A stretch of 57,563 nt of DNA from contig CAZSUC010000001.1 of the NCBI GenBank assembly GCA_964610055.1, positions 157,304 to 214,866 of the forward strand. The letters run 5' to 3'. Source of the stretch: an uncultured Candidatus Saccharibacteria bacterium (GTDB lineage: Bacteria; Patescibacteriota; Andersenbacteria; UBA10190). The position numbers and the translations under genes are program-made. The first letter of the stretch is position 1; each line of letters starts with the position of its first letter. Below are positions 1-57,563 of the stretch, piece by piece. The notes beneath the pieces are model-generated. The model was not told the DNA's origin. It worked only from the letters and a program-made list of their open reading frames with translations, and searched no databases.

Positions 1-53
1 AACCCGCGCATTCTCCATGGCAAGGAGACACACTGCCACTGTGCTATACCCGC
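1..53 (-). tRNA. tRNA-Gly(GCC), 3' portion cut off by the window edge
   Basis: The reverse complement reads GCGGGTA-TA-GCAC-AGTGGCA-GTGT-G-TCTCC-TTGCCAT-GGAGA-..GCGGGTT. This gives an acceptor 5' strand, D arm, anticodon stem TCTCC/GGAGA and loop TTGCCAT (anticodon GCC). The T arm runs off the window. Confidence 0.8.
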
Positions 54-100
54 ACAATCTGTATCGTATTTTTACCCAAATTTCTCTTAAAAAACAAGAG

Positions 101-499
101 CTATTTTAACGGCAATCTTTTGCCTCGATATAATTTTACCTCTTTGATAAAAGCCGCGTCGTTCTTTGTGCTATGTTGAATCGCATGGCAATTTGCACAA
201 AGCAAGATGCATTTTTTTAACTCAGACTTGATACTATCCCAGCTTTTATTTGCCGCATTTCCAAGAATAAAATCCTTCTTTTTTGTGTCTATATGGTGAA
301 ATTGAAAGGCTGCTTGATGTCCGATCCAACCACAAAGTTGGCATTTGCCACCCATCATAGTAATAGCTGCTTGTTTTGCGCGATATCTTCTAATCTTAGT
401 ATTACACGCACCGCACCGAGTACGATGTTTATCTTGGTAGTCTTTAAATTTACGACCACATAATCGACAAATTGTCATATATACAGTATAGCAATACAA
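101..499 (-). CDS. HNH endonuclease (N-terminal CxxC..CxxC zinc ribbon plus HNH nuclease motif)
   Basis: 132-aa ORF. Motifs: CRLCG...CGAC, then GGKCQLCGW..FQFHHID...N(x)..LLCANCHAIQH. This is the classical Cys4-bracketed H-N-H pattern. Confidence 0.8.
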   Translation of the reverse strand: MYCYTVYMTICRLCGRKFKDYQDKHRTRCGACNTKIRRYRAKQAAITMMGGKCQLCGWIGHQAAFQFHHIDTKKKDFILGNAANKSWDSIKSELKKCILLCANCHAIQHSTKNDAAFIKEVKLYRGKRLPLK

Positions 500-521
500 G
501 TTCTACCCAGCCAACCAAAAT

Positions 522-549
522 TTGAAAAAAAAAATAAACATGGTATGTT
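522..549 (+). promoter_or_regulatory. Candidate sigma70-type promoter upstream of tRNA-Phe
   Basis: TTGAAA (522-527), a 16-nt spacer, then TATGTT (544-549), about 20 nt upstream of the mature tRNA 5' end at 570. Motif match only, in an AT-rich spacer. Confidence 0.25.
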
Positions 550-569
550 TTACCCACACAACTAAATAT

Positions 570-850
570 GCCGCGGTAGCTCAGTGGTAGAGCATTCGCC
601 TAAGCAATTTGGGCCTTAAAGTAGTAATATTTTAAGCAAACTGGGTGAATTCGGGGGAAACTAAATTTAGCAATCCCGAGCCAAGCCGAGCCGAGTAAAT
701 AAATTAGTTCGGAAGGTGTAGAGACTAGCAAGTGAGCCTCAACAATAATCTTGCACAAGCGCCCAGCCCCTTGAAAAAGGGTGATGAGATAGTCCGGTAA
801 AAAACTGGAAGAGCGAAGTGTCGTCAGTCCGATTCTGACCCGCGGCACCA
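570..850 (+). tRNA. tRNA-Phe(GAA) interrupted by a group I intron; exon 1 570-601, exon 2 808-850, CCA encoded
   Basis: Cloverleaf elements: acceptor GCCGCGG/CCGCGGC, D arm GCTC-AGTGGTA-GAGC, anticodon stem TTCGC (596-600) / GCGAA (813-817), variable loop GTGTC, T arm GTCAG-TCCGATT-CTGAC, A73 plus CCA. Joining 601 to 808 gives a canonical 7-nt loop CTGAAGA, anticodon GAA. Confidence 0.8.
602..807 (+). ncRNA. Group I self-splicing intron (IC3-like, ORF-less, 206 nt) in the anticodon loop
   Basis: Core blocks closely match the Azoarcus/cyanobacterial tRNA introns as I remember them: GAATTCGGGGGAAACTAAA, CCGAGCCAAGCCGAG, GGAAGGTGTAGAGACTAGC, and P7 strands GACTA / TAGTC (GATAGTCC). The internal guide TTTGGGC (608-614) pairs contiguously with the ligated exons GCCT|GAA, including the U.G wobble at the 5' splice site. 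The last intron base is G807. Confidence 0.85.
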
Positions 851-854
851 ATTC

Positions 855-884
855 AAAAACCCCGTTGTAACGGGGTTTTTGTTT
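855..884. terminator. Bidirectional rho-independent terminator between tRNA-Phe (+) and the pilin-like gene (-)
   Basis: AAAAA-CCCCG-TTGTAA-CGGGG-TTTTTGTTT. A GC stem flanked by an A-run and a T-run sits between two convergent genes. Confidence 0.7.
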
Positions 885-896
885 GCTCGAAACAAT

Positions 897-1916
897 TTAA
901 TAATTACACTCACACGCTCCTGTTCCTCCAACATCTTGTAAGCATCCTGCATTGCACGATGGTGTTCCTCCGTTATTCAAACAAGTTGTTACAAAAGTAG
1001 TAAAGTTATCATCATCTACTGATGTTGCGCTGTCACTGACATCGTTTGCTGCGCACGAACAAATAGTCTGCAGCTCAGTTTCTTCTGTGTTTGTTCCGAT
1101 GATAAATGAATGCCAAGCACAACATGCATCTTCTATACTGCTATCCAGCGATCCCCCACAAAAATCCTGACACTGAGTAAATGCGTCTAAAACATAGTTT
1201 GTACCAACTCCGATTTCTACATTAATTTGTGATACCGATGTTTCAGACTCACACATGTTATTAGTTATCATGCGTGGTTGTGCTGACGTTGTTACCAGTG
1301 CTGCTGTTGGATTTTGATCAACATTCGCGTCAACCACTAAATTAATTCGCACTAATTGCACTTCTGACAATTGGTCATAAGTTAAATCGGATAATCCGTT
1401 ATTAATCTCAATCGGGTCAGCACCTCCCTGTTTGAAATACTCAAATAAAGCTTGTTTACTTTCTCTGTTTCTAACGTCCTTCAGAATTGACGCTGTCTCT
1501 TCGCTAGTTTCCTCACAGCCAGTACTACTAAGTTGTGCTACCTGTCGCATTAGCTGTCCGTCTGAGTTTAAATAGTACGATACTCGCTCTGGATCGTCGT
1601 CATCATCAACATTCGTTCGAAATGATATTGCATATTTATTCGCCCCCAAAACCCATCGTTCTGGCGGTGGCCCGTATGACTCCACCACTCCATTCTCGTT
1701 ACAATCAACATATCGCCCATTCTTTACTGTGTCTCCAATCCGCTGTAATTGAATTCTAGCGTCTTCTGTAATTTGAACCTGCTCAAATTGCTCTCGTTTT
1801 AGTTGGAATGATCTGCCAACGAACATCGTAATTGCAACTATTAAAATACCGCTTACGGCGATAACAACTAACATCTCTGCGACTGAAAATCCTTGCTGAA
1901 ATTTTGGTTTGTGCAT
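897..1916 (-). CDS. Prepilin-type N-terminal cleavage/methylation domain protein with a Cys-rich C-terminal domain
   Basis: The N-terminus MHKPKFQQG|FSVAEMLVVIAVSGILIV has the G/F-x-x-x-E class III signal followed by a hydrophobic helix. The C-terminal ~110 aa holds about 19 Cys (CCAWHS, CSCAAND, CNAGC, CECNY). Confidence 0.75.
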   Translation of the reverse strand: MHKPKFQQGFSVAEMLVVIAVSGILIVAITMFVGRSFQLKREQFEQVQITEDARIQLQRIGDTVKNGRYVDCNENGVVESYGPPPERWVLGANKYAISFRTNVDDDDDPERVSYYLNSDGQLMRQVAQLSSTGCEETSEETASILKDVRNRESKQALFEYFKQGGADPIEINNGLSDLTYDQLSEVQLVRINLVVDANVDQNPTAALVTTSAQPRMITNNMCESETSVSQINVEIGVGTNYVLDAFTQCQDFCGGSLDSSIEDACCAWHSFIIGTNTEETELQTICSCAANDVSDSATSVDDDNFTTFVTTCLNNGGTPSCNAGCLQDVGGTGACECNY

Positions 1917-1926
1917 AGTGCTCTCT

Positions 1927-3576
1927 TTATGAAGGATTTGGAGTAGCTGTCCCCGTATTTGTTGGTAAAGGTGTAGATGTTATATCTGGCGTGCGTGTCG
2001 GATATGAACAGTTACATCCGTCACACGTACCATATGTCCCCGTAGACGCGTTATAACAATCCGACGGTGAATCACACTCGCATAATGGTGTTGCTGTCGG
2101 ATACGAGCAGTTACACCCATCACATAAGCCATATGTTGCTGTCGATGCGTTATAACAATCCGACGGTGAATCACACTCGCATGATGGTGTCGGTGTCGGA
2201 ATAAACGGTGTGATGTAAATAATCGGCGTCGGTGTTGGTGTTGGTCCGCATGTGCCTACTGTAATTGTGGCATAACATCGAATTGACTCCGGGTTACACA
2301 CATCGCTGCTATCCTTTTGCTCATAATGAATCGTAATTGAAGTACCGTTCAAACATACATAGTAATCAGGTAAACATGGCTCAGCCGCTAAACATAATCC
2401 ATCATAACAATCCGTGTATCCTGTCGGACAGCCACATGATCCATCAGGATGTTCTTGTTGTCCCGCCGGACAAACGCCGACTTCATCTTCATCATCCTCT
2501 TCGTCTTCTCCGCTTCCACTACTTGGTGAAGATACATGATTAGTTGACATTGGTATTCCTGATGAAGATTCTGGTGAAGTACTTACTGATGCTGTTGGTT
2601 GTGGTGATACCTCTGAGCTTGTTGTGGGGCTGGTAGAGCTGCTCGCGTCCGGTGAACTACTGGTCGTCCCTGAGGTTGCTGTTGCGCTGCTGTCTGGACT
2701 ACTGCTTGTTCCGCTAGTCGGAGTTGGTGTGACCGTTGGCGTGACAGTTGGACTAGTTGAATTAGCTGGATCACTGGAAGTACTGCTTGGCGTCGGCGTT
2801 ACTGTGGTGCTTGCTGACACGCTTTCTGAAGCACTTGGGCTAGGAGTCAAAGATGGCGTCGGTGTTAAACTTGGGCTAGGAGTCAAAGATGGGGATGGTG
2901 ATTCCGTTGGAATTGGTGTCGGTGTTGGCGGCGGGCACTCGCATTCATCCACGCAAGCAATGTCAGTTCCACACGTTCCTTCCGTACATGCCGTTCGGCA
3001 AAAACCGTCACAACACGCTTCCCCGTCTTCACATACACTCGGATCGTCGCTGCACGGTGCTCCATCTGGCACCACTACAAATCCAATTTGCGAATTAACT
3101 ACTGAATTCTCGTCTGTTGAAGTTCCAAAAGTCGCTCCTGAAGGCGTTTCCACCGTCACCACGATCTGTTTATAATCTGCATCACTCTCTTGTAACGGCG
3201 TTTCTTCTGTTCCGTTCTCTGGATCGTCAACCAATTCAATATATGTCTGTACTGTATATAACTGATTGTAATTTCTTAATATCTTTTCTTCTCGCATGAT
3301 CAAACCATCCGGCTCACATTTTTCGTCATCGTCATTACATGTAACCGGATCAGTATATCCCACATCGTTATAATGCATGAGCCGAATTTCTTCTGCTCGT
3401 TGATTAGCTAAACCTAAAGCAACCGTTCTTTGCTCATTAACAGATGCTGTGCGAGTACTTAATGTAGCCAATCCCCCAATCGAAATTGTCAGCGTTGCCA
3501 ATATAAAAACACCGACTAAAGCCTCTACGACCGAAACTCCTGCCTGCCATTTAAACATACTGCCATTATAGTACAT
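1927..3576 (-). CDS. Prepilin-type N-terminal domain protein with a P/T/S-rich linker and Cys-rich modules (start may be Met7 at 3558)
   Basis: MFKWQAG|VSVVEALVGVFILATL fits a prepilin signal with Glu at +5. It is followed by a long PT/S low-complexity stretch, an acidic patch GEDEEDDEDE, and C-terminal repeats of CECDSPSDCYNAST.TYG.CDGCNCSYPT. Confidence 0.7.
   Translation of the reverse strand: MYYNGSMFKWQAGVSVVEALVGVFILATLTISIGGLATLSTRTASVNEQRTVALGLANQRAEEIRLMHYNDVGYTDPVTCNDDDEKCEPDGLIMREEKILRNYNQLYTVQTYIELVDDPENGTEETPLQESDADYKQIVVTVETPSGATFGTSTDENSVVNSQIGFVVVPDGAPCSDDPSVCEDGEACCDGFCRTACTEGTCGTDIACVDECECPPPTPTPIPTESPSPSLTPSPSLTPTPSLTPSPSASESVSASTTVTPTPSSTSSDPANSTSPTVTPTVTPTPTSGTSSSPDSSATATSGTTSSSPDASSSTSPTTSSEVSPQPTASVSTSPESSSGIPMSTNHVSSPSSGSGEDEEDDEDEVGVCPAGQQEHPDGSCGCPTGYTDCYDGLCLAAEPCLPDYYVCLNGTSITIHYEQKDSSDVCNPESIRCYATITVGTCGPTPTPTPIIYITPFIPTPTPSCECDSPSDCYNASTATYGLCDGCNCSYPTATPLCECDSPSDCYNASTGTYGTCDGCNCSYPTRTPDITSTPLPTNTGTATPNPS
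2048..2182 (-). repeat. In-frame tandem duplication, period 99 nt (33 aa), with 36-nt identical cores at 2048-2083 and 2147-2182
   Basis: GCGTTATAACAATCCGACGGTGAATCACACTCGCAT occurs twice, 99 nt apart. It encodes the duplicated CECDSPSDCYNAS module. Confidence 0.85.
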
Positions 3577-3600
3577 CCCTAACCAGATTTGTACACAATG

Positions 3601-3673
3601 TGGGCGGTGAGGGATTCGAACCCCCGACCTACTGAATGTAAGTCAGTTGCTCTACCAACTGAGCTAACCGCCC
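3601..3673 (-). tRNA. tRNA-Val(TAC)
   Basis: The reverse complement reads GGGCGGT-TA-GCTC-AGTTGGTA-GAGC-A-ACTGA-CTTACAT-TCAGT-AGGTC-GGGGG-TTCGAAT-CCCTC-ACCGCCC-A. CCA is not encoded. Confidence 0.9.
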
Positions 3674-3674
3674 T

Positions 3675-3761
3675 TGGTGCGGACGAGAGGACTTGAACCT
3701 CCAAGGGCTTGCGCCCACAGCCACCTCAAGGCTGCGCGTATACCAATTCCGCCACGTCCGC
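3675..3761 (-). tRNA. tRNA-Leu(GAG), class II with a long variable arm, CCA encoded
   Basis: The reverse complement reads GCGGACG..CAGCC-TTGAGGT-GGCTG-TGGGCGCAAGCCCTT-GGAGG-TTCAAGT-CCTCT-CGTCCGC-ACCA. Confidence 0.9.
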
Positions 3762-3782
3762 GCTGCCCCACAGAATACCCAA

Positions 3783-4364
3783 CTACTCCTTTTTTATCAA
3801 TTCCAATACTTTAGGGATCTTCTGAAAATCAGCCGCCAGTACTGTCCGCAAGCTCCCGTTATACAACGCTGCCGCCGGATGATAGACCGGAAAAATGACT
3901 CGTCCGTCTCGCCGCTTTGGCTGTCCATGTATCTTAGTAATCGAAAATCCCGGTCCCAGCATATATTCCATCGAAAATCTTCCCAAAGTTACCACTAATA
4001 AAGGATCAATTATTTCTATTTGCTCTGCCAGCCATGGCGCATAAGCCTCAATCTCCTCTGGCAATGGATCGCGATTTCCCGGGGGTCGATGTTTAATCAC
4101 GTTAGCGATAAATATCTCTTCGCGCTTGAATCCAGCTAACCCAATCAATTCATCCAAAAATTTGCCTGCCGCACCCACAAACGGCCGTCCCTGCTGGTCC
4201 TCATTTTTGCCGGGTGCTTCCCCAATAAACAACACCTCTGTGTTCGCGTTCCCTTCCCCCGGCACCGTATGCAAAGCCGTTGGTTTTAGTGGTAAATCTT
4301 TCGCTTCCCACTCCTCGTTCAGAATTCGCAATGCTTCTTCTTTTTCCTCGCGCGTTGGCTTCAT
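3783..4364 (-). CDS. Uracil-DNA glycosylase, family 4
   Basis: Motifs FIGEAPGKNEDQQGRPFVGAAGKFLD and HPAAALY are typical of family-4 UDG. Confidence 0.9.
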   Translation of the reverse strand: MKPTREEKEEALRILNEEWEAKDLPLKPTALHTVPGEGNANTEVLFIGEAPGKNEDQQGRPFVGAAGKFLDELIGLAGFKREEIFIANVIKHRPPGNRDPLPEEIEAYAPWLAEQIEIIDPLLVVTLGRFSMEYMLGPGFSITKIHGQPKRRDGRVIFPVYHPAAALYNGSLRTVLAADFQKIPKVLELIKKE

Positions 4365-4368
4365 TAAC

Positions 4369-5202
4369 CTAATCCTTCCGGTTTTGCTTCAAAAAATCAA
4401 TATCAGCCGCCAAACCATCATCATGTTTTGTTTCTAATATCCAATTCGCCTGACTAAAAATCGGATCTTTTAGCAATAACTTAAACCCGCTTGCGCCAAT
4501 TTGTCCTTGACCAATATGCGCGTGCCGATCTTTATGCGAATCTAAGTCACCCAACGAATCATTGGCATGGATTAATTTCAAATGCTCCTCACCAATCTGT
4601 TCTTTTAATATTGCCGTCGTCGCTTTAATTCCCGCTTCATCCCGCAAATCATATCCAGACGCGAATAAATGGCATGTATCCAAACAAACATGCATATCAT
4701 CTCGTCCAACCGCACGCACGATTTCTCCTAATTCTTCCAGTGAATCCCCCATCACCGCGCCTGCTCCTGCTGAAATCTCTAACAACAGTTCAGTCGTAAA
4801 TTCACCTTGGGTATAAATCTCCCGTACGCCGTTAATTACTTGCTCTAACGCCTCTGATCGCTCCGTCCATTCCCGCGCGCTTCCCAAATGAGTCATCACA
4901 TACTTCACCCCCAACAAACTTCCCCGTTCCAACTCTTCCCGCACAATTCTAATTGACGCCTTCGCAATCGCCGGTTTTTTGGACGCAAAATTAATGTAAT
5001 ATGGCGTATGGATATAACTTTCCAAACCATACTCAGCCGCTTTTGCCTTAAACTCATCCGCTATCTCTGGCGTAATCTTAGGCGCCGACCCGCCGCGCGG
5101 GCTGCGTGAAAAAAATTGAAAACATTCCAACCCCAACTCATGCGCTCGTTCTGGCACTAATTGCAGTCCTCCTGCGGCTGACACATGCGCACCTACTCTC
5201 AT
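4369..5202 (-). CDS. nfo: Deoxyribonuclease IV (AP endonuclease family 2)
   Basis: The N-terminus MRVGAHVSAAGG, HANDS...GS..DRHAHIGQGQIG, and the TIM-barrel length (277 aa) fit endonuclease IV. Confidence 0.9.
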   Translation of the reverse strand: MRVGAHVSAAGGLQLVPERAHELGLECFQFFSRSPRGGSAPKITPEIADEFKAKAAEYGLESYIHTPYYINFASKKPAIAKASIRIVREELERGSLLGVKYVMTHLGSAREWTERSEALEQVINGVREIYTQGEFTTELLLEISAGAGAVMGDSLEELGEIVRAVGRDDMHVCLDTCHLFASGYDLRDEAGIKATTAILKEQIGEEHLKLIHANDSLGDLDSHKDRHAHIGQGQIGASGFKLLLKDPIFSQANWILETKHDDGLAADIDFLKQNRKD

Positions 5203-5214
5203 ATTTTTATCTTA

Positions 5215-6744
5215 TCACCTCGCCTTTGCTTCCGCTCGGGTTTCTCTGATCACATTCACTTTAATATCCCCTGGATACTGCAATTCTTGTTCAATCTGCT
5301 TAGCGATTTCCTGCGCCAACTTAATTGCCTGCAAATCATCTATTTCACTGGGCGTGACAAACACACGGATTTCCCGTCCCGCGTGAATTGCGTACGCCTT
5401 TTCTACTCCGGTATGGCTGGTCGCGATATTCTCCAAGTCCTCCATCCGCTTCAAATACTGTTCAATGTTTTCTCGCCGCGCTCCTGGTCGTGCCGCCGAT
5501 ACCGCATCCGCGACCTGCACAATAATCGACTCCACCGTATCAAAAGGATAATCCCCGTGATGCGCTCGCGCCGCTTCAATTATTTGCTCGTCAATTCCAA
5601 ACTTGCGCATGATCTTCTCTCCAATCTCCACGTGGTTTCCCTCAACGTCATGATCAATCGCCTTGCCAATATCATGCAAAAGCGTTGCCCGCTTCGCCAC
5701 ATTTACATCTGCGCCTAATTCTTCCGCTAACATTGTCGCCACGTGCGCCGCTTCCCAGCTATGCTTCAGCATGTTTTGGCGATAACTTGTTCGGTACTTT
5801 AATCGTCCAATCAGCTGCACTAACTTTTCCGGCAAATCCATAATTCCTAAATCAAACACCACTGCTTCTCCGGCTTCCTTAATATCATCGTTGATTTTCT
5901 TTTTTGCTTCTTCCACCACCTCTTCAATCCGACCCGGATGAATACGGCCGTCTTTAAGCAACTGTTCCAACGCCCGCTTCGCCACCTGTCGTCGAATCGG
6001 ATTAAACCCAGAAATCGTAATTGTATTCGGCGTTTCATCAATAATAATCTCGCATCCCGTTAACCGTTCCAAATGCTGAATGTTTCGTCCTTCCTTCCCA
6101 ATCACCCGCCCAATCAAACTCTCATCCTCCACCGTCACATGGCTCGTGGTCGTCTCCGCCACCTGTGAGGAAGCATACCGTTGAATAATATTCGCTAAGA
6201 TCACATGCGCTTTTTCTTCTAGCTGCTTCACTCCTTCTAATTCCAATTTCTTAAGCCGCCGCACAATCTCATCCTTCGTCCGTGTTTCCGCTAACTCCAT
6301 CACTCTTTTTTCCGCCTGCTCACTCGTTAAGCCGGAAATCTCCGCCATCTTCGTTTCCTCTTCTGCCATCAGCCCCTTTAATTTTTCCTTTTCTGTCTCT
6401 AATACAGTTTTCTCTTGCGCTAATTCCTTTTCGCTCGTCTCAATCTTTTCTAATTTTGTCCCTAATTTTTCCTCTCGGTCTGCAATCCGTTTCTCCAATT
6501 CCAAAATTTGCTTGCGCCGGCTGTCCATCTCCTCTTCGCTTGACCGCCGTACTCGCGCCGCTTCTTCTTCCGCGTCCCGTTTTAATTTCGTCAGCTTGTC
6601 TTTCGCCGTCGCTAACTTCTCATTAATCTTTTTTTCCAGCGACTCGGCCTTTTTCGTAGCCGCTTGTTGCCGCCAAACATACCCTCCGGCCGCTCCGACT
6701 CCCGCCGCCAGCGCCAATCCTATAAATCCGCCCACAGTTACCAT
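5215..6744 (-). CDS. rny: Ribonuclease Y
   Basis: N-terminal TM helix, long charged coiled coil, KH domain (IGRVIGKEGRNIQHLERLTG), and HD domain (LLHDIGKA..HHGD). Confidence 0.95.
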   Translation of the reverse strand: MVTVGGFIGLALAAGVGAAGGYVWRQQAATKKAESLEKKINEKLATAKDKLTKLKRDAEEEAARVRRSSEEEMDSRRKQILELEKRIADREEKLGTKLEKIETSEKELAQEKTVLETEKEKLKGLMAEEETKMAEISGLTSEQAEKRVMELAETRTKDEIVRRLKKLELEGVKQLEEKAHVILANIIQRYASSQVAETTTSHVTVEDESLIGRVIGKEGRNIQHLERLTGCEIIIDETPNTITISGFNPIRRQVAKRALEQLLKDGRIHPGRIEEVVEEAKKKINDDIKEAGEAVVFDLGIMDLPEKLVQLIGRLKYRTSYRQNMLKHSWEAAHVATMLAEELGADVNVAKRATLLHDIGKAIDHDVEGNHVEIGEKIMRKFGIDEQIIEAARAHHGDYPFDTVESIIVQVADAVSAARPGARRENIEQYLKRMEDLENIATSHTGVEKAYAIHAGREIRVFVTPSEIDDLQAIKLAQEIAKQIEQELQYPGDIKVNVIRETRAEAKAR

Positions 6745-6977
6745 ATAATTTTTCCCTTCTTTTGTTTCTTTTTTAACCTAATTCAGTTGCGTAATTTAGA
6801 AACAAATACTAATCAATAAATTAGAGAAAACCGGTCACATAAGCCCTTTCCTCGCCCTAAACAACCATTTCCTGCGTTTTGGCTCTCTCTATCTCACATC
6901 CTACCCTCTCTCGTTAACTTTTTCCACTCGCTTCTGCGATCCTTCAGTAAGTCGGACTCTGACCGTGGTATCATGCT

Positions 6978-7562
6978 TCAGGCCTTTTCTACAATACTAT
7001 CCACAATCCCATAATCCCGCGCTTCCTGAGCGGACATGTAATAATCTCGGTCGCTGTCTTTCTCCAATCTTTCCAGCTTCTTTCCCGTATGCTTCGCCAG
7101 AATCCCATTTAAGCTCTGCTTTAATTTCAGAATATGCCGCGCGCTGATTTCAATGTCAGACGCCTGTCCTTCCGCGCCACCCATCACTTGATGAATCATC
7201 ACTTCCGCGTTCGGTAAGATTAAACGTTTCCCTTTAGCTCCCCCCGCTAGTAACACTGCTGCCATGCTCGCCGCCATCCCAATACAAATAGTCGAAATAT
7301 CCGGCCCTACAAACTGCATCGTATCGTAAATAGCCAAGCCAGCCGTCACTGATCCTCCCGGTGAATTTATATACACCTTTATATCTTTCTTCGGATCCTC
7401 ATGCTCTAAGAAAATCATTTGTGCGATGATTAAATTCGCCATGTCGTCGCTTACCGGCCCACCCAAAAAGATAATCCGTTCTTTTAATAGTCGGGAATAA
7501 ATATCATACGCCCGTTCTCCAAACTGAGATTTTTCTAAAACGGTTGGGATTAAATAAGACAT
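6978..7562 (-). CDS. clpP: ATP-dependent Clp protease proteolytic subunit
   Basis: [19 protein letters not shown], catalytic Ser context [11 protein letters not shown], and MIHQ; 194 aa. Confidence 0.95.
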
Positions 7563-7627
7563 AAAGACACATTAAAAAACAAACTACCCCTATCATACCT
7601 AATCTCCCGTCCCTGCTCTAGTTGTTT

Positions 7628-8491
7628 TTAATTGCAATCGCCTGCTTTTTCAAAGCCCGCTGCTGCCGCTTCGTCCTCTGAACAAAACCATTGTCCACCC
7701 TGGCTTGGTAAAACAATTGTCTTGGCGTACAACCGACACTCATCTGTTCGGTACACATTCTTGCCCATCACGCTCTTTGTGCCTTTTATTACGCACTTGG
7801 TAAGTTCGTTTGTAACTAATAAATCCGAGTCATTTTTTGTCACTTCGCACTGTTTCCAAAGTCCCTTACTGGTCGCGCTGGCATACCGCGCCGCTGACAA
7901 TAACCGATCTGCCAAAATCACGTCTTCTGACACTAATGGGAACCCAAAACCGCCTTCTAAGATTCTCTCGTTTATTAGAATTTCATCCTCCGCTTGAGGC
8001 GGTAAGAGATCCGGTGTGGGCGTAACTTCCGGCATCGTCATTTCTGGCTCCGTTGTCTCCGTCTCTTTTGCTTCTAGCTCTTCTTTCTTTTTATCATCCA
8101 CCATGTACACATATCGTACCCATGCACCGTCAGACGCTCGTTCCAAAGCCGGGTCAATCGCCATCCGCACTTCTTTTCCGATAATCGCTTCCTGCGCCGC
8201 TAAAACTTCGCGGCCGAAGCACTCTACCTTGCTTTGCACGCCCGGCACTCGCACACCTAAATATCGGATCACATGGCCATCCTCTAATTTAATCGTAATC
8301 CCATCAATTATTTCCGCCACCACGCCTCGCTCTGCCGGCGGCGTGTCATTCGGATTTGGAGTTGGACTCATTTCTTCCGTAAAAGATGTTTCTTGAGCCA
8401 AATCCTGCCTTAACCAAATCCCCAATCCAACCACCGCACACACTAATGCGCCTGTCGCCAATCCGCCCCAAAATCCAGCCTTTCCTATCAT
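7628..8491 (-). CDS. Membrane-anchored SNase-like (thermonuclease-fold) protein with non-canonical active-site positions and a C-terminal Cys-containing domain
   Basis: N-terminal TM helix. The SNase-like block is IDGITIKL..IRYLGVRVPG..GREV..GKEV..WVRYVYM...NERILEGGFG. An acidic insert follows. The C-terminal CVIKG...VYRTDEC..Y......WFCSEDEAAAAGF resembles the small domain annotated 'sunset' in Firmicutes nucleases (from memory). Confidence 0.6.
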   Translation of the reverse strand: MIGKAGFWGGLATGALVCAVVGLGIWLRQDLAQETSFTEEMSPTPNPNDTPPAERGVVAEIIDGITIKLEDGHVIRYLGVRVPGVQSKVECFGREVLAAQEAIIGKEVRMAIDPALERASDGAWVRYVYMVDDKKKEELEAKETETTEPEMTMPEVTPTPDLLPPQAEDEILINERILEGGFGFPLVSEDVILADRLLSAARYASATSKGLWKQCEVTKNDSDLLVTNELTKCVIKGTKSVMGKNVYRTDECRLYAKTIVLPSQGGQWFCSEDEAAAAGFEKAGDCN

Positions 8492-8517
8492 AGCTTCCTA
8501 ATATATCAAAACTTCCT

Positions 8518-11500
8518 TTAGTCCGCCCAGAGGAATCCTTTCTCTGTCTCGTCCATGAAGAACTCACCGTGTCGCATGACTTGATCCGTCGTTGGTCGCG
8601 TCTCCAGCTTCATATATCCATCTGCGTTATAAGTACTCAGGACTGTTCCGTCCGTTTCCACCACTCGGAAACAATATGTCTTTGCTCCCGTCGCCCCGTT
8701 ATGCTCTAAGTGAAAGTCATACTCAATGTCATCTCCAGCGCTCGCCCCATTCGGATTATTCTGCGGCGACGCTTTCGAACTCACATAATTTTCCTTTACT
8801 GTCGTCGTACTAATCAAACTGCTCGTCAAAGCATCACCGTCCGTCAGCGACGCATCCGTTCCGTACCGCCAAATCTCGCTTGTTCCCGTATCATCCACAT
8901 CCGTCCATGTTAAGCCGCTATCCGTGCAGCTTCCGCCTGTCCCCGCTTCCGAATATTGCACTTTGAACGCCACCTGCTCCGGTAACAATGCACACGCTCC
9001 CGTCACTTCCAAATTCACCCGGGCGCGTAATTCATCGCCCTTCTGCGCCGTGTCATTTGATGCCGGCAACACACTCATCAATTCATTCTCATCCAAATTC
9101 GGATTTCCCCATGGATCCGTCGGCGTCTGCAAACTGTTATCCACGTACCAGCGCCAATCATTTTGCGTTAATTCAATTCCCGAAATCGTCCAATTCGTGT
9201 TGTTGTCATTCGGCGCAATCACTAATCCATCGCACGAAGTAATCGAACCATTGGCAATAGCCGTATCCCGCACTTCCGCATACTCCACATTTCCCGATCC
9301 CGTATTATCCAAATCCAACGTCCACTGCGTCCCATCCTCGGTTGAAGAAATATTCACCCGGTCATAAATTCCCGATCCATGCACATAAAATGTATTAGTT
9401 ACCGTTTGCGTCTTGCCCGCTTCAAACTCCATCTCCCGATCCGTGCTGTCTGCCACCGCGTCATTCTTCGTGAAGTTGTAGAAGGAAGACGTCCCATATA
9501 CGGTCTGATCCGTCCCATCAAACGTCACCGTGCTATTCTGCGGCACATACGTTCCTTCGTTATACCAATCACCCGCTACATTCATGTTATATGTCGAAAT
9601 ATCCAAACTTCCATCCGCAATCATCAAGTCATTGTTAATATCCAAGCTATTCCCCGCGGTATATGTTCCCGTCGCATCCGGCGTATGCTTCATCGCACCC
9701 ATGTATAAGTGTCGCATTTCTTCGGTGGATAATGCGCGATTGTAAATGCGGACTTCGTCTATTTTGCCGTTAAACCAACTGGCTGTATGGCTTGTACCAA
9801 AACGCTGTATTGTAATAGTGCCTGAATCGGATATAGCTCCGGTTGAAGACTCCGTATTATTTAAGTACACTCGCACGTTATTAGTATTGCGAGTGATGCA
9901 TAGGTACTGCCAAGCTGCTGCTGAGTTTGGCAAAGAATAAGTACGAATTACGTCTACACTTGTTCTTACAGTAAACGTGGTCGAGTTTGCTTCGAAGCGA
10001 TACACTTGTTCGCCACCTACGCCCGCGTTTCCTCCCCAGACTCCGTGAAGCGCGCTAGAGTTATCACGGTATATCCAAGCACATAAGCTTACATCACCTG
10101 TAAAAGTACTAGTAGAAGCGAGCGGTACATAATCATCCGTCCCATCAAAATCCAACGCATACGAATTTGTATAATTCGTCACGGGCAAACTAGAATTCGT
10201 CCACGTTGGCCCATTCGTTAACGTCCCCGTATTCCCATTCCCTGATGAATCCGCCGCACTCGTTCCTGTTCCTTCGTCCAACTTCCAATATCCCACTAAC
10301 CCATACTTCAGCGAATCGCCAAACGAAACATCATACAAACTCTCGTCAATTCCAAACGTATGATTATCTGTATCGTCCACCGTAACCTTGCTCGAATTTG
10401 GCGTAAACGTCCCCGCCGTCTCTAGCAAACCAGCGTAAATATTCCAGTTATGCGACGAATCCGTATCCAGCGTCCCCGCCGTCTGCGCCACAGTCTCATC
10501 CGCGTACAAATGATCCGCCAGCGTCCGGCTGCCATCCGCCACAGTCAAGTTATTAAACGGCTCGCCTCCCGTCTGAATCTCGTAACCAGTCGACGCTCCC
10601 GATAACGTCACCGTTCCGCTCTGCGCCGTAAACTCACCCCCGTCATTCTCCCAATCATTCGCCACATCCACCCCATAATTAGATGATGACACATCCAATG
10701 TTCCGGAAGACAAAATCAATGATCCGTTCACATCCAAACTATCCGCCAGCGTGTATGTTCCCGTTCCCGTCCGTGGCATTGACCCCGAAGCCAACCGCGC
10801 AATCTCTTCCGCTGACAGCGCGCGGTTATATATCCTCACATCGTCCAGTGTCATGTGCTGCGAAGATGATCCTCCTAATTTCCATATTCCATCAGGAACT
10901 AACGGGGTGCCGGATCCTGCTTGTTGATATCCGCCAGAATCAACGTTCACACTATTGACGTAAAAATTATGACTTGATGAAGAAGTAAAATTCCCATTAT
11001 AAGTCAATACAACATTTTGCCACGTATTAAGCGAGAAATCACTAGAACCGGTTCTGTCATAGAGCAATGTTGAACTGCTGAACCATCGAAAAACGAGTTC
11101 CCCTGAAGACTCATCATACACACCAACTTTTATGGCAGTACTCCCACTACTAGTATTTGCTAGCAAAATACTGTCATATCTTGTTTGATCACTAGGGTAA
11201 TACCAAAAACTCAAAGAAAATGCTTGATGTGAATCAAAAACAGGAGATGCAAATTCCACATAATCATTCGTCCCGTCAAAATCCAACGCATATGGACTAT
11301 CAAAATCTAATCCACTCGGTACCGTCGTCGTCCACTCATCCCCATCGCTATTCGTTAATGTCCCCGTATTCCCATACCCTGACGAGTCATTGATTGTTGT
11401 TCCTGTCCCTTCATCAAACTTCCAGTATCCTACCAACCCATCATTGATATACAAATCATTAAAGCTCTCACCATCGCTCGTAATCGTCTCCGCCCCTGTT

Positions 11501-14500
11501 CCATTCATCACCACTCGCCCCGTCGTCGTCACGCTTCCACCCGTCGCGTCCCACGATCCAGCCACATACGCCGTATTCGCTTCCAAATTCAAAGTTCCAT
11601 TAATATCAACATCCGCCACATCAATCGTCCCCCCCGGCGTCATACTGTAATTCTCGGGTATAAACAATTCATTATTTTTATCTCCTCCCGCCAACGTCGC
11701 AATCTCATCTGCCGATAATGCGCGATTATATACTTGTACATCATCAATCTGACCATTGAATGGCCTAACTGATGCACTGCCATTTTCAGAGCCAACTCCC
11801 CAAGCAGTTGTTCCTTTGTCAAAACTCACATCTCCAGCATCAGATTCTCTTAAAGCTCCATCAACATATAATTGTCTCTGTGTTGCGCTACTATCGTCAT
11901 ATATAGCCGTGACATGATACCAGGTATCTTTCACGATTGAACGATACCCATCGCCAGTTTTTGGATTATCAGATGATACTGCAAATTGAAACGCGTCCCC
12001 ATTCGTATCGTCATTATCAAACCATAACAACACACTCGTTCCATCCGCTGCTGTACCTCTATGCCCTATGACTGATCCGTCTGTTGTATCAACATCTATT
12101 TTAACCCAAGCAGACAATGTAAATGATCCATTCGTTGGAATATTTTGATTTCCAATTGATACATAATCATTACTTCCATCAAAATCCAACGCATACGGGT
12201 TCGTAAAGTTAATCTCATCCGGTACCGTCGTCGTCCATGTCGTTCCGTTCGTTAACGTCCCTGTATTTCCGCTTCCCGAAGAGTCCGCTGTTGAAGTTCC
12301 TGTTCCCTCATCAAACTTCCAATAACCTATTAATCCATCATTGAAATCACCGTACATTTGTAACGTTCCGCTCTCGACTGTATACATTCCCGTCACGTCA
12401 CTATCATTTGATCCGGCACTCGTATCCGCCGTATCCAGCTGCGTATTCGTAATCGACCCGTAATTATCGTGTCGCGCAATCAGTCGATTTTCATACACAT
12501 TCAAATCCGTAATGTTTACTCCGTCCGTTACTGACACCGTGACTCCGTTCTCCGGCTCATCATCCAAATAGATCGTCAAAATATCATTGCTGTACACCGT
12601 TAGATCCGCAATCGCAAACGCGCCGCTTTCATCTGTCTCGTCCGTCGTTCCGTGTTTCGTTCCGTTCACCGCCACCGCTACCGTTTTATTCGCCCCAATA
12701 TTTGTTGTCCCCTCATCCGTATACACTACTCCCGATACCGCACATAACTGCCAGATCGTCCAAGCCGTGTTTCCGCCGGAATCGTACACTTCGCAAGCCA
12801 CTATATTCGCTCCCGACACGTTGTTTGAGTCTTTCACGTCTGCTTTTGAGATACTATGATACGAAGCGATTGGCGTCCCATCAATGTCTATAATCCAAGC
12901 GGTATCCGTCACTGATGAGCGCAAATTCACGCGGTCGCTGTCATCAATCCCCGTAATCGTGAATACTCCGCCGGAAGCTATGGTCTGTGTTTTCTCCGCT
13001 TCAAACGTTAACGTTTCATCCGTATCGTCATTCACATCATCCGTCTTCGTGAAGTTATACCATGTTGTATTTCCGTTCACTGCCTGGTCTCCGCCATCAA
13101 ATGTTACGGTTGAATCCGCGTAAGTAAACGTCCCCGTATTACTCCAATCCCCACCCAAGTTAATCATCGTTAGATCACCCTCCCCATCATCCGTCGCATC
13201 CAACGTCCCAATCACCGTTATATCATTCGTAATATCCAAATCATACCCATTGGTATTTAACACATCTCCCGTATTAACTGTTACTGACGTTGCTACCATA
13301 TCTGACGCCAAATCCGTCGTATCCGGCGAAGTTCCTATCGCCACATCTCCCATATCTTGCTTCGTTGTCCCCTCATCCGTAAACGTTAAGTCTCCGTCAA
13401 ACGTTAGTTGTGATCCATTGGTTGATTTGGTGAAGGTGGCGCCGTTGCTTATCGTAAAGTCACCCGCCGCATTTAAGGTGTAATCACTTTGCGCGAATGT
13501 GCCTGACTGTAATTGGAACTCTTCATTCACGTCCGCCGCCGCGCCTAATTGGAATGTATCTAAACCCGCGCTGTCACTAATCACCACATTCTTATACTCC
13601 GTCGAGAAATCAGTAATCGTATGTGTGCTTCCGGTTCCATCCCCGTAAAACTGCACCGTTGATCCGCTCTGCAAATCCAGCGTGCTTCGCGTCACACTCT
13701 CGCTTCCTTGCATCTTTAACGTGTCAGTAACAGTTAAGACATTGGTAGATAGTGCATTCCCCGCCAAATCCAACGTCCCCGCCGTCAACGTCACATCTTG
13801 CGATGTCGCATTCCAATCCGCACTTGAAGCCAACGTCACCGTCCCTCCCGTCTTATTAATTGTTATATCTCCATTCGGTTCATTTCCACCTGCATCCGTA
13901 TATGTTTGGTCGTTTGTCCCTGTGAACTGGAGAAGAGCTGTCCCTCCATCAAACCCAGAGTCCACGGTAACATCTCCTTGAGCCTGGATAGTACCGGTGT
14001 TCACATAACCATTTGTCAAGGTTAATGTATTGGCAATCACAATCGAATCACCACTTAAATTCACCCACCGGGTATTATCCATTGTATTTACCGTCAGGTT
14101 ATAAAACGTCTCCGTCGTTGCCACATTTACATATTGTCTATTACCAGTGAACGCTACTGTTCCGTTATTATGATTAAATGTTCCAGTTCCTGAAGTATGT
14201 GTAAAACCATCATTTGATCCTGAACCTTGATCTGTTCCTATAAAAGTAAGAGTACCAGTAGTTGATGTAACCGTTCCATTCTGCAAATTCAAACCTTCAA
14301 TACTAACATTTGCACTATCAGCAAAACTAATTGTTGTAGTGGAATTATCTAAATAAACCATTGGCAATATAGCACCATCAGGCACTTCAAAACTTTGATC
14401 GCCAGACCCATCAATCTTTAGTACACCCGTTGAACCTCCTCCTGATGTTGAAGCAATTGAAATTGCTCCTTTCGCATTAATTGTGCCGTTATATATAGTT

Positions 14501-17500
14501 CCTTGTGTAAATGTAAATAAATTATTTACAACCAGTGAATCACCACTTAAATTCACCCACCGGGTATTATCCATTGTATTTACCGTCAGGTTATAAAACG
14601 TCTCCGTCGTTGCCACATTTACATATTGTCTATTACCAGTGAACGCTACTGTTCCGTTATTATGATTAAATGTTCCAGTTCCTGAAGTATGTGTGAAATC
14701 GTCCTTGCCATCATCTTGGCCAATAATTGTTAATATTCCAGAAGTCGATGTAAACGTTCCTAATGTTAATGCAAAAGTTGTGCTAATCGTTATCGCCCCA
14801 CTCCCCCCCGTAAAGGTTCCGTCTGCCTGATCCCATCCTGAAGTTCCTATCGTAATTGTGTAACTGGTATCTTGCGTAATCGTTCCTGTATATCCGCTGT
14901 TTATATCAATTCCTGCCACGTTTATATTCGCGTTAATCGTCACATCTTTCGTGCTAGTACTGTCAAATGTCGCAATGTCACTGCTTGTTGGCGCTGTATC
15001 GTTCGTCCAGTTAGCTGCTTCTGACCAGTTATTTGTGCTACCGCCGCCATCCCATGTCACCACCGCATCCGAAGCCAGTTGCCACGCTCGCGGTTCTGTC
15101 CAATCGCCCACCGTTAACTCACCTAAGAGGTAAAACTCTGGACTCTTATCCGGTGCGTTAAATGTATATGACAACGTTGTGCTTTCTCCGGCCTTAATCG
15201 CTACGTTAGTCCATGTAATTTGATTTTCTTGTACGCTGATTATTGGCTCTTCATTCCCGATTGTTTCAACTGTTTCAACAGTTTTCTCCACTTCCTCTAC
15301 TTCTTCTGTGTCTTCTGTATCAGCTTCTTCTTCCTCTTCCTCTATCACTTCTTCTTCAATCTGCGTTTCCGGTGTTGGTTCAATTGACGGACTTGGACTT
15401 ATAGACGAATCTATTTCCTCCACTCCTTCTGTGTCTTCTGTATCAGTCGCTTCTTCCACTTCCTCTACTTCTTCTGTTGCTTCTTCCTGAGCCGCTTCTA
15501 CTGCCGCTGTCATTTCCTCTTCTGCTTCTTCATCCGGCCCCCCGACCGCATTCATTAAATCGTTTAATCCGCCATTAATCACAAAATCAGCCGGAATTTG
15601 CTCTGTTACTGTGCCGTTAAAATCTTCTGCGGCTGTTACTTTTATTGCTACTGTATAATCTTCAACCGGATAAATTCGAGTTGCCGCCGTTCGCTCCACC
15701 ACAAACGGCGCACTTTCTGTTACTTCAAAAGATTGTGCCATTGTGCGTGCGCCATTCTCGTTCACCGCTGTGACTACTACCATGTACTGGCCGTTTTCCG
15801 CTGTCGTGTATGCTGCTTTATAATCCGGTTCATCTGTGACGGAAACGCGCGAACAGCTTTCTGATCGCGTTATTCCCGCTTCTTCCGTCTCTTCAGTTTG
15901 TTCTTCTTCTTGCTCTTCTCCCTCCGCCTCTTCTACTTCACCTTCTTCGCTTTCTTCTTTTATTTCCGCTGTTTCTAACACTGTTTTTGCCCCGGAAGGA
16001 CTGGTAATTTCTAACGTCACATCCGCATCACATACCGTGTGCCCCCAGTCATCCAAAACACCAATGCCAATTTCCGCTGTTTCGCCTGATTTATACGTTG
16101 ATTTGTCCAAATTCATCGCTAAAACACCCCACGTAAAGTCTTGCTCAAATGTAACCGCTTCATTTTCGTTAATTGCATCGGTTAATTGCACGCGCAACGT
16201 ATATTTACCTGGCCGAAAATCTTGCTCCGGCTTTGGCACTTCAATAACCGTCTCTCCGTCTTCGTTATTCAGTAAAATTGGCCGAATATTTGTTTCTTCG
16301 CCCTCTGGATCTAACACCACCGCTCCCATAATCGTCTCTGCTGCTGTTTCTTCGTACGCCGCTTGTGCCTCCGACCCCACTATGCTACTAACCAGATCTA
16401 GTCCCCATTCTAACCAGCCATCCGGGTTTTCTGTGTCTTCAGTTTCTTCCACTTCTACCTTAAATTCCTGAGTTTCTCCCGCTTTTTCCGGATCTTGCGG
16501 CGTTAACTTTACTTTCTTCGCCTCTTTATCTGTTTCCAGATGGAATTGAACTGGTTCATTTGCATTAAACTGCACTAATTCTTCCGCTACCAATCGAATA
16601 TCGCTTTCTTCCGCTTTTGCCGCTTCGTCCGTTTCTTCGGCTTCATCATTACTGTCTGTATCCTGATTAACTGTGCTTAAAGGCGGCAATAATCGGCCGA
16701 TTGATACTTCCGGCAAAGTAATACCATTCTCTGCTAACGTCTCATTTGCCTTATTTAACGCACTTTCCGCTGATTCTGCGGGATCCAAATCTAATTCCAA
16801 AGTTACTGGTTCTGGTTCCGGCAATGCAACTGCCGCTGTCATTTCTGCAAAATCATTCCAACCGCTTGTTCCGCCTGATTCATAGCAATAGTCATCACAA
16901 GTCACCTTTTTCGGACTCACATTCAGGATATCTTCAAACAATACGTATTGCAGGTCAGTCGCTCCGCGCGGATCCAACATTGCCGGTTCGCCTGAACTGC
17001 TGGCTGCAACTGTTAACAAATTCTCCGTTCCTACCCCAGCCACCACTGGTGCTCCTCCTTTTAGTGACAATGTTCCCTTCACTGTCAGCGTGCTGCCGGA
17101 TTGAATGGTGAGCGTCTGTCCGACCTGAGCAATTTTACTTAGGTTATTAAATGTCGCCGTGCCTGATACCAACTGTCCGATCCCGTTCAAACTTACTGTT
17201 CCATTGTTGTGTTCAAACTCTCCCGCGATCAATGCCAAATTTCTCTTCACGCTTAAGGTTCCACTAGTCGCGATAAACTTTCCTCCCAGCAGAGTGAATG
17301 ACCCCAGCACTTCCATTGGTGATGGGCCTGATTCAAATGTGCCACCGTCTTGGCGAAAACCTTCCAGTCCAATTGTAATACGCTTCCCCGATCTAACTTC
17401 TATTTTGCTTGGGTATTCACTGCGAATATCTAAACCAGCAACGCTTACGTCCGTATCAATTACGACATCGTGATCGCTTGTTTCGTCAAAAGTCGCAATA

Positions 17501-18057
17501 TCATCAGCTGTTGGCACTATATCATCACTCCAGTTAGCAGCCGTGCTCCAGTTATTATCCGCTCCGCCGCCATCCCAGGTCTTAACTGACGCTTTTGATG
17601 ATAACGCGCCCCATAATTTAATTGGATCAATGCTTGGTAAAATCGGGCTAAATACCATCACAAATACCAGAACGGAGCTAACTGCTGCTCTGAACTGGTA
17701 GCCATGATCTGCTTTTATCACCCATATAATCGTTTGGACAGCTTCATTTAAAGCTGGAAACTCGCGTTTTGCATCTTTCCAAACCGCTCTAAAATAGCGG
17801 TTTACCTGGGTTTCTTTCTTTTTCTTTGCTTTTTTGTAATGTAGACCCGGTACGTTAGCTGCCTGAATGTGATGTAATACCTCCGCAATCCCTTTATTAA
17901 CCTGTTTTCGGTTAAATAATGCGCTTAATCGTCCGATTAAAATGTCCTGTGTTTCGGCTACCTTCTCATCCCACGCATACCAAAACTTGCTGCATATCCG
18001 CACTATTTGGCGGATATACGTCAAAAAAGACTTAAATGAAGGAAGTCTTAAAAACAT
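8518..18057 (-). CDS. Giant (3179 aa) membrane-anchored surface protein with beta-helix-like repeats and three LamG/concanavalin-like modules
   Basis: Uninterrupted 9.5-kb ORF with a hydrophobic anchor at aa ~123-141. Two TWDGGG..NW....D(I)ATFD heads are each followed by G/T/N-rich repeats. Three modules read GL[IV]GYWK[FL]DEGTGT..DSSG.GNTGTL...YALDFDG..DYV....D[DE]V[QR][IV]YNRALS..E. There are also E-rich spacers. Confidence 0.9.
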   Translation of the reverse strand: MFLRLPSFKSFLTYIRQIVRICSKFWYAWDEKVAETQDILIGRLSALFNRKQVNKGIAEVLHHIQAANVPGLHYKKAKKKKETQVNRYFRAVWKDAKREFPALNEAVQTIIWVIKADHGYQFRAAVSSVLVFVMVFSPILPSIDPIKLWGALSSKASVKTWDGGGADNNWSTAANWSDDIVPTADDIATFDETSDHDVVIDTDVSVAGLDIRSEYPSKIEVRSGKRITIGLEGFRQDGGTFESGPSPMEVLGSFTLLGGKFIATSGTLSVKRNLALIAGEFEHNNGTVSLNGIGQLVSGTATFNNLSKIAQVGQTLTIQSGSTLTVKGTLSLKGGAPVVAGVGTENLLTVAASSSGEPAMLDPRGATDLQYVLFEDILNVSPKKVTCDDYCYESGGTSGWNDFAEMTAAVALPEPEPVTLELDLDPAESAESALNKANETLAENGITLPEVSIGRLLPPLSTVNQDTDSNDEAEETDEAAKAEESDIRLVAEELVQFNANEPVQFHLETDKEAKKVKLTPQDPEKAGETQEFKVEVEETEDTENPDGWLEWGLDLVSSIVGSEAQAAYEETAAETIMGAVVLDPEGEETNIRPILLNNEDGETVIEVPKPEQDFRPGKYTLRVQLTDAINENEAVTFEQDFTWGVLAMNLDKSTYKSGETAEIGIGVLDDWGHTVCDADVTLEITSPSGAKTVLETAEIKEESEEGEVEEAEGEEQEEEQTEETEEAGITRSESCSRVSVTDEPDYKAAYTTAENGQYMVVVTAVNENGARTMAQSFEVTESAPFVVERTAATRIYPVEDYTVAIKVTAAEDFNGTVTEQIPADFVINGGLNDLMNAVGGPDEEAEEEMTAAVEAAQEEATEEVEEVEEATDTEDTEGVEEIDSSISPSPSIEPTPETQIEEEVIEEEEEEADTEDTEEVEEVEKTVETVETIGNEEPIISVQENQITWTNVAIKAGESTTLSYTFNAPDKSPEFYLLGELTVGDWTEPRAWQLASDAVVTWDGGGSTNNWSEAANWTNDTAPTSSDIATFDSTSTKDVTINANINVAGIDINSGYTGTITQDTSYTITIGTSGWDQADGTFTGGSGAITISTTFALTLGTFTSTSGILTIIGQDDGKDDFTHTSGTGTFNHNNGTVAFTGNRQYVNVATTETFYNLTVNTMDNTRWVNLSGDSLVVNNLFTFTQGTIYNGTINAKGAISIASTSGGGSTGVLKIDGSGDQSFEVPDGAILPMVYLDNSTTTISFADSANVSIEGLNLQNGTVTSTTGTLTFIGTDQGSGSNDGFTHTSGTGTFNHNNGTVAFTGNRQYVNVATTETFYNLTVNTMDNTRWVNLSGDSIVIANTLTLTNGYVNTGTIQAQGDVTVDSGFDGGTALLQFTGTNDQTYTDAGGNEPNGDITINKTGGTVTLASSADWNATSQDVTLTAGTLDLAGNALSTNVLTVTDTLKMQGSESVTRSTLDLQSGSTVQFYGDGTGSTHTITDFSTEYKNVVISDSAGLDTFQLGAAADVNEEFQLQSGTFAQSDYTLNAAGDFTISNGATFTKSTNGSQLTFDGDLTFTDEGTTKQDMGDVAIGTSPDTTDLASDMVATSVTVNTGDVLNTNGYDLDITNDITVIGTLDATDDGEGDLTMINLGGDWSNTGTFTYADSTVTFDGGDQAVNGNTTWYNFTKTDDVNDDTDETLTFEAEKTQTIASGGVFTITGIDDSDRVNLRSSVTDTAWIIDIDGTPIASYHSISKADVKDSNNVSGANIVACEVYDSGGNTAWTIWQLCAVSGVVYTDEGTTNIGANKTVAVAVNGTKHGTTDETDESGAFAIADLTVYSNDILTIYLDDEPENGVTVSVTDGVNITDLNVYENRLIARHDNYGSITNTQLDTADTSAGSNDSDVTGMYTVESGTLQMYGDFNDGLIGYWKFDEGTGTSTADSSGSGNTGTLTNGTTWTTTVPDEINFTNPYALDFDGSNDYVSIGNQNIPTNGSFTLSAWVKIDVDTTDGSVIGHRGTAADGTSVLLWFDNDDTNGDAFQFAVSSDNPKTGDGYRSIVKDTWYHVTAIYDDSSATQRQLYVDGALRESDAGDVSFDKGTTAWGVGSENGSASVRPFNGQIDDVQVYNRALSADEIATLAGGDKNNELFIPENYSMTPGGTIDVADVDINGTLNLEANTAYVAGSWDATGGSVTTTGRVVMNGTGAETITSDGESFNDLYINDGLVGYWKFDEGTGTTINDSSGYGNTGTLTNSDGDEWTTTVPSGLDFDSPYALDFDGTNDYVEFASPVFDSHQAFSLSFWYYPSDQTRYDSILLANTSSGSTAIKVGVYDESSGELVFRWFSSSTLLYDRTGSSDFSLNTWQNVVLTYNGNFTSSSSHNFYVNSVNVDSGGYQQAGSGTPLVPDGIWKLGGSSSQHMTLDDVRIYNRALSAEEIARLASGSMPRTGTGTYTLADSLDVNGSLILSSGTLDVSSSNYGVDVANDWENDGGEFTAQSGTVTLSGASTGYEIQTGGEPFNNLTVADGSRTLADHLYADETVAQTAGTLDTDSSHNWNIYAGLLETAGTFTPNSSKVTVDDTDNHTFGIDESLYDVSFGDSLKYGLVGYWKLDEGTGTSAADSSGNGNTGTLTNGPTWTNSSLPVTNYTNSYALDFDGTDDYVPLASTSTFTGDVSLCAWIYRDNSSALHGVWGGNAGVGGEQVYRFEANSTTFTVRTSVDVIRTYSLPNSAAAWQYLCITRNTNNVRVYLNNTESSTGAISDSGTITIQRFGTSHTASWFNGKIDEVRIYNRALSTEEMRHLYMGAMKHTPDATGTYTAGNSLDINNDLMIADGSLDISTYNMNVAGDWYNEGTYVPQNSTVTFDGTDQTVYGTSSFYNFTKNDAVADSTDREMEFEAGKTQTVTNTFYVHGSGIYDRVNISSTEDGTQWTLDLDNTGSGNVEYAEVRDTAIANGSITSCDGLVIAPNDNNTNWTISGIELTQNDWRWYVDNSLQTPTDPWGNPNLDENELMSVLPASNDTAQKGDELRARVNLEVTGACALLPEQVAFKVQYSEAGTGGSCTDSGLTWTDVDDTGTSEIWRYGTDASLTDGDALTSSLISTTTVKENYVSSKASPQNNPNGASAGDDIEYDFHLEHNGATGAKTYCFRVVETDGTVLSTYNADGYMKLETRPTTDQVMRHGEFFMDETEKGFLWAD
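14045..14202 (-). repeat. Copy 1 of a 158-nt perfectly identical intragenic repeat
   Basis: Base-for-base identical to 14537-14694, with a 492-nt (164-aa) offset. Encodes ..HTSGTGTFNHNNGTVAFTGNRQYVNVATTETFYNLTVNTMDNTRWVNLSGDS. Confidence 0.9.
14537..14694 (-). repeat. Copy 2 of the 158-nt perfect intragenic repeat
   Basis: Identical to 14045-14202. The flanking sequence is diverged at the DNA level although the protein repeat unit extends further. Confidence 0.9.
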
Positions 18058-18311
18058 AGGACGTACGTGATTGAATTATAGCAGAAAAACACCGCCGATT
18101 GTGGAATTTATTTCTGTTATTTTTCCGCTATCTTAGCCCTAAATTAGCAGTCAAAAAATAATTCAAATATTATTCACAGCCCCTCCAAATCACCAATAAA
18201 ATTAGTGCAAAATCGTCAAGTTGTTTGCTGTGCAAATATTGTTCTAATTTCTATAACTATGTTCCACAAGACCTTTTTCTGGCCTTTTAACCACTGTACA
18301 AAAAAATTGTT

Positions 18312-18710
18312 CTAAACTACTGGAGGAATTTCGTTCCTTGTGTACCCTGCTAAAATCCCTTTCACAATATCAACAATCTCTTTAGGATTGTGCTCACTCT
18401 TTACAATGTACTTAACCGCCCCTTTTGCTAACACCTCTTCCGCGTCATGCTCCCCTGCTAAATTAGTCAGTACGATTACTGGAATGTCTTTTGTTGTCTC
18501 ATCTTTCTTTAAATGATCCAAAACTTCTAATCCATTCATTTCTGGCATCATAATATCCAGCAAAATTAATGTTGGCTTATTCTGTTTTACTGCGTCTAAT
18601 CCTTCTCGTCCATTATGTGCAACATCAACCTCATAACCTTCAAATCCGAACGCTTTTTCGTATAAGCGAGCAATTAACTCATCATCTTCAACAATTAATA
18701 TTTGTGGCAT
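18312..18710 (-). CDS. Single-domain response regulator (CheY-like receiver, no output domain)
   Basis: ILIVEDDE, LILLDIMMPEMNG (phospho-Asp context), VIVLTN, KYIVKS; 132 aa in total, so there is no room for an effector domain. Confidence 0.9.
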   Translation of the reverse strand: MPQILIVEDDELIARLYEKAFGFEGYEVDVAHNGREGLDAVKQNKPTLILLDIMMPEMNGLEVLDHLKKDETTKDIPVIVLTNLAGEHDAEEVLAKGAVKYIVKSEHNPKEIVDIVKGILAGYTRNEIPPVV

Positions 18711-18728
18711 AGGCCAATCATAGCATAA

Positions 18729-19787
18729 TTACGGCTTATTTGCGGCTGGCAAGACTAGCAAAAACGTACTGCCTTGCCCTACTTCTGATCGTTCTAGCGT
18801 TAATGTTCCTCCCATCCCTTTAGCTAATAGCTTAGATATATACAATCCCATACCAGTCCCTCGAGTCATATCTCGGGCTAGAACCTTATCCCCTGCTTGC
18901 TGAAATTTTCTAAACAATAAGCGTTGATTTTCCAGTGAAATCCCTGGTCCTGTGTCTGTTACTCGGATTTCAACCTTATCTTCATTTTGCTCCGCTGCAA
19001 TCACAATTCCGCCTTCATGCGTAAACTTTACGGCATTTGCTGCCAAATTCATTATCACCTGATGTACTCGTAATGGATCAGCTAGCGCCCCAATACTCTC
19101 CCCTTCTACTGGCTCAAACCCTAATACTATCTTCTTGGCCGTCGCTTCAATCTCTAATTCATGCACGACTTGTCTAATCTCCTTCATCACGTCAACTTTT
19201 GTTTTCTCAAATTTCATCTTGCCCAGCTCTAGTTTTGACACATCCAAAAAGTCATTTACGATTGTAATCAGGCGCACGCTTGATTCATAAATATCATGAA
19301 TCATTTGTGCTAAATCCTCATGTCCATGTAAAACGCTGCCATAATACTGCAAAATCATATCCGCACTGCTGCGTATCGCAGTCAATGGGGTTCGTAATTC
19401 ATGGGAAGCAATTACAAAAAATTCTTCTCTTGTTCGCTCTAAAATGCGTCTTTCCGTAATATCTTCCATCAGCACCACAACTCCGTGTGCTTCTTGATCA
19501 GATATGATCGGCGTTAATAACAAGCGGATATATTGAGATTTAGTCTGAATCTCTTTGGGCTTACATTCCTTACTCAAATTATTCATGCATTCCTTGCATA
19601 GTCTCCCCAAGTCAAAAAACTCATTTAATTGCGATACTACGCTTTTATTCGAATCATACTCAAACATCCGAAATAGCTGCCGATTAGTCATTAATGGCTC
19701 ACCTTCTGCACTCATCATGACTAATCCCAAAGGTAAACTATCAATCAAGGCCGCTAACCGCAGTTGGGCTGTATTATCATCTATCAT
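18729..19787 (-). CDS. Cytoplasmic PAS-domain sensor histidine kinase (HisKA plus HATPase_c, no TM segment)
   Basis: H-box ASHELRTPLTAI, N-box MNLAANAVKFT, G1 VTDTGPGIS, G2 GTGMGLYISK. The N-terminal ~110 aa is PAS-like. Confidence 0.9.
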   Translation of the reverse strand: MIDDNTAQLRLAALIDSLPLGLVMMSAEGEPLMTNRQLFRMFEYDSNKSVVSQLNEFFDLGRLCKECMNNLSKECKPKEIQTKSQYIRLLLTPIISDQEAHGVVVLMEDITERRILERTREEFFVIASHELRTPLTAIRSSADMILQYYGSVLHGHEDLAQMIHDIYESSVRLITIVNDFLDVSKLELGKMKFEKTKVDVMKEIRQVVHELEIEATAKKIVLGFEPVEGESIGALADPLRVHQVIMNLAANAVKFTHEGGIVIAAEQNEDKVEIRVTDTGPGISLENQRLLFRKFQQAGDKVLARDMTRGTGMGLYISKLLAKGMGGTLTLERSEVGQGSTFLLVLPAANKP

Positions 19788-21442
19788 CGCACTTGCCGGC
19801 TAATAAACGAAGCTATGACGTATGAGGGCAAGAGTGACAGTGCGATTAAAATTACACTCACTACAAAAGTTAACTGCACCGCTTCACCTACTGCTTTGAC
19901 GATAGTGTCATATGTTGTTCCGACCCACAAAAACCCTGCTATATCCTTATTCACGTCCTCTAAAGGCAAATATGATCCCAGAAATTGTTGATTCAAAATA
20001 TTTGTTATTTTGTTTACTGGCTCTGTGCGATGTTCAGTGATTGTCGCTCTTAAATCATCATCTCCTAAATCAGTTCCAATCCACCTTCCGTCCTCACCAA
20101 CCACTGTGACAGACGATGCCGATAATTGTGTGCCCGCTAAAACCGCCGCATCTAATCCTGTCGATCGTTTAATCCCGTCTACAAACGCATTATCTAATGT
20201 ATTTCCTGCCCAGATAATCGCAAACACCTGATCGTCTATCATAATTGGTGCTGTTGATCGGATTGATAATTGATCAGCTAACGGGCCTGACTGTTTCCAT
20301 ATTCCAGCCGATGATCGTCTTTCTTGTGCGGCTTTAACCAAAGGATCATCTGACCACGATGTCCCCTTCTCTTCCGGATTATCTCCGCTCGCTAATACTA
20401 TCCCTGAGCTATCAAGCACTGCTAATTCTGAAGCTTGTTGGTTAGTTAAATATTCTTGCGCAAAAGTCGCTAACTCACCTTCGTTCCCTTGTTTAATTGC
20501 TTCAACCCATCTCTGATCTTGCGCAATCAATTGGGTAAAATCGGCTAATTCATCCGTTTTCACCTCAAGTAAATAACTCAAGGCTTGCGCGTCAGTTTGT
20601 AATCGACTAACTGCCGAATTTTGTAAGTATCGCAATGCAAATCCGCTAAAAGTTACAGTTGTAATTAAGAAAATAGCCAAAGATACGCTCGTAAATGCCA
20701 AAATTAATTGTGTTTTTAGTCGTCGCAATAAATAACGAACTACCCAAATGACTAACCAAATACTTGCTGCCGTTAAAATCACATGTTCTATCATCCAAGC
20801 CGACCCAAAAGCTGCTCCTAGTTTGTACCATGTCGGATTAACAGAATCGCGCCATAATCTGGCCAACCATACCACTTCATATCCAGCTAACAATGTAAAT
20901 ACCGGTACAGCGTGCCAAACATGCCTTTCTAGCCCTCTTGTTGCTCGTCTGAAATATGCGCTTGCTACTAACAAGGCGGTTATTGCCGGTCCAAGCATGG
21001 TAATCCATGGGCCTGTAATTCCCAGTGGCCATACCGCTGTTAATGGCTTCATATCAAATACTGGTTTTTCTTCCGGTTTTGGTTGCGGCTTGTCTTGCAA
21101 TGTTTCTGGTACCAAGCCTTTTACTTTTGGCTTTTTAAAAATTGGTTGCAACCAAATTGAAGCCGCTAACAGTAAATATCCTGCTGTTCGGACTAATGGC
21201 AACATCGCTGTAAATACTTGGCGCGGTATATTTAACGGCAGTGTTTGGGACAATTCCACGTTTGCCGCGCCAATAAAAAATGATAGTGCTAACAATCCCC
21301 AGCCCAACAATCCCATCATTTTTCGTGGCACAAAGCTTAATCCCCAAGCATCTAAATACAGCCATAATCCCGACAATGAGGCTAACGCTGCTAACAGATA
21401 AACTGCAAAATGGACATTCTCCCAAGCTAAATACATCCACAT
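19784..21442 (-). CDS. Polytopic membrane sensor protein (N-terminal multi-TM region plus TM-flanked Cache-like extracytoplasmic domain), no kinase domain
   Basis: Several hydrophobic helices in aa 1-260. An ~250-aa soluble segment lies between two TM helices. The ORF stops right after the last TM helix, and its stop overlaps the start of the kinase gene (ATGA). Confidence 0.7.
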   Translation of the reverse strand: MWMYLAWENVHFAVYLLAALASLSGLWLYLDAWGLSFVPRKMMGLLGWGLLALSFFIGAANVELSQTLPLNIPRQVFTAMLPLVRTAGYLLLAASIWLQPIFKKPKVKGLVPETLQDKPQPKPEEKPVFDMKPLTAVWPLGITGPWITMLGPAITALLVASAYFRRATRGLERHVWHAVPVFTLLAGYEVVWLARLWRDSVNPTWYKLGAAFGSAWMIEHVILTAASIWLVIWVVRYLLRRLKTQLILAFTSVSLAIFLITTVTFSGFALRYLQNSAVSRLQTDAQALSYLLEVKTDELADFTQLIAQDQRWVEAIKQGNEGELATFAQEYLTNQQASELAVLDSSGIVLASGDNPEEKGTSWSDDPLVKAAQERRSSAGIWKQSGPLADQLSIRSTAPIMIDDQVFAIIWAGNTLDNAFVDGIKRSTGLDAAVLAGTQLSASSVTVVGEDGRWIGTDLGDDDLRATITEHRTEPVNKITNILNQQFLGSYLPLEDVNKDIAGFLWVGTTYDTIVKAVGEAVQLTFVVSVILIALSLLPSYVIASFISRQVR

Positions 21443-21449
21443 AGTCTTC

Positions 21450-24068
21450 TTAGTATATCATCTTCAACCAAGCACTGAGCGTGTTGGTATTGGTTAAACC
21501 TGTTTTGCTTTGCACTATTTGCCCTTTTTCATCAATCACTAGCTGCATTGGCACTGTATCAGCATGTAAAGCCGTCGCTGTTTCTCCAGTTGGATCCGCA
21601 TAGATTGGTATTTGGTAATTTCCTTTAATTTTTAAGGCGTGCGCTCTTATCGCTGATGCTTGCACTAAAATCGGAATAACTCTTTCTTGTTCCTCGGCTG
21701 ATAAATTATTTAAGTAAGATAATTGCTCCCCTGCTTGCGGCGCCCAATCAACTAAGAAACTTATTATTACCGTTTCTCCTTGTTGTAATTCTGCTAAAGT
21801 TTTTACTCCTTCATCACCCCAGACTTGCAATTGCGCCCAATCCAACGTTACTGGGCTATTTTCTTCTGCTACTGCTATGTCCGTAGTTTCTGTTACAGTT
21901 TCATCTGTTTTTTGAATTGAAACTGTCTCTTTCCAAAACTTTGGCGGCACTGGAATATGAAATATGCCCCAATCAATGTATTTTTGCTTTTGCACCGGTA
22001 TTTCAATCTGTAATGCGACGCTTTCCGTTAAAGTGAAAATCTCTGTCTGAACCGGATGAATACGCGGCGCTGTAACTGTTACGTAATAAGTTCCTGGCGG
22101 TAACATATACCTAAATTCTCCCTTCTCTCCCGTCGTTTGCGGATTAATTTGTTGAAATACTTCTGCTGACCAAGGCTCAAAGTAACCCACTGCCGCTTCT
22201 TTGATCCAAATAGTAACTTCTGCGCCTTCCACTGGCTCTCCATCCATCAGCACCTGGCTCCCGGTAATCGCTTTAATTCGTTGAATTACCCTTTCTGTCA
22301 CGTTATTCGCACCATCTTGTGCTCGAAAAGTTAATTCATATTCTCCTGTCATGGACAAGCTAATGGTTCCTGACCATAATCCCGACTCTTCGTTTTTTGT
22401 TAAAGCAAAAACTTGTTCTTCTCCTCCGTTTATTGGCCGAGCAATCACTTCAATCTTAATTGCTCCACCAACTGCTGATACCGTAATCTCTTGATCTAAT
22501 CCGGCCACCACTGCTGTAATTCCAACTGCTTCATCAGTTAGTAATTGTGCCCCAGTCGTATATACTGCTGAACCAACTGCTGGCGGAATTGTATCTAAGA
22601 CCAAAGTGTATGTTTGTGAAAACCCGACATTTCCACTGCTGTCGATAGCTCGCAAGCGCAACGCATAATTATCATCATCTTTTATAACCGGAGTAAATGA
22701 AAATGTTGCTGTTCCTGTTCCTAATCCACGTGCTCCTTGAATACCTATCCAGTTCTTCCCGTCATCTAATGAATACGCCACGCTTCGAACACTAATGTTA
22801 TCCTTAGCAATGCCTGTTAAGGTCGGAGCCTGCGCATAAACCTGCTCCCGCGTACTTGTTAAGCTAATGCTTGGCGGAGTAGTGTCCTGTACAACTCCAA
22901 CTACTGGTTCTGCATCACCTTCGCTGTTACTGCTGGTCGTTCCGCCATTGCTTTTTGTTGTTGCGCTTGATTGTGTCGCTGTATTTGTGGTCGTTGTGCT
23001 GCTGCTCGTATCGCTATCATCTCCTCCTCCACCGCCTCCTCCCCCACTATCTCCGTCATCTGAGCTAGTTTCCGTACTAGTCTTAAATGTATTATCACCA
23101 CTTTCCGCAGACGCTGTCGTCGTGCTGCTTTTAGCTTTAAAATGATATGTTGTGTTAGCACTCAAGCCAGTTAACGTTACGCTGTGACTGGTTGTTAGTG
23201 TGCTGTTAGTGTAATTGCCGCCGTACCCACTTGTTAATCCGTATTCCAATACTGTGCTTGCAGCTAACGTTGTTGTCCACGTAATTGTTGCGCTGCTCGT
23301 AGACACATTTGTTGTACTGACATTGGAAATCGCTAAGGTTGTGCCTGCTTCCGCGGTTGTAAACACTTTGTCATTTGAGGTACTAGTATTTCCCGTTCCG
23401 TCTCGACTTTCTACCTGATAATGATATATCGTTCCCGCTGTTAATCCGGTTACAGACATAGTGTGACTTGTTGTTAATGAGCTGCTTTGCTTGGTAGTGC
23501 CATACGTCGTACTGGTGCCGTATCTGACAACTGTTGTCGCTGCTTCATCTGTTGTCCAAGTGATGCTTGCGCTGGTTTGTGTGACATTTGTTGCTGTGAC
23601 TGCTGAGATAGCCGGCGGAGTTGTATCTCCTCCAATACTCACCGCCGTATCTCCCGAGCAGCTCGTTGCCCCCGACCCATCTCCTGTATCCGCTACCAAT
23701 ACTTCCCAACTGGCTGCTTCTTGAGGAGTTACTCCTGTCTGCACGCTGACATTAAAAGTTTTACTTTCCCTTCCCGCCAACACTCCACCGGTAAACTCAG
23801 CTGTCTGACTCGTACTCTCAACACTCCAGCCACTGCTATTACCGCCTAATACCTGAAAATTATCCGAAGGCGCCGTAATTTTTACCCAAATTGCATCACT
23901 TTCTCCTTCATTGCTTACCGCAAAAGCCAATGTCCCGGTTAAATTTGCATTCATCGATGTTGGACTAACTGACGCTGTGCATCCTGAAACATCCGCTTCT
24001 GCTCGTTGGATCGGCCCAATTAAACCTGTTATTACCGTTACGAGCGTAAATAAAGCTACTTTCTTCAT
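21450..24068 (-). CDS. Secreted multidomain protein: signal peptide, 2 x FN3, S/T/G linker, Ig-like / carboxypeptidase-regulatory-like domains, C-terminal thioredoxin-like (TlpA-like) fold lacking CXXC
   Basis: Signal peptide MKKVALFTLVTVITGLIGPIQRAEA. Two ..TPP.IS.V..TNV...SA.ITWTT...A.T...YG.. FN3 units. GGGGGGG/S/T linker. GEFRYMLPPGTYYVTVTA. C-terminal VIISFLVDWAPQAGEQL...IPIYADP....Y.....P..LVIDEKGQIV. Confidence 0.8.
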   Translation of the reverse strand: MKKVALFTLVTVITGLIGPIQRAEADVSGCTASVSPTSMNANLTGTLAFAVSNEGESDAIWVKITAPSDNFQVLGGNSSGWSVESTSQTAEFTGGVLAGRESKTFNVSVQTGVTPQEAASWEVLVADTGDGSGATSCSGDTAVSIGGDTTPPAISAVTATNVTQTSASITWTTDEAATTVVRYGTSTTYGTTKQSSSLTTSHTMSVTGLTAGTIYHYQVESRDGTGNTSTSNDKVFTTAEAGTTLAISNVSTTNVSTSSATITWTTTLAASTVLEYGLTSGYGGNYTNSTLTTSHSVTLTGLSANTTYHFKAKSSTTTASAESGDNTFKTSTETSSDDGDSGGGGGGGGDDSDTSSSTTTTNTATQSSATTKSNGGTTSSNSEGDAEPVVGVVQDTTPPSISLTSTREQVYAQAPTLTGIAKDNISVRSVAYSLDDGKNWIGIQGARGLGTGTATFSFTPVIKDDDNYALRLRAIDSSGNVGFSQTYTLVLDTIPPAVGSAVYTTGAQLLTDEAVGITAVVAGLDQEITVSAVGGAIKIEVIARPINGGEEQVFALTKNEESGLWSGTISLSMTGEYELTFRAQDGANNVTERVIQRIKAITGSQVLMDGEPVEGAEVTIWIKEAAVGYFEPWSAEVFQQINPQTTGEKGEFRYMLPPGTYYVTVTAPRIHPVQTEIFTLTESVALQIEIPVQKQKYIDWGIFHIPVPPKFWKETVSIQKTDETVTETTDIAVAEENSPVTLDWAQLQVWGDEGVKTLAELQQGETVIISFLVDWAPQAGEQLSYLNNLSAEEQERVIPILVQASAIRAHALKIKGNYQIPIYADPTGETATALHADTVPMQLVIDEKGQIVQSKTGLTNTNTLSAWLKMIY

Positions 24069-24073
24069 CTCTC

Positions 24074-27000
24074 TTAGTTATTCGACAGATAATTCAAATT
24101 AATTTCACCTACTTGAACTGAATCGCTCTGGTCGGCTGTCATATGGACCTGAATGGTCACATATTCACCTGCCGTATATGTCCCGGTCGGTGTATCTGAT
24201 AATTGCGTCCAAGTACTAGCTGTTCCTGCTGCTTCTGCCGCAGTAATTCCCGCATCAGCTGCGTTGTTTGTGTCATAAAATGACACTTGAACGCTGCCAT
24301 TCGTCGCATCGGTACGTCGGCCGTAAACTTGTACTGGATTACTAGCTGCCCAACTGTCAAAATTATCCGGTACTCTCCATCTAATCCAAATGTCGTAGTC
24401 TTGGCTCGTTGATTCCGTAGTTGTCCAACTGTAATAGCTGTGCGTATCGCTCGTTCCGCAATATGACGTATTTACCGCCGGAATCCCGTTAGTTGCGTCA
24501 TTATCACAGAAATCACTTGTCATCGTTCCGCTATTGCTTGATCCGTCTCCTGATAAGGAAGCACCTTCATATTCCGGCGATAATGTCTCTTGTCGCGTTG
24601 GTCGAGCATTACCGCTGTAAGTCACTGCTTCTGTGAATTCAGACGCTGATTGGATGTATAAGCCGCGATCCCAGTTTGCTCCAATTACTAACGCGTATTC
24701 TGTCGCATCTGATCCAGCCGCCAATCCTGCGATATTAACCCCATATAACGTATCACCGCTGTCCCCGGAAGACGTCATTGCCAAGTTGATTCCCATATTT
24801 GTGTCTCCGCTAGCAGAATCACTGGCCGCGGTGTAGTTAATTTGCAAACCATCCGCTGAGCTCGTTGCGCCGTAACTCGCATTTGTAATTGTTACCATAT
24901 CGCTCGTTGGCGCTTCTATCGCCGCAATCGACAAATCCTCTCCTGCTCCTAATGACCAGTCGACATCATCATAAAATGTTGTTTTCCCATCCGCATCCAC
25001 TTTCACCACATCACTACCACCATCTTGGATCGCAAATTCTCCCGTCGAATCCAGGTTTATATCATAATCATAGGCGCCCAATACCATACTGGTTGAATTA
25101 TCCAAGTTCAAAGTATCTTCTAAATGGCTGAAATCCAGGCTATCTGCCATGACCGAGGCGCTCACCGTGTTAGTTGCCGCCACCGCCAAGTCAATCGTGC
25201 TTGTATCCGCAAATGTAATTGTTTCTCCGTCATCAATCGTTTGCGTCGTTGGCACCGTTTCATCGTCTGAAATAATGAAACTAGAGAATGCACTGCTACA
25301 ATCTGTCCATTCCATCTTTCCGGAAGTATCGCTCCATTTTAAGCAATATCCATCAACTGCCGACCCGCTAATATCCAAATCACTTTCATCGACTGCTTCA
25401 TCTGCGATTGTAACTGCTCCCGTTCCGTCCAATGAAACATCCCCGCTCATGGCTACTGGATTATAATTTGTCCCGTCCGCCACCAGGATATATCCCGCTG
25501 TATTGGTTGCCATGTATAAATCATCGCCTGAAATCGCTAAATCATCCGCAATCGTGGTTTTTGTGCCGGTATTATCAATCGTCAAATTACCGGAAGAATC
25601 AACCGTAAACCGTGAATCAACCGAATCATCCGTGTATGTAAGGCGCAGCTGCTCGGTCGTAGATAAAATTTCCAATTTCGCGTCAGGCGATGTATCGCCA
25701 ATACCTAAACTTCCGCTGCTTAAAATTGTCATCTTCGCCGCGTCTGACGGACCAATCATTAAACTATTATCTACTGCGTTAGTAATGCCGCGGCCAAATA
25801 TAAATGCACCTGTTGTTGCTGTTAATGTGTTACTAGCTCCAAATACACCATTATATGTGTGCTGAACCGCCCCACTAATAGTATTATCAGATCCAAATAT
25901 TGAGTTTCTACTAGAGTTTGTACTGCCAGAAAACGAATTATTATATCCAACAATAGAGTTTCGTTGTCCACTATTATTCACATTATCCGTATTATTAGTA
26001 CCAAAAATTGAATTCAAGTTACTAGCTGCAGAAGAACCAGTATTACCACTACCGACAGCTACCTGATTCAGCGTTAATGCTCCACCTGACGATAAGCTAG
26101 CTACTGTTGTGGTGCCATTAACAAAAGATAAGCCATTAGTTGATGCTAGAGATTTAATAAACCATGTATCTGCAGTATCATCACCGTCATCCGCATCAAG
26201 CACTAATACAGCATCGGTTCCTTCTGCTCCTTGTATCTCAAAAAGATCCTCTGGTGTCGCGGTTCCAACGCCTACCTTATTTTCATACCCACTTGCATTT
26301 ACCGCTAGCGTACTCGTGTCCACCACTAAACTGCCCAAAGTAGCCAATCCGGACGTTGTGAAATCTCCTGTTTGTCCCGAAGCTCCTAATAATGCCACAG
26401 TTCCACTCAAATTCGGCAGCGTGATTGTCTTGTCGCTTAAAGTTGCATCTGCCGCTACCAAAATTATCTCATAATCGTCTGCGGTCGCTCCTTCAAAATA
26501 CAGCGAATAATCACTCGTGTCGGCGGCCGTAAAACATGCCCCGCTCTCACATGTTCCTACTGTCTCAATATCAGCGCTCGCTAAATTAGAAATATCTGTC
26601 CAGGCCAATGTCCCGTCAGTTTGTGTGGTCAAAACATAGTCGTTGCCGCCAATCGGGCCGCTTGGCCATGTATAAGTCAGTGAATTAAACGTTGTTGTGC
26701 CTTCTACGGTTAAACCACCAGTCATACTTAAGCTGCCAGTCGTTCCATCGTCTGTTAATGTCAGTAACGTATTTGTCCCGTCATCAAAAACCAAAGTTGC
26801 TGAATCCAAGGTAATTGCATCTGCTAATTCCGTTCCGTCCACCACATCTGCAGCAATAGTTAAAGCCGTCGTGTTATTTGCTCCTAACGTCGCTGTCACA
26901 TCTCCCGTAAACGTATGTCCTGACACAATAATCGTTCCGTCTGCATCAGGTAATGTCCAAGTTCTGCCCGCTACCGCCGTTAAATCAGCAATTTGTAGTG

Positions 27001-30000
27001 TTCCGTCCCCAGTTGCATCGTTAAAGACTAAATAAGTGCCACTCGTGCCATTAAAGCACTCGCCTGTCGTGCAATCACCCACTGCTGCAATATCGCCTGC
27101 CATGCTTTCCCAAGTTAATGTCCCGCTTCCATCACTGGTTAGGACTTGCCCATCTGTGCCGTCATCCGTTGGCCACGTGTAAGTCCCTCCTCCAAACGTT
27201 GTTGTCCCGCCAACTGTTATATTCCCGCTCGCATCAATCACAAACGGCGTCGTATCCCCACTCTCATCATTCACCACCAACGAATTACCCGTCCCCGTAT
27301 TAGTAATTGAAAACACATTTGATCCTGTTACCGCTATATCTGTAGAAGCGTCTAAGGTTAAGGAATCAGCCAAATCGCTGAATCCTAACGAATCGGCCGC
27401 AATGTCTAATGTGACGGCTAATTCCTCTCCGCCCGTTCCGTTGGTAACTGTAATCTTTCCTGCTCCTGCATCTGCAATTGATCCTACATAGTCTCCTGTC
27501 GTGTCTGTACCCAAAGCCACTGTATTAGCGCCAATTGTTGTGACTCCAGCATTGCTAATTGTAATATCTCCACTCATCGCTACGCTTTCCCATGAATCTC
27601 CGTCCGCAATCAATACATTTGCATCAGTCGCTGTCGTTGTCCCTAACGTTGCTCCATTAATCTTGGCCACAGTTAGCGCCGTACTGCCGTCAGTATCTAA
27701 TGTACCGGTAGCATCGCCCGTAAATGTGTGTCCCGATAAAATCACCGTTCCGTCCGCATCTGGTAATGTCCAAGTACGATTACCCGACATGCTCGCCGAT
27801 ATAGCTAACTGTCCCGTGCCGCCATCGTCATAAAATGTTAGGTATGATCCGCCGTCTGAAGTCCCGTCAAAACAGTCTCCAGTGTCACAATTGCCAACTT
27901 TTGTCACATCTCCTGTACCGGCTCCAACACCTGTTACTGCTTGCCAGGTTAAATTCCCTGCTCCGTCCGTCACTAACACTTGTCCGCTTGATCCTCTTCC
28001 GTCCGGCCAAATATATCCGTATTGGTTAAAATACACTTTCCCGTTTGATCCCGAATCATCTTCAACTGCAAATAAGATATTCCCGCTCGGATCTTTAATT
28101 GATAGTTGAGAACCGTCCGCAATATTCAAATTTGGAGTCGTTCCTGAGAAATATAGCGTTGTCCCGTGAGTTACGTTGCCAGTTACATCAAAACAATCTC
28201 CGCTCGTACAATCTCCAACTGTATTAATGTCTCCGGCAATCCCCCCTCCTGTTATATTTGCCCAAGCCAAAGTGCCGTCTGTTTGAGCCGTTAACACGTA
28301 ATTATTACTTCCGATTGTCGTCGGCCAAGTGTAAGTTAAGCTGTTTAAGGTTGTGGTTTGACCAGTTGCAACCATTAAATCGCCGCCAACAGTCACGTCT
28401 CCAGCGCTATCAACCACAAATTCAGTTCCATTGGCATTTACTGTAAACGAATCCTCGCTGCCAGTATTCACCACGCTAATATCCGCTCCGGCTACTAACG
28501 ACGTGCCAGTTGTTGAATTGCCTACTGTCAGTGTATTGGTATCCGTTACTCCGATGGTTGTCGCCGCATCCAAAGCTAATGCGTCCTTTAACTCAGTGAA
28601 ATCAAGGCTATCAGCCGTAATATCAACCGTAATAGCTGCTCCCTCTGTTCCAGAATTATTCACTGTAATCCGGCTTGTACCGCTCACGGGTGTAATTGTT
28701 GCCACGTAATTACCTGTTGTATCAGTGCTCAGTGTTACCGAATTTGGCTGTATAGTCGTTAATCCAGCCTGCGTTAAGCTTATATCACCTGTTATTCCTC
28801 TCGTCTGCCAACTACTGCCATCACCAATCAAAATATTTCCCGCCGTTGCCGTAGCGCTGCCAATCGTAACATTCTTAATTTTATTCACTGTGACGTTGGA
28901 TAAGTACCCGGATACATCACCAGCCACACTTAAAGCGCCTTCCAAAGTACTTACTGTCGTTGAATTAACTGTTGTGACGTCATTTAAGGCACCTACGCTA
29001 ATACTTGTTAATCCGACCAGATCCGCATCCAAATTAAAGTGATTAGTGCCGTCTAGTGTAATATTTGTACCGCCATAATATGTTGGCGCTTCCGTTTCGC
29101 TTGAACATGCCCACACCGCATTTGTATCATCCCATCGTAATATCTGATCATCCGCGCATGTTCCTAACAGTTGTAATCCATTCGCTGTTAACGCCATTCC
29201 TGATGCTGTTTGCGTTTCTGTGTCGTTTACACCTGTTAATAATTGAATTGCTAAACTGCCTCCGCTCGTATCTAAGCCATTGCCTGTGTTGACTGCAATT
29301 GTCGGCGTGGCTCCTTCTCCGCTGCCGCCAGTTACCGTAATGCTGTCGTCTGCTGCGCTTAATGACGCCACGTAATTACCCGCCGTTTGCGTACCTAAAT
29401 CAATCGCATCGTTGGCAATTGTGATACTTGTTGAGCCTGTTGTTCCTAAAGTCGTGGTAGTTACTTCTCCGGTTAATTGTTGACCGCTCAAAATGATAGT
29501 TCCACTCGAATTAGGCAAAGTCCACGTTCGGTTAGACGACATTGATGATGAAATTTGAAGAGTACCCGTTCCGCCGTCATCATAAAACGTCAAAGCCGTG
29601 CCACCGTCCGAAGTCCCGTCAAAACAATCCCCGCCGGCACAATCTCCAACGCTACCCACGTCTCCAACTAATCCAGCTTCTGTTGCTGTCGACCAATTCA
29701 AAGTACCATCACCATTGCTAATTAATACTTGATTAGATGTTCCGTAAGTTGACGGCCATTCATACTCCACTGAATTTAAAGTCACGTGATTTGCTCCGCT
29801 TACATACTCTGCGCCAAATAAGATATGTCCGCTCGCGTCTTTAACATAAAAAGTAGAATTATCCGCTACTGTTAATGTTGTCCCTGATCCTGCTGCTGTG
29901 AAACAATCACCGGACGCGCAGTCTCCAACTGCTGAAATATCACCTAATCCCATTGAACCCGGATTACCCCATGTTAATCCACCTGCTCCATCAGTAGTTA

Positions 30001-33000
30001 AGAGATAATCTTCTCCTCCTGCATCGCCTGGCCAAGTGTATGTTTGGCCATTTAATGTTGTTGTGCTCCCAAAAGTTACACTTCCTGCCGCATCAATCAC
30101 AAACGGCGTCGTATCCCCACTCTCATCATTCACCACCAAAGAATTACCCGTCCCCGTATTAGTAATTGAAAACACATTTGATCCCGTTACCGCTATATCT
30201 GTAGAAGCGTCTAGGGTTAAAGCGTCTTTTAATTCACTAAAATCTAATCCGTCCGCCGTCACTGCCACTCCACTACTGCCCACAGTTAAGGTTGAATCAG
30301 CCGCTGTCACCGCTACCCCACTTGAAGTTACGCTAATACCATTACCGGCCTTAACCGATAATGTTGGCGTTGAGCCATGTGCTGGCGCGCTAATTGTATT
30401 TAAACCATTCCCGGCTGTAATACTAGCAACATAATTTCCACTCGTATCAACACTCAAAGATACCGATCCATCCGTAATGCTTGTTACTCCAGCAGACGAT
30501 AATTCCAAAACACCCGTTACTGGCACAGAGCTAAATCCAGTCCCGTCAGCTACCAAAATATTTCCGCTGTCGTTGCTGCTCATTTTAATCTGAGCCCCGA
30601 CTGTCACGTTCCCCGCTGCGTCAATTATAAAAGGTGTTGAATCACCTGATTCATCGTTCACTGTTAAGGAGCTTCCTGTTCCAGTATTAGTAATTGTTAG
30701 CGCGCTTCCTGATCCACTTTTTGCAATTGTCAGCGTATTGGCATCGGCGGCCGTTATTGTTGTTGGCGCGTCCAATGTTAATGCGTCCGCAATTTTAGAA
30801 AAATTCAAACTATCATCTGCTATCTGCAATGTCGTCCCAGATAGTTGTAATATCGATCCGTCCGGTGTACGCCATGCTGTCTGCTGAGTAGTGCCGTCCC
30901 AAGCCAATAATTGGGATGTCGAAGGGCTTGAAGGTACACCTGCTTCTAGAGAAAAAGTTACTGTATCAGTCGCTGATACAGCCGTCGCTAAACCAGTGCC
31001 TGCCACAAAAGTTAGTTCGTCATTACTGTCAATATCTTCACTCGTTGTTCCGTCTGTTATTGAAAAGCCTTGAAAGCCTGTCGCGTTACAGTCTTGCCAA
31101 GTAAATCCTCCAGTTGAGCTATTGTAAATTAAACAATAACCATTTGACGGAGAGTTAGAGGCTAATAGCATTGATTCTTCAATTGCATCTGCTTGAATTG
31201 TTAATGCTCCAGACGTACTAATAGTTGCATCTCCGCTTACTACGGCTGAATTCCATTGGCTTCCATTTCCAACTAATACCGCGCCACTACTAGCAGTTGT
31301 TGTACCTAACGTTGCGCCGTTTATTTTTGCTACACTAACTGACGTACTCCCGCTCGTTGATAAGGTGCCAGTTAAATCTCCAATTAAATTATGTCCTGAT
31401 AAAATAACTGTTCCGCTCGCATTTGGTAATACGATATTTCGATTTGCGTCTGCATCGGCTGAAGACAGATTAATTGTATAACTGCCTGCTGAAGGACCTT
31501 TAAAGTACAAACTATCCGAACCAGTTGCATCAACCGTAAAACAACTACCCGTATCGCATGTCCCAACATCGCGAATATCTCCCGTCACACCCGCTGCGCT
31601 TGGATTTATCCATGTTAATTGTCCTGAACCGTTAGTTGCTAATATGAAGTTATTGTCTCCGCTCGCTGCTGGCCAAGTATAGGTTAAATTATTTAATGTT
31701 GTTGTGCCTCCAACCGTTAAATCACCGTCTTCATCTATTTCAAATACCGATGTATTACTTGTTGGTGTCCCTTTCGCTATCCCGAACAAAGCCTGATTAG
31801 CGCTTGGTGTAGCCCCAACTAAAACTTCAAACATTGGAATATTAACATTTGAAGAAGATGTATTTTCTGTTTGAAAAACTAATCTGCTATTGCTATCTTT
31901 CCCGTATTCAATGCTCCAATCTGCATCGCTCCCTAAGTTTAAAGCCACATCATCAGCAATTGTCCATTCGCCTGTTATTGTTTCTGCGTCATCGTCAAAA
32001 ATAGCCGCTTCAATCGTATTTTCAGTGGTTGCATCTATTGTTGTGAGTCCATTTATAGCTGTAACGGAATTTAATTCGCTTGCAATCGAAAATTCAGTTC
32101 CGTCCAGTTCTAAGTCATCCCCGGCCGTATAGGCTGTATCGGTGCTACTAATAGTTAAAGTTCCGGTAGTCTTATTCAAAGATACCGTTGTAGCGCCTTC
32201 TGAGGCGACTGTCAGCACTTCATCGGCACTATTAGCAGTAAATGTATCTGTGCCAACTTTAATTGCTTGTAGGGCATTCTGAGGCGTTATATCTTGCCCC
32301 ATTGCTGTGTTGCTAATGGTTAATCCATTAATCTCAATTCCTTCACCTGCTTGAAATTGGATATCTCCAGTTTGTCCTTGTACGGAATTTACGACATTAG
32401 ACGCAAAAATTCGTCCATTACCCAGATTTATATCAATTCCTTCACCAGTAACATTGCCTTGTAACGTTAACTCGCCCTCCACTTGCATTTGATCATTGAT
32501 TAACGTTGGAACGTTAACTTCAAAAAATCTATCCAGTTCTTCTGTTGTTAAAGCCAAAACTCTAGGATTTTTATTATTCTCATCGCCATATGCCAAACGA
32601 GTTTCTTCTGTTGGAATCATCTCTTCCTCTAATCCAAACCACTCATTCAAATAAGATAATTTATTGCTAAATGAAGCACCGGATAGCTTCATTAAATGCA
32701 ATGAAGTCGTTACTAATATTCCAATCGCAAATAAAGACAGTACTGCTGGAGCTAATCGTAAGCGATGATGGGCAGTCGTTGCTGGTATTTGCCGATGATA
32801 TTTCTGATTTACTTCATTCTCATTAAAAGGTGAATAATATGTCTTAGTTTGATACTTACTTTGAGCAACCGTCTCATTAGCTAAAATAGGATCATTATTA
32901 CTGGTCTGTTTCTGCCAAGTTGCTAGATACGTCGGTGAGAACACTACTAAATCATCTTCAACTTTCGATAAAGATTTAATTTTTTGGTTAGACTCCTGCA

Positions 33001-33433
33001 ATGCTGTTTCTATAGGCAAAATTTCCTTTGAAATATTTTCCTCTTTGAGCGGTATTGCCTGTTCTGTTGTCTTCTCTGGATTTAAAAATGCCTCTAAAAC
33101 TGTCTGCGTATAAAGTCTTTCTCCATTATCATCTCTTAACGGAGATATTTTTCCTTGCGTTTCATATCTACGCAAAGTACTAGTTGAGATATTTAACTGT
33201 TTTGCCGCCTCAGAAATAGTAAGAGGGCGGTTATTTTTGTACCTTTCTAATTCAATTACGGAAAATAATCTGTGTCCGCCATCTGATCGTTGAGCTGTAA
33301 TTATCCCCTTTTTCTCCCATCTTCTTACAGTATCCACAGATACACCTAAAATTTCGGCAGCGCGCCGAATTGAGACAAAATCGCCCTTTAATGGTGTTTC
33401 TTGGGGCATGAAGGAAGGATTAATCCTAGGCAT
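24074..33433 (-). CDS. Giant (3119 aa) protein: two N-terminal MerR/excisionase-type HTH domains, one TM helix, ~2870-aa repetitive ectodomain
   Basis: aa ~19-66: VSIRRAAEILGVSVDTVRRWEKKGIITAQRSDGGHRLF. aa ~71-116: LTISEAAKQLNISTSTLRRYETQGKISPLRDDNGERLYT. TM LAPAVLSLFAIGILVTTSLHLM at aa ~226-247. Then come repeated modules (..TYTWP....G..L.....G.L.W, VG[DT]C..G.CF, TLP..[SD]GT[IV]). The ORF is uninterrupted over 9.4 kb. Confidence 0.9.
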   Translation of the reverse strand: MPRINPSFMPQETPLKGDFVSIRRAAEILGVSVDTVRRWEKKGIITAQRSDGGHRLFSVIELERYKNNRPLTISEAAKQLNISTSTLRRYETQGKISPLRDDNGERLYTQTVLEAFLNPEKTTEQAIPLKEENISKEILPIETALQESNQKIKSLSKVEDDLVVFSPTYLATWQKQTSNNDPILANETVAQSKYQTKTYYSPFNENEVNQKYHRQIPATTAHHRLRLAPAVLSLFAIGILVTTSLHLMKLSGASFSNKLSYLNEWFGLEEEMIPTEETRLAYGDENNKNPRVLALTTEELDRFFEVNVPTLINDQMQVEGELTLQGNVTGEGIDINLGNGRIFASNVVNSVQGQTGDIQFQAGEGIEINGLTISNTAMGQDITPQNALQAIKVGTDTFTANSADEVLTVASEGATTVSLNKTTGTLTISSTDTAYTAGDDLELDGTEFSIASELNSVTAINGLTTIDATTENTIEAAIFDDDAETITGEWTIADDVALNLGSDADWSIEYGKDSNSRLVFQTENTSSSNVNIPMFEVLVGATPSANQALFGIAKGTPTSNTSVFEIDEDGDLTVGGTTTLNNLTYTWPAASGDNNFILATNGSGQLTWINPSAAGVTGDIRDVGTCDTGSCFTVDATGSDSLYFKGPSAGSYTINLSSADADANRNIVLPNASGTVILSGHNLIGDLTGTLSTSGSTSVSVAKINGATLGTTTASSGAVLVGNGSQWNSAVVSGDATISTSGALTIQADAIEESMLLASNSPSNGYCLIYNSSTGGFTWQDCNATGFQGFSITDGTTSEDIDSNDELTFVAGTGLATAVSATDTVTFSLEAGVPSSPSTSQLLAWDGTTQQTAWRTPDGSILQLSGTTLQIADDSLNFSKIADALTLDAPTTITAADANTLTIAKSGSGSALTITNTGTGSSLTVNDESGDSTPFIIDAAGNVTVGAQIKMSSNDSGNILVADGTGFSSVPVTGVLELSSAGVTSITDGSVSLSVDTSGNYVASITAGNGLNTISAPAHGSTPTLSVKAGNGISVTSSGVAVTAADSTLTVGSSGVAVTADGLDFSELKDALTLDASTDIAVTGSNVFSITNTGTGNSLVVNDESGDTTPFVIDAAGSVTFGSTTTLNGQTYTWPGDAGGEDYLLTTDGAGGLTWGNPGSMGLGDISAVGDCASGDCFTAAGSGTTLTVADNSTFYVKDASGHILFGAEYVSGANHVTLNSVEYEWPSTYGTSNQVLISNGDGTLNWSTATEAGLVGDVGSVGDCAGGDCFDGTSDGGTALTFYDDGGTGTLQISSSMSSNRTWTLPNSSGTIILSGQQLTGEVTTTTLGTTGSTSITIANDAIDLGTQTAGNYVASLSAADDSITVTGGSGEGATPTIAVNTGNGLDTSGGSLAIQLLTGVNDTETQTASGMALTANGLQLLGTCADDQILRWDDTNAVWACSSETEAPTYYGGTNITLDGTNHFNLDADLVGLTSISVGALNDVTTVNSTTVSTLEGALSVAGDVSGYLSNVTVNKIKNVTIGSATATAGNILIGDGSSWQTRGITGDISLTQAGLTTIQPNSVTLSTDTTGNYVATITPVSGTSRITVNNSGTEGAAITVDITADSLDFTELKDALALDAATTIGVTDTNTLTVGNSTTGTSLVAGADISVVNTGSEDSFTVNANGTEFVVDSAGDVTVGGDLMVATGQTTTLNSLTYTWPTTIGSNNYVLTAQTDGTLAWANITGGGIAGDINTVGDCTSGDCFDVTGNVTHGTTLYFSGTTPNLNIADGSQLSIKDPSGNILFAVEDDSGSNGKVYFNQYGYIWPDGRGSSGQVLVTDGAGNLTWQAVTGVGAGTGDVTKVGNCDTGDCFDGTSDGGSYLTFYDDGGTGQLAISASMSGNRTWTLPDADGTVILSGHTFTGDATGTLDTDGSTALTVAKINGATLGTTTATDANVLIADGDSWESVAMSGDITISNAGVTTIGANTVALGTDTTGDYVGSIADAGAGKITVTNGTGGEELAVTLDIAADSLGFSDLADSLTLDASTDIAVTGSNVFSITNTGTGNSLVVNDESGDTTPFVIDASGNITVGGTTTFGGGTYTWPTDDGTDGQVLTSDGSGTLTWESMAGDIAAVGDCTTGECFNGTSGTYLVFNDATGDGTLQIADLTAVAGRTWTLPDADGTIIVSGHTFTGDVTATLGANNTTALTIAADVVDGTELADAITLDSATLVFDDGTNTLLTLTDDGTTGSLSMTGGLTVEGTTTFNSLTYTWPSGPIGGNDYVLTTQTDGTLAWTDISNLASADIETVGTCESGACFTAADTSDYSLYFEGATADDYEIILVAADATLSDKTITLPNLSGTVALLGASGQTGDFTTSGLATLGSLVVDTSTLAVNASGYENKVGVGTATPEDLFEIQGAEGTDAVLVLDADDGDDTADTWFIKSLASTNGLSFVNGTTTVASLSSGGALTLNQVAVGSGNTGSSAASNLNSIFGTNNTDNVNNSGQRNSIVGYNNSFSGSTNSSRNSIFGSDNTISGAVQHTYNGVFGASNTLTATTGAFIFGRGITNAVDNSLMIGPSDAAKMTILSSGSLGIGDTSPDAKLEILSTTEQLRLTYTDDSVDSRFTVDSSGNLTIDNTGTKTTIADDLAISGDDLYMATNTAGYILVADGTNYNPVAMSGDVSLDGTGAVTIADEAVDESDLDISGSAVDGYCLKWSDTSGKMEWTDCSSAFSSFIISDDETVPTTQTIDDGETITFADTSTIDLAVAATNTVSASVMADSLDFSHLEDTLNLDNSTSMVLGAYDYDINLDSTGEFAIQDGGSDVVKVDADGKTTFYDDVDWSLGAGEDLSIAAIEAPTSDMVTITNASYGATSSADGLQINYTAASDSASGDTNMGINLAMTSSGDSGDTLYGVNIAGLAAGSDATEYALVIGANWDRGLYIQSASEFTEAVTYSGNARPTRQETLSPEYEGASLSGDGSSNSGTMTSDFCDNDATNGIPAVNTSYCGTSDTHSYYSWTTTESTSQDYDIWIRWRVPDNFDSWAASNPVQVYGRRTDATNGSVQVSFYDTNNAADAGITAAEAAGTASTWTQLSDTPTGTYTAGEYVTIQVHMTADQSDSVQVGEINLNYLSNN
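27230..27361 (-). repeat. Copy A of a 132-nt near-identical (129/132) dispersed intragenic repeat
   Basis: Aligns to 30089-30220 at a fixed offset of 2859 nt, with mismatches only at 27281, 27326 and 27355. Encodes LTLDASTDIAVTGSNVFSITNTGTGNSLVVNDESGDTTPFVIDA. Confidence 0.85.
30089..30220 (-). repeat. Copy B of the 132-nt near-identical intragenic repeat
   Basis: See copy A. The surrounding repeat units are much more diverged at the DNA level. Confidence 0.85.
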
Positions 33434-34010
33434 TGGTTGCTTAAAAATATAAGCAAACCTATGTCATGCATAATTATATCATATCTAAATCCCTAAATTA
33501 ATAACTCAATCATAACAACTAATCCTGGTATTTAATCCAACTTTTGTTGGTAATAAATATTAATTTTTAAGTAGTTATATTTGTTTATATCTCTCATTCT
33601 TCGCGGTTTTAATAGGCAATTAACATTGTCCGCACTTTAATTTAATTATCGCTTAATCTCTTCTTGGTTATTCTTGTTCCTCCTTAAGACAGATAAAAAA
33701 ACAGTCATGGTTACATAAGCTGGTATAGCTATAATTTAATCGTCATCAGCTTGATCTCTGTAATGTATAATTATGTTTCTATTTGATTTCGCCCAAGCCT
33801 GTTTTTTACTAACGACTAGACCGAACCAAAACTAGGCATTAGTTATCACTCTTTCTAAAATATATGCAAATGCATACCAAATAAGCTATGCATAAATTGT
33901 CAGATGCCAAAATATCTTGCGGACACAAAAATTACTCACTGGTTTTACTGCTAATAAATAATATTATTGGCGCATTATCTTTTATATCCAGGAAAGATTA
34001 TAATATACAC

Positions 34011-34811
34011 ATGAAATCCTTCGTGCGGATCTTTGGTGTTTATTTCACTCTCGCAGTTGTTTTAGGGCTTGCACCGTGGTTGGTAAAAGCTCAAGTTTTA
34101 CGCGGGTTACCCGGTTTAGCTGAATACGTTAACCTTGAAGAAAGTGACGTTCAAAACGGCTATTTAGTCGCTCTAAATGAGGGCAAGTATCAACTCGCTT
34201 CCGAAGAATACTCTCCCTATCTTTATGGCGTTGTTGCGCTTAATCCTGCTGTCGCTGTTAGTCAAATCGGTCATCAAAATGCTTATCCGGTCGTTACGTC
34301 TGGGTCATCAGAAGTCATAGTTTCAGCTGCTAACGGCACTATTGCTCCTGGTGATTACATTACTAGCTCTACTACGCCTGGCGTTGGAATGAAAGCCAGT
34401 GAAGCCGGATTCGTTATTGGGATCGCCCAAGCTGAATATACTAACACTAATGAGCCAGGACTAATTACAGTTGTTATTGATTCAAAGTTTATTAGTTCAT
34501 TAAGCAATGAACAGCTCTCAGCTCGAGCCTTTGCTGCTCAATTTCAAAATGCCTTCTCTATTGGTATGCGCGCCGCTGCTAGCGAACCTAATACCGCTTT
34601 ACGATATGGGGCCGCCGCTTTAGTTCTTATTATTTCAATTACAGTTGGTTTTCTAGTTTTTGGCCGAGCTGCTACTAACGGCATTGTTGCCGTCGGCCGC
34701 AATCCTCTGGCGCGCAAATCAATCTTCTTAGCCATTGCTTTTAATATTGGTATTACTGTTGTTTTTGCTGCTGTTGGTCTCATACTGGCTCTCATTATTC
34801 TCGCGCTGTAA
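34011..34811 (+). CDS. Signal-peptide protein with an extracytoplasmic beta-rich domain and a C-terminal two-helix hairpin resembling an F-ATPase c subunit (RNP loop, no acidic residue)
   Basis: The start was chosen at MKSFVRIFGVYFTLAVVLGLAPWLVKAQ (signal-peptide-like); the track ORF begins at 33888. The C-terminus is ..AALVLIISITVGFLVFGRAATNGIVAVGRNPLARKSIFLAIAFNIGITVVFAAVGLILALIILAL. It is the first gene of the atp cluster, 9 nt upstream of the next gene. Confidence 0.6.
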   Translation: MKSFVRIFGVYFTLAVVLGLAPWLVKAQVLRGLPGLAEYVNLEESDVQNGYLVALNEGKYQLASEEYSPYLYGVVALNPAVAVSQIGHQNAYPVVTSGSSEVIVSAANGTIAPGDYITSSTTPGVGMKASEAGFVIGIAQAEYTNTNEPGLITVVIDSKFISSLSNEQLSARAFAAQFQNAFSIGMRAAASEPNTALRYGAAALVLIISITVGFLVFGRAATNGIVAVGRNPLARKSIFLAIAFNIGITVVFAAVGLILALIILAL

Positions 34812-34820
34812 AATATCTTT

Positions 34821-35561
34821 ATGAATCGTATGTCTGATACATCCAGTTCCGCTCAAGAAGCTGCTGATAAGTTATCGCGCAATCTTGCTGGTATGGAACA
34901 AGATATTCGCACTGCTTTTGAATCAGCTTTGGGCCGTGTTTTAGATGATTTACAAACCAGCACTAATGCACGTGTTGACCGAGCTCTTTCTCGCTATGAG
35001 CAAGAGCTATCTTCTACCGTTGCTGCTGCTAAAGCAAAAATATTAGGCCAGGCTGAATCTTTTTCAACAGATGCACAGTCTCGTATTGTGTCTATTGAAC
35101 GAACTGCCTCTGATCGTATTGAGGAAGCAACTGCTGGTTTTGAAAAAACACTTCAACGAATTCAGACGTTACTCTCAACCTATTCTCAACAATTAGACGA
35201 GCATGCTCAAAAACAAGTTGAAATCGTCTTAAAAGACTTCCAATCTCACCTTTTGGACACTTTAAAGCAAGTCGATGCCCATACTGACACTGAAATCACT
35301 ACTTTTATTGAAGCCGCTAAAGAACAAACTATTAATCTCGAAAAAACTGCTCATGAACAATTTGCTCAAGAAGCTCAAAAATACGCCTCCTCACTTCTTA
35401 CTGCCAAAAACGACATTCTAGCTAAATACGAAAATCATTTACAACAAGCCTTACCTCAAACAATTTCTGATTCCTTACGTAAAACGCTTACTCCGCAACA
35501 ACAACAAGAACTTGTTATGGATGCTCTTAATCAATTAAAACAGGATTCATGGGCGCAGTAG
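34821..35561 (+). CDS. Soluble all-helical coiled-coil protein in the operon position of ATPase subunit b (no TM helix)
   Basis: 246 aa, rich in A/Q/E/K/L/T with heptad-like character throughout and no hydrophobic segment. Overlaps the delta gene by 13 nt. Confidence 0.65.
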   Translation: MNRMSDTSSSAQEAADKLSRNLAGMEQDIRTAFESALGRVLDDLQTSTNARVDRALSRYEQELSSTVAAAKAKILGQAESFSTDAQSRIVSIERTASDRIEEATAGFEKTLQRIQTLLSTYSQQLDEHAQKQVEIVLKDFQSHLLDTLKQVDAHTDTEITTFIEAAKEQTINLEKTAHEQFAQEAQKYASSLLTAKNDILAKYENHLQQALPQTISDSLRKTLTPQQQQELVMDALNQLKQDSWAQ

Positions 35562-36019
35562 CTGACCAAATCCTCCCCTTTCGGGTTATTCTGGCTGCTG
35601 ATGCCACTTTTTTTTCCGTTCGCTTAGATCAAGCCTATAACGCTCTCTTCTCTTTAAAAAAAGATTGGCGCCCGGTAATTGCTGATTTATTCTCTGTTAG
35701 TGAATATCAGCATATTTTTCGTAATTTAAATATTACTGATAAAACTTCTCCTTCCGAAGTCGTAGACGTTATTCAAAACATGCAGTCGGCCCTAGCAGCT
35801 TTGCCGGTCATTGATCTAAAACTCGCTTTTTTGCCCTCTCGATCATTCTCTGAGCAATTAGTAGATTGGTTTGATCAGTATGGTCCTGGGCCCGGACGTT
35901 TAAATTTAATTTTTGATCCTACCCTAATTGGCGGTCTGTCAGTTGGTTATCTTGGACGCTTATACGACTATTCCCTATCCAAACATCTTTCTTATGATGG
36001 ATTATCAACAATATCGTAA
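35549..36019 (+). CDS. atpH: F-type ATPase subunit delta (OSCP-like), short and divergent
   Basis: The C-terminal signature ..LIFDPTLIGGLSVGYLGRLYDYSLSKHL matches the V.DP.LIGG..V..G....D.S....L motif of delta/OSCP. The gene sits directly before alpha. Confidence 0.7.
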   Translation: MGAVADQILPFRVILAADATFFSVRLDQAYNALFSLKKDWRPVIADLFSVSEYQHIFRNLNITDKTSPSEVVDVIQNMQSALAALPVIDLKLAFLPSRSFSEQLVDWFDQYGPGPGRLNLIFDPTLIGGLSVGYLGRLYDYSLSKHLSYDGLSTIS

Positions 36020-37472
36020 AGAATCAAGCGAATACGGAGTTTTAGCAGAGCTTAAGCATCCGCTCGCTTTTGTTCGCGGATTACCAGAGGTCGCGGTTGG
36101 AGAAGTCGTGGTGTTTGAAAATGGTATTACTGGGCAGGTAACCGCTTTGCAAGCTGAATTTGTGGAAGTGCTGGTGTTGTCCAGCGGTCGTCTCGTGCCC
36201 GGAACAGAAGTCGTTCGCACTAATACTCAGCTTTCTGTTAAAGTTGGCCAATATCTTCAGGGTGCAGCCATTAATCCCCTCGGACAATCCTTATTTCCTG
36301 ATAATCCTGTTGTGGTATCCGACGATGCCACTGACCGTGTAACTGATATCAATCCTCCTCATATTAGCCATCGTACCGCTATTAAAACACCATTTTTAAC
36401 CGGTACTAGTGTTACCGACCTACTTTTACCTCTCGGACGTGGTCAACGTCAAGCCGTTCTTGGTGATCCTACAACTGGAAAAAATTCATTCTTATTAACT
36501 ACAGTTAAAGCTCACGCCACTCACGGCAAGGTTGTTTACGCTATGATTGGCAAGCCGTGGAATGATATTCGCAAAGTATATAATTTCATTGCCGAATCGC
36601 CTAATAAAGACAACATCACGTTAGTTGCAACAAGCGCGGAAGATATTATTAGCCTTATTTGCCAAACTCCGTTTACTGCTATGACTATTGCGGAATATTG
36701 GCGCGATCAAGGCGAAGATGTTGTCATTATTTTCGACGATTTATCCACGCACGCGCGTTTTTATCGAGAAGTTGGCTTATTAGCACGTCATTTCCCGGCT
36801 CGTGAGTCTTACCCTGGTGATATTTTCCATTTGCATGCTCGTCTTCTGGAGCGCGGCGGTAATTTTATTCATCCTGACAAAGGCGAATCCTCCATTACTT
36901 GCTTGCCTGTTGGCGAGACTGTGCGCGGAGAATTAACTGGTTACATTGTTTCTAACTTAATTGGTATTACAGACGGCCATCTTCTGTTTGATGAAACTAT
37001 TTTTAGCCAAGGACGTCGCCCTGCTATCGATGTTTCTTTATCTGTTACTCGTGTTGGTGGACACACTCAAAGTCCTTTAATTCGTGCTTTGCACCGCAAA
37101 TTAGTGGTTTTAATGAATAAACATGAAGAAGCTCAAGGATACACCCATTTTGGAGCTGAATTACCGGAAGCCATGCAACGCATTCTTGATGCTGGTGATT
37201 GTTTGTTAGAGTTCCTTTCACAACCGCTCTTCTTTACTGTTCCCTACTCTGTGCAAGTGGTTTTCTCTGCCATGATTTGGATGGGCTGGATGAATCAGCA
37301 TAAAACTGAAATCCCCGCTTGGCGAAATAACCTATCTGCTGCCTATAATCAAGATGGAAATAAACAAATACTAGATGCTCTGCTAGAGCCTAAATCATTA
37401 GATGAATTTGTCCAAAAACTTGCCGCGAGTCGCGAGCACCTTCTGGGGCTATGCCAGGCGTCCAAGACATAA
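35994..37472 (+). CDS. atpA: F-type ATPase subunit alpha (Walker A variant GDPTTGKN)
   Basis: LLPLGRGQRQAVLGDPTTGKNS, IFDDLSTHARFYREV.LL..R.P.RE.YPGDIFHLHARLLER, ITDGHL.F, SLSVTRVGG. The start was placed at the MM codons 35994/35997; the track ORF starts at 35928, inside atpH. Confidence 0.9.
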   Translation: MMDYQQYRKESSEYGVLAELKHPLAFVRGLPEVAVGEVVVFENGITGQVTALQAEFVEVLVLSSGRLVPGTEVVRTNTQLSVKVGQYLQGAAINPLGQSLFPDNPVVVSDDATDRVTDINPPHISHRTAIKTPFLTGTSVTDLLLPLGRGQRQAVLGDPTTGKNSFLLTTVKAHATHGKVVYAMIGKPWNDIRKVYNFIAESPNKDNITLVATSAEDIISLICQTPFTAMTIAEYWRDQGEDVVIIFDDLSTHARFYREVGLLARHFPARESYPGDIFHLHARLLERGGNFIHPDKGESSITCLPVGETVRGELTGYIVSNLIGITDGHLLFDETIFSQGRRPAIDVSLSVTRVGGHTQSPLIRALHRKLVVLMNKHEEAQGYTHFGAELPEAMQRILDAGDCLLEFLSQPLFFTVPYSVQVVFSAMIWMGWMNQHKTEIPAWRNNLSAAYNQDGNKQILDALLEPKSLDEFVQKLAASREHLLGLCQASKT

Positions 37473-38317
37473 GCAATGAGATTGTTTTTGTTAAGAACCT
37501 TCAGCGGCTAGTTTCGGCCTATGAAGAAATTGCTGTTATGCGCATCGAAAAAGTGCGTCAAAATGTTATTGCCGCCCGTTTTTTTCGCGAAGGTTTGTCT
37601 AACGTTTTTTCTGAAATTCAACTCTCCCACCAACGTGACATAGCTGTTCAGCTAGAAAAAAAGAAAAAACATCTTATCCCTCGGCAAGCCGTCGTACTTA
37701 TATCCACTAACACTCGTTTAGCTGGTTCTATCACCGCTCGAGTTACTCAAAGTTTTATTAAATATGTGAATAGTAATGATGCCGATGCCGTCGTTTTAGG
37801 GCAAATTGGTAAAGAATATTTAGCTCAAGCTGGATTTAAGCGCGAAATTGCCTTTTTCCCTCTCTTAAAAGATCAGCCTGATATGGCCGATCTCAAGCCT
37901 TTAGTTGATCATATCCTCAAGTATCAAGCTGTTACTGTGTTCTTTGGTCACTTTGAAAATCTCGTGACTCAAAAACCAGCGCAAGTAGAGTTAGGTAGCC
38001 GTCAAATATTAGACGAACTTTCTAAAATTACTTCCAAATCACCTAAAAACATTGATACTTACCTTTTTGAGCCGTCTTTAGACGAAATTATTCGGTTTTT
38101 TAATGATCAGATCTTCGGCACGCTGGTCAAAATGACCATGAGCGAGTCGTGGTTGTCTTTGCTTGGGTCTCGTATTACTGCTATGGAGCAAGCCTCTGGT
38201 AATGTTGTTAAGCGTATTCATGTTCTTGAACAGGAACATCGTCAAGCTGCTCGTCGTTTGCAAAATACTAAGCAGCGCGACCGTCTCAGTGGCATTACTT
38301 TATGGCATAATACATAG
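37451..38317 (+). CDS. atpG: F-type ATPase subunit gamma
   Basis: The N-terminal ..I..V.N.Q.....E.IA..R..K helix and the C-terminal RITAMEQASGN..K....L....RQAARRLQNTKQ pattern resemble gamma. 288 aa, between alpha and beta. Confidence 0.85.
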   Translation: MPGVQDISNEIVFVKNLQRLVSAYEEIAVMRIEKVRQNVIAARFFREGLSNVFSEIQLSHQRDIAVQLEKKKKHLIPRQAVVLISTNTRLAGSITARVTQSFIKYVNSNDADAVVLGQIGKEYLAQAGFKREIAFFPLLKDQPDMADLKPLVDHILKYQAVTVFFGHFENLVTQKPAQVELGSRQILDELSKITSKSPKNIDTYLFEPSLDEIIRFFNDQIFGTLVKMTMSESWLSLLGSRITAMEQASGNVVKRIHVLEQEHRQAARRLQNTKQRDRLSGITLWHNT

Positions 38318-38318
38318 T

Positions 38319-39770
38319 ATGGAAATCACCGGATACATCACTTCTGTTCAGGGGCAGGTTGCTCGAGTTAAATTTGAAAATCGGCGTCCTACTCGTCATG
38401 ACATTCTCATTACTCAAAATGACCACCCATCTCTTTTAGAGGTCATTGCTTCTGACACTCCGGAAACATTCTATTGTTTTATCTTAAATCCCGAACATAA
38501 TCTAGCCCGTGGCGTCGTTGTTAAAAGCCAAGGAGAGTCTCTCATGATTCCTGTTGGGCCAGGTGTTTTAGGTCGCGCCTTTGATATTTTTGGCTCCCCG
38601 CACGATGAATTAGGCGAAATTAAAAGCGATCAGCATCGTCCCCTCTTCGCCCCTCGACAACAAAATTTGAATAATATTCAAACTCCCGAAGAAGTCGTTG
38701 AGACCGGTATCAAAGCCTTAGATTTTTTTACGCCAATATTTCGTGGTGGCAAAACTGCTTTTGTCGGCGGCGCTGGTGTGGGTAAAACCGTTATTCTAAC
38801 CGCTATCATCAATCGTCTCGTTGTAGAAGCAAAATCAGATCAGAAAACTGTCGCGGTTTATAGTGCTGTTGGTGAGCGTTCCCGTGAGGCTCAAGAATTA
38901 CATTCTGATCTAAAAGAGGCCAATGCTTTGCCATATACCAGCCTTATCCTGGGTCAAATGGGCGAAAATCCTGCTTTGCGTTTTCGTACCGCTTATGCTG
39001 GTGCGACCATTGCTGAGTATTTTCGGGATGACATGTCCACCAATGTTCTCTTTTTCATGGATAATGTTTATCGCTTTGCTCAAGCTGGCCATGAATTAGC
39101 CACTATTATGGGACAAATCCCATCCGAAGATGGTTATCAACCAACTTTGTCCTCGGAAATGGCTGAGCTTAATGAGCGTCTCGTTTCTACAAAAAATGCT
39201 AGTATCACCTCCTTTTTAGCCGTTTTCGTTCCGTCCGATGATCTAACTGATTATGGAGTACGCTCTGTCTTCCCTTATATCGATAGTATTATTATCTTGT
39301 CTCGTGAAATTTTTCAGTCCGGTCGCTTACCTGCTATTGACCTTTTACGATCTACCTCTGCCGCGCTTAATCCTCTGACCATTGGCGAAAAACACTACTC
39401 AACCTATATTCGCGCTAAACAGATTATGGAAAAAGCCACTGATTTAAAGCGTATAGTATCGTTGGTCGGTGAAAGCGAACTTTCTCAGGAAAACCAGTTA
39501 GTTTATCGGCGTTCTCAGTTGATTACAAACTTTATGACACAAGATTTGTTCGTTGGCTCAACTATTTCTGAATCAGTCCGAGAGTTTATTGGACGTGAAG
39601 AAACCGTCGATGCTATCAGTGATATTATTGACGGTAAATATGACGAATTACAGCCCGATCAGTTACTTTATATCGGTAGTATCAAGAACTTAGGTAAACA
39701 AAATAAAGATCTCAAAGAAAAAGCTATTCAGCAACAAGCTGACCAAGAATCAGTCCGCACTTCTTCGTAA
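38319..39770 (+). CDS. atpD: F-type ATPase subunit beta (catalytic; intact Walker A/B)
   Basis: GGKTAFVGGAGVGKTV, VGERSREAQEL, LFFMDNVYRFAQAGHE, GYQPTL, VPSDDLTDY, GRLPAIDLL.STS. The DELSEED region is degenerate (GESELSQENQ). The start MEITGYITSVQG is at 38319, one nt after the atpG stop. Confidence 0.95.
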   Translation: MEITGYITSVQGQVARVKFENRRPTRHDILITQNDHPSLLEVIASDTPETFYCFILNPEHNLARGVVVKSQGESLMIPVGPGVLGRAFDIFGSPHDELGEIKSDQHRPLFAPRQQNLNNIQTPEEVVETGIKALDFFTPIFRGGKTAFVGGAGVGKTVILTAIINRLVVEAKSDQKTVAVYSAVGERSREAQELHSDLKEANALPYTSLILGQMGENPALRFRTAYAGATIAEYFRDDMSTNVLFFMDNVYRFAQAGHELATIMGQIPSEDGYQPTLSSEMAELNERLVSTKNASITSFLAVFVPSDDLTDYGVRSVFPYIDSIIILSREIFQSGRLPAIDLLRSTSAALNPLTIGEKHYSTYIRAKQIMEKATDLKRIVSLVGESELSQENQLVYRRSQLITNFMTQDLFVGSTISESVREFIGREETVDAISDIIDGKYDELQPDQLLYIGSIKNLGKQNKDLKEKAIQQQADQESVRTSS

Positions 39771-40031
39771 TTAAGTAACTAGGCCGACAAAAACATTGAC
39801 CTTATTGTTCCGGCACATCAAGACGCCACGATCAAGTTTAACTTCTTTAACGTGTCGCTTATCTGGTCGGATCATCAAATTATCCTTGATGAGAGAAATA
39901 AAATTAGCGTGTTCCGGTAATATATCGAACTTGCCCGCGTCGTTAACCGCACTCAAAGCTACCGCTCTCCCCTCAAACAATACACCTTCCGGAGCTACTA
40001 CCGACACATCCATTTGGGGATAATCGGCCAT
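39771..40031 (-). CDS. atpC: F-type ATPase subunit epsilon, N-terminal beta-sandwich domain only (86 aa)
   Basis: MDVSVVAPEGVLFEGRAVALSAVNDAGKFDILPEHANFISLIK...I......KEVKLDRGVLMCRNNKVNVFV aligns by eye along the whole E. coli epsilon N-terminal domain (LDVVSAE..MFSG.V..I.V.G.EGELGI.PGHAPLLTAIKPG.I.I...........L.GG.LEVQP..VTVLA). Confidence 0.8.
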   Translation of the reverse strand: MADYPQMDVSVVAPEGVLFEGRAVALSAVNDAGKFDILPEHANFISLIKDNLMIRPDKRHVKEVKLDRGVLMCRNNKVNVFVGLVT

Positions 40032-40048
40032 TCAAGATTATTATTCAA

Positions 40049-40639
40049 TTACGGAGCCACTGGTACCGTATCTTCAGAACCAGGTACTGGAGTTTCGTCT
40101 AACATCATTGGTGGTACTTCTTCCCCACCCATATCTTGTGGTACTACTGGCGTTGGAGTCACTTCAGCATCGCTAGTCGTAATTCTAACTGGCACAACAT
40201 CAAGAATCATATCGCGGTCAGAATCATATAAAATTGCTCTCTTTTCCGTGATAATCAAATGATCACCGTTTTTTGCCGGCTTATAAAATTCATTTGAAGC
40301 CTTTAATTTTTCTACATCCGTAATCGTTGCCACTGTCGGAGCTGGGTCAGTTGGAATATCCAAATGACGTCGTACTTTTGCCAAAATCTCTTCTGCCAAA
40401 GCCGATCCAGCTTGCTCCGAATTCTGTTTAGCAGCCTGTAACTCATTCGCAGTTTGCTCTAATTGCTGTTGCACTGTTCGGCGATCTTTTTCTGCCTTAA
40501 CGAACATAACGACAACTGCAATAATTGCAATTAAAAGCACGATATTTAGAAAACGTGCCATTCCGCCTCCGCGTTTGCGCGGCATACGAGTTTCTTTTGG
40601 TGTAATAGTAGATGGTTTTTCATTCATACTCACCATCAT
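40049..40639 (-). CDS. Hypothetical membrane-anchored protein (N-in single TM, coiled coil, C-terminal P/T/V-rich tail)
   Basis: RKRGGGMARFLNIVLLIAIIAVVVMFV anchor. No recognisable catalytic motif. Packed between tig and atpC. Confidence 0.6.
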   Translation of the reverse strand: MMVSMNEKPSTITPKETRMPRKRGGGMARFLNIVLLIAIIAVVVMFVKAEKDRRTVQQQLEQTANELQAAKQNSEQAGSALAEEILAKVRRHLDIPTDPAPTVATITDVEKLKASNEFYKPAKNGDHLIITEKRAILYDSDRDMILDVVPVRITTSDAEVTPTPVVPQDMGGEEVPPMMLDETPVPGSEDTVPVAP

Positions 40640-40651
40640 ACCAAACTTATC

Positions 40652-41953
40652 CTAAGACTGTAAATGCACAACTTTAACCTGTTCTTCTAACCAATCCAGC
40701 GCCTTCTGGCTACGCAATGATCCAGTGACATGACGACGCAATTCATCCGTATCCACTTCTTCTGCCGCTTGTTTAATATTCTTATATCTCGCTAAATATT
40801 GATCGATTTGTTTGCCCACTTCTTTTTCATCCGCTTCAATTTTCTGTTCTTCTACAATTTGTCGAATCGCTAAGTTAGCTCTCACTGCTTTTTCCGCTGT
40901 TTCTCGTAAGCTTTCACGAACTTCAGCCAAAGTTTTCTTTTGTTGCGCCAAATAATCATCCAGTGTTTTCTGCTGATATGCCAACATTTGCGCTAATTCA
41001 TACAATCTCCGGTCAATCTCCGCATTCACTAAAGATTCTGGTAAGGGGCCAAATTTAGATGATTCAACTAATTTATCTAATATTTCCCCACGTAAACGCT
41101 CGGACTCCTTCTGTTCTTTTTCAGTAGTCAAATTTTTCTGTAATTCTGATCGCAATTGCTCCAAAGTCTCAAACTTACCCACTTTTTGCGCAAACTCATC
41201 ATTTAATTCCGGGATCACCCTTTTTTGCACAGCATGCACTTTAACTTGAATTTTTGCGGTTTTATTACGCAAATTCTCTTGCGCGAAGTCTTCTGGAAAA
41301 GTAATTTCAAACTCTTTTTCTTGTCCCGCTGTTACACCTAAGAGCTGATCTTCGAATCCGGGTACAAAATGCCCCTCCCCTAAATGCACCGGATGATTTT
41401 TGCTTTCCCTATTCTCAATAATTTGACCATCAACCGAAACCGCAAAATCAATCACAACTGTGTCATTCTTTTCGGCCGGACGAGTCACTTCTAAATGAGT
41501 ACTACGCATTTTCGCTAAATACTGTAATTCTTCAGTTACTTTATCGTCGGTAACTGTAGCTTTTCGTTTCTCAGCCTTTATTTTGCTGGGATTACCTAAA
41601 GTAACTTCCGGCATTACATCAACAATGCTTTCAAACTCAATCCCTTCCGTTATTGACGCCTTGGTCACAGTCGTTGCTGGTTGTCCTAATGCTTCTACGT
41701 CTTTCGCTACCACTGCTTCCACAAACATTTGTGGAATTGCCTTATCTAAAGCCTGATTTACAACCGCTTCTTGGCCTAAGGCATCCGCTGCCACCTTAAC
41801 TGAGGCCTTTCCTGGTCTAAATCCTTTAATCGGGTGTTTCTTAGATAATTGTCTGGCTGCTTTTTCCAAGAACGGCGCAAAATCCTCCGCTCCAGCCTTA
41901 ATTTGTACTTTTACTTGCGATTTATCCGCAATCGGTTCAATCAAAATATCCAT
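40652..41953 (-). CDS. tig: Trigger factor
   Basis: The ribosome-binding motif GFRPGKAS near the N-terminus, a central FKBP-like segment and a helical C-terminal arm; 433 aa. Confidence 0.9.
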
Positions 41954-41956
41954 AAC

Positions 41957-43954
41957 TTACAGCAATGGCGCAATAATCAAAGCCACGATACTCATTAACT
42001 TAATCAAGATATTTAACGCTGGGCCCGCTGTATCCTTAAATGGATCACCAACTGTATCGCCAATTACGGCTGCTTTATGCACATCTGATCCTTTTCCACC
42101 TAAATTACCGGCTTCCACATATTTCTTTGCGTTATCCCAAGAACCTCCGGCGTTGGCCATCATAACCGCTAATAAGAATCCCGTTACAATACCGCCAGCT
42201 AATAATCCACCTAACGCTTCCGCTCCTAAGGTAAATCCAACTACTACTGGCACTAAAATCGCCAAAATACCAGGTAATACCATTTCATGTAACGCTGCTG
42301 TGGTAGCAATATCCACACTTTTCCCATAATCAGGCTTGTTTTGTCTCTCCATAATCCCCGGGATTTCTCTAAATTGACGTCGTACTTCTTCTACCATTTT
42401 CATAGCTGATTTTCCGACCGCTTCCATCGCAAAAGCCGAAAAGATAAATGGCAAAGTGCCACCTAAGAATAATCCCACCATAATTTTAGGCTGCATGACG
42501 TCAATCATCGAAATATGAGCCATTTCCTTGAAGCTCACCAATAACGCTAATGACGTTAATGCTGCTGATCCAATCGCAAAACCTTTACCAATTGCAGCCG
42601 TTGTATTTCCCACTGCGTCTAACGATTCCGCTCTTTGACGAGTTTCACTTCCCATACCAGCCATTTCAGCAATTCCCGCCGCATTATCAGCCACAGGGCC
42701 ATATGTATCTGAAGCCAATGTAATTCCTAAAGTTGATAACATTCCCACTGCTGCAATCGCAATTCCATACATGCCATCCAGCCAAAATGACAGCAAAATT
42801 GCCGCCACTACCACTAATATCGGTACTGCTGTCGACATCATTCCTAACGCCAACCCACTAATAATATTTGTTGCTGGGCCAGTTTGAGCTGCTTCTGCTA
42901 CTTTTCGAGTCGGGGTTTTTTCGTGACTCGTGTAATATTCCGTCACTAATCCAATTGCCACCCCCGCCACTAATCCCGTCACTACTGCCCAAAACTTCGA
43001 CCAATCATTTGCAAATAGGTGATTAGTCCACCACCAGCTACCTAAAATCATCACTACTCCCGCTAAAATAGTTCCTTTATTGAAACTACTGCTAATTTTA
43101 TGCTCGTCATTCGTTCTGACAACCGAAATACCAACTAAACTTGCAACTACCCCAATTGCTGCTAAACCAAGCGGATAAATCGCTCCTGCATCCGCAAATG
43201 TTTTCAAAGCTACCGATGAAATACCAAGTACCATTGCGGCGATCAAAGTATCCACATAACTTTCAAACAAATCTGCTCCCATACCAGCCACATCGCCTAC
43301 GTTATCACCAACATTATCGGCAATTACAGCTGGATTACGAGGATCATCTTCTGGAATTCCTTTTTCTACCTTACCCACTAAATCGGCACCTACATCCGCT
43401 GCTTTGGTGTAAATTCCACCACCGACTCGTGCAAATAAAGCTACTGCCGATGCTCCAAAACCAAATCCATACACTAAACTTGGGTTTCCCGTCCAAATCC
43501 AAAGCAAAGTTACGCCTAATAATCCTAGACCTACTACTGACATTCCCATAACCGCTCCTGAGCTAAAAGCAACTGATAATCCTTGTGCTACACCCTTTTT
43601 CGCTGCTTCCGCCGTACGAACGTTCGCTAATGTCGCAATTCTCATACCAATATTTCCGGCCACCACTGATAACACTGCTCCAATTAAGAACGAAATAATC
43701 GTTTCGTTGGCCACTGTCTGCTCTGGCGTGCCCCAGAAACGAGTTAACCATAACAATGCCGCTGCTACCGCGACCACAATCACTAACACCCGATATTCTC
43801 GGTTTAAGAAGGCCATCGCGCCTTCTCTGATTGCATTTGCAATGCCCTTAGCCTCTTGGTTTTCTACCTTGCGGCTTGTTATTGACTTAGCTTGCCAGGC
43901 GGCATAGCCCAAAGCTAATACCCCCGCGGCTAGAATCCATGTTTCGTACTGCAT
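41957..43954 (-). CDS. hppA: Membrane-integral pyrophosphatase (K+-dependent-type signature)
   Basis: [56 protein letters not shown]; about 16 hydrophobic helices; 665 aa. Confidence 0.95.
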
Positions 43955-44028
43955 AAGGTTTTACTAATTAAACAAAAGGTAATTGCCTATTATGTAGCTC
44001 GGTTAGCCATTTTTGGCAAGGAGCTAAT

Positions 44029-45216
44029 CTACTTTTCTTCTCCTGTCGTCACTTCTTCTGTCTCCGGTGTTATTTCGGTGGCCTGATGTTCTGTTTCCGT
44101 TTCCGTCACTACTTCATCGGGACTAGCTCCAGCTTCAACTGCACTGGCCTCTTCTCCCATTTTTACTATATCAATTCTCCAACCGGTTAATTTAGCGGCT
44201 AAACGCACATTTTGGCCTCTTTTACCAATAGCCAAACTCAATTGTTGTTCATCTACATGTGCCACTGCTCGTTTTTCTTCTTCGAATAAATCAACCGCAA
44301 TCACTCGTGCCGGAGACAAAGAATTGGCTATATATCGCGCTGGATCATCATTCCATTGAATAATATCAATTTTTTCTCCGGACAATTCCGCGATAATAAT
44401 TTGAATTCTAGTTCCGCGCTGTCCAATACAAGCTCCGACCGGGTCGATTCCTTCTTCTTTAGCCGAAACTGCCACTTTTGAGCGTTCTGACGCTTCGCGT
44501 GCAATGCCCTTGATTTCAACGCTACCCGCAAAAATTTCCGGTACTTCCAACTCAAATAAACGCCGCAACATACCTGGATGGCTGCGAGACAACACTATTT
44601 CCGGCCCTCTGGCTGATAATTGGACTTTAACTACATATACCCGAATTCTTTGGTTAACACGGTACCGTTCGCCACGTACTTGCTCACTTGGGAATAATAT
44701 TCCGGTCGTTCGGCCAATATCGACAAACACTGTATCACCTTCAATCCGCTGGACGATACCCGAAATAATTTCTCCTTCTTTATCTTGATATTCAGTATAA
44801 ATTGCTTCTCTTTCCGCTTCTCTGATTCTTTGAATAATAACCTGTTTGGCTGTTTGAGCGGCCACACGGCCATAATTTGGATCTTTTGGTGTAACTTCTA
44901 TCACATATTCTTTGCCTATTTCCGCCTCAGGATCATTTTTCTTAGCTTCTTCTAAAGTAATTTCCGCTGCTGGATTTTCCAGAGCCTCATCTTCCACTAC
45001 TGTTGTAACTTGAAAAATTCGAGACGAACCATCTTCTTCATTAAATTCAGCTCGAATATCTTGCCCTTTTTCGCCATAATCTTTGCGATATGCGGCCGTT
45101 AATGACGCTTCAATCGTTTCCAAAACCTTGTCTTTACTAATTCCTTTTTCAGCCACAATTTGGTCAATCGCGCTGCCAAAACTTAGTTCGTCTTCCATAA
45201 TTAGCTTAATTAACAA
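44029..45216 (-). CDS. nusA: Transcription termination/antitermination factor NusA
   Basis: N-terminal RNAP-binding domain, S1 domain (GEIISGIVQRIEGDTVFVDIG), two KH domains (GACIGQRGTRIQ, LAIGKRGQNVRLA), acidic tail. Confidence 0.95.
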   Translation of the reverse strand: MLIKLIMEDELSFGSAIDQIVAEKGISKDKVLETIEASLTAAYRKDYGEKGQDIRAEFNEEDGSSRIFQVTTVVEDEALENPAAEITLEEAKKNDPEAEIGKEYVIEVTPKDPNYGRVAAQTAKQVIIQRIREAEREAIYTEYQDKEGEIISGIVQRIEGDTVFVDIGRTTGILFPSEQVRGERYRVNQRIRVYVVKVQLSARGPEIVLSRSHPGMLRRLFELEVPEIFAGSVEIKGIAREASERSKVAVSAKEEGIDPVGACIGQRGTRIQIIIAELSGEKIDIIQWNDDPARYIANSLSPARVIAVDLFEEEKRAVAHVDEQQLSLAIGKRGQNVRLAAKLTGWRIDIVKMGEEASAVEAGASPDEVVTETETEHQATEITPETEEVTTGEEK

Positions 45217-45232
45217 TTAATCTCACCTGGGT

Positions 45233-45259
45233 AAAAAAATCCCGCGGTCTCACCGCGGT
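45233..45259 (-). terminator. Rho-independent terminator after yraN
   Basis: The minus-strand RNA reads CCGCGG-UGAGA-CCGCGG followed by GAUUUUUUU. It lies between the yraN stop and the nusA start. Confidence 0.7.
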
Positions 45260-45307
45260 AATCTGATACTTTTACTATACTCTTTCTGCCCCTATTTTGT
45301 CAATAAT

Positions 45308-45658
45308 TTAAATTGCGTCCTGAATATGCTCCCATAACCACTGCCCTTCTCTTTTACTTGCCCCTATAACGTCAATTCGCACCTCTCCCCAATATCCTTT
45401 CGCCTGCTGATAAGCATAAACTGCTCGTTTCAACTTATTCTGTTTCGCCTGATTTACGCTGTCCAAAGCATCTCCGTACCTGCTATTGCTCCTTATTCTC
45501 ACTTCCACAAAAACCAATGTCCCTCCGTCTCGCATAATTAAATCAATTTCCCCTAAACGACATCGCCAATTGCACGCCACATATTGGTATCCTTTCCGCT
45601 CCAAATATTGCCGCGCTAAATCCTCGCCCGCTTGACCTATATCCTGGGTCTTGCCCAT
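45308..45658 (-). CDS. yraN: YraN-family (UPF0102) endonuclease-like protein
   Basis: GEDLARQYLERKGYQYVACNWRCRLGEIDLIMRDGGTLVFVEVRIR is the typical YraN core; 116 aa. Confidence 0.85.
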   Translation of the reverse strand: MGKTQDIGQAGEDLARQYLERKGYQYVACNWRCRLGEIDLIMRDGGTLVFVEVRIRSNSRYGDALDSVNQAKQNKLKRAVYAYQQAKGYWGEVRIDVIGASKREGQWLWEHIQDAI

Positions 45659-48309
45659 GTCATTAAACTTTTGCGCATATCAATTACTATCACGACAATC
45701 AGGGCTAATCCAGCAATTATTCCCCAATCACTCCATGCTAACGGTACCGTTTCAAACCAACGTTGAAACATCGGTACATATAAAGCCACACATTGTAAGG
45801 CCAAAGAAAAGGCAGCCGAAATCAATAGCCATGGATTTCCTCGCCACCCTTGTTTGAAAAATGATACTTGTAATGATCGATAACTCCACGTTGAAAGCAG
45901 ACACGCCACCGCTACAAACGTAAAAATCATTGTCCGAATATAATTAAGCTCAATGTTTGTTTGTTGGACTAAGTACCAATATAAGCCAATCGCTCCTATC
46001 GTCAGCGCTAATCCCGACAAGAGCATATGCCAGCTAATTTCTTTGTTTAATAGAGGCGCTTGCGGATTTTCCGGTTTACGCTGCATAACCCCGCGTTCTG
46101 CCGGTTCCATGGACAAAGCTAAATCCGACGTGCCGTCAGTTACCAAATTAATCCACAAAATTTGGGCGGGCACCATTGGTAACGGCAATTTCATTGCTAA
46201 ACTAACCACAAAAATCGCAACTTCCGCGATATTCGTCGATAACAGAAAAGTAATCACCTTCCTAATATTGTCTCGAATTACTCGTCCTTCCTTTATTGCC
46301 GCCACAATCGTCGCAAAGCTGTCGTCTAAAAGCACTAAATCAGCCGCATCTTTTGCAATATCTTTGCCTGAGCCCATTGCTACGCCAATATCAGCGCTTT
46401 TCAAAGCCACTGCGTCATTTACTCCATCTCCGGTCATTGCCACTATCTCGCCTCGCTTTTGTAGTGCTTTTACGATTCTCTGTTTATCAATTGGGTTAAC
46501 TCGGGCGAACACTGTTATTTCATCAATCCTGTCTTCCAGCTCACGGTCACTCATGCTTTCCAGGTCAGAGCCATCTAATACTTTTTCATCGTTAACGCTT
46601 AATCCTACTAATCTCGCAATTCCACGCGCTGTTATCGCATAATCACCCGTAATAATTTTTACCGCTACTCCTGCCGCCTGACTTTCCGCAATTGCCCGGG
46701 TTACCTCTGGCCGGATCGGATCACTCATTGTTAAAATGCCCAAAAAGGTTAAATCATGCACATCACCGCGCGTAATGGCCGATTGGCGTATGTTTTTCCG
46801 CATCGCTATGCCAATAATCCTGTCTCCTTGGTCAGCGTGTTGTCGCCATTCTGCTTGGATTTCATGCCGACGTCGATCACTTAATTCCTCTTCTCCCTCT
46901 AATCCCATGATTTTTGCGCTTCTTTCCAGTAAAATTTCAGGCGCTCCTGTTACAAAAAGAATTTGTGCTGGATTTGTCGGGTGATTATATAAACTAGCAG
47001 CGTATTTCCAATGCGAATCAAACGCTAAAGCATCTCTTTTTTGCCATTTTCGCTTTAATTCTGCCGTATCATACCCCAATCCTTGTACAAATTCAGATAT
47101 TCCTCTTTCCGTAGCCGATCCTAGTTCTGTGGTTGCACCTAAAGCTAATCCCAAGGCAAACATTGGTATTTCTGGTTTTTTTATTTCCTTCCCTGCTAGA
47201 AATTTTGTCCCATCACTGCCGTAAAATGCCTCTGGCTTAATATGCCCTAGGGTTAAAGTGCCTGTTTTATCAGTACATATTACTGTTGCTGCTCCCAGTG
47301 ATTCTCCAGCCGCTAATTCTCGCACTAATCCGCGTTGCTTTAATATTCTGCTTACCCCAATTGTTAGTGCGACTGTCAAAATAACCGTTAAATCTTCCGG
47401 AATCGCGCTTACAATCAATGCCACCGCTGTTCTAATACTAGTTGTCCAATCATTTTGTCCAATTAAACTAATCCCCATTACGACTAAAACTAATCCAACT
47501 GTTATCCATGCAATCATCATGCCTGTTTGATTTAGCTTTTTCCGTAACGGTGAAACCGGAGAGCTTTGTGTCTTTAACATTTGTGCGATCTTACCAAACT
47601 CTGTCCTGGCTCCTGTTTGTGTGACCACCGCCCATCCCTGCCCTTCTGTCACTGTTGTCCCCAGAAACACCATATTAGCTCTATTTCCTAATGGTGACCG
47701 ATTAATCAGCGTGTGAATATTTTTATCAACATCGTCAGCCTCGCCAGTTAACGCACTCTCTTTCATACGTAATCCCTGACTCGTAATTAAACGCGCGTCA
47801 GCGGGAATTCTTTCTCCAGCTCGAAAACCAATAATATCGCCCGGAACTAAATTAATCGCATTAATTTGTTTTACTTTTCCGTTTCTCTTAACGCGCGCTG
47901 TTTGTCGTAAATGTTTTCTTAATCGCTCTAATGTCCTTTCCGTCCGCCACACTTGCACATATGAGAGAGAGGTATCCAGCATGATTGCTAATCCAATAAT
48001 TATCGCATCCCCCACGCGATTCATGACTAGCGAGATTATGGCAGCTGCTGTCAAAAACAAGACTAATCCGTCCTTAAAACGATCTAAAAAAATAAATATC
48101 GGAGACCGTGTCTTGTGCTGCGGAATTACATTTAATCCAAATGTTATTTGTCTTTTTTGCGCTTCCGATTCTGATAAACCATTATCTGTCCGTACTCGCC
48201 AAGATTTTGTCACCTCTTTAATTGGTAATAAATATGCTGGCTTCATCGCCCCTAAAAGATCAGATTCATTGCGACGATAATTGCTTGTGCTTAATACATG
48301 ACCTGACAT
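45637..48309 (-). CDS. Cation-transporting P-type ATPase (P2-like; substrate not assignable from sequence alone)
   Basis: ICTDKTGTLT (phospho-Asp), TGDGVNDAVALKSADIGVAMG, TGEADDV, a TM4 IPEDL motif, an N-terminal cation-ATPase-N-like segment; 890 aa. The 3' end overlaps the yraN start by 22 nt. Confidence 0.9.
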   Translation of the reverse strand: MSGHVLSTSNYRRNESDLLGAMKPAYLLPIKEVTKSWRVRTDNGLSESEAQKRQITFGLNVIPQHKTRSPIFIFLDRFKDGLVLFLTAAAIISLVMNRVGDAIIIGLAIMLDTSLSYVQVWRTERTLERLRKHLRQTARVKRNGKVKQINAINLVPGDIIGFRAGERIPADARLITSQGLRMKESALTGEADDVDKNIHTLINRSPLGNRANMVFLGTTVTEGQGWAVVTQTGARTEFGKIAQMLKTQSSPVSPLRKKLNQTGMMIAWITVGLVLVVMGISLIGQNDWTTSIRTAVALIVSAIPEDLTVILTVALTIGVSRILKQRGLVRELAAGESLGAATVICTDKTGTLTLGHIKPEAFYGSDGTKFLAGKEIKKPEIPMFALGLALGATTELGSATERGISEFVQGLGYDTAELKRKWQKRDALAFDSHWKYAASLYNHPTNPAQILFVTGAPEILLERSAKIMGLEGEEELSDRRRHEIQAEWRQHADQGDRIIGIAMRKNIRQSAITRGDVHDLTFLGILTMSDPIRPEVTRAIAESQAAGVAVKIITGDYAITARGIARLVGLSVNDEKVLDGSDLESMSDRELEDRIDEITVFARVNPIDKQRIVKALQKRGEIVAMTGDGVNDAVALKSADIGVAMGSGKDIAKDAADLVLLDDSFATIVAAIKEGRVIRDNIRKVITFLLSTNIAEVAIFVVSLAMKLPLPMVPAQILWINLVTDGTSDLALSMEPAERGVMQRKPENPQAPLLNKEISWHMLLSGLALTIGAIGLYWYLVQQTNIELNYIRTMIFTFVAVACLLSTWSYRSLQVSFFKQGWRGNPWLLISAAFSLALQCVALYVPMFQRWFETVPLAWSDWGIIAGLALIVVIVIDMRKSLMTWARPRI

Positions 48310-48323
48310 ATGCTTATTCTAAC

Positions 48324-48560
48324 ATGCCCAAGCTTAATCGACATGAATCAGAGCGCTATATTTTTTCGGACTTTATTCGTCTGATAGTCACAATTATTAT
48401 CGTTAGTATTTTTATTGTGATCATGCGCAATAGTGAGCAGCATTACCGTATTGTGGAACAATGGTTTAGCTCCAGTGATACAGCCAGTGACACAACTTCT
48501 GCTCCTACAAACACTATAGAAGCTACCGCCGAGCCTACAGTTACTCCTGAATCTGAATAG
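48324..48560 (+). CDS. Possible small membrane protein (78 aa); weak call
   Basis: ATG at 48324 followed by one hydrophobic helix FIRLIVTIIIVSIFIVIM and an S/T-rich tail. No other support. The 3' end overlaps the convergent gene by 20 nt. Confidence 0.3.
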   Translation: MPKLNRHESERYIFSDFIRLIVTIIIVSIFIVIMRNSEQHYRIVEQWFSSSDTASDTTSAPTNTIEATAEPTVTPESE

Positions 48561-49764
48561 CCGCGTATACGGTTAGTCCGAATGCTATTACCCCTGGCTG
48601 CCGCAAAAAATAATAATCAAAAAACAACAATGGTAGTAAAGCTGCCAAAAACCATTTTTCTCTTGGGTTAATTTTAATGAACACATAAATTACCCCTAGA
48701 GTGAACACTAAAAATTCAAGCCATCCAAGCTCGATTAACATTAATAATGGAACCGAATGTACTGGCTCTATTTCCCAGTCAGCATATTTAACGTCTTCTT
48801 TGTTCCACAAGTCGTACAAGTAATTTTCGTATTGACCTGGGCCAATACCAAATAAAGAGTGATCTCGTAAAAATATTGCTTGTGCCGCATCGATTCCTTT
48901 TAATCGTGCCGCAACTGCTTGGTCTTCAACGTCTTTCATCCTGCCTGCTACTAACGGTAATAAAACAAGTAAAATTAAACCTATAATACCCGTCATCTTT
49001 ATAAAATCTTTTCTTTGCAGTTTATTTTTTTGTAATATCAGCAAACATATTCCTGCTATAACTAATCCGATCCAGCCACTGCGGGAGAATGTCAGAAAAA
49101 TGCCTAAGGATAAAATTGGTAAAGTTAAAAAATCATAATTACGCACTTGCCCGCGTCGATATATAAGCACTAAGTTTGCCACCACTCCTAACAGCAATGC
49201 TCCCGCTAAAATATTCGGATGCGCATCTGGTCCGTAAGCACGAATTAATTTCAACGATGTTTCTGGCATTAAAAACTTAGCTACTCCAGCTATGTCATTC
49301 CGAAGTAATGATTCACCGATTTTCTCAAAACCCAAGTTTCTTTGCCAGGAAAACTGCAGCACCCCCCATATAGACTGCAAGACAGAAATTAAAACTACAG
49401 TTTGTAACACCAATTCTTTGCCGGTACTTTTAATAGTAAATTTTAATAATGGCCAAGACGCTAAAGCCATCAAATAAAGCATAAAAACTCTCCAGGCTTG
49501 ATGACTTGGCTGATTAGAAAAAAAGGAAATTAACAAAAGAATGATTACGCTAATTGTCCAAGATAACGTCAACAAATTTTTTGAACAATGTATGTACACA
49601 TCATTGAACACATACAAAATCAAAAGAACACATACATAAATAGTCCCCCAAAAGTTCCATGCCTGACCCCAAAAATGACTCAAATTAGGGGAGTGGATCA
49701 TTAGCGACAGCGGTAACAATGTCAGCGCTAAGGCAGTAATAATTAAAGTATTAAATCTCATCAT
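48541..49764 (-). CDS. O-antigen ligase/polymerase-like polytopic membrane protein
   Basis: About 10 TM helices with the LTFSRSGWIGLVIAG motif and a larger loop, typical of the Wzy_C/O-antigen ligase family. Confidence 0.7.
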   Translation of the reverse strand: MMRFNTLIITALALTLLPLSLMIHSPNLSHFWGQAWNFWGTIYVCVLLILYVFNDVYIHCSKNLLTLSWTISVIILLLISFFSNQPSHQAWRVFMLYLMALASWPLLKFTIKSTGKELVLQTVVLISVLQSIWGVLQFSWQRNLGFEKIGESLLRNDIAGVAKFLMPETSLKLIRAYGPDAHPNILAGALLLGVVANLVLIYRRGQVRNYDFLTLPILSLGIFLTFSRSGWIGLVIAGICLLILQKNKLQRKDFIKMTGIIGLILLVLLPLVAGRMKDVEDQAVAARLKGIDAAQAIFLRDHSLFGIGPGQYENYLYDLWNKEDVKYADWEIEPVHSVPLLMLIELGWLEFLVFTLGVIYVFIKINPREKWFLAALLPLLFFDYYFLRQPGVIAFGLTVYAAIQIQE

Positions 49765-49851
49765 TAAAGTATTATTCTAAAATCGCATGTTAGCCAACCG
49801 CCTATTGTCATCCTCATATGCTCGGGATATACTATCCCTACTTTTCATTCC

Positions 49852-49924
49852 GGGCCCATAGCTCAGTTGGTAGAGCGCTTCCATGGCATGGAAGAGGTCA
49901 GCGGTTCGAACCCGCTTGGGTCCA
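49852..49924 (+). tRNA. tRNA-Ala(GGC)
   Basis: GGGCCCA-TA-GCTC-AGTTGGTA-GAGC-G-CTTCC-ATGGCAT-GGAAG-AGGTC-AGCGG-TTCGAAC-CCGCT-TGGGTCC-A. The G3:U70 Ala identity pair is present. Confidence 0.9.
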
Positions 49925-49934
49925 CCGAGTTATT

Positions 49935-50007
49935 GGGCCTGTAGCTCAGCTGGTAGAGCGCCACATTCGCATTGTGGAGGTAAGCGGTTCGAGTCCGCTC
50001 AGGTCCA
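49935..50007 (+). tRNA. tRNA-Ala(CGC)
   Basis: GGGCCTG-TA-GCTC-AGCTGGTA-GAGC-G-CCACA-TTCGCAT-TGTGG-AGGTA-AGCGG-TTCGAGT-CCGCT-CAGGTCC-A. G3:U70 is present. Confidence 0.9.
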
Positions 50008-50009
50008 CA

Positions 50010-50082
50010 CGGAGCGTAGCGCAGTGGCTAGCGCGCAGCGTTCGGGTCGCTGAGGTCGTGGGTTCAAATCCCACCGCTCCGA
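50010..50082 (+). tRNA. tRNA-Pro(CGG)
   Basis: CGGAGCG-TA-GCGC-AGTGGCTA-GCGC-G-CAGCG-TTCGGGT-CGCTG-AGGTC-GTGGG-TTCAAAT-CCCAC-CGCTCCG-A. The C1:G72 pair is typical of bacterial tRNA-Pro. Confidence 0.9.
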
Positions 50083-50127
50083 CACAAAATGGAAAAACAA
50101 AAATGTGTAAATCGTTTGACGATTATT

Positions 50128-50158
50128 AAAAGACCCGCTTTTTTAAGCGGGTCTTTTA
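50128..50158. terminator. Bidirectional rho-independent terminator between the tRNA cluster (+) and rpsA (-)
   Basis: AAGACCCGCTT-TTTT-AAGCGGGTCTT is a perfect 11-bp stem flanked by A and T runs. Confidence 0.8.
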
Positions 50159-50172
50159 ACTTTAAGCTGGTG

Positions 50173-51399
50173 TTAAGCTTTCTTCTTCGTTTTTTCTGCT
50201 TTCTTTTTGGTCTTTTTCTTTTCTTTCACTTCTTCTTTTTCTTCCTTCTTTTCTGTTAAAGCAGTAACACTCAAACCTAGACGATGTTCACGTGGCTCCA
50301 GAGAAATAATGCGAAACTCTTGCATCTTGTTAGCATGTAAGACAGTGCTTGGTTCGTTGCGAGACTCCTCAGGTAACTCGGAGATATGAACTAACCCGTG
50401 AATATCATTATCTAACTTTACGAATCCACCAAAAGGAGTAACCTTCAAAACTTCTCCCTCAACAATGTCTCCCACCTTATACTTGTTCTCAACTTCATTC
50501 CAAGGATCATCGCGTAATTGCTTTATCGAAAGTGAGATGCGTAACCCATCTACTCCGATGACTTTAGCTTTAACTTTTTCATTAACCTGAACAATATCGG
50601 CTGGGTTATCAATTCTTTGCCAGGCTAATTCTGAAATGTGAACCAGTCCCTCTAGCTCTTGGTCATCCACTTCAAACTTAACAAAGACTCCAAAATCAGC
50701 TACACCGCTAACTGTTCCTTCAATAACACTGCCTTCTTTAAGCTTTCCTAAAATCTCACTTAACTCATCTCCAATTGCCGCCTTCTCGGAAAGAATCAAT
50801 TTCTCGCCATCTCGTTCCGCGGTGATCACTTTAACTTTGAATTGTTGCCCAACGTAACTCTTTAAGCGATCCAAAATTTGGTTTCGATCACCACCCTCAA
50901 CTCGGGGATAGTGATCAGGAGCTAATTGCGAAACTGGTAAGAATCCCATCACGCCATTAACTCGCATAATGAGTCCACCTTTATTAGCGTCTAAGACATC
51001 GGCCATAAAGATATCGCCTTCACCTAATTTTCGCTCTAGCTCTTCCCAGCTACGTTCTCTGGTTGCTGATCGTAATGATAATTCTATGTATCCATCTTCA
51101 TTTTCGACATCAGTAATTGTTGCCTGAATTGGATCACCAATCTTGGCGGTTTTGTAAGTATCTAGATCGTCAAACAATTCACGACCATAAATAACGCCAA
51201 CGCCAAAATTACCTAAATCCAGGTACATGACATTCTTACCTTTGTCTAAAATGTGCCCAGTCACAATTTCACCTGTTACTGGTGTTTGCAGAAGATCATC
51301 ATGCTCTTCCACTAATTTATCCATTGCGCCGGACTTTATCTCTTGCCCCTCTTCTTTATTAATAGTTAAGTTTTTCATATGGCCTAGATAATGCCACAT
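50173..51399 (-). CDS. rpsA: 30S ribosomal protein S1 (four S1 domains, Lys-rich tail); the true start may be an internal Met
   Basis: Repeated S1/OB motifs (G.IV.G.V......G..V.L.....G..H.SEL) occur four times. The C-terminus is KKEEKEEVKEKKKTKKKAEKTKKKA. Confidence 0.9.
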   Translation of the reverse strand: MWHYLGHMKNLTINKEEGQEIKSGAMDKLVEEHDDLLQTPVTGEIVTGHILDKGKNVMYLDLGNFGVGVIYGRELFDDLDTYKTAKIGDPIQATITDVENEDGYIELSLRSATRERSWEELERKLGEGDIFMADVLDANKGGLIMRVNGVMGFLPVSQLAPDHYPRVEGGDRNQILDRLKSYVGQQFKVKVITAERDGEKLILSEKAAIGDELSEILGKLKEGSVIEGTVSGVADFGVFVKFEVDDQELEGLVHISELAWQRIDNPADIVQVNEKVKAKVIGVDGLRISLSIKQLRDDPWNEVENKYKVGDIVEGEVLKVTPFGGFVKLDNDIHGLVHISELPEESRNEPSTVLHANKMQEFRIISLEPREHRLGLSVTALTEKKEEKEEVKEKKKTKKKAEKTKKKA

Positions 51400-51469
51400 A
51401 ACTAGTCCCTATGCAAGTTATATTATCTAGTTATTGCGTTAACCCCCAAAGACCGTGTATTCTTCTTTC

Positions 51470-52099
51470 ATGCATATAACTTGGCACGGACAATATACTG
51501 TCAAAATTCAAACTAATGACACTACTCTAATCTTAGATCCTTATTCTCCTGCGACCGGGTTAAATCCCTTTCGTAGCCGAGCCGATATTGTTGCTCTAAC
51601 TAACCCATCGGATCCTGACATGTCTCACTTGCCGGGTATTCAAGGTGAGCTGCAGATCATTAATACTCCTGGCGAATATTCTTTACGAGGACTCACTCTT
51701 AACGCCATCAGCTGGCACGACGAAAACAACAATCAACATAGTCTGCATCTTTGGAATATCGAACAGATGACTATTTTGCATCTCGGAGCATTAAATCGAG
51801 AGCCTACTGATACTGAACATCAGCAGTTAGAAAAAACTGACATTGATATTCTTCTGTTACCTATTGGCAATGGCAATGGTTTGTCTACTAAACAAGCTCT
51901 ACACATCCTCACCATGATTGAACCTCGCATAGTTATTCCTATTCACTATGCTCTTCCTAAGCTATCAGAAAAGTTAGACCCGGTTACTCAATTTGCTGAA
52001 GAGATGGGTGTTAATCCAAAGCACGTTGAAAGTAAAGTCATCCTGAAGGCTAATAAACTTCCTCAAGACGAAATGAACGTTATTTTGCTCGCCCCGTAA
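51470..52099 (+). CDS. MBL-fold (UPF0173-like) protein lacking the HxHxDH metal motif
   Basis: MHITWHGQ..V.I......ILIDPY... resembles the metallo-beta-lactamase-fold UPF0173 family. Where HGHGDH is expected the sequence reads TNPSDPDMSH. The ATG at 51470 is preferred over the GTG at 51455. Confidence 0.55.
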   Translation: MHITWHGQYTVKIQTNDTTLILDPYSPATGLNPFRSRADIVALTNPSDPDMSHLPGIQGELQIINTPGEYSLRGLTLNAISWHDENNNQHSLHLWNIEQMTILHLGALNREPTDTEHQQLEKTDIDILLLPIGNGNGLSTKQALHILTMIEPRIVIPIHYALPKLSEKLDPVTQFAEEMGVNPKHVESKVILKANKLPQDEMNVILLAP

Positions 52100-52118
52100 A
52101 AAAGCCTATAATAAGGAT

Positions 52119-52499
52119 GTGATAAAACGCATCCGCTCCAAAATTGAATATTTACGTACGCAACCCGAACCAGTTCGTCTCCGGGCTGCCACTACTTGGA
52201 CTATTGTTTCTGGCAGTATTATCTCTTTGCTCTGGGTTACTCTCTTATTACCTATGGAGATTAAGCATAATCGCAATAGTCACCAAGCCAGTGACACTAC
52301 TGCTCCTAAAAGTAGCGTTGCTGGTATAATTACATCCGCCACTCCCACTCCTTTAATTACCAGTAATCGTTTTGTTACTCAGCCTAACTCTGTTCTTAAG
52401 ACGACCTCGTCCATAGCCCCGTCTATTCCTTCTGTTGTCTTGCCGACACCATCAGCTTCTCCTGAACCAAATTTTATTCCCGTTGCCACGCCTCAATAA
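52119..52499 (+). CDS. Hypothetical single-pass membrane protein (GTG start)
   Basis: 126-aa ORF with one TM helix (WTIVSGSIISLLWVTLLLPM) and an S/T/P-rich tail. No recognisable motifs. Confidence 0.4.
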   Translation: MIKRIRSKIEYLRTQPEPVRLRAATTWTIVSGSIISLLWVTLLLPMEIKHNRNSHQASDTTAPKSSVAGIITSATPTPLITSNRFVTQPNSVLKTTSSIAPSIPSVVLPTPSASPEPNFIPVATPQ

Positions 52500-52571
52500 A
52501 TCTGCTTGCGGTCATACCCTGAATCCAGATATGATAATATCCTAGGATTTTAGCCGTTGTCTTTTACTATT

Positions 52572-55067
52572 ATGTCTACAAAATCAGATCAAACTGCTCC
52601 CGATAATATTGGTAAGCTAATTAAACAGGGGATTACTGAGCAAATTCAAACTAGCTATTTGGATTACGCCATGAGTGTTATTGTTCAGCGCGCTTTACCT
52701 GATGTGCGTGACGGTTTAAAGCCAGTCCAAAGACGTGTCCTTTATTCTATGTGGAAGCAAGGACTTCGTTCTAGTTCTCGATTTCGTAAGTCAGCTCATG
52801 TCGTTGGTGATGTAATTGGTAAATACCATCCGCATGGAGACATGGCTGTGTACGATGCCTTAGCTCGTTTAACTCAAGATTTCTCTTTACGTTATCAACT
52901 CATCGCCGGGCAAGGTAACTGGGGAAGTATTGACGGTGACTCACCAGCTGCTATGCGTTATACCGAAACAAAGCTCGCCAAAATCTCCGATGAGATGATG
53001 CAGGACATCGAAAAAGAAACGGTAAACATGAGAGACAACTACGATGGTACTCGCAAAGAACCTGTCGTTCTGCCCTCTCGACTGCCTCAATTTTTAATCA
53101 ACGGAACTCTCGGCATTGCTGTCGGCATGGCCACAACCTCACCTCCTCATAATCTGAATGAAGTTTGCGATGCCTCCATCCATTTAATTGATCATCCTGA
53201 TGCCACGATTGATGATCTAATGAAGTTTGTGCAAGGGCCGGATTTCCCAACTGGCGGCGCTATCTATAATAAACAAGAAATTCGCCAAGCCTACACTACC
53301 GGTAAAGGTAGTATTGTTATGCGCGCTTTGGCTGATATAGAAGAGTATAAAACTGGAACTCATCGCATTATCGTGCGTCAAATACCTTACATGGTTAATA
53401 AAGCCATGTTGATTTCCAAGATTGCTGAACATGTTAAAAATAAACGTATCGAAGGTATCAAAGACATTCGCGATGAATCCGATAAAGATCAGGCTATCCG
53501 TATCGTCATTGAACTGAAGAAAGATGCATATCCGAAAAAAGTTTTAAATCGTCTTTTCTCTTTAACTGACCTTCAGAAAACATTTCATGTAAACATGATT
53601 GCTTTGGTCGATCATGGACAACAACCCAAACTCTTATCTCTCAAAGAAGCTTTACAAGAACATATTCTTCATCGACAAGATGTTATTGTCCGACGTACTC
53701 AATATGATTTAGATCGAGCTCGTGAACGTGCTCATATTTTAGAAGGTTTGAAGAAAGCTCTTGATCACATTGATGAAATAATTGCCACCATCAAACGTAG
53801 TCGCACTCGCGAAACCGCTCACTTGAATTTACGCAAAGATTTTCGTTTGTCTGATGCCCAAGCTACTGCCATTCTTGAGATGCGCCTTCAAACTCTGTCT
53901 GGATTAGAGCGTAAAAAAATTGAAGACGAGCTCAAAGAAAAGAAGCGTTTAATCAAAGAATACGAAAGCATTCTTAAAGATCCTAAAAAAGTCTTAGCGA
54001 TTATTAAATCTGATTATCAAGATATAAAAAAATTATACGGCGATGAAAGACGTACACGAGTCTTTGCCCAGCCAGTTGGAGAGTTTTCACAAGAGGATTT
54101 AGTACCTGACGATCCTACTATTGTTACTGTCACTCGTGGTGGTTATGTTAAACGTTTAGCCACGTCCTCTTATCATGTCCAAGGTCGCGGTGGTAAAGGT
54201 GTTCGGGGAATGACAACAAAAGAAGAAGACATGGTAGATATCTTCTTAGCTGCCACCACACACGCTGAATTACTCTTTTTCACTAATCAAGGTCGCGTCT
54301 TCTCTATTCGGGCTTACGAAATACCCGCGAGCACACGTCAGACAAAAGGTCAGGCCTTACCTAACTTCTTGGAATTAGCTACTAATGAAAAAGTTACCGC
54401 AGTCCAAGCCTTGCCTGCTGATGTTAGTGACGCCGCGTATCTATTTATGACTACTCGTAATGGTCTAGTTAAAAAAACAGCACGTGAAGATTTTGCTAAT
54501 ATTCGTCGTTCTGGATTAAAAGCAATCACCTTAAAATCAGGTGACGCCTTAGAATGGGTATCTATGTGTTCTGGGCAAGACGAAGTTATGATTGTTACAA
54601 AACGCGGTGCTTCTATCCGCTTCTCAGAAAAGAACGTACGTTCCATGGGTCGTACCGCTGCTGGTGTACGCGGCATCAATCTGAAAAAGAGCGATGAGGT
54701 CGTCGCCATGCACATTATTCCTAAAAGCCAGGCCGGAGCCAAAGAATTAATAGTGATCTCTGAAGAAGGATTTGGAAAACGCACTGACATTAAAGCATAT
54801 CGCCAGCAAGGACGCGGTGGCTCCGGAATCAAAGCTGCAAAAGTAACTTCTAAAACTGGACCAATCGTTAATGCTGCTATTGTGCCTAGTACTAATATCA
54901 AAAACACTGACTTATTTATCATCTCCACTAAAGGGCAAGTGATTCGTATTGATGCCGGCAATGTTAGTAAACTACGTCGTGATACTCAGGGTGTTCGAGT
55001 TATGCGACCATCCGTTCATAGTGGTAAAATTTCAACCTTTACTCTTTGGGCTGAAGAAGAGGAATAA
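52572..55067 (+). CDS. gyrA: DNA gyrase subunit A
   Basis: SYLDYAMSVIVQRALPDVRDGLKPVQRRVLY, HPHGD, the active-site Tyr context AAMRYTE, and C-terminal beta-pinwheel repeats. The ATG at 52572 is preferred over the TTG at 52557. Confidence 0.95.
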   Translation: MSTKSDQTAPDNIGKLIKQGITEQIQTSYLDYAMSVIVQRALPDVRDGLKPVQRRVLYSMWKQGLRSSSRFRKSAHVVGDVIGKYHPHGDMAVYDALARLTQDFSLRYQLIAGQGNWGSIDGDSPAAMRYTETKLAKISDEMMQDIEKETVNMRDNYDGTRKEPVVLPSRLPQFLINGTLGIAVGMATTSPPHNLNEVCDASIHLIDHPDATIDDLMKFVQGPDFPTGGAIYNKQEIRQAYTTGKGSIVMRALADIEEYKTGTHRIIVRQIPYMVNKAMLISKIAEHVKNKRIEGIKDIRDESDKDQAIRIVIELKKDAYPKKVLNRLFSLTDLQKTFHVNMIALVDHGQQPKLLSLKEALQEHILHRQDVIVRRTQYDLDRARERAHILEGLKKALDHIDEIIATIKRSRTRETAHLNLRKDFRLSDAQATAILEMRLQTLSGLERKKIEDELKEKKRLIKEYESILKDPKKVLAIIKSDYQDIKKLYGDERRTRVFAQPVGEFSQEDLVPDDPTIVTVTRGGYVKRLATSSYHVQGRGGKGVRGMTTKEEDMVDIFLAATTHAELLFFTNQGRVFSIRAYEIPASTRQTKGQALPNFLELATNEKVTAVQALPADVSDAAYLFMTTRNGLVKKTAREDFANIRRSGLKAITLKSGDALEWVSMCSGQDEVMIVTKRGASIRFSEKNVRSMGRTAAGVRGINLKKSDEVVAMHIIPKSQAGAKELIVISEEGFGKRTDIKAYRQQGRGGSGIKAAKVTSKTGPIVNAAIVPSTNIKNTDLFIISTKGQVIRIDAGNVSKLRRDTQGVRVMRPSVHSGKISTFTLWAEEEE

Positions 55068-55131
55068 TCATTACAAAAGCGGCCTCAGATTCTTGTTTCA
55101 TTGCCGCTTCAAATTGTGCTAAATTAGTGGT

Positions 55132-55680
55132 ATGGAAAACTCCACATCATCCTTCATCCGGCCTGATGAATTTTGGCGCAGTTTGGGATTACAAGCCGGA
55201 CAAACAGTTGTGCATCTTGGCTGCGGCGCTGGGTTCTATCTAATTCCAGCTGCAAAATTAGTTGGTCGCATGGGCAAAGCTATTGGCATTGATTTGATGC
55301 CTAATATGCTGGCTGAAACTGAGAACCGAGCTCGTCGAGAAAATATTAGCGATATTATTCAAACTATTCGGGCTAATCTTGAAAACCCATCCGGTAGTAC
55401 ATTATCTAATGACGTTGCTGACTGGGTTTTAGTAGCCAATATCTTGCATCAATCTAATCCGGAAGCAATCTTAACCGAAGCTAAGCGCTTAGCCAAAGAT
55501 ACTGGTAAAATTGTTGTTATTGAATGGGATGTTATTGCTACTCCGCTTGGCCCTCCTCCTAGTCGTCGCATTCCAAAAGATCAAGTAAAATCCGTTGCTG
55601 TATCCTTAGGTCTTAATCCTATCCAAGACTTTTCTCCTAGTCCTTATCATTACGGTATTATCTTTACTGAAAAAGCTTAA
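55132..55680 (+). CDS. Class I SAM-dependent methyltransferase
   Basis: Motif I VVHLGCGAGFY followed by the acidic post-I GIDL; 182 aa. Confidence 0.8.
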   Translation: MENSTSSFIRPDEFWRSLGLQAGQTVVHLGCGAGFYLIPAAKLVGRMGKAIGIDLMPNMLAETENRARRENISDIIQTIRANLENPSGSTLSNDVADWVLVANILHQSNPEAILTEAKRLAKDTGKIVVIEWDVIATPLGPPPSRRIPKDQVKSVAVSLGLNPIQDFSPSPYHYGIIFTEKA

Positions 55681-55682
55681 TT

Positions 55683-56957
55683 ATGGTTAGATCCTTCCGT
55701 CGCCATCTGTCCCTATTGTTACTTGTTATTATAAGTGCCTTTTCCCTAACCGGGTTTGGTTGTCGTGAAAAATCAATTATTTCCAATGGCGGATCTATAA
55801 CTGTTTGGGGGTTATGGCAAAGCAGTGAAGCCATGGAACCTGTACTCGAAGCTTTTGAATCCGAAACAGGTATTACTGTTAATTACAAACTAATTGATTC
55901 GGTCTCTTCTTACGAGCAGCAGCTTTTAGAAGCCTTAGCTGAAAACCAAGGACCAGATGTCTTTGTCATTGATCATACTTGGGTTGACGACAAAATGTCT
56001 CTCATAAGCCCTGCATCTGATAGTATCGTTACCGCTCGGCAAGTTGAGGACGAGTTTGTTGATGTTGTTGCTGATGATGTGATTCGTAATGGCCAAGTCT
56101 ACGCTCTGCCAACCTCAGTCGATACTTTAGTCATGTATTACAACAAAGACATTCTGAACTCTAATAGTATTGCTCAAGCCCCGAAAACATGGACTGATTT
56201 TCAAGAAATGGTCGAGCGTATCACTAGCGTTGATCGTCTTGGTAATTTGCAACAAAGCGCTGCCGCTCTTGGGACGGCTGCTAACATTAATCGCGCTTCT
56301 GATATTCTCGAACTCTTGCTTATGCAGAGTGGTCTTCCTATCTATAACGAAAGCCAGTCAGAAATCCAAATCAATAATGAAGTCGGGCAACGCGCCTTAA
56401 CTTTTTATACTGATTTTGCTAATAAATCCAAAAGCGTTTACACCTGGAATCTCCAATCCGATTATTCTATCGATGCTTTTGCGGAAGGAGACACTGCGGT
56501 GATGTTTAATTATTCCTATCACGTCTCTACGGTCAGTGCGAAAAATCCTCGCTTAAACTTTGCGATTGCGCCTATGCCGCAAATCGCGGGAACCGCCGAC
56601 ACTAATCGCGTTAATTTTGCTTCTTACTGGCCTTTCGTTGTCTCTAAGCAATCTCAAAATCAAACCGCCGCCTGGCAATTTATTCGATATCTAACCAACG
56701 CCAACGCTTCCCAAACAATCAATGCCGCTATTAGCGCGCCTCCTGCCCGCCGGGATTCCGTGGTACAATTTCAGAATGATTCGGTTTTGGGCGTCTTCTC
56801 TGAACAATCACTTACTGCTGCGACTTGGCGTCGTAAGGCAGGTACCGCTGTTGATTCAATCTTTAATACTGCCATTGATGATGTGGCTAACGGTTCAGCC
56901 ACTGTTGCTGATGCCATCCGGCGCGCTGAAGAGCAGCTAGATAATTTATATGAATAA
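55683..56957 (+). CDS. Extracellular solute-binding lipoprotein (ABC-type, family 1, sugar-like)
   Basis: Lipobox LTGFGC after a hydrophobic signal. ITVWGLW....EP.L.AFE..TGI.V.Y is typical of the SBP_bac_1 N-terminus. No permease or ATPase genes are adjacent. Confidence 0.8.
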   Translation: MVRSFRRHLSLLLLVIISAFSLTGFGCREKSIISNGGSITVWGLWQSSEAMEPVLEAFESETGITVNYKLIDSVSSYEQQLLEALAENQGPDVFVIDHTWVDDKMSLISPASDSIVTARQVEDEFVDVVADDVIRNGQVYALPTSVDTLVMYYNKDILNSNSIAQAPKTWTDFQEMVERITSVDRLGNLQQSAAALGTAANINRASDILELLLMQSGLPIYNESQSEIQINNEVGQRALTFYTDFANKSKSVYTWNLQSDYSIDAFAEGDTAVMFNYSYHVSTVSAKNPRLNFAIAPMPQIAGTADTNRVNFASYWPFVVSKQSQNQTAAWQFIRYLTNANASQTINAAISAPPARRDSVVQFQNDSVLGVFSEQSLTAATWRRKAGTAVDSIFNTAIDDVANGSATVADAIRRAEEQLDNLYE

Positions 56958-57563
56958 AACTTTTATCAAAAAAATAACACTTATATTGCTGGTAATAGTT
57001 TTTGTTCCTTTTTATGTTTACGCTCAAAGTCAAACTGGCATTCAAAATCCTATCGCGGGAGGAGCCGATACGATTGACGATCTGATCACCAATGCCATTC
57101 AATGGATGCTTAGTATTATTGGTCTTCTGTCTGTCTTAGCTATAGTCGGTGCCGGCATAATGTATGTGACTGCTTTCGTTGACGAAGGTCAGACCCAAAA
57201 AGCCAAAAAAATTCTCATCTGGGCTATTGTTGGGCTCATTTTAGCTGGAGCTTCTTATGCGATTTTGAGTCTTGTTAGCACAAAAATTCTTAATACTAGC
57301 ACAAATAATAGCCAAAATACTTCGTTAAGAATTATTCATATATCCTCTCCTTTTACGATGCACCCTGCCTTAGCCAGTGATTCTGATTCAGAATCAAGTT
57401 TTCAATCAGGGCTAGACAAAGCTCAAGCAGTCGATACTATTGTTGGCGGAAATTCTATTGACAGTATATTGAAAAGAACTATTTCAACAATATTGGCATA
57501 TGCCGCCGTCATTGGTGTCCTTGCTGTTGTTATTGGCGGCATAATGTACATTACGGCTTTAGG
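56950..57563 (+). CDS. TrbC/VirB2-like (T4SS-type) pilin with two tandem hairpin modules; 3' end beyond the window (absent from the ORF track)
   Basis: My own translation from the ATG at 56950 is open to the window end: MNKTFIKKITLILLVIVFVPFYVYAQS..DTIDDLITNAIQWMLSIIGLLSVLAIVGAGIMYVTAFVDEGQTQKAKKILIWAIVGLILAGASYAIL... then ...SIDSILKRTISTILAYAAVIGVLAVVIGGIMYITAL. The start overlaps the stop of the preceding gene by 8 nt. Confidence 0.7.
   Translation, partial: MNKTFIKKITLILLVIVFVPFYVYAQSQTGIQNPIAGGADTIDDLITNAIQWMLSIIGLLSVLAIVGAGIMYVTAFVDEGQTQKAKKILIWAIVGLILAGASYAILSLVSTKILNTSTNNSQNTSLRIIHISSPFTMHPALASDSDSESSFQSGLDKAQAVDTIVGGNSIDSILKRTISTILAYAAVIGVLAVVIGGIMYITAL

Follow-up and report, generated by a model that had tools for sequence, protein, structure and literature searches.

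Results

Gene organisation of the ATPase cluster

The 57,563-nucleotide stretch of DNA analysed here (the window) contains a cluster of F-type ATPase genes headed by gene X, which encodes a subunit c-like hairpin fused behind an extracytoplasmic domain (Table 1). The gene order X, b-like, delta, alpha, gamma, beta, with epsilon convergent on the (-) strand, bears out the position at the head of the atp cluster that a sequence-only reading of this DNA had assigned to X. Of the related loci L001-L009, L001, L003, L004 and L006-L009 repeat this order, their epsilon genes standing last or convergent on the opposite strand, and L002 and L005 end within the ATPase cluster; further loci were sought with a degenerate DNA pattern made by hand. 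Of the 92 loci that hold both genes (the window and 91 relatives), 89 have X upstream of alpha in the same orientation. The sequence-only reading had held that a lack of linkage to atp genes in relatives would speak against it; F1 genes in fact adjoin X wherever the sequence examined reaches them. Operons with a longer gap between X and alpha carry an extra gene whose predicted product, judged by eye from its sequence alone, looks like a cofactor-independent phosphoglycerate mutase. A link to type IV pili, hinted at by L003, was rejected as not conserved, and the genes upstream in the window encode a two-component system and a giant surface protein. A scan for promoters and terminators gave no signal above shuffled controls.

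Table 1. Positions of gene X, its parts and the neighbouring ATPase genes in the window.
Feature	Position	Strand	Basis or remark
Gene X, c-like fusion protein, 266 aa + stop	34011..34811	+	likely ATG start 34011, backed by homologues
Signal peptide of X (aa 1-28)	34011..34094	+	hydropathy segment 2-27; homologue ends A-x-A-type
All-beta extracytoplasmic domain of X (aa 29-165)	34095..34505	+	Foldseek against PDB and viral sets; weak Pfam match
Linker helix of X (aa 171-191), outer domain to membrane hairpin	34521..34583	+	AF2 secondary structure, alignment
c-subunit-like hairpin of X (aa 193-266; helix 1 aa 193-230, helix 2 aa 232-265)	34587..34808	+	profiles, Foldseek, hhalign
Cytoplasmic loop G-R-N-P-L-A-R-K of X	34695..34718	+	aligned with c-subunit A-R-Q/N-P loop; G-R-N-P family-invariant
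Val250 of X, position of E. coli Asp61 / Glu in c subunits	34758..34760	+	alignments
b-like coiled-coil protein, 246 aa, in atpF position	34821..35561	+	profile searches, hydropathy
delta (OSCP)-like subunit, 156 aa	35549..36019	+	weak OSCP match; stronger OSCP matches at same position in relatives
F1 alpha-like subunit	35994..37472	+	P-loop GDPTTGKN; Arg finger S-V-T-R-V-G retained
F1 gamma-like subunit	37451..38317	+	family-model scores
F1 beta-like catalytic subunit	38319..39770	+	GGAGVGKT and GERSRE intact
epsilon, 86 aa, beta-sandwich domain only, convergent to cluster	39771..40031	-	same arrangement in L001, L004
196-aa protein, one N-terminal transmembrane helix then coiled coil	40049..40639	-	just upstream of epsilon, same strand

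The F1 sector is divergent but catalytically intact as far as its motifs reveal, and it looks active because the P-loop and GERxRE motifs of beta and the Arg-finger motif of alpha are conserved. GERxRE was present in all 53 beta subunits (53/53) and the P-loop GG[AS]GVGKT was recovered in 40 of the 53, the misses arising where a simple scan had first matched an upstream G-x-P-x-D-G-K motif; 70 of 88 alpha sequences, a set that includes some truncated at locus ends, showed the Arg-finger motif. None of the equivalog cut-offs was reached (alpha 319 against 484, beta 404 against 463 and gamma 84 against 194 bits), and models of the mycoplasma F1-like and alternate F1F0 ATPases fit alpha, beta and gamma about as well as those of atpA, atpD and atpG, all below cut-off. 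Epsilon is short across the family loci (85-115 aa). No transmembrane helix is present in the b-like protein of the window's lineage; relatives in other lineages have one. A 188-aa homologue of the 196-aa protein adjoins epsilon in L001, and we infer that the 196-aa protein may anchor the peripheral stalk to the membrane in the lineage of the window.

Architecture of the X protein

The open reading frame of X as listed spans 33888-34811 (+), and translation from the ATG at 34011 begins MKSFVRIFGVYFTLAVVLGLAPWLVKA/Q. From the N to the C terminus the protein comprises a signal peptide, a beta domain, a linker helix and a two-helix hairpin, which were modelled by AF2 with a mean pLDDT of 90. The signal peptide has a basic n-region, a hydrophobic core and a cleavage-type V-K-A/Q site, and its cleavage is inferred; the part that follows it amounts to ~165 aa, and not to the ~190 aa once proposed for the extracytoplasmic domain. 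In the alignment the linker helix is followed by an invariant Pro193. The C-terminal 73 aa (34590-34808), NTALRYGAAALVLIISITVGFLVFGRAATNGIVAVGRNPLARKSIFLAIAFNIGITVVFAAVGLILALIILAL, form the hairpin with the G-R-N-P-L-A-R-K loop as originally described, and the R-N-P codons cgc aat cct stand at 34698-34706. The predicted topology, with the domain outside and the basic loop inside, is the one proposed earlier by analogy with subunit c, and the opposite topology was not found. The AF2 helices, Foldseek, hydropathy and the basic loop all satisfy the expectation of a ~70-80-aa hairpin with both termini outside.

The beta domain carries the conserved motifs G-D-Y-I-T-S-S and G-x-G-M-K-A, and its fold resembles phage pre-neck-appendage, tail-fibre and capsid-decoration domains. 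For the outer domain, Foldseek gave a best E of 1.4e-5 against the PDB and of 1.2e-11 against a viral set, with an rmsd of 2.1-2.6 Å. The fold is common to the beta domains of phi29 gp12 and gp8.5 and of the Pam3, TW1 and BB1 decoration proteins, but the domain of X is fused to a membrane hairpin and encoded in a cellular ATPase operon. The Pfam Peptidase_G2 IMC domain (PF11962) matches X weakly and matches the domain of a relative above cut-off. In other lineages the hairpin is preceded by an NHL propeller (Wirthbacteria) or by Big_1 Ig-like domains, and these NHL- and Ig-type hairpin proteins likewise sit ahead of F1 genes. The extracellular domain is thus interchangeable between lineages.

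Homology of the hairpin to subunit c

Judged by profile and structure comparison, X is a remote homologue of the F-type ATPase subunit c that falls below the thresholds of annotated members. The likeness had been noticed by eye, and it gained statistical support from four partly overlapping tests, namely NCBIfam, a PDB profile search, hhalign and Foldseek. The NCBIfam subunit-C model PRK07159 matched aa 179-264 with an E of 1.5e-5 (25 bits against a cut-off of 122). A search of the PDB with the profile of the hairpin family returned 12 matches, all of them F-type c subunits (best E 5.9e-5), and hhalign of the hairpin with subunit c gave an E of 1.7e-5 and a probability of 78%, with GRNP over ARQP and Asp61 over Val. 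The similarity that the sequence-only reading had staked itself on is therefore present, specific (12 of 12) and in the expected register, and its comparison of the loop with the R-Q-P loop of c subunits is upheld by hhalign and the profile, which place G-R-N-P on A-R-Q-P or G-R-N-P. With the AF2 model as query, Foldseek superposed the hairpin on many c subunits at a TM-score of 0.75-0.89 (normalised by the c-subunit chain) and an rmsd of 1.1-1.8 Å. Pfam PF00137 (ATP-synt_C) matched neither whole X nor the hairpin alone, where only noise such as CydS and ABC2 appeared, and two Ig-domain relatives of X gave weak matches to it (20.8 and 17.1 bits against a cut-off of 24).

A check against T4SS-pilin-like and AtpI/AtpZ families had also been proposed, and no rival family claims the hairpin in Pfam or hhalign. 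The Pfam models for T4SS pilin (PF18895, PF04956) and AtpI/AtpZ (PF03899, PF09527) gave no match to it at E up to 10, and hhalign against the window's own TrbC pilin returned a probability of 0.2%; on these results the T4SS-pilin and AtpI/AtpZ alternatives were rejected.

The X family comprises 1,476 clusters at E<1e-30. In 41 homologues gathered without reference to the loop motif, G-R-N-P and the Ile at +9 are invariant, and because G-R-N-P is the most conserved stretch of the protein, the cytoplasmic loop is under selection. Helix 1 lacks the GxGxGxG motif, as had been noted, and bears instead a conserved stripe of small residues that includes an S-x-x-x-G pair.

Absence of an ion-binding carboxylate, and of a recognised subunit a nearby

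Two further observations of the sequence-only reading hold: Val stands 20 positions after the loop Arg, and the hairpin of X contains no Asp or Glu. No Asp or Glu occupies the canonical position in any of the 41 homologues, where only I/V/L/A/F occur family-wide, and in 120 hairpins none was seen between offsets +17 and +29 from the loop Gly, which span the membrane core of helix 2. In the aligned sequences the loss of the carboxylate is a property of the family, beyond the window gene alone. An Asn is common at offset +16 from the loop Gly (15 after the loop Arg), and a polar Thr/Ser at +20.

We found no subunit a in the window's 57.5 kb, where Pfam was run on most but not every one of the large ORFs, and none near ~120 related genes (~8-20 kb around each gene, not whole genomes). 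A phmmer search with E. coli subunit a, an insensitive query, gave no match in the window or the related loci; it was the only search applied to four large multi-TM ORFs of the window. When 10 selected multi-TM ORFs, of which 9 came from related loci, were compared with Pfam, none matched ATP-synt_A, and ComEC, prepilin peptidase, holin, FtsX and TrbC pilin were identified among them. No conserved operon-encoded multi-TM protein with a buried Arg was seen. When all six-frame ORFs of the neighbourhoods were searched with subunit c HMMs, X was the only match, so no ordinary c was found there. Some bacteria split their F0 and F1 genes into separate operons, and that the source genome lacks a canonical atpE and atpB elsewhere is inferred from the neighbourhood searches only. 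Canonical a and c are present in other CPR genomes (PMC10633639 supplement; PMC9296517). Our search of the literature found no description of an X-like protein or of an operon without subunit a in CPR.

Discussion

Like the F-type subunit c (AtpE, PF00137), X has two long helices, a short basic cytoplasmic R-(Q/N)-P loop and termini outside, and its gene shares an atp operon with those for b, delta, alpha, gamma and beta. Unlike subunit c, it has neither the helix 2 carboxylate nor the helix 1 GxGxGxG, it bears a signal peptide, a ~165-aa outer domain and a linker helix, no a gene adjoins it, and its scores remain below threshold. Carboxylate-less proteolipid hairpins fit in mixed rotor rings, as in Acetobacterium woodii c1 and the duplicated V/A-type c subunits, and 4bem, one of our PDB profile matches, is what we take to be the A. 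woodii c-ring. Active hairpins outnumber the inactive ones in such mixed rings, which are accompanied by subunit a, whereas in a ring of X every copy would be inactive.

Two families of divergent F-type systems provide further points of comparison. The Mycoplasma F1-like X0 ATPases include the Type 2 gliding motor and a Type 3 form needed for MIB-MIP antibody cleavage, and they are thought to power cell-surface events (PMC3369863, PMC12994834, PMC11864180). They share with the present system an F1-derived ATPase in a small-genome, host-attached bacterium and a membrane part that is not a proton channel; their clusters, however, have no recognised c, b or delta homologues, their membrane parts, such as a 12-TM protein, are unrelated, and they coexist with a canonical operon. 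Membership in Types 2 and 3 is rejected, as alpha and beta scored 198-363 bits with the MSC_0618/0619 and MMOB1660/1670 models against cut-offs of 520-850 and the window cluster has b-like, delta-like and c-like genes. The N-ATPase (alternate F1F0, atpDCQRBEFAG) likewise comes from a divergent F-type operon that accompanies or replaces the canonical one, but this operon encodes a, AtpQ, AtpR and a c subunit with its carboxylate, in a different gene order. Membership was rejected here too on the order and on the alt_F1F0 scores (alpha 293 against 750, beta 377 against 752 bits).

On balance we lean, with only modest confidence, towards X being a ring-forming homologue of subunit c that docks F1, is not ion-coupled, and displays and perhaps turns domains at the cell surface. 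In this model, copies of the X hairpin would assemble into a c-ring-like membrane ring whose invariant cytoplasmic G-R-N-P-L-A loop docks the gamma/epsilon foot of the F1 encoded downstream. Such a ring would have no protonatable or Na+-binding site and its operon no subunit a, and canonical gradient-driven ATP synthesis or ion pumping would therefore be precluded. The complex would be limited to ATP hydrolysis, which would turn gamma/epsilon and the ring against an alpha3beta3 held by the delta/b stalk, so that binding-type domains would stand as a crown on the cell surface and would probably rotate with the ring. Ring formation, docking to gamma/epsilon, rotation and work outside the cell are all inferred, and only a monomer has been predicted. 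Against this model, the curated subunit c thresholds are not reached and the ring is without an oligomer model or experimental data. It is also unclear what partner the transmembrane helix of b would hold without subunit a, and the b-like protein of the window has no such helix.

The sub-cut-off scores of alpha, beta and gamma could also mean that the operon encodes an extra, specialised paralogous system and not the sole F-ATPase of the cell. A second F1-like system of this kind, additional as Type 2 and Type 3 clusters are in mycoplasmas, with canonical a and c and maybe a full operon elsewhere, or with X as an accessory or minority subunit of a canonical ring, seems to us unlikely without being negligible. 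The comparable fit of the mycoplasma F1-like, alternate-F1F0 and canonical models favours it, as do the canonical operons that occur in some CPR and the up to three clusters held by mycoplasmas of similar genome size (PMC3369863). Yet this operon keeps delta and b, which the mycoplasma clusters do not, has the canonical order with X exactly in the atpB-atpE place, and is accompanied by no ordinary c or a in any neighbourhood searched; Southlakia, which has a canonical operon, lists one F1 set only (PMC10633639 supplement), a hint that the two forms are alternatives. It is scarcely credible that we are looking at a decaying ATP synthase whose ion-coupled function was lost in fermentative symbionts and whose operon now drifts without function. 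A cultivated Saccharibacterium can do without its ATP synthase (PMC10633639) and the F1 subunits are divergent, but every gene is intact, homologues with only 24-30% identity keep the catalytic motifs and the loop, and the family counts thousands of distinct members.

The remaining alternatives concern the hairpin itself. Weak profile matches come easily to hydrophobic hairpins, the Pfam ATP-synt_C model misses the window protein, and VirB2-type pilins have a similar fold (PMC10633639 supplement), all of which would suit a mere two-helix membrane anchor with a convergent likeness to c and an F1 adjacency devoid of mechanical meaning. We consider this very unlikely, as the match is c-specific and in register across both helices and the R-N-P loop, the window's VirB2/TrbC pilin shows no similarity, conservation is strongest in the cytoplasmic loop, and the same hairpin and F1 neighbourhood are common to three unrelated outer domains. 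A ring that is still ion-coupled, through a non-canonical site such as the conserved Asn with Ser/Thr and an unrecognised substitute for a, is very improbable. The polar residues at +16 and +20 are common, and the operon does encode b-like and small unassigned proteins; the Asn, however, aligns near the cytoplasmic end of the helix and not mid-membrane, and no conserved multi-TM protein of the operon offers a buried Arg. To our knowledge, every characterised F/V/A rotor site uses a carboxylate.

The c relative lacks the ion-binding acid and, in many CPR (Patescibacteria), its operon shows no channel subunit a, so that the operon probably encodes something other than an ordinary proton-driven ATP synthase. 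Reviews find it surprising that an F-type ATP synthase is retained in nearly all Patescibacteria in the absence of a respiratory chain (PMC11665869; PMC8080830). A large share of their ATPase operons appears to encode a ring unable to bind ions, with no a nearby. If so, the usual explanations, reverse proton pumping and a host-made gradient, cannot hold for such operons, and scoring "complex V present" from alpha and beta alone would mislead metabolic reconstructions. The system would also be a natural example of an F1 motor coupled to a ring for which the sequence evidence leaves no ion coupling, with a bearing on the evolution of rotary ATPases and on the ways in which cells that lack an outer energy source perform work at their surface. 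It is possible, but we hold it doubtful, that many Patescibacteria possess an ion-free rotary ATPase in which F1 spins a ring of subunits that each bear an adhesin-like domain (beta barrel, NHL propeller or Ig-like) and delivers torque outside the cell for host attachment or action. Were the torque-rotor reading true, much of the annotated "ATP synthase" in CPR would be no ATP synthase.

Results

Architecture and ancestry of the X hairpin

The C-terminal hairpin of X, the c-like fusion protein laid out in the table below, is a remote homologue of F-type ATPase subunit c, and by curated thresholds it is not a member of that family. The sequence-only reading had described a c-like hairpin without an ion-binding carboxylate, and its descriptive claims were correct except for the outer part, put at about 190 aa and nearer 165: the last 73 residues contain no Asp or Glu, Val stands 20 positions after the loop Arg, and helix 1 lacks GxGxGxG. 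Although the Pfam ATP-synt_C model misses both the whole protein and the hairpin alone, the likeness to subunit c that this reading proposed is backed by four other, partly overlapping tests (NCBIfam, a PDB profile search, hhalign, and Foldseek/AF2 superposition). NCBIfam's PRK07159, a subunit-C model, covers aa 179-264 at E 1.5e-5, with a score far under its own cut-off. Searching all PDB sequences with a profile of 28 family hairpins returned 12 matches, and 12/12 are F-type c subunits; the top match, with E 5.9e-5, spans both helices. Comparison of the hairpin family with five canonical c subunits by hhalign gave E 1.7e-5 and a probability of 78%, in a register that pairs G-R-N-P with A-R-Q-P and Val250 with E. 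coli Asp61. Modelled by AF2 with a mean pLDDT of 90, X fits onto many c subunits of known structure at 1.1-1.8 Å, with TM-scores of 0.75-0.89, normalised by the c-subunit chain.

Other families that the sequence-only reading named for comparison do not fit: Pfam gave no match to T4SS pilins, AtpI or AtpZ, and these assignments were rejected. A TrbC/VirB2-type identity is likewise rejected, with an hhalign probability of only 0.2% against the window's own TrbC/VirB2 pilin. That pilin is another secreted helical-hairpin protein, without profile kinship to the c-like hairpin.

Features in the window and, for hairpin-less proteins near X, in related loci
Feature	Sequence	Position	Strand	Details
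X, open reading frame	window	33888-34811	+	likeliest start ATG 34011, giving 266 aa
X, signal peptide	X			typical, MKSFVRIFGVYFTLAVVLGLAPWLVKA/Q
X, outer part	X			beta-rich, ~165 aa
X, linker	X	aa 171-191		helix
X, hairpin	X	aa 193-230 and 232-265		two long hydrophobic helices joined by G-R-N-P-L-A-R-K
X, R-N-P codons	window	34698-34706		as placed by the sequence-only reading
alpha	window	35994-37472	+	P-loop GDPTTGKN
epsilon	window	39771-40031	-
One-TM coiled-coil protein	window	40049-40639	-
Membrane pyrophosphatase-like gene	window	41957-43954		identified by eye from sequence
Giant ORF	window	24074-33433	-	3119 aa
Giant ORF	window	8518-18057	-	3179 aa
Type IV pilin-like protein	window	897-1916	-	339 aa; prepilin N-terminal methylation motif
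TrbC/VirB2-type T4SS pilin gene	window	56941-57561	+	Pfam E about 1e-8; at the window's end
Outer beta domain without hairpin	L030	1-1716		550-570 aa
Outer beta domain without hairpin	L033	2658-4328		550-570 aa
Outer beta domain without hairpin	L070	358-2019		550-570 aa

Distribution and conservation

A word-indexed search recovered 53 relatives, 235-317 aa long and with few exceptions unnamed; IMG labels two of them 'subunit c/K'. When 1.84 billion representatives were searched exhaustively with a profile, 24,551 proteins fell below E 0.001, of which 11,380 were below 1e-10 and 1,476 below 1e-30, and nearly all of the top 150 share the length and architecture of X. Among 41 aligned members, G-R-N-P and the Ile nine residues on are invariant, and no Asp or Glu occurs at or around the canonical ion site. 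A second set was drawn from one genome per GTDB species with a degenerate DNA pattern encoding A-x-G-R-N-P-L-A-[RK]-x-x-I, which found at least 120 stretches; about 113 of the 120 listed encode X. Part of the loop is prescribed by this pattern, so only the first set can speak for loop invariance. Across 120 full hairpins, drawn from the matches listed and the earlier loci, the 13 membrane-core positions of helix 2 hold no Asp or Glu, and I, V, L, A or F occupies the canonical carboxylate position.

Record titles of X carriers name Daviesbacteria, Woesebacteria, Curtissbacteria, Amesbacteria, Levybacteria, Pacebacteria, Wirthbacteria, Campbellbacteria, Parcubacteria and Saccharimonadales; those of the closest relatives name Andersenbacteria. 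Many 'uncultured Gammaproteobacteria bacterium' MAGs (L018, L023, L027, L029, L030 and others) also carry the Patescibacteria-type operon, and their organism labels are probably wrong.

The outer domain

Foldseek matched the outer domain in the PDB to phage capsid-decoration and cement proteins, the phi29 head-fibre base and phi29 gp12, and in a viral library to pre-neck-appendage and tail-fibre proteins (E down to 1e-11, 2.1-2.6 Å). The Pfam Peptidase_G2 IMC-domain matches it weakly and exceeds the cut-off in a related protein. The same carboxylate-less hairpin follows an NHL beta-propeller in L019, L052 and L126 (two Wirthbacteria MAGs and one other) and Big_1 Ig-like domains in two other MAGs (L038, L091), where it has a weak Pfam ATP-synt_C match; each variant lies upstream of alpha, gamma and beta. 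Since the outer domains differ while the hairpin stays the same, the constant part is the hairpin with its cytoplasmic loop and the variable part a binding-type surface domain. The outer beta domain also occurs without a hairpin in proteins near X (see table) and in four copies in the 1543-aa protein P0107, and is thus a surface module that these bacteria reuse.

Operon context

In the window, X is followed after 10 bp by a 246-aa coiled-coil protein and then by delta (OSCP)-like, alpha, gamma and beta genes, with epsilon facing them from the opposite strand. L001, L003, L004 and L006-L009 share the order X, b-like, delta, alpha, gamma, beta, and their epsilon either comes last or is convergent on the opposite strand; L002 and L005 stop inside the atp cluster. 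Among the matches listed, 92 loci hold both X and alpha (the window and 91 relatives), and X lies upstream of alpha on the same strand in 89 of them, after epsilon in two and on the opposite strand in one. In most lineages the b-like protein carries a membrane helix at its N-terminus. It has none in the window or L001, where a protein that combines a single membrane helix with a coiled coil (196 and 188 aa, respectively) stands beside epsilon.

In the window's lineage (also L001 and L004) epsilon runs opposite to the other genes of the cluster and is co-oriented with the one-TM coiled-coil protein, trigger factor and the membrane pyrophosphatase-like gene; in other lineages it follows beta on the same strand. 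A longer X-to-alpha gap in some operons reflects an extra gene, and one of 560-590 aa between X and the b-like gene (L018, L034, L048, L061, L064, L098, L104, L121) reads by eye, without Pfam, as cofactor-independent phosphoglycerate mutase (motifs DGWGIAP and LIASGESVGLP). The 3119-aa giant ORF opens with two MerR-type HTH motifs, and a hydrophobic segment precedes its long Thr/Ser/Gly-rich repeats; Andersenbacteria L001 and L002 likewise have a homologous MerR-HTH giant gene upstream of X and divergent from it. A full type IV pilus cluster lies upstream of the X operon in L003, a neighbourhood that is not conserved.

The F1 subunits

Alpha, beta and gamma of the window are clearly F1-type, and all score below their equivalog cut-offs (319 vs 484, 404 vs 463 and 84 vs 194 bits, respectively). 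The beta P-loop GG[AS]GVGKT was recovered in 40 of the 53 betas of the operons listed, the simple scan having caught an upstream G-x-P-x-D-G-K motif first in the remainder, and GERxRE in 53/53. The alpha Arg-finger motif matched in 70 of 88 alpha sequences listed, some of which are cut by locus ends. Judged from these motifs, the F1 of X operons looks like an enzyme able to turn over ATP. Epsilon is short (85-115 aa), and for this reason we read it as lacking the C-terminal inhibitory helices. The window's alpha P-loop has Asn where Thr or Ser is usual (GDRKTGKT in other members), which suggests that the non-catalytic nucleotide site is altered.

Discussion

Neither an ordinary subunit c nor a subunit a was detected beside X. 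A c HMM run on all six-frame ORFs of the loci matched X alone; E. coli subunit a, an insensitive query, matched nothing in the loci; and Pfam on 10 selected multi-TM ORFs, 9 of them from related loci, gave unrelated families only. Pfam covered most large ORFs of the window, leaving out four large multi-TM ones. Canonical genes may coexist with the X operon elsewhere in these genomes, which were not read whole. The canonical operon of Southlakia contains AtpZ, a, c, b, delta, alpha and further genes, with one F1 set listed (PMC10633639 supplement), and the clusters of rhodopsin-bearing Saccharibacteria are complete and include H+-type c subunits (PMC9296517), so both forms are present in the radiation. 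We favour, as an inference, replacement of the canonical form by the X operon over coexistence with atpB/atpE, because b and delta are retained, the order is canonical and Southlakia has a single F1 set.

The literature searched contained no description of the X protein or of an a-less operon. The closest functional parallel is the F1-like X0 ATPases of mycoplasmas, which drive gliding or are required for surface antibody cleavage (PMC3369863, PMC12994834, PMC11864180); unlike X, their membrane parts have no kinship with subunit c. A 2024 perspective (PMC11665869) still counts it as an unexplained surprise that nearly all Patescibacteria possess an F-type ATP synthase.

Conservation of the X family is strongest in the cytoplasmic loop, and a stripe of small residues, of a kind that allows tight packing, is kept along both hairpin helices. 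In canonical subunit c this loop (E. coli Arg41-Gln42-Pro43) contacts gamma and epsilon. On the strength of the loop conservation and the small-residue stripes, we propose a ring of X hairpins docked to F1. In the absence of a carboxylate and, as far as neighbourhood searches reach, of subunit a, the complex could not be ion-coupled in any known way. The complex would then only hydrolyse ATP, gamma, epsilon and the ring turning against alpha3beta3-delta-b, and its output would be an outer crown of surface domains that is moved, or at least displayed.
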